Assembly: GCA_046563655.1 (NCBI GenBank) | Contig: CM102283.1 | Coordinates: 4,712,001 to 4,776,000, forward strand | DNA length: 64,000 nucleotides | Direction: 5' to 3' | Origin: Yuukianura sp. NJ FZ-2021 | Taxonomy: Eukaryota | In this document: one piece after another, positions 1 through 64,000 of the stretch | How positions within the stretch are numbered: the first letter of the stretch is position 1 | Layout of the letters: each line of letters begins with the position of its first letter | The notes under the pieces: generated by a model | What the model was told of the DNA's origin: nothing | What the model saw: the letters and a program-made list of their open reading frames with translations, nothing else | Databases searched by the model: none | Program-made: the position numbers and the translations under genes

Positions 1-1411
1 TGTTCAAAGCGACGGAACGAACCCAGTTCTAACTAAGATTGAAAATCCAAATCCAGGATTTGTTTCCAAACCACTCCACACTTTCCTAACAAATATCGAA
101 TCCAGTTCAGAACTTCAATTGAGATGCACTTGTGATGAATCGGGGCAAGACTTTTTACTAATATTCAAACATTTTGCAGAGAGAAACCTCGGTAATTGTT
201 TGTAATGTATTTGAAAATATTTAAGGTGGATTGAATTGTGGCTTCATGAATGGATGAATACAAACTGCATTCAGGGATCAAGAACTGAATCTGAAAGGTG
301 CAACTCTATGTTGACCTTGATGCGTTCCGTGACCTGCGTGTCAGACGGATCTCCACGGAAGTCATTTTCGGAAGCCATTTTAACAGATTTGAAATGCGCG
401 TGGGAAAATTCTGCGACCGAACTATCCACTATGTCGCACTTCTTCTTTTCAAGTTTCGTTTTGATGATGAATTTCGGTTAATAGCAGTGTTAGAAAACTA
501 TCAACTTCAAACCTCAACTTTTTGCGCTGCTAAAACTTTTTTCAGTCTTTTTTTTTTTAAACTGAAAAAAAAAAAACATTTGTCTAAAAACGGTACTTTT
601 CGTGGGAAGATGTCGTTTTTTTTTGACTTTGATGTCATACCTAAGAAATAAGAAATTAGGACCAATTTTGATTTTCTCGGATGTCAGGATTTTCTCCACT
701 AGGAATTGGACTCCACAGCATTTTCTAATTAGGAATAGCCCTGCCCGTGTTTTTGTTAAAGTGTTTAACCCGGAAAACTTCCTCACATTATCAACAAATC
801 TCCCCCCATATTTTGTATTCACATTCACACCAACAGGCGAATAGGCAAAAAAATTGGTGTATTTTTAGGAATCCGAGGAGTCAGGAGAGTAGTCATACCC
901 TGATACAATTCTAATTTTAATTTCCAATTCAGAATCTTGGGACTCTTGTTGATTTCGGTGCATTTATAATTTAACATATTAAAACTAAAATATGTTCAAA
1001 ACTTAATTAAAGTGGGTATATCAGCTTTTTGGTTTTGTTTTTTTACTATAACCAGCGATTCATCAAATGCAGTGAGACCGATGTACCCTGTTCTATGCTG
1101 TTCGGCAGTTCTGAGATCCGGCACCATTTTATTCATAACAAAATTTAAGCAGTAGAAGAGTAAGAAAATAGAAAACTAACAGACTTGCCAAAATTTAACT
1201 CTCAAAATTGTGAACCGTATTCGTAAGTAAGACATAAATAAGTAGTAATTGCAAATACAATTACGAATTACACAAACCGTAGGTTTAGGTAATGATGTCC
1301 GTAATTTGGGTATCCAAATCTTACATTACAAATCATTACATATTTCAGACATTTATTTTATTTTTATAGAAAGGATACCGATGGTATTAGTCAAACCATC
1401 TGAACAATACG

Positions 1412-3216
1412 ATGCAGAATAACCACATTCTACACAATAATGGTGCAAGTCGACTATTCTGCATGCATTGCCAATGCTCAACTACTCAAATTGGTTATAA
1501 ACCACTCAATCATCATTTAAATCTCGGAGGACCTGTAGACACTGCTGCACGAAATCTTCATCTGAGTCCGACCATTCTGGAGGCACTCACCCTCGTCTTC
1601 GGATTTAGAATGCCTTCTTCGTCGGACATAACTAATGGTGTACCACATCTTGGTACCAAAGCACAGTCTTTGGAAAATCTGGCAATTTGTATCAACTGTG
1701 AAAGTGTTCTTATTAATCTCTATAAAGTGTTTCTACTCTTCACTGAGCTGTCGAACGGGAAAGAGTCTTTTATTCTTAAGAACTCCATTATCAGTGGACG
1801 CATTCACAAGGAGGAAGACGTAATTCCGCTTCCTACTCTGCGAACAAGAATTACAGGTGGCAGAAGCAATTCTTTGCTGGTTGAACGTCTGTCGCAAGCA
1901 CAAGTCACAAATTCAGCTCATTCTCAGCATCATCTACTTGCTCCCAATACTTACAATTCCAACTTTAATCAAACAAATTCCTCCAGTTTAAGTACAATTC
2001 GTCGCGAGTTGTCTTCCGAAGTAATTGCCGAAGTGTATATTCCGAATCAACCCGCTGGAGTGACGATAACTCCAATTACCGACGCAACATTTCTTAACCC
2101 TGGGTTAGGGGTGGCGCCCTCAGTCACTGTAGAAAAACTACTGCCACCTTCCCCTGCTGTGAATATCACCAATGGAACAAAACAGAAACCTTCATCTTCT
2201 ACGGCTTCCAGAGTCGTCAGCCCGAAAAATGTTGAAGTTATAACTCTAGATGAAGAAGAGGAAGTTCAGAGTTCTAAATCGGCTTCCACTCCTTCTTCTA
2301 CTTCCGCTGACAAATCGACGCAGAAACTTAAACATATAATGCACAATAAAGGTGACACTCATGAGAGCTAATTGAATTCGACATTACAAATGCTAAAGTA
2401 TAAACACAAATAATCAATTTAATGTGCTGTTATTTAGTTGGATCACCACAACGTTTCGTGCCGTACGAGAGTCCAGTGACTAATACGACGAAATCCAGAA
2501 AGCAAAATTCAAGTATTGTAAATCAACGTGGTACAAAAAGTCCTTCAAAGCCAGACGACACCGTAACCGGTACAACTCCATCACACGTTCTGCAACCTGG
2601 GTCTTCCGACGTGTCCGGAGTGAGGGACAAGTCAAGACTGTCCGTTTCATGCCTACGAAAGGGTCTGGTGTCTGAAGTGACGACAACAACGACGAAGCAC
2701 CAGTGTGACAAATGTCCGCTGTATTTTCCTACTATTGTTTCACTATTGACGCATACGTACAAAGTGCATGGAAAGGAACCGTTATCGGAGAGCCGTGAAA
2801 GTTTTCTTTGTCCGCGATGCCCGTCGAAATTTCAATCTCAAGTGTCTTTGAAATTACACCTCCGACATCACACCAAGTCACCTCAGTACAAATGTACTAC
2901 TCCCGAGTGCGGGAAGAGCTACAACGCTCAAAGTACGTTTGTTGTGTCATAACGAATTCTTTTTTTTTTTGAAGGTCGAGAATTAACTTTCCGTTTTTAA
3001 TTGTCAGGGCTGTTACGACGGCACGCGACGATGACTGGTCATTCAGAAGGTATCAACAATTTAAACACTGGACCGCATGAAGACGAAGAAAGTGAGTCTG
3101 ACTACTGGACCAGTGGAATTCAAGTAATTCATGATCCAGACCAAGTAATGAAAAAATTGGAAGAAGCTGCGACACAAGAAAAACTTAAAAGCATACCCCA
3201 CTCATCCACAACTTAA
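1412..3216 (+). CDS. ZAD-like N-terminal domain / C2H2 zinc-finger protein (exons ~1412-2351, 2439-2932, 3008-3216)
   Basis: N-terminal CxxC...CxxC pair (CMHC, CINC); C2H2 fingers CDKC..H..H, CPRC..H..H and CTTPEC..(spliced)..H..H; GT-AG introns join the ORFs. Confidence 0.8.
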
Positions 3217-3673
3217 TGTTATGTTAGGTACTACTAAACGTTAACTTTATGAAATTTATTTTAGTTTACTTTTAGAATCTAATAACCTAGCCATATTGTT
3301 TTTACGCAAATTTTCAACATGACTCGGACAGATAAATACTTTAATAATTGTAATACACGGTGCAATGATTGAAAGACATAAGACAAGTTGTTTAAAACAG
3401 GGTTCAAGCAGTTTCCGCTCCTCTTCCTATTAGTATTCTCATGAAAAGAGGAGTCTCGTTGTTCACATATGCTTAATACTTGGTAGGTATCGATTAGGCA
3501 GGGGTGTTGGTGGTAGTAGGTTTACATACCTGCTATCGTACTGCTAGTGCCCGAGTATTGAAAAGACTGCCAAGGAAACTTTCCATTGCGGTCTTTTCAA
3601 AACTCGGGAACTCCCATATTCTGAGCAGAACGACGCCAACTAGCGAGGTTTTCAAATTTGAAGGACATGCTTA

Positions 3674-4467
3674 CCCTTAGTTTCCATTACTCGGGTAGAA
3701 AGTTACTCGGGTACTACCCGAGTAAAAATTACCCGCGTTCCAATGACATTTAGGAAGCGAGTAAGACATGAATTTTGCGCACTTTTTCACACGTGATCAA
3801 CAAAGTTCCAAATTGACTCGTCCAATATTCTCGTTGAGACTGGAGAAGCACAGCTGAGATTTTAAACACACTTACTACAACAAGTACTTTTTGCACTTAC
3901 AACCTTAATAATTGTATCCATTGCTTTCAATTAGCATATTATTGCATACTGCTGATTAATGTATTACTTTGAACGATTAATTAGACCAATATGTCTGTTT
4001 AGCACCTAATTAACCGACTTTGTGCGTGTACATTAGTATAAGTGCTGGTTAATGATTAATCACTGCTGATTGTCCTTGAAATATACTATATTGAACAAAT
4101 TAATCACAAGCAGCAGACACAAAGCAAACGTCAAAACGAAAATGAATTTTAGGAAGTCAGAAAATGTTTAAATCCGATTTTCACAATGAGAACAATAAAA
4201 AATAATAACAATTTCAAATTGTCTCAAGTTTGAAACACGACTCACGTGAGAAATTGTGCGCGAAATTCAAAATCTAACTCGCAACCTCGTTTACATTACT
4301 CGACTTGTTCTACCCGGATAAGATCTTACCCTCTTATCCGGGTAAGAAAGTGAGTTACTCTCTTTCTACTCGAGTAATGGAAACGCGATTGAGTAGGGGT
4401 TACCCTACCCATTTCCATTACTCATTTGGGAGAGTTACTCTCTTATCCGAGTAATGGAAACTAGGCC
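3674..4467. mobile_element. Non-autonomous MITE, PIF/Harbinger-like
   Basis: Imperfect TIRs (TAGTTTCCATTACTCGG ... CCGAGTAATGGAAACTAGGCC), multiple internal TTACTCG motifs, TTA on both flanks. Confidence 0.6.
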
Positions 4468-5802
4468 TTAGGAGATGTTGACCTCGATGACTTTTTGTCC
4501 TGCGCAGGTTTGACCTTACCTGTGCCCACATGTTGCCACGGATGCTGGCAGGAAGTAGCTTACCGTCGATGACCTTCTAGCAATTGTTAAATGACTGTTA
4601 AACAGGATGATCAGATCAGTAACATTTCTCGCCAATGAAAAATTCATGGCATTTAATATAACTTTTAAACAATACTAACGATAAGTAAGTTATTTTAACT
4701 CAACATTAATATTTGTCAACCCTGTATCTAACTTTCTGTAAGAAGCGTAACAAACTGCATGCAGGACGCTTCCCGAGATTAAAGAACTGAATTGAATTGA
4801 ATGGCAAAATAGCAAAAGTTAGGAAATGTTTTTCAACTTAATTGAATCAATGAAAGTAATAATAAAAATTACAACGATGTAATGTATATGCTATATTGTA
4901 TTTGAGAGTTTAATGTCAGTTAATTTCGCCGCTTTTCTAAAAGTTCCGAAACAATCACTTGCAAGTTGCAACTTTGTTTGACGGATGTAGCAGTGACAAG
5001 ACAAAGGCACAAGGTTCTAAAATCAAAATTTTACAATTTCATGGTAACATGGAAATGATAAAGCTGAACATTTTCTTAAATGGAATTTTGGCATCTGGAA
5101 ATCTGAGATAAGGCTCAGTGAATTTTTGACTCCTTGGGTTCCGTGTTTACTTTTTCTCCAGTTTTATCGTTAAGCGTTAACTTGTTTGGTCAGGATCAAG
5201 ATTCAATCTTACTAAACGTAACGAGCCTTCCTTGCCCATATTGCGTACCGAATGGAAATTTGTAGAACAGTTGTACCGGCTCTCCACCCCTTTTCCAGTT
5301 CCCTCCATTGTAGCCGCCGAACTTCCAGTTCTGGTAGGAACCAATCCCAGTGTTCTCGAAGGTTCCTTCTTCAAAGAGCCAAATCCCAAACCTCCGGTTG
5401 TATATGAATTCCCTAAAAATGTAATTGATGTTTAAATGTTCAATCAATCCGTTACTACATACCAAGGTAAATAGAATACTTATAGGTACGGTCCCTTAAA
5501 ATTGTTTTTTCAAAACCGAGTTGCTATGGGATTTTTTTCACTTCGTGTTCACTCATTTACAGTGCTGTTCAACATTTTCATCATTTTAGTCTCGATACTT
5601 TCGCCGCAAACTTAAAAATAGCTTAAAAACTCGGATGAACCTGTATTTTCACTCGAAGTGACGTCACTCGAGTGTAATTGTAAACAACTCAAGAATCGGT
5701 TTTGGTCGCTAAGGCATTTTTGCCGCCCCCTGACTACATACTACATACATACAGAGTTAAAAATAAAACATACGAATATGAATATGAATATAATTATTTG
5801 CT

Positions 5803-6048
5803 TTACTCTTTGAAATCCGACCAGCCCTTCAGTGATTTATGGTAAGGCTGCTCAAGGTTGAAGATCATAAAGTGGAGACGAAGTCCTTTTTTGTTCAGGT
5901 CAAGTTCTAATTGCTCTCCAAGAGACTTGACAGCAGCCTCCAGCTGGGCCCCATCGCTATTGCCGGTGTACTGCAATACCTTTTCCTCAACTAGGTTCCA
6001 GTAGTCCTTCAAGTTCTTGGGGTCAAGATTTATCGGATTGACCGCCAT
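5803..6048 (-). CDS. Small hypothetical protein (81 aa), divergent from CDK1
   Basis: ATG-initiated ORF with protein-like composition, head-to-head with CDK1; family not recognised. Confidence 0.4.
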   Translation of the reverse strand: MAVNPINLDPKNLKDYWNLVEEKVLQYTGNSDGAQLEAAVKSLGEQLELDLNKKGLRLHFMIFNLEQPYHKSLKGWSDFKE

Positions 6049-6535
6049 ATTCCTTTGCTAACGCGAATAAATAAACCACCGGAAACTTAAATTATTTATA
6101 TTATATAATTATTTATCTATGTTTTGTTATTGCAATTAATTGCAACTGCTTTGGTAAATGAATTTGAAAGTGGGCTTGGTTTGAGTATTTACATCATTTC
6201 GCATTTCGCTGCTCTGTCGTACTGTCTCCGCCACACGCGCTACGCGCCAGCTGCGCGGCGCCACGATAGTTACTATTTTTCGTCGGATCCGTATCTGCCA
6301 ACTCCTAGGATTAGACTCATCGTCTTTGTTTTGGTTTTGTCCGTTTGTTCTTGACCATTTTTTTTATCTAAATCTTTTACTGTGGGTTTTACTCTTTTAT
6401 TACAGTGAAAAAAGCCTGGATTCTCATCCGTCCGCTGTCGTCTTTGTTACAACGAATTACTAACCACGACCAGTCATTAAGTTGCCGTATAGGTTAATTA
6501 AATTTAGTTTCTCTCAAAGCAGAAAGGTTCCAGAA

Positions 6536-7899
<1,364 letters not shown>

Positions 7900-8598
7900 G
7901 GCCCAAACATCAATACTATTACTTGGGCGTAGCCATCCAACAATTTTCTATTGCAGTTGGATCAATTTTTCACACATTTTCTACCGTATTTTCAAGTTGG
8001 TAGATTTATCATTCATAGGTTACAGTTAGTGCAAGAAGTGGAATCCCAATCCCTTCTACAAGACGCAAGTCCGTCTCTTCGTAATTAATAAAATCATTTA
8101 CATTGAGCTTATAATTATAATTTTTTTTTGATTTTTCACCTTTTCACAACAGCCAGCCTAAAACCGCGAAAACATTTTCCGGAAGGTTTCGCCTACCTAA
8201 ACCTCGGACTTCGTGTAAGTGTATTGCTTGAGAATTCGCTCAGAGTATTACAGGCACCCATACAGGGTCTATCCAATCCTCTTTTTGCAGAAGTTGATCG
8301 GACCGGTGTTTCTGAGAAGATTCAAAACAAGAAATACTACAACGTTGGAATAACTTAATTAGTACATATATATATAATAGTGTATAATACTATAACTTCG
8401 GCTGATTAACGACTTCCAAAGATCTGAGCAGGGTTTCGCTCTTAACTGTTAACGACCGTGATTTGATACCACAGCCACAGCGACGGCCGTTTTCGTTTGG
8501 TAGGACGAAGTACGTCTTCGTTTGACACCGGATACCGCTATTACCTCTTCCGCGCCAAGTTTTCGGGTGACGTAAATACATTTCAAGTGGTTCGCACA

Positions 8599-10525
8599 AT
8601 GAGTGGCGGTGTTTATGGAGGCGGTAAGTATTTATCCAGCACTTCAACATCCAAATCTAACATTAGTTAATTTACCTAATTTAAAACACACAGATGAGGT
8701 GGGTGCCCTCGTATTCGATGCGGGGCATTTTTCGTTTCGGGCTGGTTATGCCGGAGAAGACATGCCAAAGACGGAGATTCCTTCTATGGTCGGTGTCACT
8801 GAGATTGTCAACATAGCGGCCAATGAAGGACAAGACGGGAACAAGGATCTGTCACTCTCAGCTGATATAAAGCCAATAATCAAGAAATACACTATTGACA
8901 CAGCCAATATTCATTTTCCCAAAGCAGGTGATTCAAGAAAAGCCAGTTCAATCTTGGAAACTAACTTAAGCTAACTTATCTTGCTAAATCTTTTCTAAAT
9001 TTTGAGTTGCGCAGGGATGGAGCTGAACACATTCTTGAAGGACGGGTCAATCGATGACTGGGATATGTTCGAGCAGGTTGTGGACTACGTGTACGGTCAT
9101 TCTTTGAATGCTGATTGTCAACACCATCCGCTCCTCATGACAGAACCACCGTGGAATCCGAGAAGCACGAGAGAAAAGCTTACGGAAATCTTTTTCGAAA
9201 AGTTTGTAAAAGATAATCAGGATTGGAGAAATATTTAAAAAGTTTATTTTTGGCTATTTTAGATACCAAGTTCCGGCCTATTTCTTGGGAAAGACGGCTG
9301 TGTTGGCAGCATTTGCAAATGGACGTAGCACTGGAGTTGTGGTAGACAGCGGTGCCACTCATACTTCGGTTATACCTGTTCACGACGGATATGTCCTGTC
9401 CCAGGGTACGTCAGTTTTTGCTGCAACTACGTTGACCCTCACAAATATTGCAGTGTTGATGATCATTTGAAATTACAGGAATTGTGAAGACTCCACTTGG
9501 TGGCGAGTTCATTACAAAACAATGCCGTGCATATTTTGAAGAGGCAGGAATCGAGATAATTCCGCCGTACATGATTGCGTCCAAAGAAACAGTGTGGGAA
9601 AACGAAAAAGCAAAGTTTGTAAAGAAGCCGAATTTACCTGAAGTTCGAAAGTCCTACCACGAATATATGGTTAACGTATGACACTGAGCGAGCATGGACT
9701 CTCCTTCAACTAATTGAATGTGTTTCTTTATAAGTTAATCCTGATTTAATTGTTTTTGTTTGTAGGAGGTTGTCCAGGACTTTCAGCAGACCGTTCTCCA
9801 AGTATCTGATGGTCCTTATGATCAAGAAACAGCACAAACAATGCCACACGTTTCCTATGAATTTCCAAATGGTTTTCACCAGGTAAGGAAAACGCTAAAG
9901 CAAACTTAGTTCTAAATTATTGGCTGTTAACATACGAAAATGAAAACTAACTCTGCAGGACTTCGGCGTTGAACGCTTTCGAATTCCAGAACCGCTTTTT
10001 GATCCCAGCGCGCTGCGGGGAAGTGTGAGTGGGAGTTCTTCCATGTTGGGGGCCGGGCACATGGTGAACACATCCGTGGGAATGTGTGACGTTGACCTGC
10101 GACCGGTAAACTCCATTTTCGTTGAACTGCAGACAATGGTACATGTTATTCTAAGTTTTGTTCTGATTTACAGTCGCTTTATGGCAGTGTGATCGTGACT
10201 GGAGGAAATTCCCTTATTCAAGGGTTCACCGAACGACTGAACAGAGACTTATCAGCCAAAACCCCGCCGGTTAGTTTCTACATTTCTCTATAATCAACCA
10301 TGAACCATGTTTTTGAAGATTCTGGAATTAATTCCATTCACCTCAAAATGGATTTAGAGCATGCGCCTGAAAGTGGTGGTCGTTTCAAGCAGCGGAGAGC
10401 GTAGGTTTGGCGCCTGGATAGGAGGATCAATCCTTGCATCGTTGGGTTCCTTCCAGCAACTTTGGATCTCAAAACAAGAGTACGAGGAAGCCGGCAAAAC
10501 ACAGATTGAGAGGAAGTGCCCGTGA
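8599..10525 (+). CDS. ACTL6A: Actin-like protein 6A / BAP55 (Arp4), multi-exon
   Basis: Starts [67 protein letters not shown]; ends ERKCP*. Confidence 0.95.
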
Positions 10526-11038
10526 AAGTTCATTCTCATCTTGCTCTTTTGTACAAACTGTCTCTCATTTACGGTTTTTTAATAAACAGATGACTTAAGC
10601 TCTGCTTCAAATATTACTACGATAATTTATTCCTGACCGTTGGATCTTTATGCGGCTTTACCGTTGGATCTTTATCTTTCACAAATCCATTCGGTACTTC
10701 GCTAATTAAAATAAGAACGGAATGAAGATGATACAAAATCAGGTGAAGGAAGCGTCAAGTTGCTTGCGTAAACATGAAGAATTATTTGAATGATTTATAT
10801 TTAATGCATAACTATCTTTTTTTAAGGAGCGCTCCAGGCAGTGAGTAATTTTAACACAGACTTGCCCGCAGAGCAACTGTCATTCCCATTGTTGTGTTGT
10901 TTGTTGAGTGTGTGTGTTTGTGAGGCGAGGGTTGGGTTGTGGGTTGTGTTAATCCAGCTGATCAAGGTTCAATTCAATTTCTTTTTTGACATTTTCTAAT
11001 TAAACGTCAATAGGTTACAATCCAAAGTAATCCACAAA

Positions 11039-14000
11039 ATGGCAACACAACGCCTCATGAGCGAGGATGAAGTTCTGCATTACTTTATTGTAAATGGAGG
11101 CCATGTTCGCAACAACGATATTGTTACGCACTTTCGAGGCTACCTTGCGAACCCCGGAATCAGAGGTTACTGAATTTCGTTTACATTTTGATTGCTGGTC
11201 GCTAATGTTGTGGCGATAATTTCATTTATTCCAGATGAAGCCCGTGCTCTATTCAAAATGATTGTCAACAAATTGGCGACTGTTAAGGTCGAAAATGTAA
11301 GTCATCCAGCACAAGCATGTGTTCGTCATTGTGACAAGGGTTTTTGTTGCTTTGCTTGTTTACGGCACGCTGGAAGTAATTCAACACGATTTTTTTTCCG
11401 TTTCTTTACTAACCAACACAAAGAGCGAGAAGTTTCTTGTCCTCAAGCGGCAGTATTTTCCTCCGATAGATGGGAATGGGAATCCTTCACCGGCATCGAA
11501 CCACCAGCAATATTACAGTAACCAAGGCCATGACACCGCTGCTATCTCGCCTCCGTTCATACCGTTCCCAATTCAAGCTCCTCCTCCTTACGTACGACCG
11601 AGTCCTTACGATCACACTACGCAGGTACAAGGAATGACTGCCGTAGGTCCACCTTTCCGGCAAGAACTTTCGAAGGCACAACAATCTAACTATCATCACA
11701 AATCCGCGTCACAATTTTCCCTTAACACTTCAGCGGAAGTACCCTCACCGGGACACAATTCTCACAGGAATTTGGAACCGAGGAAGAGTTACTCCGGGAG
11801 CTCGGGAGCGGATTTTCAATTCGGACTTCCCCCTCCGCCAAAGCAAAGTCCGCCGCGAAGATTATCATTTAGCTCCAATTTGTCAATGACGGCAGTAGAT
11901 GGGATCGGTATTAGTGTGCCGGGACGACCCGCTCATATTCCGCCGCCATATCGGCCTCCACCTCCTGTTATTAGTCCAACATCTCCGCCTTCGAGGCCTA
12001 TCCAACCCAATTTCCAAAGCCCCACATTCCAGCACAGTTTTATACCGCCGCAACAACCACCGTACCGAAGAACACAATCAGGTTCGTACACATTTGATAC
12101 CAAACACAATTATTACTGAAAACTCCGCTCACGGTGTTCTTCTGTTGTAACTTTTTCATCTCCTTGGTAAAAACTATTCAAATCCAGACAGAGCCATAAA
12201 GTGACTGCGCATAGATAAACAAGAAATCCAGTTTTGCTTTGTAGAAAAGATAACATTTGATTCATGATTCATCCTAATAACCATCCACAATAAAGTATGA
12301 AGTGGATGAGATAAATTTATCTGAATTATGGATGAGGCACATTTTCGCGAATTGTGAATTCATGCTAATTTACAGTGTGTTGGTTGTGTGTTGCACTTGA
12401 CTTTTTGTTTGCGGTTTCTATTTTCCTTGTTTGTTTAGTTTTCATTGAACGTTGTCCAGCATAGCATAACTCATTTTCCTTTCTTCAGTTTCAGGATTGA
12501 GAAGCTACAGTTCCAGTTTGAGTGTTTTTGATACTACTACGAGTCCGTCCAGCTTCTCAGTTTCAAGGGATCAAATTCCAGCGACTTCCAGTATTTCTAC
12601 TCCACCTCCCCCAGTGCCACCGAGGGCTAAACGATCCGCTTCATTTGTTGGGAGGGGAACACCAATGGAAGAGGGGGAGAGATGCTGCGATGAGAAGGAG
12701 AACCAGCATCCCAACGGCGTCATCCCTAGTGTAAGCGTCACAGCTAGTAGTGAAGAGGCTGAAGATGAACGACGCGAAGGTGAAGCGACTCCAGTCGCTG
12801 AAAGCGACGACCCCAAAATTAGTGTACGAGAACGAATGCAGAAGTTCAATAACGTTGTGGAGGCGGATACGAGTCCACCAAAGGGTACCAGCGGCGGAAA
12901 TTTAGGCGTGAGAAGAGAAGGGTCCAAGGTACTTGCTCCTTCCTGTATTTTATATCACTTTGATGAACTCAAACACTAACCAAAAACAATTGAATGAACT
13001 CTTTTTTTTAGGATTCCGGTGATTACGACACTTCATCTCTTTCGTCAGTAAGTTTGTTGCCAGTGTCTTAATTTTAATTAGTTTGCATGTAATCTTGGAA
13101 GATTTGAGATTGTCAATTAGCTTGATAATATTAGACTATAACCGAGTAATTTAATTGCAGTTTAGTTACGGCTATGTTCCAGAACCAAAAGTACGGGAAT
13201 GGATGCTGAAGGCGGCGAAAACGGATTACGCAGGAGTAAATAAAATGGCACAAGAGATGCCGTCTCTTGTCAAGAGAAAAGACATGAATGTAAGTTCGCT
13301 CAGGCGGTAACTATCATTTCATTTTCGTGAGGCAAAACTTATGAAATTCTTACGATTTTTCTTTCTGTCTAGGGTTATGTAAGTCCGCAATTCTAGAAAG
13401 TCAATTCAAACGTGTGCGAGTGAAAACGCTTACTAATGATCCAATATCTCTCAATAGACAGCTCTGCATTGGGCCGCGAAGCACGGGCATGTTGAACTTG
13501 TGAAGCTCCTCGCTGGAACCTACAAGGCCAACGTCAACGCAAAATCTGTATACCCATATGCTATAATTTATAATTTTTTTTGGTAAAAATGGCACTAATC
13601 AAAAACTTTTTCTTTGAAATACCTCATGACTTGAAAGAATGGGGTAAGTGCACTTTGCATTGAATCAAACGAATCGCAGAAGAAAGAAGCAGGAGATGTC
13701 TAAACGGTTCTATTTTTTTGAATTCTAGGGATACACACCACTTCATCTCGCAGCGCAATTCAGTCGCCAAGATGTTTACGATATCCTCATCAAAGTGTAC
13801 AGTACGACATGTGGAATAGAAATTACAAATATCTTGAAAATAATTAGCAATTCCTTTTCCCAGCATTTATATGAAATACTGACAGTTGAACTGCAACTGT
13901 TGAAGGTGAAGAGTAAAACTAAAGTATGTTTGTATCTCCAGACGCAGATCCCAACGTGAGAGACCATGGTGGGAAGAAGCCGATGCAATACCTCGTGCGA

Positions 14001-14633
14001 AAAGACACATCGTTGTCTGCACATAACGACAAAAGTAATTTATAACACGAAATCTATTGGTTCTGCCCTAAGAACTAATTTTCGATTGATCGGTTGGGTA
14101 CATTTTTTTCTTAGAAGTGAAAGACAAACGGCGAACTGTACACGACAAGGACAAGGATCGAGACAGCCAGTTTGGAAATGCTTTTCTCCGTATCGGCTCT
14201 CTCAACGTCCGAGTCAAGAAAACGACAGAAGCCTTTGGGCACTTCTTGGGAAAATCTAGCTCTTCTTCACATGTCGACAGAATGATGCAGAAGAAATGGG
14301 GCTCGGCAGACAGTCTTCCAGAGGCAGAGGTAGGTGTTCTTTGCAGTCTAACAGTAAACATTAGTAAATCAAACTCATCCTAAGAATGTGGATTTTGTTT
14401 TAACTCAGAACGAAAGTAGCCTAATGCCTCCGCCGTCCAGAAACGTCGTTGCCAAGTCCGGTGGATCTTCGAAATCCCGAAAACTCAAAAACAGAAAGTC
14501 ACTTCAGATGCCCTTCCCTGCCTCTCCGAACCTAGAATCAACCATTCCTGGTGCACATGAAGAAAAGAATAGTGGATCAGAATCGGACAATGCATGTGGA
14601 TTTGGAGGATCGGAGTGGAAGAGAACGACGTAG
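11039..14633 (+). CDS. SOWAH: Ankyrin repeat protein, SOWAH (sosondowah) family, multi-exon with micro-exons
   Basis: N-terminal GGHVRNNDIVTHFR..FKMIVNKLATVK..KFLVLK, Pro/Ser-rich middle, SVRERMQKFN, ankyrin repeats TALHWAAKHG and GYTPLHLAA, KKWGSADSLP. Confidence 0.85.
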
Positions 14634-14777
14634 AAGCATCGGCTTCGCTTCGTCATTCTAGCCGTAATAAACCTGGTAGGTTAAAGCTACGTTATGATAA
14701 TATTTTTAATTGCAACTAAATTAACTTTAAATAATATGAATAATAAAATGATTTTTGTCAGTATAGTTTGTACGGTT

Positions 14778-16836
14778 TCAGTAGGAGACTATGGGCAGGA
14801 GTTGCCCTTGCTCATCTCCGTCATCAAGATCGTCACTTTCAGTCTCGTCGGGGGGTTCTCTCGGTTCGAGTGAACCAGAGCCCTTGATAAGCAGATTCTC
14901 CAGGAACTCTTGACCCTCGACGCCTCCAAGGTTTAGGGTTGGATGGGATTTGAGCAGAAGGTAAACCTCCATGGGACTGATTTTACCCGGTTTTCTGAAT
15001 GGAGAGTCAATCGACGTCGCCGCCATCAGGGCAGTCATTTGTTCATTTTTCTCTTGAAGTTCGGAATCTGCTGGAAGAGTTATCGGATCAACAAGAATTG
15101 TCGAGTAGGGCCTAAGGACCAAAGAAATTTTAGTTTTTTGAGCAGTTTCAACTTTTCAACCAACTATAGTTGATTCAAATCAAAATATCTAACTGTACCT
15201 TCTCTCAGCAGTTGAGCTAGTTGGAATGTGATGCTTGGAAAGAAGGTAAGGATTGACATGGAATTCTCCGAACTGCACTTGTCCATTGGGTTTCAAGCGA
15301 AAATTCTTCCGCTCCTTTATCAATTCACGTATTAGAAGGCGAATTCGATCCTATAAATAAGGAAGTATAATGTTACGGACATAAGTTACATACGTACACG
15401 TTAAATGCTTTGATAGTGTGAATATTTTAATACACGCCAGGCAACAAAAAGTTGGGATGATAAACGTTTACCTCGACAGCCCTAGTAATGATTGGTATGA
15501 CGTGCGGGTCAATTGATCGAATTCCAAACTCCCACACTTTCATTAAAATTTTTCCAGGCAGGGTAGCTTCGGAGGAGCAAAAGAGTTCCTCCGAATTCCG
15601 ACTCGCTGGAAAATACTGTCGTAGTTCAGGTTCGTGCTCCAAGTATTCTGCAGGTAAAAATATAAATAACACTACAATTTTAAGTTTCACACGTCGTATC
15701 TCAATTTCGAAATCACAATGTTTGCACAATCTCACTTTTTACACTCATCCCATGCGTAACGTTAGGAAAGATATCACGTTTGCCTGCTTCACCATCTTCT
15801 AGAAGTTCGTTGAGAAAACCAGGCGCGGATCTCCACTAAAATTAAATTCGATAATTTACAAGTTGTAAAACAAACAGTTACTAGAACAGGTTGTGAAATT
15901 CGAAAAATTGACTTACGTCAGTCTTATTTCGAGAATAGAGGGGTCGTTCATTGAGTTCATGCAGTCTTGCTTTTCGAAGTCCAAGTAAAAACAGTAGCCT
16001 TGTTTTAGAATCATCTGCTGTGTCTTCTTCAACTTCCGCTTCCTCTTCACTGACGCTGACTGATGTCACAAGTGGAGGTGGAATTTGAATAGCTGCTGGT
16101 GCTGGCATACTGCTGGCCAAATCTAAGGAGTAAGTTGAAGGAATTTCTTCCGGCTCAGAAGCAGCGTGTAGTGTCATCACATTTCTCTTGCTAGCTCCGT
16201 TTCCACTCGTTGGGAAAAGAATTTGGGTTTGGCTAGGGGCAGGCTTGCGTTCGTCAAATTTCGGTGACACGCAGAGCTGGAGGATAGCCTGCATTAGCTT
16301 GTTGTGCAGCTCCATCGCTCTACCACTAAGAAACGGCATGTCAAATTCCCAGTCCAGCTTGTTGTGCTATGTTTAATAAAACCCAAAAGCAGTTCAATTT
16401 CAAACACTATGCAGCATAGAAAAAATTCGCTTTAACAATCAAATCATACATAACAGTACCTAATAAATATACTGTGAGTATAACAAAAACCTACCCTGTC
16501 AGAAAACCATTCTCTCATTACAACCATATACCTGTTAGGAAAAAAAAACATGTTTAGGTAACACTTCATATTATTTTCGTAGCAGATCATAGCCGACAAC
16601 CAAATAGCCACCACCGGCAATCAAAAGCCGACAATTTCAAATGACAAGTCCAAAGCCGTTGCCTTTGCCATATCGGTTATAGTGTTGTGGGCTTTGAAAT
16701 CGTCGGCTCTCGGCTGTTGATTGTCGGCTATGATCTGAAACTAATACTTTGTAGCCAAACGACATTACCGAGCGTAATTCGTCCCGAGAGCCACTCGGAG
16801 TTCCTGGCGTAGCGCGGTTATGGAATTTGAACACAT
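14778..16836 (-). CDS. TADA1: Transcriptional adapter 1 (SAGA subunit Ada1), multi-exon
   Basis: Exon 1 MCSNSITALRQELRVALG, exon 2 YMVVMREWF, LHNKLMQAILQLC, LFCSSEATLP..KVWEFGI..RAVE, and C-terminal EQMTALMAA..ISPMEVY follow the TADA1 motif order as recalled. Confidence 0.8.
16583..16737. mobile_element. Small foldback MITE in TADA1 intron 1
   Basis: CAGATCATAGCCGACAA ... TTGTCGGCTATGATCTG inverted ends. Confidence 0.6.
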
Positions 16837-18244
16837 CCTTGACTTAACGAGCCCTCCACGGTAAGCAGTTTCTTCCTGACCCTTGGAAAGTATAATAATA
16901 AAGGAATCATTAACACCGTGACCGCAGTTTTATTAATCGTGGAAAATGCAAAAGGGATTGGCAAATACCTGAATTCCAATCAACTGGTGGGTGAGCAAAC
17001 AATGAGTGACACTCTGACACTGACACAGCGTGAGCCAGGTTGCTCGTGTATTAACGGTCAGACACCATACGGTCTAAATTTTAGACTCACTCTAATAAAA
17101 TAAAATGATTACGATGAACTAAAAATTAAACGACGTCAACCCGAATAAGCATATTGATGTGTTAATGTTTCTAAGACTTGTAGAGTACAAAAACGGGACG
17201 CACTATTCCGCTGATACGCGGGTTGCATTTGGATTTCGTGACACCGTAACCCGTACCCGGGGGGAGCATGTTCACTATTGAATATCTTCTGCTGGTGGGT
17301 CAACTCTTTCCGGGTCAAAGGTTAGAGAAAGGTCTAGTGATGGGACGAGTATGAAGTACTACTTAACTAATCCGTACGAGTGATGACGAGTACTTCGTCG
17401 TTACTTATACTTCGCAACTGCGGTACTTGGTAGTTCGTACTCGTGAAGGATTCAACGAGTACGTACTAAAGTACTTGTATTGTAAGGCAAAATTGAATTT
17501 ATCTTTTCAATTTTTGGTTGGATTATACCTACAATGTGTGCGCATGTGCGCATGGAAAAATTTCGAGAAAAAGGTCAATAACATTCCCAGGCAACCCAAA
17601 AAATGACCTCTACAAAAGTTGTTGGGCTTGATGAGAGGATCATTTTTTGTCCTCTGACATATGACCCTGTGACCTTCCGTTGAGGTCATAGGTCAATTTG
17701 AAAGTTTGTAAGGTTAGGTTTAGGTTATACCTTCAAATTGAGTTTTGTTTTATATAAATTATTTATTTAGTTATTATTATTATATTTATAATATATAATT
17801 TATAGTTTTGCTAAATTTATACTTTCAAAGTGCGTCATTTCATGTTGCGTTTAAACGAAAAAATCTATGTTAGGTTTCTAAAAAATAGTATTGAACATTA
17901 AGTCTCGGAACCAGGTACTGAATAAAATTGAATTATTCCAATTAAGTTCTAATTTAAATCGCATATAATCCAAAGATATAATCAAGCAAAAATATACACA
18001 GACTTGGACTCAATTACGCGTATGAAGTTAGAGGTAACTCTGGAGGAAAATACTTTGAGGACGCACGCATTCACTTACTTCATTAATTAATAAATTCTTA
18101 TAAATTCAGCAAAAATAAATTTATTGCATTCTAATAATAAAGGTCAAAGTAATACTACTTATATAAAATGAGTTTACAGTATATTGTAAATTAGAATCAG
18201 ATGAGGCTACTCAACATCGCGAATTTGGCAGTTTATATGAGCAT

Positions 18245-18632
18245 TAGAGCTTGAATATTCGAGCACTACGCTCAATTTTCTAATAAGGAATAGGTATTCC
18301 AATAGGAAAACAGGAATATTTGAACAACGAATACGAATTTTCAAACAAATTTTCAAGGATGGATATCTCATTCCGATCTTGCTTTAGCCCGTTTTTATTT
18401 GAGTTCAATTTTGTTTTAATTATTTTTTACAATTTTTATTTTTTTTTCAGTTCTTTTTAGTTCAAAACGGTCAATTATTGGTTACTGACCCTGATCCTAA
18501 AAAACCATTAACTAAAATTCAATCAATTCCTAACAGACTATTCGAATATGCCCCTTTGGTATTCGAATTACGAAGCTTAAAAAAACAAGGCTTCGTATTC
18601 GAATAATCGAGTATTCGGATATTCAAGTTCTA
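18245..18632. mobile_element. hAT-type MITE
   Basis: TIR TAGAGCTTGAATATTCGA / TCGGATATTCAAGTTCTA; exact 8-bp TSD ATGAGCAT at 18237-18244 and 18633-18640. Confidence 0.85.
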
Positions 18633-18950
18633 ATGAGCATTGTAGAAGTAAGTGTAAACAAGACCAATAAACTTCTAAAATTTGGAAAAGTTATATTATA
18701 TTAATTATAATTCATATTTTTTTTATAGAAGATCTCTGAACACAACAAGTAACCTTTGGTTCCACGCCTGTACCCAGCCGACAAATTTTTAGGGCAGCTC
18801 TAGTTATACTCACCCATTGTACCCATCGAATGTGTACATTTCTACCCACCACTGGAAGGAAGACACCTACGACATGACCAACTTAACGCACTTCACAACT
18901 CACGGCAGATTATTGTTGACCCATTTGCGGACTTTTGCAGAAAACTCGTC

Positions 18951-19271
18951 GTGGCGCTAGTCATTCTACTAGTTATTTTTCTCCCGTTGTATTTATTCCG
19001 ACACAAAATAACAGCTTTTTTAGGCCCAAAAATTCAACAGTTTAAAAACCGTCAGAATCCGCCTCCACCGCCAACTCTTCCTCCTGAAGACCAGACACAG
19101 GCCGACATTCAACTTGCCCGCGAAATTACTTCAATTCTACAATCCGGAGAAACCGCTTCAGCCCCGCCTGTGGAAATAGTTATTCCCTATCAACCAACTC
19201 AGTTGATTGACTTGCAATCGGTTGTAAAGAAACCGCCAAAATATAAAAATCAAGTTTACCCAGAGGTGTAA
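18951..19271 (+). CDS. Small single-pass membrane protein (5' part uncertain)
   Basis: Hydrophobic stretch LVILLVIFLPLYLF followed by basic residues and a Pro-rich tail. Confidence 0.4.
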   Translation: MALVILLVIFLPLYLFRHKITAFLGPKIQQFKNRQNPPPPPTLPPEDQTQADIQLAREITSILQSGETASAPPVEIVIPYQPTQLIDLQSVVKKPPKYKNQVYPEV

Positions 19272-19443
19272 CCATACCTCCCCCTCCTTTCGTCAACAAT
19301 ACTCATAACTTCACCATACAACAAAACAACCATTAAATATAATAAAAACTCTAATATTAGAATCTTCCAAACCTCAAAATCTTGGTTCAGTAAAACTTTT
19401 AAATTTAACAGGCTCTAATTCAACCCTATGAGCTCCTGGGAAA

Positions 19444-20112
19444 ATGGATCCAATCCTTCCTCCCAGACTCACCCTCTGGCACAAGAACACCCAACCGGAA
19501 GATACGGTCGCAATTGACTGCGAATTCGTCTTTCTAAAGTCCGGATCTGGAAGCTCTAGAGTTAAATGTGCTACAGTTGACATTGTCGATCATAAAAGTA
19601 TCGCTATTTATAGTGCAAAAATTTACCACCCTAAAAACTCTTATAAAGTTAATTATCACACAAAAAAAGTTAATGGCTTCCGAACTGACTCGTTTGACAA
19701 TCCATCCTTCAAAACTCTCGATTTAGTTACCTCCGAAGTACGTTCACTTTTGGAATCAAAAACCTTAGTAGGGTTAGCGTTAAAAGGCGATCTAAACTCC
19801 TTATCTTTGCAACTCTCGGAATTCAAAACTATTGAACTTCAGGAGACATTTTTTCGTTACAAAAGAAACAAAAATGGGGAGCCCCAACTAACAAATAAGG
19901 GAGAATTCATACCTGAACCTATGGGATTTTCTACAATCCACGAAAAACTTTTTGGGGAACCACTTTACTCCTCCGACTCTACTCACTCGTCGTTGAAAGA
20001 CGCGCAAGCAACAATGCGTATCTTCCAACACTATTTTTACCCGGAAAATTCCACGGGGCCCAAGTCCGCTGCCTGTTTACTCTCTGCTACTCTTGATTCT
20101 CTTCACCTCTGA
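19444..20112 (+). CDS. Intronless DEDDh 3'-5' exonuclease, REX4/ISG20-like
   Basis: ExoI AIDCEFV, ExoII LVGLALKGDL, ExoIII HSSLKDAQATMRIF; all D-E-D-H-D positions present. Confidence 0.8.
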   Translation: MDPILPPRLTLWHKNTQPEDTVAIDCEFVFLKSGSGSSRVKCATVDIVDHKSIAIYSAKIYHPKNSYKVNYHTKKVNGFRTDSFDNPSFKTLDLVTSEVRSLLESKTLVGLALKGDLNSLSLQLSEFKTIELQETFFRYKRNKNGEPQLTNKGEFIPEPMGFSTIHEKLFGEPLYSSDSTHSSLKDAQATMRIFQHYFYPENSTGPKSAACLLSATLDSLHL

Positions 20113-20177
20113 ACTGCATGATTAACAGGTCTAGCCATCACATCAAACTCTAAAATACTCTCTTCTACTTTAACAGG

Positions 20178-22453
20178 ATGAATAGAAAAATTCCAAGCCA
20201 GTTTGACCCTAACCTAATGGCCAACTTAAACGGCGAATTAAGTTATCGCGCTTGGTGTCAAGAAATACGACGCCAATGCCATCGCGTTGTCCCCCCATTG
20301 GACTTCAGCACTGTACATCAGAGTGAACGTATTCGGGCTTACGAAATTTACCTGGAGGCCATCCGAACGGGATCAGAGGCAATTCCAACAGGCTGCCTTG
20401 TTTCACCCCACACCTCCCCCCATAACACACTCCCCAAACAGCACCGCTCCGTTGACACCGCCCAGGCCACTCCTCCCGTATAACTGGGGATCGTCGAACC
20501 CCGAAGAAGCTCTTCAAAATCGACGACAGGAACAGATCCAACGAGATGTGCCGAACCCTCATTTTCGCACAATCGAACCTTCCCGTTCCAATTACCATGC
20601 CACATCGGACCGCGCTCCGGACCGAACCCGGACGAAGCACACTTCGGACAGATTCGAACCCCGAACATCCGACCAGCAAAATCCTCCCGACCCAGCCCAC
20701 CAACGTCACTCCGCGTTACAACCAACTCAACCACATACTTCGAATAGAGATCGCCCTGACCGCGAAAAGAACCGACCCTATTCGGACCAACGAACGGGCA
20801 GGGACCGGTCCAGCCCTGTCTCGAATCATGCAGAACACCCCTATGGTTCTAACCGTTCCCGCCAATATTATAATACATCCCACTCCACTCCCCACCACCG
20901 GTCCGACCAGGACCGCTCTAATGCCCACTCGTGGCAACCCCGCAATACTCGCCAAACCCCAAACCGGGAACCTAATAGAAACCGATCGGATGATCACAAT
21001 AAGAAGAAATCGCGTGTCCCTGCCGAAATACTTGAACGTGCAGCCAAGCACAATGCCGAACAGTTTAGAAAAGGATTCAAACCTCCTACGACGAACTTGC
21101 CGGAACCGGACCTTCCGGACAGATTTCCCCGATACGACCCAACTCGGCCGATTGTGGACCGTGGCTATGGCCTTACCACAAAAAGTTATCCAACCGTCCG
21201 AAACGAGAACCGCAACAACCGGCCACAACCCACTCCAACCATCCAAAGCACGAACCCAGATTTCCCTCACAACTGGGTAGACGACGACGAAGTGGTCGTC
21301 TTGGCAACCACAAATAACACTCCACCACCCCCTTGCTCCACCCAGCCACCACGCAACTTCCCACCCCCATCAGCCACAATCACCTCCGCCACGGTTACGA
21401 CGACAGAAGGAGCGCCTCAACCACACTCTCCACTGACTCCACAACACAACGTTTCTCAGAACCAATCCATTCCGAACCACACTATCCAAGACCTTTGTGC
21501 TGTACTCGACAAACTCCGCCACAAGATGGCCCATGCCACTAATCCGTCCTCTGCCGCCTACCAAGCTCATCCAACCAATCAACCAGTGCCCGAAACGACA
21601 ACCATAACGTCCGAACAAATCAGTACGCCACTAAAAGAAGTCATCCTTAAATTGAACCGAGTTCAGCCAACCAGCATCCCAACCCACCAACCGGACGGAG
21701 AATCATCATCATCATCCTCTTCATCTTCTAACAATCTCACTACTCCAAAAACTTTTAAAATTCCTCGTCTTTCCCGGGATCCAACCAAACAAATTAGACG
21801 ACCAAGAACAGATTCCGAATCCCCTTCCAGCGAGCGAAAATCCGACAATACCCAAAATAAAAGGGCGAAGTCATCTTATCCGTCTAAGCAAGCTCGTCAT
21901 AAGTCACTGCCCGCCTCCCGACCAAGCTCTTCTCAATCTCCGGCGAGCTACAAGGGCCACGCCTCAACTTTGAAGAAAAGGACTCGCGTCCTTTTCCTCC
22001 GGGTCAGTCTTCTGGCTTCGGTTGGTAACGGTAGATCTTGCTTGGTTCCAAAACCTTGTATTCATCTTTCTCTTCCGAATTACAATAAAAGTTAAAGTAC
22101 AGTATCACTAGATTGTGTGTGATCCACCATTCTCTTCAGTTACGTCCTTTGTTTGAGTATTAGAGACGGATCGAACTTTACACAGTTTGAGTGACAGTCC
22201 AATCGTCTTAGTTTCAAGGTGTCTACGTTTTCTTCTCCTCGCTTCATCCACTCTCTCTCTCTCTCCCTACCCATCAAGGAAAGTTAAGGACCTCACTCGT
22301 TCTTCCAAGGCGCAAGACAGATATCCAGACAAGCCCGTGACCGGAGTCCCGCCAGACAAGGACCACGCTCATCTGCTCGACTCATCGACTAGGAAGGAAG
22401 CGTCCCACCCACGGAAGTACTCCCGCGATCATCAACCTCCCATCGACAGGTAA
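20178..22453 (+). pseudogene. Long low-complexity (Pro/Ser/Thr/Arg-rich) ORF set, possibly frameshifted or spliced
   Basis: Overlapping ORFs 20178-20483 and 20287-22095; acceptor TTTAACAG at 20177; strong C-rich/G-poor strand skew; no domain recognised. Confidence 0.35.
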
Positions 22454-23959
22454 GCTCGGAAATCTTTAGTTATTTTCTTATCAACATTTTCTCTTTTCTC
22501 TCTCTTTCTCCAACTATGGAGCTCTCCCTCGCCACCCTCTTCTCTGTTTCTATCTCTGTCACAAGCATCGTCATTCACAGCTGACCCTGACCGGGGTCAT
22601 AGGCAAGTCAGGTCCCTCAACAAACGAAAACCTACAAGGTGCTAAGGCGGGGTCATTGACCCCGTCAGGGCAGCCACCGTGACCAAGCGGTGGTGGCACC
22701 AGTCCAATCCCCTCATCACCCCGCCATGACTTTTGGTGGGTAGTTTCCAAGCCCCTGGTGGGACCTCGCCATGGTCTTTAGTGGGGCCCACTACTCGGGA
22801 GGACGCCTTCGGGTGAGACTCCCGAGAGTTAGGTTGTTTTATTTTGGAAGGTTTGTTTTGGTGTATCGTGGGACCCTCCCACCCGTTCCTCGGGTGGGAC
22901 GCCTTCGGGTGAGACCACCATGTAGTTGGTTCGTATCATGTCGCCCCCTTCCCCAAAACGCCATTGTCGTTTTGAATCTTCCCCAAAACGCCATTGTCGT
23001 TTTGAATAAAATTAAATTGTGAGGTGATAGAATGGTGAAATCAAATAAAGTGTTAATAATAAAATAGTAAAATACTAAAATGATTAATAAAATGGTGTTA
23101 GTACTAGTATCGAATTTCAAAAAGAAAAATGTCCATGCATAATTGTGTGTGTCTGATTTTATGGGAATCATTGTGTATGTGTGTGTGTGTGTTTTTCTTG
23201 AACCACTTCATGGAGTAAAACCGTCATCTAGTGTCGAGGTAATGGAAGGAGGGAAGATTTTCAGAATGGAAAGTATTTAACATTGAGGGTATGGATCACG
23301 TCAATGTGAAATAGGAGACTCAGATACCCTACTTGAGTGGAAATCCATTTCGCTTTCATCGCAGGTACTTGGTGAGGTGGCGCTTGTGTTCTATCATATT
23401 CGCAATTGTTTCTGTAAAGTCTACTTTGTATTCAAGTTGTAAATATATTTGCACGTTAGTAATATTAATTACCATAATGCAAGATCACGATTACTGTGCC
23501 ACTGGGAAAACAACTACAACTGTTGTGTATGGAGGATCTAAGAAGAGGAGGTTGGATTGTAATGGTAAGTAAACTAAACTTGTTAGATAACTTAACCACC
23601 TTTTTTATAAACAAACAAATTCTGTTTTAGCTTTGTTTATGGTCAGGTTAAGTTAACCTAATCTAACCCTGCCTAGACTACGCTTAAAATTTTATAACAG
23701 TTGAGGCACTTTATGACCGGGGTAAACTACAGACTAATTAATTTTTTAGCAAGATGATGAAGTCATCTCTATGGCCTTGTTTGGTCTCATACGTTGGTCA
23801 GCAAAAAGAAGATTTTGATGCAGTTTGTTTATGTTTGATATATTTAGTTCAATTACATTCCCAATTAAATTAATTTTCTCTTTGTGAAATTTTTCAAATA
23901 ACGCAAATTTGCTCATCTCGCCCTGAATGGGGCAAACTCTTTCGAAACTATGATTACTT

Positions 23960-24470
23960 TTATTTACCAATATTCGCAAATGTGACAATTTTCTTTATTC
24001 GTTTTCGAACACTGTAGTTTTGTACACCGTCTCCAAATATTTCGTTTTTGGTTCCTCCTCGCTTGTTGAGACGTATGACTTCTTTGCTACCTTGCAGTGT
24101 CGTTTGTCTTCCTCTTGTGTTTTCTTCAATGTTTTGGCACAAGAGTAGGGAGATATAGGGTACAGTCCCAGAATATCTTGGTCGTAGTACCGGTGTCCTT
24201 ATTTGTCAGGAACATTCGGTGGCTTACAGAGTCGTGTACAATTTTCATGTGTGGCAGTTTCCAGACGTCTCCGCCGTGCTGCATGTAGATTTGGAAGAAG
24301 TTTCCCATAAGCTTGGGTATCTCTTCGTTGCCAACGTCAACGGCCGTTCCTTTGTGCCTCTGAATACGGACCACTTTGTTTCCGTCGTATTCGCGAAAGA
24401 AACAGAACAACCATCTGTTGTCTATACCTGAAGTACTAGTTGCCTCCTCAATGATTTTTCTTTTCAAATC
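23960..24470 (-). pseudogene. Unknown ORF (MDLKRKIIEE...), possibly a Maverick accessory gene
   Basis: Protein-like 169-aa ORF upstream of, and divergent from, the Maverick integrase; family not recognised. Confidence 0.3.
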
Positions 24471-24798
24471 CATTTTTCTTTTCACAGTCGCTACTTTAAA
24501 AATCTGATATAACAGAGACCAGAGTCGACGGCGGTACTGCTGCGTCAGTTTCCAGAGACAGACTACTCGAATGAATCGTTGATGGTACAGGAGAAGCTGT
24601 AATATACAAACTAAAAACCTCATCCAATTCCCCACTCCCGCTCATGGGGCCTCACAGGAAGCCCCACTGGAGGGAGTGGAGAAATGGAGGAGGTTTTTAG
24701 TTTGTATATTACAGCTTCTCCTGTATTTGTTTTGCGCTACAATAGACAAAAAATGGTTCATCGTTTCTCTTCTTCTTACTTGTGTTTAAAAATAAATA

Positions 24799-25652
24799 CA
24801 GGGTTGGTAGAGGATAGGGTTAACCGTTCCGGAGGCTTTTTGAAAAAAACAAACTTTTTGAGCTGGCTGACTTCAATCAGCTAACTGAATCTGTTGCTAA
24901 GACGATTTTGAATTTTGAATTTCAATGTACAGAGCGGATCTTCACAAGCGATGAATTATTACGAAATGAACTTAAGTAAGTCGGAGCATATTTGTGAAAT
25001 CGACAATTTGCGTTTCCCCTTAATTTTTTTGATTCGAATGAAAATTTGCGGGATGGTAGTTCCTTACGGGATAGCTCGAACTCCCCTGGTCATTTGACAT
25101 TTGACCTCCCCGGTCAAAGGTCAAAGCCAAAATAAATTCTAAACTTCGCATAAACTGCGCACAAACTGTGCACAAACTGTGCATAAACTGCGCACAAACT
25201 GCGCATAAACTGCGCATAAACTGCGCATAAACTGCGCACAAACTGCGCACAAACTGCGCATAAACTGCGCACAAACTGCGCACAAACTGCGCATAAACTG
25301 CGCACAAACTGCGCTCAGACCTTTTTGAAATTACCAATTCTTTTGTAAATTCTGTTCCGAATCAGCTTATCAAGCCATTTCCAACAAAATATTAACTTGC
25401 ATTGGGCTGTCTGTCATAAGTTCACTCGGTGACCTCAGAGTTTTCAGTTTTCAAAATGTTGTTCAAACACTTACTTTTAATTGTAGCAAATTAATCCTCA
25501 AGGACTTTAAGAAACGCACTGTACAAAAAATTAATTTATTTAAAATTGTTTCTACGACAAACAAAGCTGGTTGAAAAAATTCAACCAGCTCAAAAAGTTT
25601 GTTTTTTTCAAAAAGCCTCCGGAACGGTTAACCCTATCCTCCACCAACCCTG
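24799..25652. mobile_element. hAT-type MITE with internal minisatellite
   Basis: ~68-bp near-perfect TIRs CAGGGTTGGT(A/G)GAGGATAGGGTTAACCG...; exact 8-bp TSD AATAAATA (24791-24798, 25653-25660). Confidence 0.9.
25147..25314. repeat. 11-bp tandem repeat GCGCA(C/T)AAACT, ~15 copies
   Basis: Directly visible; explains the repetitive ORFs 25020-25337 and 25114-25305. Confidence 0.95.
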
Positions 25653-25823
25653 AATAAATATAAATTCCTAGCAAAAAAGAAGAAACTTCCAGGGAAAATA
25701 TTATAACTTTAAGTTTCTTGCCAATATGAACAGAAAATTTCTCTAAACTTGAACTTTAAAATTAAATTTTAAAAGCTTCCGGGTTCAATATTCTTTTGGC
25801 AGTGAAAGTGTTCAGGTGTAAAA

Positions 25824-26856
25824 ATGGGAAAAACCAGAGCGTCTCAGCTGAAAAAAGACTATACGACTCAAAAAAAGGTGGGTTTTTCTGGCTTGCCTAC
25901 GTTTCTACGGGCGACGGGTCGCAAAAACGATAAAAGGACAGGGGAGGAACTGCAAAGTATTCCGAGTTATAGCCTGTTTCGTAACGTGAGACAAAAGTTT
26001 CCTGTGCGCACGACGATTGTGCCTACGCTGCACTTTAGCTATGGAGCAGATTTAATGTCGATGCAGAATGTATCACACCTAAACAAGGGAGTACAGTATG
26101 CACTGATTGCTACCGCGTTAATCGATTCAAAAAATCAGTATGACGTGGAGGCGGGACTAAAGAACTGTTTCAAGGCCACGGGCCACTTTCCAAAATTCTT
26201 GCTGGTTGACGAGGTTTGTTCAGTTTAAATTTTGCCACCTTTTTCCATTCCAAGGTTCGTTGTTACAGTATAACAAAATTTGCACAATTGCAGGGAAAGG
26301 AGTTTTACAAGTCGACCGTCAAGGCTTTTTTTAAAGAAGAATGGAGTGATGCTCTATAGCGTTCACTCCAAGCAAAAGTGTAGCATATGTGAACGTATAA
26401 TTCAAACGCTAAGGCTAAAACTTAGTTGAATTGCACATTATTTCAAAACTCCTGGAGAATTTTTGTATGCTTGGGAAATTGTTGTTGCAAACTACAACCA
26501 CAGTTATCACAGCACAATTAAGGTGATTTATTTTTTTCAGAATTACCAGTTTGAAGCATTTCGAGAAGAATCGGGATACATTTACTAGTCTATTTTAGAT
26601 GGCTCCGGTCAAAGTAACCGAGAAAAATTCTGATGTCGTCTTTCTTCACATTTATGGGAAAATCATTACTGCCAAGAAACCAAAACCGCAGTATAAAGTA
26701 GGCACGCTGGTTAGAATCTCAGAGAATCGCTTGACCTTTACAAAATCGTCGGCCAATCAGCTTTGGACTACAGAAATTTTCAAAATTGTTGAAGTCAATG
26801 TTTCCAACGTTCCCTACTACTTCTTGTCTGCACTCGACGGAGAGAGGATCGAAGGT
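25824..26856 (+). pseudogene. Maverick/Polinton retroviral-like (rve) integrase with two introns; frameshift and stop in exon 2
   Basis: YSLFRNVRQKFP, ADLM, VDE|GKEFY, CERIIQTL, YNHSYHSTIK|MAP, YKVGTLVRIS, WTTEIFKI, LDGERIEG; introns 26214-26293 and 26523-26598; +1 shift near 26330; TGA near 26427. Confidence 0.85.
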
Positions 26857-27174
26857 AAAGGCTCCAGTTGTGCCCTTGGAAACGGAATCTCCAGAGACGA
26901 CTTTCTTCAAGGAAACAGTTTGTTTTTGTTTGAGCTAAACGACTCCAACTTGGATGGCCAGCTTATGCCACAGCGAAAGGGAATAATTCAGGCGAGTATT
27001 TTTGTGTAAAAAAAAATGTCAAAAGAAAGTGTAATAAAACTCGTGTAATTATCATTGTAGGTGGATTTGCAATTTAAAAAGACTACCACTTCCGCACTTC
27101 AACTCCTCACCGTCGGAAGGTTTACAAACATTCTCAAGGTCCACAAGCATAGCCAATTGGAGCTTATGCAATGA
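26857..27174 (+). pseudogene. Maverick/Polinton major capsid protein C-terminal fragment, fused in frame to the integrase
   Basis: GNGISRDDFLQGNSLFLFEL...KGIIQ|VDLQFKK..LLTVGRFTNILKV resembles the Polinton capsid C-terminus as recalled; putative GC-AG intron 26992-27060. Confidence 0.65.
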
Positions 27175-28606
27175 GCGGGGAAGGAATGTCCATCCGAATC
27201 ACCAGCAGCATGTTTGAAGCTGTTCTCCTGGAGATGAACAGATGCCCGGAACTGAAACTAAAGTGCCCTTATAGGGAGCCGGTCAACATCTCCGTTGTGG
27301 CTCGAGACGAAATGAAAATGGCCAAAACATCAGTGCCATTTGTAGTTATTCAAAATTCAGAATCGTCTGAAAGTCCTGGGAAATAGAGGTGAGCGCCCGA
27401 CCGGGATTCCCGGAAATACTCCCGAAGTTTCGGGATTCCCATGGTCTCGGGGCGGGCGGGCGGTGCAGTTTGGTTTTTCGGGCGGGAACGGGCGCGGGAG
27501 GCCACAGGCATGAGCGGGAATCGGGCGCCCGAAATAGCCCGAAGTGCAAAAATACACGCTAAAATCAAAGAGTAAAATAATTTTTCCAGATCTGCATCGC
27601 CACTTTCCACGTGTGGAACTCTTAAAGCCCCCTAAAACCCGGTTGAACTGAGTTTTCCAAACTTAAAAGACAACTTATCTTTTATTCAATTCAATTCAAT
27701 TTATTCTCCCACTCAGTGCGCAGGTTTTTCAGAATAAAATCTTTACAAAATCATAAAATTATTACGCTGCTAAATTAACTCTTATCGGTGATGGTTATGA
27801 AAAATACTGTGTACTAGTTTAAAATTTAAAGTTACTGGTTTTCAGGTGTAATTGTTATGATATATTGAGTTGTAAATGTTATGAGGTACGAGAATGTAAG
27901 TTGTTTGTTTTCAAATTATCTAAAAGTATAAAATTATTGTTTATCATTGTTTATTGTTTATATTAAAGTAATTTATCAAAAGAATTAACGTTTATCCACT
28001 GCAATATTAAATAACATCTAGCTATTGATATGAGTATTAATTTAGTAAAAAAGTAAGTTCCGCAAATTACAATAAAACCATAAAAGTTGGTTATGCGTCA
28101 TTTTATGTTTCGGGCATCGGGAATTTTCGGGCGCCCGATGGGCGGTCGGGATTTTTTTTTCACTTGACCATCGGGCGCGGGCGCGGTCGGGCGAAAATCA
28201 GAGCGGGCGTGGTCCGGGCGGGTATTAAAAATATGAGCGGGCGCTCACCTCTGCTGGGAAACACTGGTTTGCATGGATCATGCGCTCTCCCCGTAGGCTA
28301 GTTTTCTTTGACTCTTTTGGGAACCCCCCTTCACATTACGGACTCCGCCCCCCAAACGAAATTAGAATTTGGAAGAGAAATAAAATTCAACTTCAGCCAA
28401 ACATGAGCCAAAAGTGTGGCTACTATAACTTGTTTGTAGTTGATGTAATGTTACATGGAAAATCTTTTGAAAGTGTCCTGAAAATGTTTGATTGGAAAAA
28501 TTTGTGCAAAAATGAAAATCTGATTTTACAGTTCAAAAAAAGGCTTTCTGTACCACGCTTGGTCAGGACGAGGTCAGACCAGTCTGAGCAAAGCAATTGT
28601 AGTTGA
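27171..28606 (+). pseudogene. Maverick adenain-type cysteine protease interrupted by a hAT MITE
   Basis: Removing the MITE and one TSD copy gives ..QNSESSESPGKHWFAW..VFFDSFG..QLQPNMSQKCGYY (His/Asp/Gln/Cys motifs). Confidence 0.85.
27384..28253. mobile_element. hAT-type MITE with GC-rich subterminal repeats
   Basis: TIR TAGAGGTGAGCGCCCG / CGGGCGCTCACCTCTG; exact 8-bp TSD CTGGGAAA (27376-27383, 28254-28261). Confidence 0.92.
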
Positions 28607-28887
28607 AAGTTAATTGGCCGTGTCAAATTATCACCATAATGTAACATTAGGGTTTTGTAATCTGCCCCTTGTTAAGCCGGTCCCTTGGTGTCCCTATCCT
28701 TTTGTTGAAATAAAAAACAAACAAAACCCAAAACGGGCTGATTGTACATCACTGAAGGAACTGGTTTTATTTCGTCACTTTTTTCGGAGTTTGGTCCTCT
28801 GGAGCTTCCGACTATCTTTAATTTTCGTTTGAATCTCGGACTGTATAGACGTCTGATTTTCAGTTGTTGGAATTTCTTTGGTTTAAA

Positions 28888-29464
28888 ATGACCGTCTACC
28901 ATCAAAAGATTCATTCCGAAATTAAGAGATTGGAAGAGGAAAACGAGAGCCTATGGAAGCGGCTCGCCGAAGCATCGGTGCGTGCGGATACAAGGGAACG
29001 CAGCTTTCGCCAGCAGGAAGCGGCGCTAATTTCACTGCAGTCTCAGGTTCTCCAGGCAAACGCGGACAAGGTTGCCTTGGAGATTTACGCACAGAGATGC
29101 CAAGCTGTAAACGCAGCAACAACCGGTGAGTTTTTTTCCTACCCTAAATTTTTATTTTAGTGTTATTTATCTCTATGCTAACGTTCATTTGATTTTGTAA
29201 ATTTTAGCAATCAATGTTCAGCAGCAAGCGGTGCTGGACAAGTTGATTCGAGACACAGAAGAAAGCCGAAAGCCCGTTTACACCATGGAGGTTCAACGAC
29301 TAGACCATGCGAAACCGTTGGAGGAAGCAGAGGAACGGATCAAACGGCTGGAATCCGATATTGTGGACCAGATACAAGAGGATCTGGGGAAAATTGAAGA
29401 ACGAGCAAAGAAGCCTCTCCAAAAGATTTTGTACCCCAATGTGGAAATCATCTCCCACGTATAA
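28888..29464 (+). CDS. Two-exon coiled-coil protein, probable Maverick accessory gene
   Basis: Heptad-rich E/K/Q/L ORFs joined by a GTGAGT...TTTTAG intron (~29126-29207). Confidence 0.5.
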
Positions 29465-29813
29465 CGTTTTCGTTTTGAAATTTTTCAAACCAATTTAGTT
29501 TCGACTACCAAATCTACACTCGGATTCCAACAACTGAGAGTCAAAAAATGTGCCATTTTATTTCAATTTCAACTTAAATTGACATTGGTGTTTATTTTGC
29601 AGTTAAATCCAAGGATTCTGCTGTTGAGACAGAGGCGTGGCCATCTATGTTTCATCCAAGGGAGGGCATTCGGCCGTGATTTCTCCGAGAATTTTGATGA
29701 GCGCCTCGAGTTCCTGACGACTCAACACAATTTTGGGACCTGGAGTCAATCAAAAGTCAAAAGTATTTTCTACCATTACGTGTCAGGAACTAGAGGGTGT
29801 CTATGACGTTCTG

Positions 29814-30514
29814 CTATGACGTATCAAAGTACCCAGGGTACATTGACCCTGTCACTGGATTATTCAAGTAAAACTGGTAACAGCGCCCAGCCAGGTGAGT
29901 CGTTCGCAAACCCAGTCGCCCAGAGTCCGCCATGTATATTCCACCATTGTTGTCTTTCCAAAATTCGGCAAATGATGGTTTCATAGGCATAGTCAGCTTG
30001 AAGACATAGTCTCCACTTCGAAGCCCGTCGTCAATCATTGGAAACAGCTGTCCTTTGACATACTCGGAAAAGTCGTCAACTTCCGAGAGCAAAATCTGGA
30101 TGATGCTGGCTTTGGCGCTGAAATTATCCTTTTTGACGTAAATTTTGAAAACTTATGGGCCAAAGAAAAAGTTAAAAATTACAAAATTTTACTTGATTTC
30201 GTGGTTTGAATATTTTTTACTTCGTTGGAATGATCAAATCCCAATCGAATGAGCAGTTTAGTAGTCAATGCAATCTTATGCACAAGTCCAAACTCCCCGA
30301 AAAATTCGTTTTGAGTATGAACAGTAAGCCCAAGAGCCCTAGACCTGGCCTTAGCCAGATAAGCCTTTTTTCCATCCGGATTTGGTCTCGTAAAGCTAAA
30401 AGCCGCCTTCTTCACGGGGGGCGGACCTTGAACTTCCGGGACAGCAACTGCGTCAGCCCCAATAGAGATGAGGTAATAGGCCCGTGCAGCAGCCTCCTTT
30501 GGGCGTCCATCTAA
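29814..30514 (-). pseudogene. Fragmented unknown gene
   Basis: Protein-like ORF pieces 29814-30092 and 30179-30415; family not recognised. Confidence 0.3.
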
Positions 30515-30929
30515 AGATTGATTTATTTAACGTATAAATTGTGCTAGAAAAAAGTATTTTTGATGACATAATTAATTACAATTATAGAGCTTCTCTGACG
30601 TCTTTGAGAGTGGCTTTGGCGCAATTGCTGGAACTAGTTGCTCTGGGACCTCTGTATTTTCTGTAATTCTGAATTTTAGCTAATTTCATCCATCCAATTA
30701 TCAGATTTAGCAATTTCAAGTGTTCCTGTGCATAAAGTGAAAGTGGCCTTAACCCCTGCAACACACAATGCCTACACTGTGTGCAAGTGGTAGTTACTGA
30801 TCTAAAATGTAAGTAAAAGTACAATCTACCCATTACCAACTGTACAAGTTATACAAAAGCCTTTTACAGTCTGATTCGCACGACGGTACGTAATTAGTCA
30901 CTTGTATGAAAAAAAATTTCTTTTAGTGG

Positions 30930-33929
30930 ACAGACCAAATGAATCCCGAAGAGCTTAGTGAAAGTGTACCCCCTATGAACACGGCGATGGAGGATTGCAA
31001 TTCCAGAGACGTGTTTGTTCGTTATGTGGCTGCTAGCCCGGAAGCATAGGACGCTAACTTACACGGAACTTCAAGTCAGATAAGTAACAACAGAAATACA
31101 GACTTTAGGAATGAATTTCCAGAGTCAATGACTGTTACCTACAATCCCCTCTGCGAGCCCGTCACTCCGAATGTTAACGATGAATCCCCCAACGACAGCA
31201 TACTATTAAGCGTCTCTAATACGCCGAATGCCCACCTACTGCTAAGTGCCTCTGAAACGAATGATGCTCTGGAAAATACCGTCCAAATAACTTTAACTGA
31301 AATATGTGACAATATTGTGTCTCCCGACCCCGTGTCACCTTACTACGCTTCCGTTAATTTATCTGATGATCCTGTATCCGTCACGGAGTTTGCTACTTTA
31401 AATGCTGTTGTTCTCGTAGGCGCTACCGATACTATAGTAAGACCGGCAGAGTCTCTCATCCCCGAAGTGTCCCACGCTACGGACATTGCGATTCACATGT
31501 TTACTCCTCTGTCCTCGAGTCACCGTCCATCGATTTCCCGCATGTTGGTTGGCAGTTTGAGATCTAAAATGGGCACTTCACGACGATCTACTCCGCGTCG
31601 GTCAAAACGTTCCAAACGGACAACAGTCCTTCCGATCTCAAACAAACCTACCACGGGAACTCAGCGCGGACGGAAGCGGAAGGCGCTTCGTATCTACTCG
31701 AGTTCCGACGAGTAAACGGAAAATGCCCCCGTTACTAATCTACTTTCCCCTTTGACGCCTAACTCTCCCGCCAGTGTTGCCTTGTCTCCAGTTCCAGAGA
31801 CTGTTCAGGTTCTGTCTAGCTCTCCCGTTCCAAGTGAAGGGTCCCGATGTTTCACCAAAGCCCAAAGAAAACAGTACCCCACAGGTAATGAGACCTCGAA
31901 CGTCCACGAGTCCACCCAAGCCGGGCCATCCCGCTCAACCCATGATATCCGTACATACTGATTGGCCTTGAAAGATTTACAACGCACCATCAACAACGTA
32001 GTGGGTATATGGCAACACGATAGACTGAAGTTAAAGCGTGGAAAAACCCCCTGGGATTATATGCCAGTTTTAAGCGACTGGCGTTTACAAGGACTGACTG
32101 TCGAGCTTGGGCAAACTTTTTTCAACAAATTAAAAACAACGTTCACCGCAAAAAACTGGAGAATTACAGTATGTCTTCAAATAGTAGCCTTGGTCGAAGT
32201 ACATGAGTGTTGAGAGTAATGTATGCTATTTTGTAGTTGCGGGATCCGAAAGTCATAGGCTTTTTCAAAGCCGCCATCGTCTCCAACTCCGAGCTCTACT
32301 TTTTCTTAAATTTACTATGCCATTGGTTCAGCGAGAAGTTCCCGAAGACGAAGGAGAAACGGAACCGTTTTGACATCATTGATGGTTTCAATGTAAGTTT
32401 TCTAAACGCCGAAGATGTAATTATTGCTATAATCCCAACTGGTATTTTTTAGTGGTTATTGAACGATGTTCTGATTGAGCGCGTTAGAATCGCTGAGTTG
32501 TGCTTTCAGGCGATCGCCTTAAAGATGCAGATTTTCTCTTGTCCGGTCGAGTTCCTGTACCCTGCCTTCGAATATCTTTCAGTGTTGGGGCCGATTTATC
32601 CAATGTTAACCTTACTAACCTCCGTCGAGGTACTAAAAAATTACTTCCGGAAGAAAATGGGATCCTCGAGTCTTAAAAGTCCTTTGTTTTTTGTAGGGTA
32701 TGGTGGATCCCATTGCTCAATATGCCGATAATCAAATCGCGAATTGTAATAAGCTAATTCCCGTCGGTGAAGAGCCTATGAGTGAAGCCAATGAAACACT
32801 TATTTAGTAATTAGAAGACCCGCGACTCAAACAATTGGTAGGTCGAAAAGAAATATATAAATAATATAATAATATATAAATAAATAAAGTATAATAAAAC
32901 ATCGCAGTGAGAAAAAAAATATGTTGTAAAGAGAGTATATCCTATTAGACCTGCTTGATGGCCATTGTACGGTTGATATCAGATGCGATATCAGATGAGA
33001 TATTAAATCCCAATTACACGTGTCGGCGCTTTTATGTGACCGGGTATACTTAATTGAGTGCCTTAATTTGGAGAAGCGATAGTTTTATTTGACTCCATTC
33101 CTAAATGATTTTTAACTGTTATAGCGGATGGATCATGGAGTGCAACAAAATGGTTAACTCAACTGCAATTGACAAGTTCGAGACTACCCTAAATGACGAA
33201 GGAGAGGGTTATGTGCGCAGCCGTTGGACTGATGCTAAAGGAAACTATGACACTCTAAGACTTCCCAAAGCAGAAACCCGTGCGTCTTTGATAGAAAACT
33301 TACAATATTCCACTAATGTCGTAAAAAAGTTATGATTTTCAGGGTATTTCCCCCAAGATTTACTGACGGATCCCGTAACCGAAGTTGGACTATTTCATTG
33401 TGGCTTATGTGTCGCCGAACTGACGGAATGACGGAAAACTACAGAATCCCAGTATTACTAGGGAACCCCTGAAGTACACCGCCGCCGAATTCGAAGATCA
33501 TGTAATTTCTCACGACGCAACAGAGCGAGTGGACCAACGGTGTGGCTATGAGCGTGCCTTTTGGGTCAGCTCTTCCGATGTTCACGCCCTAGCCTGCAGC
33601 TCCTGCGTTTGTTCTCAGCATGGTTTCACGGAAAGACGCCTCTATTTCCTCTTTAACGCAACCTAGGATTGAAAACCTCTAACTGTTGATCTTCGTTGTC
33701 TGAGAAGAAAAAGCATTTAACCACCGATAAGGAGAAGAAGCAACGCTTTGCCGGCTGTAACTACTGTAACAGCTGTGGCAGTAATATGAAAAACATAGAA
33801 GAATTTGAAAAACATAAGACTACCTTATGTCTATATTGTCGCCATTGTCTCATGCTTTTTCCTCACTTGAGCACAGCCGTGAACAGCATGTTAGTAAGTG
33901 TTTTCGTTTCTGCGACAATATCTATTTAA
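30930..33929 (+). pseudogene. Degenerate multi-exon gene with a low-complexity N-terminus and C-terminal CxxC clusters
   Basis: Co-oriented ORFs separated by GT-AG intron-like gaps; HCGLC, CNYCNSC and CLYCRHC motifs; stops and frameshifts. Confidence 0.4.
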
Positions 33930-34082
33930 CCAAACCCGAATGTCGCCTATGTGCCAATAACTGTTTAAAACAGAATATTTATTTTACCCCTGCGGTGCAA
34001 AGAAAAAGAAAGCAATAAACAACCATTTTGCTAGGTATATGATGACTCGAACTTGCCTTCATTTCTGAAAAAAAAATAGTAG

Positions 34083-34576
34083 AATCCGGTTCGAATAGGA
34101 CCATATATGTGGGGATCCCGGTCCCAGGTGTCTCCTCACACGCCGATGTCGACGCGTGGAGAGTATCGTCTTCCTGCACACCGAACGGCCTGGCTCAGTG
34201 ACTCACGGCACGCTGGACAATAACACGCACGACAATTCCTCCGAATAGGCCAACCCAATGATCTTTATTCACCACAACCAAACCCTCGATCACAGGTAGG
34301 ACTCTCAACTATACTACACCGTAATGCTACTCGAGTAGTCTTCCTCGGAGAGAGATCCTCACTGGAGGACCTCTACCCGAGTGCTGTCCTCCATTTCCCG
34401 GTCTCCGCATATCCTCTCCTAACTCGACAGAGGAAATGCCGACACCCAATCCGGTGAGAGGTCTCTTATCCCCGTAAGAGACCCTCACACATATTCCTAT
34501 CCTGTGAGGCATATTTTTTTATGACGGAAGTCTCGATTCGTCAATCCCTGTTGCAGAAGTACCCATAACCGCCACA
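34083..34576 (-). mobile_element. LTR (34108-34576) with adjacent primer-binding site
   Basis: TGTGG...CCACA ends, minus-strand AATAAA, followed on the minus strand by TGGTCCTATTCGAACCGGAT; purine run GAGGGAA precedes it. Confidence 0.6.
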
Positions 34577-34994
34577 TTCCCTCGTTTATCGTATCATTGA
34601 GCACGTTTCCCTTGATCGTAGAATACTCAAAGACATGCATTATAAATAGAACCTAAATTTAAAGGAGTTATACAGATTAAGGATGAATACTAAGGCTGTT
34701 GTGTGTAAATAAAGCTATGTGGTACCTCCAAATTATTCTTATTGCGTCTCTTATCTGTTATTTTGGTTATTTTGATAGGTATCCATGCGTCCACCTTTAA
34801 TGGAAAATCTTTCCGAGTTTGCAGTTATCCTGAGGTGCAAATTTTGAGGTAGGGAATACACCAATTTCCCGGATTTCAAACAACATAAACTCGACTTTCA
34901 CCGCCATCTTTTGCCCTCGTCATTTCTACGTAAGATTAAACTACCTATTGGTTGTCTGACGAGTTAATTATAGTAACCTATCAAATAGCGTTCT

Positions 34995-37900
34995 ATGGCA
35001 GGTGCACTATCCTATGCCGTAAAAAACGTGATCATGGTTGACGCAATGGCTCAGACGGATGAGTCTCCGATGACAATGGATTCTACCTCCAGTGTGTCTG
35101 ACGCTGGAACTACACCCTCTACTGCGACACCCTTGGATTTGGCTTTAGAAGACATATTGCCGGATGAAGATTTTAGCGACGATGAAGTTGTATATTTGGG
35201 TCATTTTCCTGCCTTACGAACAGCTAGTGCCTATACACGAGTCTGTCTTAGTGACGAAAGTTCAATGGATATTTATGCCTCAGACGAAAGTCTAGATAAC
35301 TAAATAAAGAGGTCATCCGCCTTCTGGAAACCTTGGGACATGGCTGTGAAAAGTTGATACAGAAAATTTATTTCTTCATCTAATGGAAGTAGGCTTGTTG
35401 TGTAAAGTACGTTTACTTAGAATTTTTGAAAAAGAACTTTTAGGTTAGTAGCAACCAAGCTATTGATCCTGATTATTCACTGTGCATTGCTTCGAGGAGA
35501 AGACCCTTTTTGTTGCTGATAACGCGTAGTTCTGCTTTTTTCCGCCAGACTAGCGTGACCGAGACCCCTTGCATGCACACCGAACTTGTGGTGCAAGCCT
35601 GGGTCCAAGTAATAATTTTTACGTACGAATTGCTGTAAAGCGAATGTTGCAGAAAGTTTTGAACATGAAAACCGTGTGGAAATAAATGAACCGTCAAATC
35701 CTTTGATAAATTCATTTTGTAGTTACTGACATAATAGAAAGTATCGTTATTAGCAAAATTTGAAAACAGAGTATCCCCCCTCAGCTGTTACTGCTCTGCC
35801 AGCCTATAGCCTTACTTCTCCTGGATGGATATACTTTCGCCTTGAATTTGACGTCATTCGCGAGGCGTGAGTCTATCGACAGAAGAGTATAGGGAAGCGT
35901 GTGTGCTATTCCGTGGTACAAAAACGGAATCTGCCACCTATGAACTACTGGCCCAGAATTTTGCGGTTGGCTTCTCACTTCCTAGACTTTTTCAATTTCA
36001 AGTTAAATGTTCTACTATTGACGGTTGCTTTTTACACTTTACACATACCAATGCCAATTTGTAGTGTGCGACATACGCTGATTGCATAAAGTTCTCATCA
36101 TGAATCCTACACAGGTGAGGGTATACTTGGATAATTATATAAAATTCTCAATGAACTAATGTATATTGTTTATGATCTGTTATTTGAGTAATCATAGAAC
36201 GCCAGGGCTTGCAGTGGATTTACTGGAGAACTACACAGCGAAGCCTTAAGAATTAGAGAGGCATTAGAAACTGCCACTATCCTTGCTATTACCTCAGAAA
36301 ATACAAGAAGTGTCTAAACGACAATGTCAGCATCTAATCAGGAAAGCAATAATCTAGAACCAAGAATATCAAGATCGCCTAAGTACATCAATGTCCACTG
36401 AATCAGTTATGGATGACAGTGCTACTGGAGCCTCGGCTATCGATGATGTCCCCGAGGCCACCTTGGATACTCATGTAATTACTTTTCCCTCTGAGCCTCC
36501 TACTGGTACTGTGGACGTACTAACTCAACTTAGCATCACATGTCGTCAAATTTTTCAAAACTGCGATTTCAAGAAAATCCGTCCAAAATGGCGGGGCAAA
36601 GCATGTTACGCGTATGAAAACTGTCTAGCGCAAGGATTTACTCCTGGCGTTCTGTTCTTAACAATTATTGCATGTTTATTGCATTTTGTGACGCCTTAAA
36701 ATTGGCTGCGTGTGGTAAGTAACCCAGATACTGGGTGGCTTTATTTATAGCATTAGGATTTGAATTGGTTTGTTTTGGTCTTTGTTTAGTTTACTGGTTC
36801 CGTTACCATGTTGTCTGCTATTTGTAATGGTGATTCAACGACGGGATATTCCCTAGTGGAAATAATGATTTTGTGGTCATTTACATCCTGTGCGGAAAGC
36901 CATTCCTCACGTCTTGCCATGATCATTCAGGTATAGTCCTGTATTTGGCATGATAAGTCTGAAATGTAACTGGTACTGTTGTGTTTTGGTAGTTTGTGTT
37001 GGATTTTAAGTTCCTGACCCGTGGGAACATTTACTCATGGTACATGGCTACAGTTGCTAGTACGCAAAACATTTCCTTATTCACCGGAAATCCCCAGGTT
37101 AATCAAAATATACCGTATTTGGATATTCTGGGATCGCAATTAGCACTATTCGACTCTTTTGCTCCATTTGTAATTATTTTTGAAATTACTGACTAGGCGA
37201 GAACTATTACCTTATGAATGTTAATACGATGTCAACAGAATAGCTCTGACACCATCCGAGACCGATCTGCGCGTATTGAGGATGGGATTCCTAATGCTTC
37301 CTCTATTTGGAAAAACGCGGTAGCATATTGCGTAGATGGCCGCTTGGCTCAAGACGTAAGTACCATTATGCCCCATATTTCTCTAAATTGCTAATCCTAG
37401 TCTGCACTGTTATCGTTATTACAGTATCTTCATGAAAATAATCCATGCACCGTGTGGGGTCTACTGCGACTGGCAGCGAGCCCCTTCTACTCACAACTGT
37501 ATTAGTTTATGATCTATGTTTTATAATTGTAATCCTACCTCTTATCATAGGATGTCTTAAATATGCTAAATGGTGTTCGTCTAGGGAATGTCAATATACT
37601 ATAAATCAGGCTCCGGAACCCTTCAAAAAATTTCTTCGTCAGATCACGCGTAGTTCTACTCAACTGATGCTAAATCACGGGCAGGATTCACAAGCGACCT
37701 CAACAATTGCAGGGAATCATCCAGCTAATTATCCCTCATTACTCCCTTTTATAAAAACTTCGAATGTTGTAATTATTTGTTTATTCGTTGCAATTCCTTC
37801 GTTGTGTCTTCCAACTCGGAGATGGTCCAATAACTTTTTTGCCTGTCGTGAATTACACTCTAATTCACTCAAGCTAGGTTCATCATCTATCATAACCTTC

Positions 37901-38489
37901 GGGCCCTTTACGTTTAAAGAGCTCCAGGAGCATATTCAAACTGCTCATAATCGAGGTCAATGGTTGTGACCGCAAGCGTGGTGTTGTCCGCTTCGGTGAG
38001 GGGTTTGAACCTCATTGGTGGGTGTGCCCCTCGTGCACCTGTGGTGCTACCTCGCTGATAACGGTACTTTTACTAACTGATTGTTATGCTTTTCGGTGAA
38101 TTGCTTTCATGCTGAGTTTTAACTTTCCCTAGGTGAAGCGTAAAAAATATCACTGTCTCAAAAAAGCTTCTCAAAATGCTCAATTTCCTTCATGGAGAGG
38201 TTGCTATTGCTGCCCATCTTGCCGCCTTAACTGTGGTACCCAACAACGTTTGAATGCTCAGATGAAAGATGATTGCGAAAAATGTGCTGTTTGCTATCAC
38301 GATTTTCTAGAGTTTGGCGAAACTCGTGACGATGGAAAAGAAAATCATCAAAATTGCTTTTGCTGCTACTGCGGACGACTATATTCTCAACAGGATGAAT
38401 TTGACAAGTGTCGTTTTTCCTGTCCTATTGGGAATTGGGAGGAGGAGTGCGCATCTGAGATTACTCAATTAGCCATAGCTAATGTGTGA
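34995..38489 (+). pseudogene. Degenerate gene fragments ending in a Cys-rich domain
   Basis: Acidic ORFs (34995, 36391), intron-like gaps, terminal exon CYCCPSC..CEKCAVC..CFCCYC..CRFSC. Confidence 0.35.
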
Positions 38490-39137
38490 TGTAGTGACGA
38501 ACTAATGAAAGTATTCATATTCTCTGTATTTGAAATAAGGTGTGCAATATGTATATTGTTTGTATAATTTTACGGCTACTATGATTTGTGGAAAATGGAA
38601 TTACCCTAAAACTATGCATTTCCCATGATAACTGTGTATATGCCTTTGGCCTTGACCCTATTTGGTGTACTGTTACTGCCGTACTAATTACTTTTGATGT
38701 AAGGTTTCATAAAGAAATGATTGAGAAATCTGTTGTTATCAAGGTGTTATATACTATTTTGGGTGTTAAGTGTGTACTAATGTAGGAATTATGTGTAAAT
38801 AATGAATGTCATCATTAAATTTTGTTGTGAGGAACTAATTAGGTAACCTGACAATAATGTTAATTAAATAATTCTAAATCCTTTTAAATCTGTCTGAGTT
38901 GTTATGGGACCTTCCAAATGGTATATTTGTTGAAATATTAATAAACACTCCGAAAAGTATTTGCAAATTGGATTTAAAATTTAATATGTAAACCAATTTT
39001 TATAAGATTTCATTGTCTTGGTAACCGTTCCTATATTTTAAAAGATCTTGTTTGTTAATTCTGGATTATTTTTGATTGTGGCGTTGAGCAAAGTAATTTG
39101 TTTGAATGTGTTACAATTGTGATTTGACGCTTTAAAC

Positions 39138-39539
39138 ATGGCTTCGGATGAAGAAATTTATTCATTTTTAAAAAATTTAACACCATCATCTTCTAACTGC
39201 CTCATTCCTTTAGGTTCATTTGAGTATACCGCAAACTCAAACGAAGGAACCGGAAACCGGAAACGAAGTGCTACGGGAGATCGGATTCCTGTAAATCCTC
39301 AGGGGAGATTTCCATGGCCTGAAAACCCTTCTAGAAGAATTTTTATAACTTGTGGATTAGACTACGGCTGTTGGACTGGAGTGGGCCATGGTCAACCAAA
39401 TCATATCTGCCTGATGGTTGACCTTGAACGCAAATATTTGACTCTCTATGATACAATTGCGACTGGATCACTGTTACACATCCCACAAACCCAACAAGTA
39501 AGAGGCGTTGTTATTTTCTTTTTGTCTTGGGTCCCTTAG
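39138..39539 (+). pseudogene. Ulp1/C48-like cysteine peptidase N-terminal fragment
   Basis: NHICLMVDLERKYLTLYDT resembles the C48 H-x-x-L-x-V-D...Y-D-S motif; truncated just before the gypsy LTR. Confidence 0.4.
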
Positions 39540-41506
39540 ATGACCTTGTACTTTAGGAAACAACTCTCTGCCATGGTACTTCAAAACCAGTTCTGTTTTT
39601 CCCGATCTTGTTTTTGTTATTTAGGTTAGGTTAAGGTCATACCATAAGGTCTAGGTTAAGAAATTTCCTTTAGATACCGTAGACCAGTTCTGTTAAAATC
39701 AGTTGAAATTCGGAATCTGTTTGGTTCGGATCCAACTTACTCCGGAGTCGCCGACTAACTAGGCACTCCTTGAGTTCAACCTAACCCAACCTACCTCTCC
39801 TAAGTAAGTCAAAATAAAGTTATACAAACTCATTTGTTCCAAGGCCTTTATTTTACAAGTTCATAAGTGAACTTGTAACATTTGGTGCCGAAAGCGACCT
39901 CTCCTAATTCCAAAATACGTTTTGGTACCTGGAGAGGCGAACCAAAAATTAAATATTTTTCAATGCAAAATTAATGTTCGTTTTCAAATTGGTTTACGCT
40001 CCTAACCTATCTACGCTCATTTTCAAATGATTTCAGAAATAAAAAAAATAAAAACTCCCGTGACTACTTGCCAAAAAAGGAACCCTCATTTTAGTCGGAT
40101 TTGAAGAGAAACTTTCTCCATGCACCACTAAAGGTAACAACAAAATCATGTGCTCATTTTCTACTCTAATATTTTTAGTCCTTTTTTTAATTTCGGTTTA
40201 CTTATATTTTCAAAATTTCTTTAACAATCTAACTAAACCACTAGATTTTTTCAAAACCGTGCATTTTTAATGTTTCATTTAAATACATATATACTAAACG
40301 AGATTTTTTCCTACTTAACCTTTGAAGAAACTTTTAATCTACAACTTGCGTTTTTTTTTTAAAAAAAAAACCTAAAACAAAATTGGAAAAATTACACTTT
40401 ATATGTTTTTGAAACCTTTCAACAAGAATTGCAAAATCATTTAGCAAATTTGCCTATTTCACTTTCTTATGTGTTCATAAAAAATTGGCGGGTTGTTTTA
40501 TGTACAGGCTGTAGTTGCTCAGGATTTACAGTCAATTACTAGTCTATTTGCAAATTATTGAAACGAGTATGATGTGGTAGGGGGTAGGGGTAGTGTTAGT
40601 TTGTGTATTGTAGTACTCAATCGTAGTTGATAAACTGATGAGCTAAATATATCCTTTGTGTGGGGTGTATGGGGTAACGGTGTCCTTGCTTGTATTTGAT
40701 ATTATTGAAAGCTAACTGTCTGGTCGGTTTTTTTTTTAAATTTTCAGGCTAAGGGGACCTTAATGGTACGCCCAATAATTGAAAAACCGTGAAAAAAGCG
40801 ATGCTACCTCAGATGGGTTGATTTCGTTTGCGAGGTTGACAACCACTCTGGTGACCCCTAGCATTACCTTACACCAAAAGACTGGATTGGGGAGATCCGG
40901 TTCAGGATGGTCGAACAGTTTCAGAATGCAATTACCAACTGCCTGTTCAACGGGACGCAGACAGAATGGTTAGGCATTGAGCGTGGCGCTATTGAGGTGC
41001 TGCGTATTATTGCGCAGTTGTCTAGAGAAACTTTGGCGTTCAATCTGGATTTTCCCGAAGAAGGCCGCAAAGTTGCGACACATCGCTGGACTGATAGAAA
41101 TGAGCATTGTTCGCACTCGAAATGAGGTTGTGACTTTCTGAGTCGCTATCCTTGGTATCCACGAGAGGGTGTAAGGCAATTTATGTGACTTATATATATC
41201 TGATCTCATTATTGTAGTCATTATATAGTCATTATATTATATATAGCATTCCTATATGATTTTAATGAAGATGGGGATATAGTGCTTGATTTGTCTTAAA
41301 ATAATTTGGAAAGATACAAACTCATAATTTAGCTGTTAATTCTCTTATATGTTTGAGTGGTCGTGGCTATATTTAAAATAAAGTTAATCCATACCTTTTA
41401 GTGCTCTTGCGTAGGTTGATCCGAACTTTGTGGTTGCCTTATAGCTTTTTTATTTCTGTGCTCGGGGTCGTTGTTCGTTGGGCTATTTTTATGGTAAAAA
41501 ATTTTG

Positions 41507-41992
41507 ATCCGGTTCGAAGGACAATTATGTGACCTCTGGTGATGTGGATGAGTCGTCATAACCGTAACCGGAAGCACACCGATGACTCAGTGGAGCCTAT
41601 CTCGACTGTATAGCGGAGGGTACACTGATTCCCTCTGGGATGGTCGAATCTAGCTCTAGGGAACTCGCAGAGGTCCAAGACCAAGAAGGTGAACGTATAT
41701 CCTCCAGCACCAGATCAGGTAGATACACTTTATTGTGATTGCTCGGTTCAATCCTACAAGCACATAACCTATGATCTAACCTAGGGCCCTAGTAGATATA
41801 TCTTAGGGTACTACATGCTTACTTCTCCGGGCTCCGGAGGACTCCAGACAGGGCTCCTCTCTCTCTCTGTTGCACTCCCTTTTATGCTCTTCTGGTGTAT
41901 GTGCAACAGGCACCAGGAGCTCTTTCCTTATTTGGTAGGTAACTCGAGAAGGAGGAGAGGGGTGTGAGTCTCAGCCGTGCTGAGCGCTCACA
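41507..41992 (-). mobile_element. LTR (41528-41992) with PBS
   Basis: TGTGA...TCACA ends; minus-strand AATAAA and CATAAAAGG; followed by TTGTCCTTCGAACCGGAT. Confidence 0.75.
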
Positions 41993-42654
41993 TTTTGTCT
42001 CATTGTTGCAAATTAGTTAGTTATTTGCAAAGACTCATGCTACAATCAGTTCTACATTGTATGTCAAAATTAGAGTTCATTGGCTTATTAGTCTTTTGTT
42101 CAAACTCCATTCTAAATTTAGAATTGCATATTGCTCACTCGGCGTATGTCGAGTCCTTTAGAAAGAGCTCGGCCGCGACCTCAGGATTCTCACCCTTTTT
42201 CAAATCTTGAACTGAACAGAACTCTGCCGGTTTGCACACCGACAGAGGTCAACAACCTTCAAACCTTAACTTTCTGAAAATAAAAAGTTACTCTACTCTG
42301 CAAACTGCGAGTATCTCTTGCTGTAACAATCATTTTTCAGAACGGAAGACAGTGATACTCATTCTTGTTATCGGTGCTTGTGTGATAGTAGAAAGCAAAA
42401 TGAATTAGAGGTTCAAGAGTGTAGGTTATTTTGTGGTAGGCAATTTCTTTATGACCTTGACAGTGATGGGAATATATTTATTAATAGAGCCTGAATTACT
42501 GTAAATACATAAAAGCTGATTGCTTACCATTGCTTCAATTGTATATTGGTGGTATACCTGACATTTTTGTACTTTTTTGCATTGTTCGATGATCCATTTT
42601 GTTGTTGTTGTGCGTCTCTAGTCGTAGTAAAAAAAAATATTTTCCTTTGAAGGA

Positions 42655-43130
42655 ATCCGGTTCGGAGGATCATTATGTGACCTCTATCGGTATGGATGAG
42701 TCGTCGTACCGTCCAGAAGCACATCGATGACTCAGTGGTGATTATCTCGACTGTATGACGACGGGTGCACTGATTCTCCTTAAAATAGTCCCTTCTAGCT
42801 CCAGCTGACTCTCCTAAACTTAAGTCCAATAAAGTGAACACGCACCCTCCAGCACCAGATCAGGTAGACACTCTTTGTTGGGATGCCTCAGTTCAACCTA
42901 CAAGCGCTTAACCTATGACCTAACCTAGGCCCCTAGTATATGACACTTAGGGAAACTACATGCTTACTTCTCTGCTCAGGAGAACCCCAGACGCGCTCCG
43001 TTTTTCTCTGTTGCGCTCCCTTTTATGCTTTTCCTGTGCATCTGCAACAAGCACTGAGAGCCCTACCCATATTTGGTGTGCAATATGAGACAGAGGGGAG
43101 TGTGAGTCTCAGCCGTGGTGTGCGCTCACA
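42655..43130 (-). mobile_element. Second, diverged copy of the same LTR family (42676-43130) with PBS
   Basis: Colinear similarity to 41528-41992 (e.g. CCTCCAGCACCAGATCAGGTAGA, GTGAGTCTCAGCCGTG); followed by TGATCCTCCGAACCGGAT. Confidence 0.75.
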
Positions 43131-46100
43131 TGAGGAAGGAGGAGTGTTCCTCGACACATGTACTCATACAGACACAGTCTTCATCTCATCTTCCATCTAT
43201 AGAGTCCTACTTTTAAATTCTCAATTTTAGTAACTTCCAATCAGTTAATTATTAATAATGTAAAGTTTTTTAAGTTTGATTACAAATAAATCATTTAGTC
43301 AATTATCAATAAGTGTCTAGAGTCTGGCATTCCATCCAACATTTTTCGACCTCCTCTGAATTAATGCATTATGAACATGCATTCATTCTTGGCACAAACG
43401 GTGGATTAGTTAGATTAAATGGATTGATTAATAATAAAATGGCACAAATTATAATAAATACTGGAAAATCAGTGACGTTGACGTTAGTTCATCCTAAGTT
43501 TGTTGAGGAGCACAGGCCTTTAAGATTTTCAATTTCTCTTTTTGGAATATGACCAACAAGAGTTGGTGTGAAAACTTGGTTACAAATTGGAGTAGGTTAG
43601 AAATTAAAGTTAATAATATAAACGTTTTTTTAACGCATATATTGTTCCTATTCTTGTGCTTGATTTATTATTGGGTTTGGACTGCTTTAAGTTTCAATAT
43701 ATTTCACTTCACATTTCAAAAGAATTAATTACTTGGCTTGGGAATGAGCTTCCAATTCAACCAATTCGTCTAAACGTTTTTTTAGAGAATAGTTTTAATA
43801 TGCATGAGATTCAGCGACAATTTTCTGACCAGAAAATTTTAGTTTGTCACTTAATCAATTTTGAAAAGACAAAAGCAATTAAACAAAGTTCAAAGAATAA
43901 AACAAATCAAACTGAAAGGGAACGCATGCAAGAAGATCGGATCAGTGCATCCAAGGAATTTATACACCCAAGCAAACAAATATTATTTAAAATGACAAGA
44001 AACGCAACCAAGAGGATCGGATCAGTGCATACAAGGGGTATAATAACCCAAAGCAAGAATTTTTCTTTTCAAAATAAATCAAATTGCAACAGGAAAATAA
44101 TCAAATCAAAATAAACAAAAATGATAGTAATGGCCATTTAGTTAAGTCTAGGTTAAGTGACGCATAATATTCAGATCTCTCGTGTTCTAAAGATCAGACA
44201 CGCCCAATGGATCCATTTGTACAATCTGTACATAAAGTAGTAATTCCGTCTATGTTATGTAAGCTAATTAAAGTTAAATTTAGTTGGCCAAATTAGTAAA
44301 TTAAATCAAATTGAAGTTAGTGAGGAACTGGTTCAATTGGGACTTTATATGCCCCCTGTTCAGTTGAGGAGCGGCTATTCTTTAGAATTCTTGCATTTTC
44401 CAATTTTAAATGTTTCCGAAGATGCGATTTTGATTCCTGCTGAATTAAAAATTGCAAATATTATTTGTTTGGAAAATTTGCCAGTCGAGGATAACGTTAT
44501 GAATTTAACTGAGGAAATTAATGACGTTACTGAGAAAATAAACGTTTTGTATGATGAAACTCATGTGAAGAAATTTTTTTGCTCAAATTTGAAACGCTGC
44601 AAGGTTAGGAAACTTGTTACGTAAGTACCAAGACGTGTTCGCAAAACCTGAAGAAATTGGAAATATTACATGTTATCAACATAAAATTACGTTGTTAGAA
44701 AATTCTTCACCAGTAAAACGCTCCCCTTACCGCAAGGCACCTGATTTGGAAGAATTTGAGAGAAATAAAATAAAAGATTTACTGAATTTAGGAATTATAA
44801 CGTCCATCTCACTCTCCTTGGGGTTGTGGAGTAGAAATTGTTCGTAGAGGTCACAAAGACGGAGTTAAAACGGAACCGAGATTTTGCATCGATTATTGAA
44901 AAGTCAACAAGGTCACGGGGAAAGATGCACATCCATTACCTAACATCCAGTCTATTCTTGATTGGATTGCATCTAGTGCCAATAAGATTTCTACTTTGGA
45001 TGGCGGGAAAGGTTATTGGGCAATTTCTATGGCAGATGAAAGTATTCAACTTACTGCATTCATAAGTAAGTCAGTATAATTCGAATTTGTGCGACTATCG
45101 TTGGGACTATGTAATGATCCCGCCACTTATTCTCGCTGCTTAGCGATAATATTGATGGATTATTTGTGGACTTGGTTAATTAGTTATTTGGACGATATTA
45201 TTTTTAGTAATTTAACAATTGAACAGCATATTGAAGATCTGGAATTAGCATTTCAACGATTTCGCAAGTATGGACTAAAAAGAAGTGTGAAGAAGAGTCA
45301 TTTTTTGAAAGACAAGATTCGAATTTTGGGTTTTATAGTTTCAAAAAATGCCGTGGAAGTAGATCCGGAAAAAAGTAGAGCCATTTCCGAAATTAAAAAA
45401 CCATCAAATGTTAAAGAAATACAACAATTTTTAGGTACAGTCTGTTTCTTTCGAAGATTTATTTATAGATATTTTGATTTGGCCAAACCTTTGACTATGT
45501 TGCTCCTAAAAGATCAAAATTTTATATGGGAGGATGCACAAGATAAACCTTCTAATTCTCTAAAAAATGCTGTAGTTAATGCTCCTGTTCTTGTCATTAC
45601 GATTCAAATAAATCCATTGATGTCGCCACTGATAGTTCTGGATTTGGCGTTCTAGCGTCCTTACTTCAACCTGATAAAAATGAAAAGGAGAGACCCGTTG
45701 CTTTCTTTTCCCAAAGTCTCAATAAAACACAAGTTAAATATAATAAAACGTATCGAGAACATCTTGTTATTTTACAGGCTTTACAAGTTTTTCATCTGTA
45801 TATTGATTCCAATTTTTTTTACAATATATACAGATCATGAACCAATTTCCGAGTTAAATTTTGCTAAAAATGAATTCTTCTCGTTTAGCTAGATATGCTT
45901 TGATTTCACAGCAGTATGATTATAAAATTGTTTATCGAAAAGGCTGTTTTAACAAATTAGCGGATTGCTTGTCGCTGTTACCTCTTCCTGTTTCGTTTGA
46001 TGAAAAAGAATTGTTGACGATTGCTTCAGAATTATTGAAAAACTGGCCAAAAGGAGTGTAAAATCAAAATTTATTACTAAAAATAAAAAAATTTATAACA

Positions 46101-49100
46101 CAAAGTTTGGTTATTTGAGAACAGTCGTACCTAAAGTACCTATAGACGTCGTTGTCGAAAGTGCCACTTGCGGGTCAGGTCATGGGCATTGGGTACGCTC
46201 TCAGCGGGAACAAAACTGGAGGGGCCTCACTGGTTCATAATGGGAATGACAACATGGGGCTGGGTGCCTCAGGGGTTACACTACTGGCAGGTTTGTGTTC
46301 TTAATTTTAGATTATCCTTCCAGGGTGTCTGGTTTTTTTTGGTAATGTGGAAAACAAGAATGAAAACCTGTTTCGTTTTTGTTCAAACCCGGTTGTACGG
46401 TTTCTTTGTTTTAAACCAATTCCTCACAGTTTTATTTCGTTCCTATTTCGCGATGTACATAGGATTAGTGGGACATAATCGAGAATAAGTGCCATTCCTT
46501 TGTGGTGCATTTACACTACATTAGCAGAACATCTTAATCTACTACTTTCCGTTCATTTTCATGTTTTCCATCAATTTATTTGCCATTTCCAAATTCTGCT
46601 GTCTCTCCGTTATAGTTGCGCACCGTGTGAGTTACTCGTAGTTTGGTGTATTTTTTCTCTGCAGGTGGTGGGCTGCCTGGAGCTATTGTGCCGGAGTGCC
46701 TGGTGATGCAACGGCGGAGTTGATTGCTGAAATCGAAAAAGAAAACAGTCCATTTCAGCTCCTTCAACTGCTAGTAAGCCAGCGCACAGAAAAAGAATTG
46801 AAAACATTGGTCCGGGAAATTGGATCACAACATTCAATCACAAGAAGACAAGTACTCCAGATGCACCAATCAGGCATTGACTAAACACATTCCCCGACAA
46901 AATTCTGACTATTGTTAATTAATTCTGACTCACTATTAGTTTTGACCTGTTTCACGAATTTAGAGATATTTAAGATTTTAAAACAATATAATCATTAATA
47001 ACCGTTTAAATCTTTAAACTTCAGGTATGATGAATCTACCGGCGTCTCTCTTCCTCATCACTCTCTGTGGTGGTGGTTTCTCTGCAGTGGCAGCACCAAG
47101 CGGTCTGGCGAAGATTGGCGCTCCTCTACTTAACAATATTCTAGCGTCGTTCCTCGGACGTGTTCGAGCTAATAATGGTAACGAGTTCGCAATGAAAAAC
47201 TGATTCTCCTACAACGATGTTTATAGTAATAATCTAATGATGTCCATCATTAACGCCGCAGCAAACCTAAAGCAAACAGAGGAAGAGGCAAAATAAACGG
47301 AGTTGATTGAGACCGAAATTCACGAACACAAACAACAATTCTATATTCTTGTGGGGTGTTGATCTTTCTGCTAATCTTTTGGTACATTCATTACTTATAG
47401 AAAAAATAGTAGAGACATAAAAGAACTCAGTAGCATAGCAGCGATCGAAGAGTACGCAAGAGGACTTGCACTTAAATCTTTAAAGGGCCGTAGAGAGGGC
47501 GAGGAATAGCGCCGTCGACGAATTTTTCAAAAATTACAGATCTTATGTAATTTTCTTTTGAAAGGGTTAATGGATTATAAGCTCAGAGTAGATTAAGCAT
47601 TGGCTAGTATATTCCAAATTAAATTCATTCTGTTAATTACAAATATTATAGTACTACTATCCCATAAAATTCGAAAATCTATTCCCCAAACATTCATAAC
47701 TACAAACTTAACAAACAATTTAAATTTACGTAAATAGGATATTAATTAATTGAACCAAACATGTAATACTAATATTCAACCATTTTGAGCTCCATGGGCT
47801 GTGGGCCCCCAAGGAGCAATAAATCAATCAAAATCAAAAAACGTGGAAAACTCGAGACTTTCCTATTGTCGATCGGTACTGGATGAGTGCCCTCGGCATA
47901 GTAATTATTCCCTTACTGCCTCAACGTGTCCATTTTCCGCGGGTCTACGTTGACAATGCTGACAAAGTAGGGCTGAGGTCAGTCAACATGACCGCCAATT
48001 CTGGAATATGTTCATACATGACTCATACCAACATCCGAAAGATATTGCCGACTTTGATTATGAAGATTTTGTTCTGGACTATGAAGCGGACTTGGCCATA
48101 TACCGCCGACGCGCCATGCAAAGCTATCTAAGATTCTTTGTAACAGAACCCAACCCGAAGATGGTGAGTTTACTCACCTCCGGGATCTGTTCCACATCCA
48201 ACGGCAACAACCGCTCGACCTCGAGATCTTCTGCCGACCTTACAGTCGGCTCAAGGATCAAGCTGTCACCAAAATTACTTACGGTATTCCCCTACGTCTC
48301 TTCGTCAACGACCTCAGCTCTCCAAACTACTTTGACACCCTAGTGGACAAAAGCAAGATGGTCCACCTCCAATCAATGGCTAGGACTATCTCTCCCGATC
48401 TCATCGATAATATTTATAATAAAAGATTAATATAAAATTAATTATAAAAGATTATATTTATATAATATTTGAAAATTAGGACTAGCCAGTACTTTGCGGC
48501 TATTATAATCTAACAGGCTACTGGAAATGCAGTCCATTCTGGCCACCGCACTTGTGGCCACACTCCTCCTCTCATCCCTCCCTCTCTCGTGGTGCTCAGA
48601 ACACGTGACTGAGGAGGAAAAAGTTCAACGGCGTTGGCAAGTGCTTGTTGTACCTCGTAAAGTTAGATGTGCCTCACAGACCAAATGGATAGTTGCCGAC
48701 TGATCACTTTGCACTTTAAACTGTAGTTAGTGTAAAAAGAAAAGAGAATTGACCAAAACTTCGAACGCTTTCAGGTAAAGAAATTCCTGAAAGTAGATGT
48801 TGTATCAGAAGTTGCGAAAAACAGACTCTCGTCTTTTTGGCAAAAGGCGCTTCTATTTCAGCCAGTCTTTCTCTCGGTACGGCCTGAAAGTAGGTCACCT
48901 CCCACCTCTACGCTTACGCGTGGATGCGAAAGTGCGTGACTCCCTCCAGCCAAAACTACAATTTACCAACCGCACCCAAAACTGGGCGTTGGTCTGCTTT
49001 CCTATTATGTTCGCGTTCGCAAAACTAGGCCAAGTAAACCCCCCTTAGGAGAGAACCGTCTACGCTAAATGTTATACCCGAAGGTGCACATATGCCTCCC

Positions 49101-49330
49101 CGTGAGACTAACTGTCGAATCTAGAGAAAATATGAAAGAAAATATACTGATGGTTGCAAAAAAGTAGAATACTAAATTTGGCATTGCTAAAATTAGTGAC
49201 TACTTCAGCACTATCCTACACCCTACTATTTGCCGGCAATTGTATTAATTACTGCAAATTGGAAAAAGCTACTTTAGATGTTCTTGTTACTGTATCTTAT
49301 TTCTAATTCAAAGCGTAAATGAACGATAAC

Positions 49331-49446
49331 GCCGCCCGTTCCTTGAGTTGCTTGTATTAAAACTCCGCCCCTTCCTTGAGACCTGTTCCCTAAGACTCCG
49401 CCCAATCCTTGAGTCTTTTGCCATAAGGCTCCGCCCGTTCCTGTAG
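49331..49446. repeat. Four-copy 33-bp-period repeat with core CCGCCCNNTCCTTGAG
   Basis: Cores at ~49331, 49362, 49395 and 49428, with variable spacers. Confidence 0.8.
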
Positions 49447-50826
49447 TTCATTAGTACTATACCGGGAAGAGCCAGAGTGAAAAGTCATCAACAGGCCCTG
49501 GCTCGTGCTACCCCCGTAGCCAGGATGGGATGAAAAGTCATCTTGGAAGTATGGCAACACTGTAGGTGCGTATGCCCTATTCACCCTGGCTAAGTACTAC
49601 TATTGTAGACTCCAGTGTTGCCACTTTTTAAATATTTTACGCACTTTTTAATCCCCCTGGCCTATCAATGTCGTACACATGTGTAAAATGCAGTCAGCAT
49701 GCTATATGCAATTTTCATCTTCCATACACAGAGGAAAGGAAAAACAGGATCCACCACACCCAAGTGGTGCAAATTGTATTCAGTGTTGGTGGATATCCAC
49801 TTTTTCGACATTTCATTAACGGCTGGATATCCAGTGGGAGAAATGGACGAAATGGATTAATCCAAAGGGGCGGAGCTTCGCCCGCGGCATTTGAATTATT
49901 TAAATACAATAGGCTTAAAAACTGGAAAATATAGTACCTACAAAGTACAAACACGAAATAAATAAAGTTTTCAAATACGTTTTAAAAAACTAATTAATTT
50001 TACGGTGAGGGAAAAGTTTTTTGACCATTTCGTACGTTTAAATTTGAATTTTTTTGAATTTGGCGCTAAATTTTTGATTTCTTCCATCCACTTTTAGTTT
50101 CGTCCATTTGGGGCACATTTCTTCCAGTGGATATCCAGTGGAAGTGGCAATTAAGCCACTGGACGTTTTAGCATCCACCTTGTATGTTCTATTTTTCGGA
50201 TTTTTAGCGAATTTTATCTATCCCGTTATCAAATTTAACAGTTTCAAGTTTTCCGGTGCGTAAAGTGAAAATGACCTTAACCCCTGCTACACAGAATGTC
50301 TCTACGGGTGCAATTGACGTATACTTAAGTGAAAGTGCAAATTAAAGTACAGTGAAGCCATTACCCACTCTACAGCTTATACAAAGACCAATTTAGTCTG
50401 TGATTCGGACTACGTACGTTGTTAATTATGTGTACATAATTTTACCTAGTGAAAAGAAAAGAATCCCGAGGAAGCCAGTGAAAGTTTACATAAGTTTTAA
50501 CTTGTTTCTACGGAAACAAGATGGGGTTGTACTCTTTTAGCTGGCGGTCACTGTATAAGCAAATTCTATAAAATATAGCTTCCATGAACTATCAACTTTT
50601 CAGTATATTTTTGATGTTGATCAGATAAATTTTCTACTTAGATTTATTAAATTAATTAACATCGCCCATCTTCGATTTTGTTGCAACAGTTGGAGCCCCC
50701 CCCCCCCGTGATTTTCTTCTGCGGATTTTCGTCCAGAGTCACCTCAAACTTGCCACACGTGTTTCACTTAACGTGAAAAAAAATTTAACATAAATCACTG
50801 GTAGCAATTTAAATACCTTTGCAAGG

Positions 50827-53618
50827 TTACACGGAATTGAATCCCTTCTTAGGTGCTGGTACTCGTGCGAAAGTGCATCCTGGAGTTCGACAGTGAATAA
50901 TTTCTACGCGACACGTTTTACAAAGAAACTTTTTGCAAATTGTGCATCTTTGCCTTGCAGTTGTTCTTTTTCCTCTTGCACAAAAAGTGCAGTGTCCCCT
51001 TTGCGGCAGTACTTCTGCTTTACCAGTCGCACCAGCTACTGCATTAGCTATGCGAGACGCCATCGTCTCTTCTATCTGTACTTTCACGACTTTCTCGTAA
51101 CCAAGTTTTTCAAGAACCTGAAGAACATACGATCTTACGCCGGGGTTTCTTTCTAGTCTAGTTGACATTAGCGGTTCCATCAAGCCTTCAGAAAGGTTCC
51201 GCAAGAACGCCTTGCGATTCATACGCGAAATATCAGTCGAGCTGTTGTGCATCCTGAAAATAGTGTTAGCATTGAGTCCTGCAATGTCCAGAAGCGCATG
51301 AAAGATTTTCACTGGCCACCTAAAATGCAAAACTTTTTTTCGTTATTTTATGAATTGTTTCTTGGTATAGAACCTCATTTAGTGAGGGGTTGACACACTA
51401 ATGTGTACCTTGCAGTTTGCCTCTGACAGGAATATTTGGCAATCATTTGATCTGCAGTATCCACACCAGCTTTCGTCATGTTGTAGTCTAGGATCATTCT
51501 CGGTTTATATCGATGGTGTGAACTGATCTCAGCGGAATGATGCTGAGTTGACAGGAGTAGCACGGTTCTGTTCTTTTTTGGGACATAAGAAACCTACACC
51601 ATAAGAAACAATCCTAAAAAAGTATTCGTCAAAAATACTGTATATTTTTAAATTCAGACCAAATGCATCTACGATTACAAAATATAAAAAACGCTCTTAT
51701 TACCATCGTAAAGTCTCCTTGGAACGCAAATACTGAAGAAAGCTCTTCTCTTCCTTTGGGATCCACAAACTTCGGAATGACATCCATACGTTTGTGATTG
51801 AGTGTCCCAAGCATTGACATCTTTTGCTTAATCAGTTCTTCACCTAGGGCTTTCGACGTAAAGAAATTGTCCATCGTCACTCCACGTCCAGAACCAAAAT
51901 ACTTCTTAACCAAATTCAAAACAACTTTTCTCCCATGTTCTCTTTCCGTTTTGCCATCAACTTTCCCTTGATAAAGTGAAATCTTCAAGACGTAGCCGGT
52001 TTCAACATCGCAAACAGCCCACAACTTCATTCCAAACCTTAATACCAAAAAATAATCTATTAAACTTTTCATCAATAGTGGGTATACGACTTACTTTCCT
52101 GGCTTCGACTTCATGTAAACTCGAAACTTGGCACTCCCTCGAAATTTCACAAGCATTTCATCCACAATGAGTGTGTCGTAGGGACGCAAGTGTTTTTCCA
52201 TGTTTTCTACAAAAGGCTCAAATACTTCAGAAATGTAAGAATACTTGGATTCCTCGTCTTCCTCGGCTTCGTGTTCTTTTGTTTTGGACATGCGTGCTAC
52301 CTTGTCATCAAACCTTAGAAAACTGTTGATTGATCTGAATCTGTTACTGGCCATCGTGGCCGCAATAGTGGGAGTAGAACGTAGCTCTTCTGATGACCAC
52401 GCTTCAGTATAAGATGTATTGCTGAAAATAATGTGAAAACGGATTTTACTTTCTTAACATCGCTGCACTAATACTATTGTGCACTTTGTGTGTCCAATTC
52501 TCACAACTTTCTGAAAAGATCTTAGGTAATTTAATTGAACTAAGGTTCAGTAAGTAGTTCAAACAACCCTTGGTACATATCTAGAACATATTTAGTACTG
52601 CAGGTTCTAGAACTAAAAAAATGGCTTGATTACTAACTATCTTTTACAATTTTGAAAGCAATATAAAAAGACAAAGAACAGTACGCTCACTCAATAACTT
52701 TTTTGTTTGAATTTTCGAAAAATAACATTTTTTCTGAATAAAATTTCACATGCTTTCTTATAATTCGAATTCTGGAAATTTAAAAGTTAGAAACTTGCAG
52801 TCTGTATCCAACTCTTCATTGGCGTAGGCGTTTCATAATAAGGGTGTACTGATTATAATTTTTAAAAAGTCTTGAGCGAGGTCTATGTGTATAAGCAATG
52901 CAATTTCAAAAAAATCCGAATTTCCGTTAACTTAGCAAGTGCAAAGTTAGTACTTGCGTTATATATGAGATAAGGAATTTTATTTTCTAGTTAGCTAATG
53001 CTTACCGTTTGTTGTCGGCTCCCAAATAAAGGAGGATCCCGATGTAGGCATACATTTCATCAATGGTGATAGGCGACCATTCTACCACCACACCCGCTCC
53101 GTTTTTCTTCTGCTTCTTTTTCAATACATATGTGGCATAGGCGTTTGTATGTTTGACAATGGTTTCGACGATGGTCGGTGGGAACATCAGTTTAAAAATC
53201 TCAGTTGGAGTCAGAGTAGTGTCCTTGGCAGGACCCACCAAACCGCCTTTCTCTCGGAGAATTTCATACGCCCTTGTCTGTCTGATTTGGTTGGGTTCCT
53301 TGGTTGTCCAAATAGTTTTGTCTTTAGCAGTGAACGTTGCTTCCTCTTGAATTACTTTCACAAACGTATGCTCCGGCTTTTCGTATCTAGAAATGGGGCG
53401 ACGAGAATGTTTGGGTTTGAAAGTGTGTTTCTTGCAAAGTTCTGAAATAGAGACAGTGTCCTCAGCATCTTTGTTTTGATTGGCGTCTGGTTCTTGTTCG
53501 TCCGAATCGCTTTCGCTTGATGTGGATTCGAGTGCATCACTTTTTGAATTATCCAGGATACAATCGGAAGCGGAACCATCGTCTTTATCATCGTCAAATT
53601 CTTCCCCAGAATCCGCAA
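50827..53618 (-). CDS. piggyBac-family (PGBD) transposase, intact; exons 53618-53006, 52421-52095, 52037-51704, 51593-51409, 51319-50827
   Basis: IVDEMLVKFRG, YMKSKPGK|FGMKLW, MDNFFTS, YNMTKAGVDTADQM, R|WP, C-terminal CTFC..CTIC..CKTC; all four introns are GT-AG and phase-compatible; no stops. Confidence 0.92.
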
Positions 53619-53770
53619 CTGAAAACATTTTCTTTAATTTAAATTTTCATTATATCTATGAAATGTTTTACCTAATGAAATCCCATCGAGTACCTAACCC
53701 AAGCTTTCACCGTTAAACTCTAGATAATTCGTATTACTATGTTTTTTTCTAAACCGTCGTAAACGCCATA

Positions 53771-54690
53771 GATAAGTAGCGAAAGGGAACTCGAGGAAAC
53801 AACCCGGAAGTACAGCACTTACGGGTTCGGTTATTTTAAACCAGAAACCAATCACCCCAGACTTTGATAAACTCATCTGCGCAGACAAATTGAAAATCCT
53901 CCCCGAGGTTCCAAAGTTATAGACACACGCGTAACATGACGGACGTCATTTTGCAAATTCTGAAGTCAATCTAAGGTCAGTAAGGTCACCCTCACAAAAG
54001 TTGTTTGACGAAAAGCGTGGAAAACCTTTTGTAGAGATAATTTTCCCGATTCCCTAAAAAAAGTATCTCATCTTGACCTTTGACCCGGAAGTTGCCCATT
54101 TCCGGTTTAGCCAGAAACCGATTAGTCACCCTGGAGCACGTTAATGGCCGGTATTTACTTTCGCTATCTTTCCCCGGGGAAAATGTGTCGTAGGACACAT
54201 GGCAACGCCAAATCATCGATGATTAGTTAGATCTAACTAAAATCCGATTACGAGTACGACACGCAAATAATCATCAAATAGTAGTCTTACGACTTTTCCC
54301 CGCAGAAAGCATCGGGTGTGGAAAGTAAGGATCAGGCATAAGTTAATCTGTGAAGACATTGAAAATCGGTCCAGCGGTTTCGAATATATAAACGCGCATG
54401 GCATGAGGGGCGCCATTTTTCAACTTTCGGCGTCTATATCTCTAGAATCGTACGTCAAAAATGAAGGCACCTTCACAAAAGTTGTTCATCTTAATGAGAT
54501 AAACAACTTTTGCGGAGGCTTTTTTAGATTTCCACTAAAACTATAGTTCATCTCCAGACCATGTCAAGTTTATCTGTGAAAGCAGATTGAAAATCTGCGC
54601 AGCGATACCGATGGCGTTGTTTGCAGCGAACTAACAGAATCACAGACTCGGGAAAATCATAAAGTAGCGAACTACTTTCGCTACTTAATA
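53771..54690. mobile_element. Non-autonomous Helitron/Helentron-like (HINE) element
   Basis: AAGTAGCGAA at the 5' end (53774), an inverted partial copy near 54160, and terminal hairpin AAGTAGCGAA-CTACT-TTCGCTACTT (54662-54686); AAAATCGGTCCAGCGGTTT motif. Confidence 0.6.
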
Positions 54691-54754
54691 ATGTGTTTTC
54701 ATATCGAACAATTATTGTATCCTATGGAATGTGATATCAAACATTGTGACTTAC

Positions 54755-56019
54755 GCATTGTTTTTGAACTACAAGGGACAGGATTTCTTTTATTATTGTC
54801 CAGCAACGGATCCCGAGGACAAACTTTTCGTGAATGGAATTTCGACAATTCGGATTTCAATGATTTTTTGCTTCTAGATTTCTTCTGAAGTTTGAAGTCA
54901 ATTTTCCTCTTAATGGTAGGGAATTCTCTTTGCTTTGGTTTTTTCTTGAGCCGAAGTGTTGCACTTGAACGGATTGCTACATCGGTTTTTGACTTTTTAC
55001 TAAATAGAATTGAACAAAAAGTTGATTTTGTGATTGTGGAGAAATGTTTTCGAATTGACAGAAAATACTTTGTACCTTGGAGAACCGTAGTCGCTGTCAT
55101 CGCTAATACTTGGATCATGTCGTACAGGAATGAACGTAAAATCTTCATCCGCCGCACAAGTCACTTCAGGCTCAAGCACTGGGGGCATATCATTATCTTC
55201 GTCACACGTATTTAAAATGGCATTATTGGATGTTGCAGTTTCTTCAAAAATTTCCAAATCTTTCGTATCAGTTGATGCGTCAGTCAAAATGACGGGAGAG
55301 TCGATTGCTTCAAGTTTTGGCCTTTTGTCAACAATCGAAAAAACGTTTTTCTCGAATTGAAATTGAATCATCGAAGGCATGGACTCAGTAGCAAAAGCAG
55401 TCGGATTCCGATTCATTTCCAAGATTTTTTGCTGGAGCAGTTTCTTATTTGAATGCTCTAAAAGTAGTGAAATGTTCTTAATATTTTGTTTATAGGTTAA
55501 ATCTTACAAGATTCTTTGTGACTTCTGCTTACCTTCCATTACTTGGTTTTGGAAAATAAATCTGAGGTCATCGTACTCAATTGAACTCTCTTCTGGAGTT
55601 TTCTTCGCGTCGCTTCCATTAGTTTCAACACAGATAGCAACAGACTCTCCAAACTTACTCAGTTTTTGTCTAATTTCAGTTTCAATTTGAAACAGCTTCT
55701 CCCGGAGGATGATGATTTCAGTGACTGCTTTAAGGCAGGACGCACAAAACGGTAGGTTAGTATCATCTAGACTCAGGGACTCCAGTGACTCCCATTGTAC
55801 CCTTAGCAATTGACAAATGACCTGCAGTATATTTGATTTGGTTTCAGTGTTACTGGACAATCCCTGGCATTCCAGAACGACAGAAGTACAATCATGAAGA
55901 GCTCTTATTTTTGTACAAGTAAAGCACAACTGAATACTTGAAGCAAACTTTGACTGAACTCCATTTGGAATATAATTGTTATGAATATGATGGGAAACTC
56001 TCGAATGTAGTACTGACAT
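54755..56019 (-). CDS. ZAD-like domain exons (56019-55533, 55457-55076, 54999-54755)
   Basis: CFTC...CASC pair followed by a helix; phase-compatible GT-AG introns; a GTAAGT donor at 54754; no C2H2 exons follow. Confidence 0.7.
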
Positions 56020-56532
56020 TTTCAAGAAATTTTTCTGCTACTGCTGCAATAATCGTAAATATTTGGTAAAATTTTGAAATTCACGTTATGAAAACTTGGT
56101 GTTCCCGTTGTATGTTTTTCTCTCGATGTACCGGCCCCTATAACGGTACTTTTTACTATAAAGGCTCTGTCCTTGGCGTGGCCTCAATTTTTGTTTACTT
56201 TTCCTCCGTGTGCTATTTCAGAATCTATGGACGTTCTGTTTATATCCATGCGTGAAGCCTGTGTTGTTGCCTGGCGTGACGCTTGTGTGTCCTGTGGGTA
56301 GCAAGAGATGCTCCAATGCCAGGCGAAGGCAACTCGAAACAAACACCCCTATCTTTTCACATAAACTAAAACTTAAAGTTGCATCAAGGGAGATTTCGCA
56401 GAACTTTACGCATTACGTATTAATTTTTAATTTAATTTAAGTAAAAGTGCGCAATATACATGAATAATTTATGAAAAGTTCAGAACTACCGACTTTGGTT
56501 CTCATATTCGCTTTAGTTTTCCCTCCATAATT

Positions 56533-57052
56533 CGAAGCACGCCAATACATCAAAAAAAAGACATCAACTGAAAAGACATCAACACGAAAGACATCAACCA
56601 GAAAGACATCAACAATGCAAACACATCAACTATAAAAACACATCAACCCAAAAGACATCAACACAAAACACATCAACAATGCAAACACATCAACAATGAA
56701 AAGACATCAAAACTAAAAGACATCAACAGAAATTTTATTTTTATACCCGGATATAAAATTTGGGATTCTTTTTTTCAGAATTTTGAAAAAAAAGTAAGTC
56801 TGGCCATACTATCACAGTTAGCAATACTGATGAAGTGTGGCTAGCTTAGCCTGCGGTACCGCGCCGAAGGCGCGGCGTTAGGTTTGGTAAAGCACGCCAT
56901 AGGGATTACGTCTGTAGGTTCGATTGTCTAAGTCCGGCTTATTAAATTTTCAAAATTTCAAAAAAAAAATCCTTATTTCTTTTCTTTTGATGTCTTTTAG
57001 TTTTGATGTCTTTTCAGTTGATGTCTTTTTTTTGATGTATTGGCATGGACCC
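56533..57052. mobile_element. Mutator-like MITE with ACATCAA subterminal repeats
   Basis: GCCAATACATCAAAAAAAAGACATCAAC inverted at both ends; 8-9-bp TSD CCATAATT(C); central CGCGCCGAAGGCGCG hairpin. Confidence 0.8.
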
Positions 57053-57152
57053 CCATAATTCCTTAAATAAACAGAAATTATTTTTCCAGTGTATACTTTT
57101 ACGTGGCACACCCAACCGTCTATAAATTTTTGAAACTTTTAGTCGCACCAAC

Positions 57153-57560
57153 TACCAAGTGTTTTTTAATTTGTGTCCAAGCCATGTATAAGAGCGCAAC
57201 GGAGTTGGGTGGAGTTTGGATGGCGGGAACCGAAAATTTGAACGGTTGACTGTTCAGCTGATGTGACAAAGGTGTTCACACCTGGTCTTGTTTATTCTCA
57301 TCCTTTTACTCATTCTTTTACTTAACTTTAGTCAATTGTTTTGACAATTAACGTCCTTAATAAATACTTTACAACAATTAACTAAAGTTAAATAAAAGAA
57401 TGAGTAAAAGGATGAGAATAAACAAGACCAGGTGTGAACACCTTTGTCACATCAGCTGAACAGTCAACCGTTCAAATTTTCGGTTCCCGCCATCCAAACT
57501 CCACCCAACTCCGTTGCGCTCTTATACATGGCTTGGACACAAATTAAAAAACACTTGGTA
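57153..57560. mobile_element. Near-perfect foldback MITE, TA-flanked (Tc1/mariner-like)
   Basis: ~185-bp inverted arms TACCAAGTGTTTTTTAATTTG... / ...CAAATTAAAAAACACTTGGTA with a short spacer. Confidence 0.9.
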
Positions 57561-57985
57561 TTAAAGTAAAATCATTTGGTTGTAATGATGCAGGAAAGTG
57601 ACACATTTAGCATTTCCTTTTATTATTAGAATTTTATTGCAAAATTCACAATGCGAAGCTTCTAATAGCAATACAAGTCTGACTTTCCAACAAAATATTG
57701 CACAATAAGTTCGGGAACCGAAGAAAGCGTGACAAAGAATTGTCATTTCAGTTCTACTTAACGTCATAGATTATAATTATAAACACACTTTGTTTCAGTT
57801 GTAACCAAGTTTGTTTAACTCGAAATTTCGATTATTTTTGCTTAGAAGGTTTATGTCAAAACTCCTTTTTTCTTGATTTGAAATTTTTTGAACCATAAAT
57901 CCTGCGCTACCCTTACACGCTTCCGTTGCGTTAGCAACTCGAATTCAAAATTATATAATTCCTATAGCAAAACAGTAAGAAAAAA

Positions 57986-58501
57986 CCAAGGTAACTATTT
58001 TTATAAACATAAATACACACGCGCTTTCTAAGGTAGTCTCACGAGCGGTTTTTTAATATTTTTTTGCGATATTTTTTGGCGGGGCGGATTGTTCGGTTTC
58101 CAAGGAAATAAAGCTGTATAAAATTCGTGCAAAGGTTGGTTGAGGTACCATTGATGTGTTAGTTGTACCCAGTGTTCATTATTTTACGCAAATCAACTAT
58201 TTGTCATTGAGTTGCATTGAATTCGTAGTAATTATAAGCGTAAAATTTGTTTACTCCATTTTCCAATCCTAAAACCAATGCAATACATCGCAATGTACAC
58301 CACTAGCCCGATGATTGGGTACACTGGATGGTCACAATTGAGGAATTTGATTTTGTACTCCGACCGAAGGAAAACGTTGTCAGAGGAATGTTTAGAAAAC
58401 AAACAATCCGCCCCACCAAAAAATATCGCAAAAATAGTTGAAAAAACCGCTCGTGAGACTACCTTAGAAAGCGCGTGTGTATTTATGTTTAGTTACCTTG
58501 G
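57986..58501. mobile_element. Foldback MITE, copy 1
   Basis: CCAAGGTAACT..GCTTTCTAAGGTAGTCTCACGAG / CTCGTGAGACTACCTTAGAAAGC..AGTTACCTTGG. Confidence 0.8.
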
Positions 58502-58550
58502 AAAAAACCAATATTTTCGGTGAGACAACAAAATTCGTATGCAATTCGTA

Positions 58551-59023
58551 CCAAGGCAACTAAACAAAAAGACACACACGCTTTCTAAGGTAGTCTCACG
58601 AGTCGTTTTTAATTGTTTTTTGCGAAAGCATATAGTGGGGTGGTATCCAAGGCGATAAATTCGTGCTAAAGTTGGTTGAAGTAACGATATGTGTTACATC
58701 ATCAGTGTTCGATATTTGGCACAAAATCAACTATTGCAATTGAGTTGCAGTGAATTCTTAGTAACAACTATTATAAGCGTAAAAGTTTTTCTTCCATTTT
58801 CCAACGCTAAAACCGATATAAACTACAGGTTTGATGAGTGGTTACACTGGGTGGTTACAGCGAATAATGAATTTACTTTCTACTCCAACCGAAGGAAAAC
58901 GTTTGCACAGAAAACTTAAAAATAAGCAATCCACCCCACTATATACTTTCGCAAAAACAACTGAAAAAACCGAGCGTGAGACTACCTTAGTAATGCGGTG
59001 TGTCATTTTGTTTAGTTACCTTG
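58551..59023. mobile_element. Foldback MITE, copy 2 (same family, in tandem)
   Basis: Same ends and homologous internal sequence as 57986-58501. Confidence 0.8.
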
Positions 59024-59362
59024 ATTTGTAACAAATTTGTTTTTTCGTGTTTTTTTTTAAATCGGACTTATGACAAAACCTCTTACGCCATTTGTAGAAA
59101 TGGTCGCCATAGCAATCTTGGTTGTAACTAACAACCTGTTGGACGGATAATGGAATTGAAACTTGATTGAAGATTCTTCTGAGGCGTTGGTACTCGAGCG
59201 TACGAACATCTTGTTGTAGGCAATGGACGATTTGTACTCGACATATCTTTTGCAAACGATCCTTTGTCAAACTTTGCATCTGTCTTGAGCTGTTTTTTTT
59301 TCCTTTTGGACAAAATTTGCCGTAAATTGGACGCATGGAGAACGACTAGCAAATCGAGAAAA

Positions 59363-59960
59363 AGGATGGCACAAAGTCCATAAGAAACTGGACTTGGTGG
59401 TATTCGAACGAAATTTTTACCAGCTGTTTGGGTCAATACTGGGATCATATGTTCAAATTTTCAGCCCCCTGGAAACAAGAGATCACGGGTAACAGGGGGT
59501 CAAAGGTCACGATATGATCCTATGACAACCCCATGCAAGTAGCATATTGTTGGAAAGGGCTTGCCCTTCTGATTCAGAAAATGCATATATGTCAATATCT
59601 ATGACGTAAGACAACTAAGCTGTGGCGTCTTTTAGTGCAAAACGTAGGTCGCTGCCTCTCGACTCCATCACCAATCTCAAAAGTTTGAAATTTAGTGCGC
59701 TATAACTTTGTTGTCTTACATCATAGATATTGACACATATACATTTTCTGAATCATGAGGTCAAGCCCGTTCCAACGATATGCTGCTCGCATGGGGTCGT
59801 CATAGGATCATATCGTGACCTTTGACCCCCTGTTACCCCTGACCCCTTGTTTCCAGGGGGCTGAAAATTTGCACATATGATCCCAGTATTAACCCAAACA
59901 GCTGGAAAAATTTCGTTCGAATACCAACAAGCCCACTTTCTTATGGACTTGTGCCATCCT
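59363..59960. mobile_element. Foldback MITE with long inverted arms
   Basis: GGATGGCACAA..GTCCATAAGAAA..TTTCAGCCCCCTGGAAACAAG inverted at 59850-59960; arms ~250 bp. Confidence 0.85.
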
Positions 59961-60009
59961 CTTTCAAAAGTCTAAGTCTAAGTTTCTTTTAGCGGTTTTT
60001 TTGGCTTAT

Positions 60010-60470
60010 ATTCGGCAAAACGGCGCTTCGATTTTTTACGATTAAAATATTGTCTTGTATCAATTTTTGGGTGTAGATTCCGAATCTGAAATCCGTTTTT
60101 GGCGGTCACACCTCCTTCTTGGTAAGATTAATTAATTAAGATTCAAATTAACAGTGTGAATTTGATAAACAGAATGAAAATTTGTGGTGTAACCAATGGA
60201 AACCAAGGATTGTTGTTTCTTATATCTCCGCGCCGAAGGCGCGCGTTAGGTTTGGTTCTCATATAACAACAATAAATTCGAATCTCCATTGGTTACACAC
60301 TCATTCTGCATGTGAAATGCATACACTGTTAATTAAAATCTTAATTAATTAATCTTACCAGGAAGGAGGTGTGACCGCCAAAAACGGATTTCAGATTCGG
60401 AATCTACACCTAAAAATTGATATAAAATGATATATTAGTCGTAAAAAATCGAAGCGCCGTTTTGCCGAAT
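60010..60470. mobile_element. Foldback MITE
   Basis: ATTCGGCAAAACGGCGCTTCGATTTTTTACGA / TCGTAAAAAATCGAAGCGCCGTTTTGCCGAAT; central CGCGCCGAAGGCGCG hairpin. Confidence 0.85.
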
Positions 60471-61184
60471 TTGTTCCGTTTTTTTTAACCTGGGCGTGGA
60501 AAAATGTTACCAACAGGAAGATGAGTAATACACATCACCGTTGAACAGCTATATACCGTAACTTGGACGCTATGGTGACTTGCTAAAAAAGCAAAACACA
60601 TTTCCCAATTCTCAGCATTTTTCTAGAGGTTTTTTGAAACCTGGGTAAGGACAAAATATTTCTAACCTGACAGTGAGTAATACGCGTTAATAATACGTAA
60701 TAGGTTACGTTCGGTTCCAGGTCAATTCATAAGCTCAATTTCGTAAGCAGTCAATTCGTAGACATCCCAATTCGTAAGCATTCCAATTCGTATGCACCCA
60801 AATTCGTAAGCATAGTCAATTCGTAAGTATTCCAATTCGTAAGCAACCAAATTCGTAAGCAGAAATAATTCATAAGCAGAAAATTCGTAAGCGCACCAAA
60901 TTCGTAAGCAGCTATTTCCTAAGAATCTATTTTCGTATTGCTTTTGTTATGTAGGGCCGAATTTTGCTATTGTAACAGACTCACAGTTTCAACTTATTGT
61001 ATCCAATGTTTTGACAATGCAAAAACAACAAAAAAAAAAGCTAACCGCCAACAGTTCATTTTCAAAACTCTTTTGTTTTAATTTCGGTATTGCAAAAAGC
61101 TAGTTCGTCGAGGATTTTTTTTTAATTTTCTGTTATTCCCAAACGCTCCCGTACAAATTTTTTAAATCTGAGTTCAAGAACGCA

Positions 61185-61323
61185 TTTTAGTCTTCTGGAG
61201 ACGCATGTCTACGACATGCTGAAGAAGACTATTGATACGACTTTGTCTGTCTGTCCGTCCGTCTGTCACGTTTTTTAGAATCCTTTCCACTGAAACATTA
61301 GCCCCATCGCAGTCGGGGGGTTA
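61185..61323 (+). mobile_element. Short DINE-1/HINE-like element nested in the Mutator-like element
   Basis: TAGTCTTCT...AGAAGACTA inverted repeat, GTCT/GTCC microsatellite, terminal stem TAGCCCC..GGGGTTA. Confidence 0.5.
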
Positions 61324-62414
61324 TCTATAGCTCAAGTTTTTTCATTACCTCTACATTGCACTCAAACTCGTACAATAACAACGTAGAAGCAGGCGGCTAC
61401 TTTACGTACCCGCAGTATCGTGGCTCCGCAAAACTGTTTTAGTTTCGATTGCACTCAAAATATTTATAAACAACGGAGTTTTGATCTGGTCATTTTCTGG
61501 CAGTATGTTTAATTACGTTGTTATATTAACACTGATCAGAGGGTAGAAAATCCGGCTTAAATGTTTAATATGTGAATAGTGCATAACATGGGTCAAATTT
61601 GCATTCACAAGAAAGTTTTGATTTTAAAGAAACGATATTCGACCCCTACCTCAGAACGTACAATTTTGTGCATGATGCAATGGGTCTTTGCATTTACTAG
61701 AAATTTTTATAATTTTGATTTTAACAGGCGATATTCGACCCCTCACTCCAGCGTTTATTTTTGTGCACGTTGCACACTTATGACCAATAGGGATACATAA
61801 ACGTTGAATTGTGCATTTACATAAACCAATTTTGATTTTTAGGAAACGACATTCGACACCTCCCCCCTAACGTTCAATTTTGTGCACGATGCACACAACT
61901 GAAAGTTTTGTGCATGGTTGAGAACAATTATTGTGCATCAAAATAATTTTGAACAGAGTCAAATCTGAGCCCAATTTGAACAACATTATGAGTTAAGTTA
62001 ACGCTGTTCATTATAATTTATAATGTATTGCCATGGCAACATCGATAACACATTGTGTGTATCTTGTTCAACACATTAACAGCCTCAATTCAGTGCAGAT
62101 ATTGTGGCCCTCAAAACTGAAACATGACTTTGGTGCAATTAAACTGTAAAATTGCCAACCCAATTTTGGCGCAGCTCATGCACAAAATAGCACTTCACAT
62201 CCACACTAAAATATTGAGCGACGTTTCAGAGCATCAATTCGATAAAAACGGCCTCTCATTTCTTCGGCCTCTCATACTTTTGAGGCAAGCCGGTTTAAAG
62301 TCGCATCAATTGTCAACCACCTCCAGAAGACCTATGCTCAACCCTTGAGCATTGCCCTACCTTGTTTATTTTGAGAAACGTTTTGCAACTTCTTTATATA
62401 AAAATAATTTTCAA

Positions 62415-62495
62415 AAAGTCGGATTCGAACTCACGCCACTTGCAAAAGCAAGCACAACAATTGGCACTAGGACGCCTAGCCAGTTGACAGTATTC
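62415..62495 (-). repeat. tRNA-derived (SINE-like) fragment
   Basis: Minus-strand B-box GTGAGTTCGAATCC; no full cloverleaf seen. Confidence 0.35.
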
Positions 62496-63240
62496 GCTGT
62501 GGTTTCTAGCTTAACTACCAAGTAGAACTCTGCTTTGCTGGAGATTTACTGGCGTTCTTTAATTTGAAGCCAAATGCAGCGTTTACGAAAACTAATGTTT
62601 TGAATTCGCAATGCTTACGAATTGACTATGTTTACGAGTTGACCATGCTTACGAATTGGATGCTTACGAATGCGGGTGCTTACGAACTACCCTTGCTTAC
62701 GAATTTTCCGAGTTTACGAATTAGAATGCTTACGAATTGACTATGCTTACGAATTGGGATGCCTACGAATTTGGGTGCTTACGAATTGACTGTTTACGAA
62801 CTTGAGCTTACGAATTCACCTGCGTCGGTTACGTTCAACGTATAATAATACGTTGAACGTATATATAACGTAAGTGACGTTATGACGCTATGGAGACCGA
62901 CTAGCAACATGAGATTTCTAAGCAACTTCTAGCGTTTTTTTAAACATAGGAGTGGAAAAATGCTACTAACTTTAAGATGAGTAACACACATCAACGTTGA
63001 ACACCCTTATTTCGTAAATTCGACGCTAAGTAAACCTACTAGTAAGTGGAAGACATTTCCGAACTCTCACTATCTTTTTAGCGCTTTCTTGAAACACGGG
63101 TATGGAAAAAATGTTTCTAACCTGAAATTGAGAACACGGGTCAACGTTGAACAGCCATATACCGTAATTTTGACGCTATGGAGAGGGAGACTTTCAGAGA
63201 CTTTTCCCAACTTTCAGCTGATAGTTGGGTTGTCAAATTT

Positions 63241-63410
63241 TACACTTAAAATTTAACGCATATTTTGAGTAGCAAATTGGAGGAGCCTATACACTTAAAA
63301 TTTACCGCATATTTTGAGTTCCAAATTGTAGAAACTTGCACACTTAAAATTTAACGCATATTTTGAGTTTCAAATTGCAGAAACCTTTACACTTCAAATT
63401 TCACCTCCAA
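63241..63410. repeat. 49-bp tandem repeat ACACTTAAAATTTAACGCATATTTTGAGT..., 3-4 copies
   Basis: Directly visible. Confidence 0.85.
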
Positions 63411-64000
63411 ATTTCACCTCCTCAAATTTTATGTTTCTAGCGGTTTTTTAAAACAAGGGTATGGAGAGAATGTGTCTAACCTAAAAGTGAGTAACCCATC
63501 AACGTTGCACACCTATATGCCGTAAATTTGACGCTATGGAGACCGACCAGCGAACCGCGACGTTTCGATAGTCTAAAGATCTTCTAGCGGTTTTTTCGAA
63601 CCTGGGCGTGGAAAAAAATGTTACTAGAAAGAAGACGAGTAGTATGCATCAACGTCGAAGAGCTATACCGTAAATGACGCTGTGAAGATCGACTAGCAGA
63701 TTCAGAGACTTCCTATGCCTAAGCATCTTATAGCGGTTTATTTGCGACTAACGTGTACTTCTGCTCATCATGTGAAAGACCACAAATATTCTCCCACGGT
63801 GGGGTAATGCCAACGGTTTTAAAAATTTTGAATGAAACAGAGACATTGGCTGCTAATTTTCGTACAGCTGCACCAATATTTTAGAAAGCACTTCTGTTCA
63901 TCGTTTGAAAGATCATATACACTCGTTAAACGATGTTCTAAGGTGTAATATAAGACGAACGGCTTTGAAAATTTTGAATGTAAGAGAAACTTTGGCTGCT

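Follow-up and report, generated by a model that had tools for sequence, protein, structure and literature searches.

A dead integrase-capsid-protease remnant of Maverick type with intron-like segments in its core genes

The locus at 25824-28606 on the forward strand of the window (the whole 64-kb stretch of DNA analysed here) encodes an rve integrase, followed by the C-terminal ~70 codons of a major capsid protein and then by a putative adenain/Ulp1-like protease. It is a dead, internally deleted remnant of ~2.8 kb, not a complete element, and derives from a Maverick-type virus-like transposon. Both the integrase and the capsid fragment are interrupted by short segments with the form of spliceosomal introns (Table 1). 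Short host-style introns in core genes are unusual for such elements, and they are described here from one broken copy. We consider it probable, at roughly 0.58, that the locus is a non-functional remnant of an integrase-capsid-protease module whose Maverick/Polinton-type (adintovirus-like) parent already carried introns in its integrase and capsid genes. The initial annotation had read the locus as a Maverick/Polinton element; the module genes bear this out, but a complete element does not stand, as the copy is a dead remnant and the window has neither the further core genes nor terminal repeats. The positions given there hold, and what it overlooked is the decay: a frame change, a TGA, the loss of the first catalytic Asp, an internal deletion and a terminal inverted repeat (TIR) element in the protease.

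Table 1 Features of the remnant and of the adjoining ORF, with positions in the window.
Feature	Position	Strand	Basis or location
Integrase exon 1, ATG to VDE, second catalytic Asp included	25824..26213	+	tblastn with 50 homologues; local HMM
Segment 1, 80 nt, GAG/GTTTGT...TTGCAG/G, phase 0, GC 0.34	26214..26293	+	between VDE and GKEF
Integrase exon 2, GKEF ... HSTIK, has catalytic Glu	26294..26522	+	profile alignment
Segment 2, 76 nt, AAG/GTGATT...TTTTAG/A, phase 0, GC 0.30	26523..26598	+	between HSTIK and MAP
Integrase exon 3, C-terminal barrel-like domain	26599..26854	+	101 bits, E 8e-30 (local HMM)
Donor-like GTAAAG (phase 1), then large-deletion junction	26855..26874	+	sequence; relatives' break points
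Capsid fragment, profile 366-404 of 443	26875..26991	+	tblastn; HMM
Segment 3, 69 nt, CAG/GCGAGT...TTGTAG/G, phase 0, GC 0.26, in-frame stops	26992..27060	+	in capsid fragment
Last capsid exon, profile 405-435	27061..27174	+	HMM; ORF
Protease 5' part, 71 codons	27171..27383	+	ORF; aligns with protease end of Holothuria gene models
Non-autonomous TIR element, 870 bp, in protease	27384..28253	.	TIR + direct repeat
Protease 3' part, stop 28604-28606	28262..28606	+	motifs, Pfam, tblastn, alignment
Coiled-coil ORF, two exons 28888-29125 + 29208-29464, intact	28888..29464	+	ORF; sequence
Segment 4, 82 nt, G/GTGAGT...TTTTAG/C, phase 1	29126..29207	+	in coiled-coil ORF

The integrase was resolved against a local HMM built on 47 full-length homologues. 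Exon 1 corresponds to profile positions 3-138 (E 9e-22), from which ~8 positions (~96-104), the first catalytic Asp among them, have been lost near 26100-26110. Exon 2 carries a one-base frame change in or adjoining the T7 run at 26326-26332 and an in-frame TGA at 26427-26429, such that its frame-2 and frame-3 pieces match profile positions 139-153 and ~150-181, with 191-213 downstream of the TGA; an alternative acceptor in place of the frame change was ruled out, there being no AG in the right register. Exon 3, which retrieves 271 database proteins at E<=0.001 when used as a query, stops one base into the Gly codon of profile position 298. With an X placed at each break, the joined integrase pieces reach 246 bits (E 9e-74) over profile positions 3-297 of 313. 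Past Gly298 the homologues go on with FYxxEL and often a chromodomain, and a scan of 13 of them found rve in nine, three of which also have Chromo. Pfam gave no rve match on the single window pieces because these are too short, and their identity is taken from the homologues; a word-indexed homologue search with exon 1 found nothing, and an atlas look-up returned only a weak rve/Mollusca lead.

In tblastn, residues ~355-410 of more than 20 F54H12.2-like proteins align to the capsid fragment. The two capsid pieces joined by an X score 29.9 bits (E 4e-8), compared with 10.8 and 6.7 bits apart, and 2000 shuffles reached at most 5.9 bits against the same profile. The F54H12.2-like family (~444 aa) has 1155 hits, two of which bear the UniRef name capsid protein. 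A structure model of the family member P0203 (75-sequence alignment, pLDDT 86) matches the major capsid proteins of iridovirus, PBCV-1, Sputnik and mavirus with E values of ~1e-16 to 1e-14, as well as a bracovirus-borne homologue (39% identity) and MELD-virus and adintovirus proteins. Mavericks occur in bracovirus proviral DNA. Judged by the fold predicted for P0203, the capsid piece is a member of the double-jelly-roll major capsid protein family. An atlas look-up with the 45-aa capsid piece returned nothing.

The capsid stop codon (TGA, 27172-27174) overlaps the protease start codon (ATG, 27171-27173) as ATGA. In the 3' part of the protease the His (HW), Asp (FFDSFG) and Gln and Cys (QK-CG-Y) motifs stand in the right order, Pfam reports Peptidase_C48 at E 0.0043, under the curated cut-off, and tblastn with P0152 gives E 1.4e-6; the protease end of P0152 itself has a sub-threshold Peptidase_C5 hit (E 0.0031). 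An AlphaFold model of this half from a five-row alignment was poor (pLDDT 58), and Foldseek matched it best to the ASFV pS273R protease, non-significantly at E 3.6. A word-indexed homologue search with the 3' half found nothing, nor did PDB sequence searches with the protease half and two minus-strand ORFs give a meaningful match. The two protease parts are separated by the 870-bp element, whose perfect 15-nt TIRs lie at 27385-27399 and 28238-28252 and which is flanked by an 8-bp direct repeat, CTGGGAAA, at 27376-27383 and 28254-28261. An 8-bp duplication together with TAG/CAG-type ends marks hAT elements, and on these family features the MITE is hAT-like.

The case for introns is based on four segments. 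All four begin and end, as GT-AG or GC-AG, exactly at an exon junction, and three of the four directly follow an exonic AG. Removal of a segment leaves the coding sequence collinear with the profile in three of the four cases, namely at integrase positions 138/139 and 213/214 and capsid position 404/405, with no position lost or duplicated, and there is no target-site duplication. The GC content of the four segments is 0.24-0.34, compared with 0.37-0.52 in the flanking coding pieces. In both length and AT-richness the segments resemble five introns inferred for a host kinase gene of the 64-kb window (62-123 nt, GC 0.29-0.35). It had been proposed from the letters that phase-0 GT-AG introns split the integrase inside VDE/GKEF and HSTIK/MAP and that a putative GC-AG intron lies in the capsid fragment; the coordinates of all three were confirmed, with the homologue profile running across both integrase sites and the capsid profile passing from 404 to 405 across the third. 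On these features, segments 1-3 would be spliced. No copies of the four segments were found elsewhere in the 64-kb window, nor any likeness among them. The idea that they are introners was ruled out, the segments being unrepeated in the window and mutually dissimilar.

The coiled-coil ORF downstream, also described at first as spliced, does contain an 82-nt GT-AG segment in phase 1, and its splicing is read from the intron-like form of the ORF. Pfam coiled-coil hits to it are weak and sub-threshold, and the ORF may not be part of the element.

How did such segments come to lie in the core genes of this copy? In the reading that we prefer, a copy of the module would have integrated into an animal-like nuclear genome having short introns. 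The parent integrase would have had at least three short spliceosomal introns (behind profile positions 138 and 213 and within codon 298) and the parent capsid gene one, behind position 404; with its genes split in this way, the parent would therefore need nuclear transcription and the host spliceosome for expression. After insertion, an internal deletion would have joined integrase intron 3 to the 3' end of the capsid gene, the integrase would have decayed through the frame change, the stop codon and loss of the stretch with the first catalytic Asp, and the hAT-like MITE would have entered the protease. The deletion, placed after 26854, cost the integrase its 3' end with the chromodomain and also removed the minor capsid region together with ~365 codons of the capsid gene. 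Over ~880 nt of integrase coding sequence the damage is limited to a single frame change, a single stop and a small deletion, and no point defects occur in the protease and capsid pieces. That so few point defects stand beside four or five intron-like segments suggests that gain in place is unlikely in a relic this young and that the introns came from the parent.

Where the ORFs of relatives begin and end bears on whether the intron positions are older than this copy. The Met that opens exon 3 is the ORF start in 29 of 147 integrase relatives (29 of the 103 that are N-truncated), a 2.3-fold excess over the 12.5% expected from a one-random-break model; the excess is model-dependent and therefore a weak signal, and the expected share would rise with dense breaks because this Met is kept in 20 of 47 full-length relatives. 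The trait does not cluster on a tree of the relatives (137 rows, 86 columns), where it requires 25 changes compared with a shuffled mean of 25.7. About 13 of the 147 relatives diverge or stop straight after Gly298, where the window has the donor-like GTAAAG. In the nearest relative, P0001 (62% identity), the ORF begins with the Met that follows segment 2 and departs from the pattern of the family right after Gly298, covering exactly exon 3. Sites 1 and 2 are uninterrupted in many relatives, for example P0008, P0014 and P0121, and in P0065, P0113 and P0091 the integrase runs into another capsid-module protein. Beside the small number of point defects, P0001 and the breaks at Gly298 lend indirect support to the segments having predated insertion of the copy. 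The suggestion that an intron-bearing lineage has been missed by ORF searches is sustained as to intron-like segments in core genes, while the lineage itself is read from the ends of relatives' ORFs. A clade of invertebrate Maverick/adintovirus-like elements with conserved introns (integrase 138/139, 213/214 and codon 298; capsid 404/405) is accordingly only a tentative proposal, to which we give somewhat less than an even chance.

An alternative hypothesis accepts the introns as real but has them arise in place, in an old endogenous and perhaps domesticated copy that became a pseudogene recently. The segments do share the size, base composition and splice signals of host introns, the adjoining coiled-coil ORF is undamaged and has the form of a spliced gene, and the core genes of active animal Mavericks are called intronless in the literature, as far as the excerpted accounts go. 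However, this hypothesis requires that two or more separate genes gained introns independently and that all of them then decayed, and the ATGA overlap of capsid and protease is still typical of a compact viral genome. Moreover, relatives of 40-62% identity on unrelated contigs break at Gly298 and P0001 spans exactly exon 3, which points to intron positions shared before insertion. For this reason, gain in place is considered unlikely, and introns inherited from the parent remain the preferred reading.

The class of the parent is inferred from one module because the window lacks a polymerase, a packaging ATPase, a minor capsid protein and terminal repeats. For the polymerase there was no Pfam hit in 168 ORF pieces and no motif in any ORF of the 64-kb window, an absence that may be due to truncation; for an FtsK/HerA-type packaging ATPase there was no Pfam hit and no Walker A in window ORFs of at least 12 aa. 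Nothing like the minor (penton) capsid protein occurs between the integrase and the capsid fragment, and that gene falls inside the internal deletion. A scan of 20000-36000 for the long terminal inverted repeats expected of a Maverick/Polinton, with their 6-bp target duplication, found no pair bracketing the genes. Inverted-repeat arms of 175 nt are present at 24768-25683, both upstream of the genes. A strict Maverick/Polinton pairs a protein-primed polymerase with an integrase; could the parent instead have been a different capsid element with an integrase, for example a Polinton-like virus devoid of polymerase or a transposon carrying a capsid module? The missing polymerase, ATPase and terminal repeats would fit such a parent, and Ginger1 also combines an integrase with an Ulp1-type protease and has 1-4 introns, according to excerpts of PMC2836005. 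However, Ginger has no capsid gene, whereas here a double-jelly-roll capsid separates the integrase from the protease, the order of vertebrate Maverick module 2, and the capsid family has a homologue in a bracovirus record. We regard a non-Maverick parent as improbable, more so than gain in place.

Least probable is that the segments are small pseudogene insertions that start with GT or GC and end with AG by chance. In favour of this, the copy is visibly decaying (frame change, stop, deletions, MITE) and Genewise-type tools call insertions in degraded Mavericks introns (excerpts of PMC8097293). Against it, four of four segments have canonical ends at exact codon junctions, three of the four with an exonic AG before them. 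The segments measure 69-82 nt and are richer in A and T than the sequence on either side, their junctions neither lose nor duplicate profile positions and show no target-site duplication, and the genuine lesions of this copy are of quite another kind.

The present copy has no function of its own, and its value is as a pointer to intact relatives. If the intron-bearing lineage exists, its members would be fragmented or missed in ORF-based surveys and visible only as exon-sized ORFs, a picture consistent with the numerous database 'proteins' beginning with the exon-3 Met or ending just past Gly298. It would also provide direct evidence for nuclear, spliceosome-dependent expression of Maverick integrase and capsid genes. 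Among nuclear dsDNA viruses that rely on host splicing, adenoviruses included, a double-jelly-roll capsid and an adenain protease go together with spliceosome-dependent nuclear expression. Adenoviruses are not known to have an integrase, and their splicing concerns mostly leaders and alternative transcripts, not short phase-0 introns in conserved enzyme motifs. Some invertebrate Polinton entries in Repbase may be annotated with exons. That Maverick core genes are usually uninterrupted, as the initial annotation had it, agrees with the literature, which in the excerpts available calls animal Maverick core genes intronless and ORF callers adequate. Prokaryote-style ORF callers are common in surveys of Mavericks, Polinton-like viruses and endogenous dsDNA viruses, and the reason given in the excerpted texts is that there are no introns (PMC10120064, PMC9356565).

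The closest known system is module 2 of the vertebrate Mavericks, given in excerpts of Barreat & Katzourakis 2021 (PMC8097293) as integrase - minor capsid - PW - major capsid - protease, an order that integrase, capsid and protease follow here on one strand. The likeness extends to the kinds of genes, the rve-type integrase, whose relatives often have a chromodomain, the double-jelly-roll capsid, the putatively adenain-like protease and the mostly degraded state of the genomic copies. In contrast, intact vertebrate Mavericks are described there as intronless, whereas segments of 69-80 nt interrupt the integrase and capsid genes here; this copy has also lost the minor capsid, PW and most of the capsid to deletion, and it lacks module 1 and the terminal repeats. 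Nematode Mavericks (Widen et al., bioRxiv 10.1101/2022.07.12.499685) likewise have an integrase, capsid proteins and a protease, occur in invertebrate hosts and include some intron-bearing genes, but the excerpted account places those introns in host-derived cargo and describes the core genes as free of introns, while here the core genes carry the intron-like segments. The introner-bearing Maverick-Polinton-like elements of dinoflagellates (Gozashti et al. 2025, PMC12166617 / PMC11957031, as excerpted) belong to the same class and contain intron-forming sequences; those introners are repeated transposon families acquired mostly after integration, whereas the four segments here are unrelated to each other and to the rest of the window. 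Ginger1 (Bao, Kapitonov & Jurka 2010, PMC2836005, as excerpted) has a Gypsy-like integrase with 1-4 introns, one of them GC-AG, and in some cases an Ulp1-type protease domain; unlike the locus described here it has no capsid gene, and its protease is a domain of the transposase, not a separate gene downstream of a capsid.

The ORF at 26599–27006 recovered 271 proteins at E ≤ 0.001 in a full HMMER search and, among the matches listed, all fall on its first ~100 residues. Thirteen matches were scanned against Pfam: nine are full-length proteins of 302–427 aa with rve, three of which also carry Chromo, and the remaining four are one unrelated fibronectin protein and three without an integrase-relevant family. 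The relative P0109 has Phospholip_A2_4 (parvovirus-type phospholipase A2-like, E 1.4e-9) ahead of rve and Chromo, which is odd for an integrase. By tblastn, 50 matches of 280–450 aa fall on 25824–26522 and 26599–26856 and on no other site in the window. A profile of 47 full-length relatives (313 positions) places exon 1 at 3–138, GKEF at 139, the Lys of HSTIK at 213 and the Met of MAP at 214, and the five integrase pieces, joined with X at each break, score as one domain spanning positions 3–297 (246 bits, E 9e-74). Since the profile is continuous over the breaks, segments 1 and 2 are pure insertions relative to uninterrupted relatives, and both are bounded by canonical splice signals. This integrase copy is dead; it bears a one-base frame change in or beside the T7 run at 26326–26332, an in-frame TGA at 26427–26429, and a loss of ~8 profile positions that include the first catalytic Asp.

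Intron-like segments and other features of the window
Feature	Coordinates	Strand	Size and type	Description
Segment 1	26214–26293		80 nt, GT-AG, phase 0	between VDE and GKEF of integrase
Segment 2	26523–26598		76 nt, GT-AG, phase 0	between HSTIK and MAP of integrase
Segment 3	26992–27060		69 nt, GC-AG, phase 0	in capsid fragment
Coiled-coil ORF segment	29126–29207		82 nt, GT-AG, phase 1	
Element splitting protease gene	27384–28253		870 bp	15-nt perfect terminal inverted repeats; 8-bp direct repeat CTGGGAAA on either side
CDK-like kinase gene, host	~6537–7896	+		exon pieces in order on Pfam Pkinase 11–61, 108–149, 159–205, 222–263
Actin-related protein gene, host	8603–10522	+		
RNase_T exonuclease exon	19432–20112	+		
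Low-complexity open frame	20242–22095	+	617 aa	follows the RNase_T exon
Palindrome, near-perfect	24586–24653 / 24658–24725		68-nt arms, 4-nt spacing	arms 88% complementary
Foldback-like element	24768–25683			175-nt inverted arms 24768–24942 / 25509–25683, 74% complementary
Convergent gene	29814–30526, perhaps to 30848	−		two ORF-sized exons; ~90-nt GT-AG segment at ~30130–30219

The frame of integrase exon 3 encodes, from ~26875, the end of another protein. Its identity emerges from P0117, a Holothuria gene model in which an integrase end, a capsid-family protein and a protease are fused. With the middle part of P0117 as query, 1155 matches were obtained, the best 120 of which are mostly ~444-aa entries named "uncharacterized protein F54H12.2-like" from echinoderms, cnidarians and amphioxus, with two Porites entries among these 120 named capsid protein by UniRef. 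The structure model of one family member, P0203 (75 sequences; pLDDT 86, pTM 0.87), matches double-jelly-roll major capsid proteins of grouper iridovirus, PBCV-1 and Sputnik (E ~1e-16) and mavirus (~3e-14), and among predicted viral structures a bracovirus-borne homologue (39% identity) and MELD-virus, adintovirus and virophage proteins. On a profile of 108 family members, 26878–26991 corresponds to 366–404 and 27061–27153 to 405–435; with X between them, the two pieces reach 29.9 bits (E 4e-8 over 3284 ORFs) versus at most 5.9 bits in 2000 shuffles. The profile runs unbroken from 404 to 405, and therefore the GC-AG segment 3 is also a seamless insertion. P0117, P0151, P0152 and P0157, all annotated models of 678–862 aa from the sea cucumber Holothuria leucospilota, each combine integrase, major capsid and protease in one protein. 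Gene finders most likely created these chimeras by reading across a Maverick module, and the models illustrate how such elements are mis-annotated in animal genomes.

The integrase match stops within the Gly codon at 26854–26856, where the DNA reads GAAG/GTAAAG. Past this profile position (Gly298), uninterrupted relatives continue with FYxxEL, often followed by a chromodomain, and ~13 of 147 relatives depart from the family pattern exactly after it. Nine end 0–15 residues further on without the motif (P0040, P0014, P0094, P0009, P0096, P0072, P0018, P0001 and, less clearly, P0007), P0069 continues with unrelated residues, and P0091, P0113 and P0117 continue with other capsid-module proteins. 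Gly298 thus appears as a clear hot spot of breaks and is read as a third integrase intron site, putatively in phase 1, of which only the donor end is left in the window. Because the capsid fragment begins at profile position 366, the copy lacks ~365 of ~443 capsid positions, and the large deletion, as reconstructed, extends from integrase intron 3 to within the capsid gene. The 3′ exon of the integrase and anything between the two genes must have been lost with it; in vertebrate Mavericks, passages of PMC8097293 place minor capsid and PW genes between integrase and major capsid.

The capsid stop (27172–27174) overlaps the protease ATG (27171–27173). The 3′ half of the protease gives a sub-threshold Peptidase_C48 match (E 0.0043) and matches the Holothuria models at their protease ends, most strongly P0152 (E 1.4e-6), which itself has a sub-threshold adenovirus-protease match (E 0.0031). 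The His, Asp, Gln and Cys motifs are kept in order; the structure model of this half was too poor for use. The 870-bp element is presumably a hAT-type MITE by its family features.

Downstream, the coiled-coil ORF (28888–29464) is intact and spliced in form, with no recognisable family match. The convergent gene lacks a Pfam or PDB sequence match; an opposite-strand module begins past the protease in vertebrate Mavericks, so this gene could be either part of the element or a host gene. A scan of 168 ORF pieces gave no polymerase or ATPase family, Walker A and polymerase-B motifs are absent from every window ORF, and an inverted-repeat scan of 20000–36000 gave no pair bracketing the remnant genes. 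Immediately 5′ of the integrase ATG is the foldback-like element, whose centre (25141–25314) contains ~16 tandem copies of the 11-nt unit AAACTGCGCAC. The frame that follows the RNase_T exon is of very low complexity, with abundant Pro, Thr, Ser, Asn and Arg; nowhere else in the window is the DNA GC-rich and strongly C-skewed as it is here (GC 0.52, GC skew −0.35). Further remains of mobile elements are a transposase of piggyBac type (DDE_Tnp_1_7), broken up into three ORFs at 51629–53646 (−), and a fragment of a reverse transcriptase at 45080–45655 (+).

The initial annotation had reported four interruptions, and a check of the sequence found each of them in place. The window is eukaryotic nuclear DNA with GC near 0.40 and contains ordinary host genes with short introns, of which the CDK-like kinase and actin-related protein genes (introns of 60–125 nt) provided the reference for intron size in the host; the kinase has five GT-AG introns of 123, 62, 71, 78 and 79 nt, as inferred from sequence. 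GC is 0.24–0.34 in the four segments, compared with 0.37–0.52 in adjoining coding pieces and 0.29–0.35 in the five host introns. No copies of the segments elsewhere in the window and no mutual resemblance among the four were found.

The remnant holds two kinds of interruption: mutational lesions (frame change, stop, small and large deletions, a transposon with target duplication) and four or five AT-rich, intron-like segments of uniform size that have canonical termini on both sides and lie exactly where homologue profiles continue. The latter are very probably genuine spliceosomal introns. They could have been gained in place, but with so little damage to the coding parts it is unlikely that two or three separate genes acquired four or five introns in this way. 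Even size, AT-richness, canonical ends and seamless profile junctions are not accounted for by chance insertions. More simply, the parent element would already have borne the introns before insertion, and descent from an intron-bearing lineage, as initially proposed, is on balance the likelier origin. Relatives favor it indirectly, through the Gly298 breaks and through the nearest relative, P0001 (62% identity), whose ORF covers exactly exon 3. However, many relatives are uninterrupted at the places of segments 1 and 2. Moreover, while 29 of 103 N-truncated relatives begin at the exon-3 Met, 2.3 times a simple, break-model-dependent expectation of 12.5%, this start is scattered on the tree (25 changes versus 25.7 in shuffles).

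The assignment to Maverick/Polinton elements holds for a capsid-integrase module of Maverick type, but what is present is a dead fragment; the window lacks polymerase, ATPase and terminal repeats, and therefore the parent's placement within Maverick/Polinton proper cannot be completed. A search of the main texts of papers other than Kapitonov & Jurka 2006 and Pritham et al. 2007 found no description of spliceosomal introns in animal Maverick core genes. Precedents appear in passages on introner transposons within dinoflagellate Maverick-Polinton-like elements (PMC12166617 / PMC11957031) and on introns in Ginger1 integrase genes (PMC2836005), and from a mechanistic viewpoint introns are no surprise in a virus-like dsDNA element of the nucleus. 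Parts of PMC10120064 and PMC9356565 say that such endogenous viruses are without introns, so that prokaryotic gene callers suffice; an intron-bearing lineage, if true, bears on how such elements are searched for. In the relevant passages, intact vertebrate Mavericks have intronless ORFs, said to agree with Kapitonov & Jurka 2006 (PMC8097293), and nematode Mavericks have intronless core genes and cargo genes with introns (bioRxiv 10.1101/2022.07.12.499685). In contrast to the core genes so reported, the integrase and capsid genes of this remnant carry intron-like segments, and an intron-bearing parent lineage would, if true, be new among known elements of Maverick type.

Follow-up and report, generated by a model that had tools for sequence, protein, structure and literature searches.

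A probable fusion gene uniting a ZAD-like four-cysteine domain and a complete piggyBac transposase, and its relatives in a second organism

Results

Eight exons in one open frame

The window, by which we mean the whole 64-kb stretch of DNA analysed, carries on its minus strand, from 56019 to 50827, eight exons that join into 3066 nt, which read as a single open frame with 1021 codons and a stop. All seven introns are bounded by GT..AG. A preliminary description of this DNA had arrived at eight exons, 3066 nt and about 1021 amino acids; our recomputation returned the same figures, and every one of its coordinates and phases is present in the sequence. Specifically, exon 1 (55533..56019) opens with the ATG at 56019, encodes residues 1–162 and ends at a phase-1 donor (GAAG/GTAAGC). 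Exon 2 (55076..55457), which is entered in phase 1 and left in phase 2, encodes a fast-evolving middle region that ends in ..DYGSP(R/S), and exon 3 (54755..54999) encodes a basic linker, with Lys or Arg at 27 of 81 residues, and closes with a phase-1 donor (ATGC/GTAAGT). The transposase follows in exons 4–7, and exon 8 (50827..51319) supplies a cysteine-rich domain at the C terminus and the stop codon (50829–50827). An AATAAA on the same strand (50643..50648), about 180 nt 3′ of the stop codon, is the likely polyadenylation signal.

The window holds this one intact copy of the gene and one decayed fragment. The latter, on the minus strand 3.1 kb upstream of the gene start (59149..59323), corresponds to the end of exon 8, comprising the cysteine-rich domain and the C terminus; it contains a frameshift, has lost cysteines, and was recognized by tblastn (E=3e-6) and by blastn (70% identity over 152 nt, E=3e-16). 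The reported absence of a C2H2 array also holds, as the minus strand of the window is free of any C2H2 motif. Only two C2H2 motifs occur in the window, both on the plus strand at 2704–2871.

The transposase half

With respect to the transposase half, a search of Pfam, proposed earlier as a check, gave significant matches of exons 4–7 to DDE_Tnp_1_7 (profile length 349, cut-off 22.4 bits). Each exon scores above the cut-off: exon 4 (53006..53618) at 40.5 bits (E=2.7e-10), exon 5 (52095..52421) at 62.4 bits (E=6.2e-17), exon 6 (51704..52037) at 69.3 bits (E=4.7e-19) and exon 7 (51409..51593) at 24.8 bits (E=1.7e-05). The four matches are collinear, covering positions 1–52, 59–151, 154–262 and 271–328 of 349, respectively. 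Exons 5, 6 and 7 of the transposase core contain the first, second and third catalytic Asp: D663 (codon 52162–52160, exon 5), D741 (codon 51871–51869, exon 6) and D841 (codon 51461–51459, exon 7, within the motif GVDTADQ) align with D268, D346 and D447 of the solved Trichoplusia ni (T. ni) piggyBac structure 6x67, as numbered by counting on printed alignments, which we take to be its catalytic residues. The catalytic Asp motifs are also retained in the metagenome units described below. For exon 8, Pfam returned zinc-finger matches only, all below threshold; the cysteine-rich domain itself (residues 966–1006, 50991–50875) conserves its Cys/His ligands with metagenome loci L001 and L004. As judged from these alignments, the transposase half appears to be a complete piggyBac, and its catalytic triad is intact.

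The N-terminal four-cysteine domain

The N-terminal domain (residues 32–118; 55666..55926, minus strand) is marked by four cysteines in a CxxC...CxxC arrangement, C32/C35 (55926–55915) and C92/C95 (55746–55735), and by a conserved stretch after the second pair, LPFCxxC...LRxKLxxxE. It had been described as spread over three exons, and this proved incorrect: the cysteine codons (55926–55735) place it wholly within exon 1. C32, C35, C92 and C95 are invariant in all 10 aligned sequences. Among 1.84 billion representatives, exon 1 has five homologues, four of them short single-exon open reading frames that run only a few codons past the corresponding exon boundary before they stop, and one, P0005, with an earlier end. 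Among 5.8 billion proteins, no long annotated one carrying the exon 1 domain was found, a kind of blank that is weak evidence, and the family was therefore probably overlooked by annotation.

The identification of this domain as a ZAD, made in the preliminary description, is only partly supported by sequence comparison. Against Pfam zf-AD (PF07776; profile length 75, cut-off 28 bits), exon 1 of the window gene scores 10.1 bits (E=1), below threshold, with residues 32–118 aligned to positions 2–74 of 75. Three of the 10 family members give zf-AD matches, all below threshold (best E=0.033), that cover nearly the whole profile (from 2–69/75 to 2–74/75), and a Pfam search of the remaining seven gave no zf-AD match. 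Of the Pfam families, zf-AD is the sole one matched by more than one member. The named ESM-Atlas clusters nearest to homologue P0002 carry zf-AD (scores of 0.90 and 0.89, with 181 and 184 shared features, respectively), where feature scores of 0.9 occur by chance in 4–10 of every 100 cases. Sequence and profile searches retrieved no solved ZAD, and the ESM-Atlas model of P0002 is poor (pLDDT 0.59), with nothing above TM 0.33 in a structure search. By analogy with ZADs, whose fold comprises a zinc knuckle, a short helix 1 and a long amphipathic helix 2, the domain would bind zinc and dimerize.

Relatives with the same exon structure

Relatives of the gene were found in another organism, on seven contigs of a single metagenome, none of which contains a complete unit. 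Pattern matches in the metagenome collection searched numbered 239, and relatives are encoded at 7 of these loci. These paralogues share 32–71% protein identity with the window protein, with 32–38% in exon 2 and 63–68% in exon 6. When the spliced protein was used as a tblastn query, N-terminal exons followed by transposase exons were recovered in L004 and L001. The donor of exon 1 and both the acceptor and the donor of exon 2 have the same position and phase in these two loci, introns 1 and 2 interrupting the identical codon in the identical phase in L004-B and L001-B, and introns 4–7 occupy identical positions in L004-A/B and L001-A. Six of the seven introns of the window gene are accordingly conserved in position, and the architecture has been maintained across lineages at 32–71% identity, the comparison being with paralogues from one metagenome. 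Exon 3 of the window gene exceeds the corresponding part of the metagenome units by 56 residues. In all four units showing this stretch, the exon 3 counterpart continues to the end of exon 4 with neither intron nor stop; therefore, both halves are one old coding unit.

The metagenome units are arranged head to tail, about 1.3–1.6 kb apart, and the similarity between them stops approximately 250 nt beyond the stop codon, near an AATAAA. Among these paralogues, dN/dS is 0.18–0.34 for exon 1, 0.17–0.45 for exon 2, 0.40–0.51 for exon 3/4, 0.21 for exon 5, 0.07–0.10 for exon 6 and 0.35 for exon 8. The ratio called for in the preliminary description is thus below 1 in both halves, among paralogues from one metagenome, and shows purifying selection on both halves in these relatives; an active transposon family, too, would be expected to give values below 1 between its copies.

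Transposon ends

Flanking terminal inverted repeats, by which, together with a TTAA target duplication, an autonomous piggyBac-like element would be recognized, were seen neither around the window gene nor around the L001 and L004 units. Specifically, no inverted repeats flank the gene within 49000–57500, no inverted pairs of at least 13 nt exist between 56020–59500 and 47500–50826, and the L001 and L004 spacers show no terminal inverted repeats flanking the units. This absence weighs against an alternative that we consider unlikely, namely that the protein is the transposase of a piggyBac-like transposon lineage, mobile or recently so, with a native N-terminal zinc domain and introns, in which case the metagenome organism would carry copies of a transposon. 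In its favour are the presence of several copies in one metagenome (58–100% protein identity to query P0001), the intact catalytic triad and cysteine-rich domain, and dN/dS values compatible with an active family; moreover, the piggyBac-superfamily element Pokey has a spliced intron (PMC3849761, in the part of the text available). However, that part describes one small intron in Pokey, as compared with six at conserved positions here at 32–71% identity. The head-to-tail spacing of the metagenome copies, the UTR-like limits at which their similarity stops and the single intact copy and single decayed fragment in the window also argue against a transposon lineage.

The preliminary description had left the choice between a chimera and a gene-trap insertion. 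Comparison with the relatives supports the chimera. A gene trap as a recent event is rejected because dN/dS is below 1 in both halves and flanking terminal inverted repeats are absent; the architecture is, in addition, shared at 32–71% identity, along with four conserved transposase introns.

Intron 3 and the junction between the halves

The disputed junction is intron 3 (53619..54754, minus strand, 1136 nt). It extends from the exon 3 donor (ACA ATG C/GTAAGT, phase 1, 54755/54754) to the exon 4 acceptor (TTTTCAG/TT GCG GAT, 53619/53618), and its removal creates the junction codon CTT (Leu372) in the reading ..CSSKTM-L-ADSGEEF... Its GC content is 0.397, versus 0.26–0.32 in the other six introns, and its counterpart is missing in the related metagenome loci. 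Searches of intron 3 found no Rfam or tRNA matches, no further copy within the 64-kb window and no similarity to the metagenome loci. If the exon 3 donor were unused, the frame (54699..55160) would run to a stop at 54699..54701 that would end a stand-alone N-terminal protein, and an in-frame ATG (53626..53628; MFSVADSGEEF..), lying three codons before the acceptor of exon 4, could serve as the start of a stand-alone transposase. Both of these end points, put forward earlier as the termini of a rival model, do exist in the sequence, and two separate products are possible because the ATG at 53628 precedes the acceptor and the stop at 54699 trails the donor.

Two separate genes could accordingly be proposed here, one consisting of exons 1–3 and ending at the 54699 stop and the other a piggyBac-derived gene starting from the ATG at 53628, an ancestral fusion having been divided when what is now intron 3 was inserted. 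That this intron is lineage-specific, 1136 nt long and unlike the others in GC content fits such a split, as do the ATG and the read-through stop. On the other hand, intron 3 has a donor (GTAAGT) that is the gene's best, a good acceptor (TTTTCAG) and matching phase, the two halves are one exon in the relatives, and both have remained intact across eight exons, so that two genes strike us as improbable. On these grounds we infer that this organism splices out intron 3; the intron may have been inserted later, and its removal is not guaranteed. A recent capture (gene trap) whose frame has stayed open by chance, giving a chimera that is decaying or non-functional, would fit the lack of a long annotated relative among 5.8 billion proteins but is very improbable, as chance would be unlikely to preserve a 1021-codon open frame across eight exons, a distant organism has the same architecture, and both halves are under purifying selection among paralogues.

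Discussion

Judging from exon structure and sequence conservation, the eight exons probably constitute one gene for a 1021-residue chimera, an old fusion inherited as a gene and not as a mobile element, because its introns are of host type, transposon ends are lacking and its relatives have multiplied in tandem elsewhere. As in host–transposase fusions, a non-transposase domain and a transposase reside on distinct exons in one frame, and the recurring exon structure in another organism together with the collinear Pfam match is beyond chance. We regard the fusion gene as real and conserved, and as probably domesticated; finding this arrangement in a second organism, too, suggests that the transposase was recruited for a host function.

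In terms of mechanism, the predicted protein would begin with a four-cysteine, ZAD-type zinc domain, followed by the variable middle region, a basic, nuclear-localization-like linker, an acidic stretch and the complete piggyBac transposase, the last comprising a DDE/RNase H-like core with three catalytic aspartates and, at the C terminus, a cysteine-rich domain that would bind DNA. Such a protein would presumably be nuclear and work as a domesticated transposase. Its piggyBac part would bind specific DNA and possibly cut it, and its N-terminal domain would either bring two molecules together or anchor them to partners on chromatin, a role likened to those of SCAN in PGBD1 and of KRAB in KRAB–transposase fusions. 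More tentatively, and with a good deal of doubt, the gene could be for invertebrates what the SCAN– and KRAB–transposase fusions are for vertebrates, a ZAD-type dimerization domain having been captured by, or having itself captured, a piggyBac transposase that is still catalytically competent. The gene family so founded would expand in tandem in the manner of ZAD zinc-finger genes, and its members would act as sequence-directed DNA cutters or chromatin tethers with roles such as transposon control or programmed DNA rearrangement.

Host–transposase fusion genes are a well-documented source of new regulators in tetrapods, where 94 captures, mostly involving KRAB, are reported in the available part of 10.1101/2020.05.07.082677. 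The open-access literature that we searched treats such fusions as a vertebrate story. The preliminary description knew of no described example of a ZAD-like/piggyBac fusion, and our searches of the open-access literature agree, having found none. We class the fusion as new within host–transposase fusions, a known kind of gene. A ZAD-like domain joined to a full piggyBac and conserved as a fusion would show that invertebrates, too, have taken this route to regulators, and the domain used would be one that plays a SCAN/BTB-like dimerization role in insect zinc-finger families, ZAD being compared with SCAN and BTB as a dimerization scaffold in the accessible text of PMC12947871. The gene differs from most known fusions in its whole catalytic core with three aspartates and in its tandem multiplication in one organism, and these two features make DNA cutting and its target directly testable questions.

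Comparison with known systems

The arthropod ZAD-C2H2 proteins, as far as the available portions of PMC7913770 and PMC12947871 describe them, share with the window gene an N-terminal domain in which a long helix-like stretch comes after four invariant cysteines, along with a flexible linker and tandem expansion within particular lineages. They differ in carrying a C2H2 array where the window gene has a piggyBac transposase, and the window domain misses the zf-AD threshold. The THAP + zf-AD proteins, a lead from an automatically named ESM-Atlas cluster (rank 29), would likewise combine a ZAD with a DNA-binding domain, which would be the small THAP domain only, with no catalytic transposase core. 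THAP derives from a transposase.

PGBD5 resembles the window gene as an intron-bearing, long-domesticated piggyBac-derived gene, whereas it is a chordate gene for which a captured host N-terminal domain is not described in the available parts of PMC3902484 and PMC5381638. PGBD1 is closer: in the accessible text of PMC5381638, one protein unites a piggyBac transposase with a dimerization domain that comes from host exons, and, as in the window gene, these upstream exons encode a domain typical of zinc-finger families. The domain is SCAN in PGBD1 and a four-cysteine ZAD-like zinc domain here, and the host is mammalian there and a non-mammalian animal here. Furthermore, the transposase part of the window gene has four conserved introns and the catalytic triad, whereas loss of transposase function is reported for PGBD1 (10.1101/2021.05.19.444448, in the part available).

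CSB-PGBD3 and the KRAB–transposase fusions share an acceptor at the start of the transposase frame. Cosby et al. place it directly there in 8 of 9 cases and describe later expansion of host–transposase fusions by duplication (10.1101/2020.05.07.082677, available sections); the acceptor of the window gene lies three codons past an in-frame ATG. These tetrapod fusions use KRAB or CSB as the partner and mostly retain the DNA-binding domain only, whereas the window gene combines a ZAD-like partner with the whole catalytic transposase, in a fusion old enough that one lineage has it without the junction intron.

Structure of the chimeric frame

The gene is composed of eight predicted minus-strand exons, located at 56019-55533, 55457-55076 and 54999-54755 (exons 1-3, N-terminal portion) and at 53618-53006, 52421-52095, 52037-51704, 51593-51409 and 51319-50827 (exons 4-8, transposase) in our spliced-frame model. 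Joining these exons reproduced the 3066-nt single open frame reported in the preliminary description, which spans 1021 codons, and confirmed the observation of an eight-exon chimeric frame. Every intron of the gene begins with GT and ends with AG, and an AATAAA lies ~180 nt downstream of the stop codon. The junction proposed between the two halves was also exact in the sequence, with the exon 3 donor (ATGC/GTAAGT, 54755/54754) and the exon 4 acceptor (TTTTCAG/TT, 53619/53618) both in phase 1 and the predicted junction codon being Leu372. The alternative end points described earlier are likewise present. Specifically, read-through of the exon 3 donor reaches a stop at 54699-54701, and an in-frame ATG is found at 53628, three codons ahead of the exon 4 acceptor. 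The C2H2 array that had been described as missing is indeed absent, as no C2H2 finger is encoded on the minus strand across the whole window.

With respect to the transposase half, exon-by-exon translation provided the Pfam evidence that the preliminary description had called for. Exons 4, 5, 6 and 7 each match DDE_Tnp_1_7 above the curated cut-off, covering profile positions 1-52, 59-151, 154-262 and 271-328 of 349, respectively. Because these matches follow the order of the profile, the introns interrupt real coding sequence. In sequence comparisons with solved structures, the T. ni piggyBac transposase (6x67) ranked first and piggyBat (9c0f) second. As counted on the alignments, Asp663, Asp741 and Asp841 align with D268, D346 and D447 of 6x67, its catalytic residues. 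Exon 8 adds a Cys/His-rich stretch (residues 966-1006) whose ligands are kept in the metagenome relatives.

Conservation of the architecture in a metagenome

Relatives of the N-terminal domain were encoded at seven loci, out of 239 pattern matches in a scan of metagenome contigs, and all seven come from one metagenome. On two contigs, tblastn with the spliced window protein placed the transposase exons directly after the N-terminal exons (4056-5000 followed by 5167-6885 in locus L004; 4563-5469 followed by 5948-6262 in locus L001). Both contigs carry a further transposase 3′ half upstream, so the units lie in tandem. The head of L001 is overlapped by a third locus, L005 (162/166 bases), and that of L004 by a fourth, L002 (96.8% over 249 bases); the upstream units are therefore probably preceded by N-terminal exons as well. 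These metagenome fusion genes are arranged head to tail, ~1.3-1.6 kb apart. In a separate locus, L007, a truncated copy of exon 1 adjoins a 171-nt inverted duplication.

Identity between the metagenome units and the window protein is 41-49% in exon 1, 32-38% in exon 2, 39-41% in the counterpart of exons 3 and 4, 55-56% in exon 5, 63-68% in exon 6, 71% in exon 7 and 36-38% in exon 8. Introns 1 (phase 1) and 2 (phase 2) fall at the same codon positions in the window and in the metagenome units, and the positions of introns 4, 5, 6 and 7 are also equal. The intron 7 donor of the upstream unit is GC rather than GT in L004 (1825-1860) and GT in L001.

In all four units in which the junction is visible, the exon 3-like exon (S-K-Q/K..) spans the acidic stretch and reaches the end of exon 4 with neither intron nor stop. 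Three of the four have a single internal Met, ~45-50 residues beyond the junction, and Lys stands there in the downstream unit of L001. Since the exon 3 counterpart is uninterrupted to the end of exon 4, the two halves form one coding unit in the metagenome organism, and on the sequences compared we regard this feature as the decisive evidence on the disputed junction. Fusion of both halves in the window organism, by predicted splicing, is accordingly a well-supported reading. Of the chimera originally suggested, the architecture is thus borne out by its conservation in the metagenome units.

The predicted 1136-nt intron 3 (53619-54754, minus strand) is the single lineage-specific intron of the window gene. 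Its GC content is 0.397, versus 0.26-0.32 in the other six introns, a difference that fits either later inserted material or an original capture intron that was lost in the other lineage. Three weakly similar segments were detected inside it (families D5, D7, D8 and D10). Searches of intron 3 revealed no tRNA, no Rfam family, no second copy in the window and no likeness to the metagenome loci.

Identity of the N-terminal domain

The exon 1 domain consists of two CxxC pairs (residues 32-35 and 92-95), and a conserved stretch, LRxKLxxxE, comes after the second. When 1.84 billion representative proteins were scanned in full with HMMER, five homologues were returned with E values of 1e-24 to 3e-4, all of them short ORFs from unannotated assemblies. 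Four of the five end a few codons beyond the same exon boundary, and the remaining one (P0005) ends earlier.

In terms of the ZAD identity put forward earlier, the evidence is mixed. The four cysteines are invariant in the ten-sequence alignment (A3), and zf-AD is the only Pfam family matched by more than one of its members (three of ten, all below threshold), with each match running from the first cysteine pair to near the end of the profile. The window exon itself scores 10.1 bits against zf-AD, short of the cut-off of 28. In the ESM Atlas, where the comparison covered the homologue P0002 alone, zf-AD is present in the named clusters closest to it, on 30% of the members of the first (score 0.90, 181 shared features) and on 72% of those of the third (score 0.89, 184 shared features), although feature scores of ~0.9 occur by chance 4-10 times in 100. 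No solved ZAD was found among PDB matches (E up to 10) to exon 1, the domain profile A1, P0005 or the homologue P0003, and the few matches obtained were unrelated proteins. Solved ZADs are described in PMC7913770 as only ~25% identical to each other, so this blank is weak evidence against a ZAD. Nothing scored when exon 1, exon 4 and A3 were compared with longer proteins, blanks that are weak evidence against long relatives, and a scan of viral contigs with the domain profile A2 gave 142 pattern matches, none of them relatives. We judge it fairly likely that the N-terminal domain is of the ZAD type; the label is a probable one that lies below every formal threshold.

Other features of the window

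A second gene (1391-2952, plus strand) looks like a ZAD zinc-finger gene, with CxxC...CxxC at its N-terminus and C2H2 fingers after it (matches to Pfam zf-C2H2 at 2704-2871). It has no zf-AD match, and hhalign of A3 against its CxxC..CxxC ORF (1391-1789) gave a non-significant probability of 1.3%. Upstream of the gene's start by 3.1 kb, a decayed last-exon copy comprising the cysteine-rich domain and C-terminus (59149-59323, minus strand; 70% identity over 152 nt, with a frameshift and several cysteines lost) is a trace of past duplication in the window too. The best non-self window match to the N-terminal-domain profile (61842-61937, minus strand; E=0.12) covers the first cysteine pair (QLCxxCTK); it may be left over from a further tandem copy upstream, or it may be a chance match. 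Just upstream of the gene are a MITE-like element (56538-57047) whose 52-nt inverted ends, 94% complementary, are made of 15-nt tandem units and an adjoining foldback (57213-57500; 128-nt arms, 98% complementary). Elsewhere, the plus strand carries an exon encoding a CDK1-like kinase segment (6916-7005; best PDB matches cyclin-dependent kinase 1, E=4e-8), an ORF matching the RNase_T exonuclease family (19432-20112; E=2.4e-7) and a reverse-transcriptase fragment (45080-45655; RVT_1, E=6e-11). The kinase exon marks the window as eukaryotic nuclear DNA, probably from an animal.

Host gene or transposon

A transposon is a less probable reading of the unit than a host gene; no single contig spans a complete unit. 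Among the metagenome paralogues, dN/dS is 0.18-0.34 in exon 1, 0.17-0.45 in exon 2, 0.40-0.51 in exon 3/4, 0.21 in exon 5, 0.07-0.10 in exon 6 and 0.35 in exon 8; values below 1 are also shown by active transposon families. Nucleotide likeness between units begins at the ATG or at most ~330 nt upstream and stops ~250 nt past the stop codon, near an AATAAA. No inverted repeats flank the window gene (49000-57500 searched), and no inverted ends are shared between the metagenome spacers. In the spacer of L004, two inverted low-complexity segments (2886-2903/3880-3897) were rejected as transposon ends because the stretch is not shared with L001 and lacks TTAA. Pokey, of the piggyBac superfamily, is described as having one small spliced intron (PMC3849761). 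The head-to-tail arrangement of the units, their UTR-like limits, the conservation of six introns and the lack of transposon ends count against a transposon and point to a gene family, not a cut-and-paste element, as the favoured interpretation. The alternative of a gene-trap insertion, raised in the preliminary description, was rejected as a recent event, given an architecture shared at 32-71% protein identity, four conserved introns within the transposase part and the lack of terminal inverted repeats.

Proposed function and relation to known fusions

As a host gene, the unit would encode a domesticated transposase that binds and possibly cuts DNA while paired or tethered through its N-terminal domain. 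The cysteine-rich domain of piggyBac binds transposon-end DNA, and the piggyBac core of the window protein retains all three aligned Asp residues of the triad. A K/R-rich linker (27/81 residues K/R), separated from this core by the acidic stretch, may serve as a nuclear signal. Pairing or tethering would fall to the probable ZAD-type zinc domain; ZADs form homodimers in Drosophila proteins, as described in PMC7913770 and PMC12947871.

A search of open-access text found no description of a ZAD-piggyBac fusion, and none is mentioned in the available portions of PMC13269885, PMC5381638, PMC12062965, PMC10027918, 10.1101/2020.05.07.082677 and PMC12947871. The gene would interest specialists in transposon domestication and ZAD proteins, and it is a new form within a known class, that of host-transposase fusion genes. 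PGBD5 is a known piggyBac-derived gene with introns (PMC3902484). As in the CSB-PGBD3 and KRAB-transposase fusions, the window acceptor lies directly where the transposase frame begins, in keeping with the capture mechanism outlined in 10.1101/2020.05.07.082677. Among known genes, PGBD1 is the closest analogue: its piggyBac transposase is preceded by, and fused to, five exons that include a SCAN domain (PMC5381638), the same arrangement of upstream domain exons and transposase as in the window gene.
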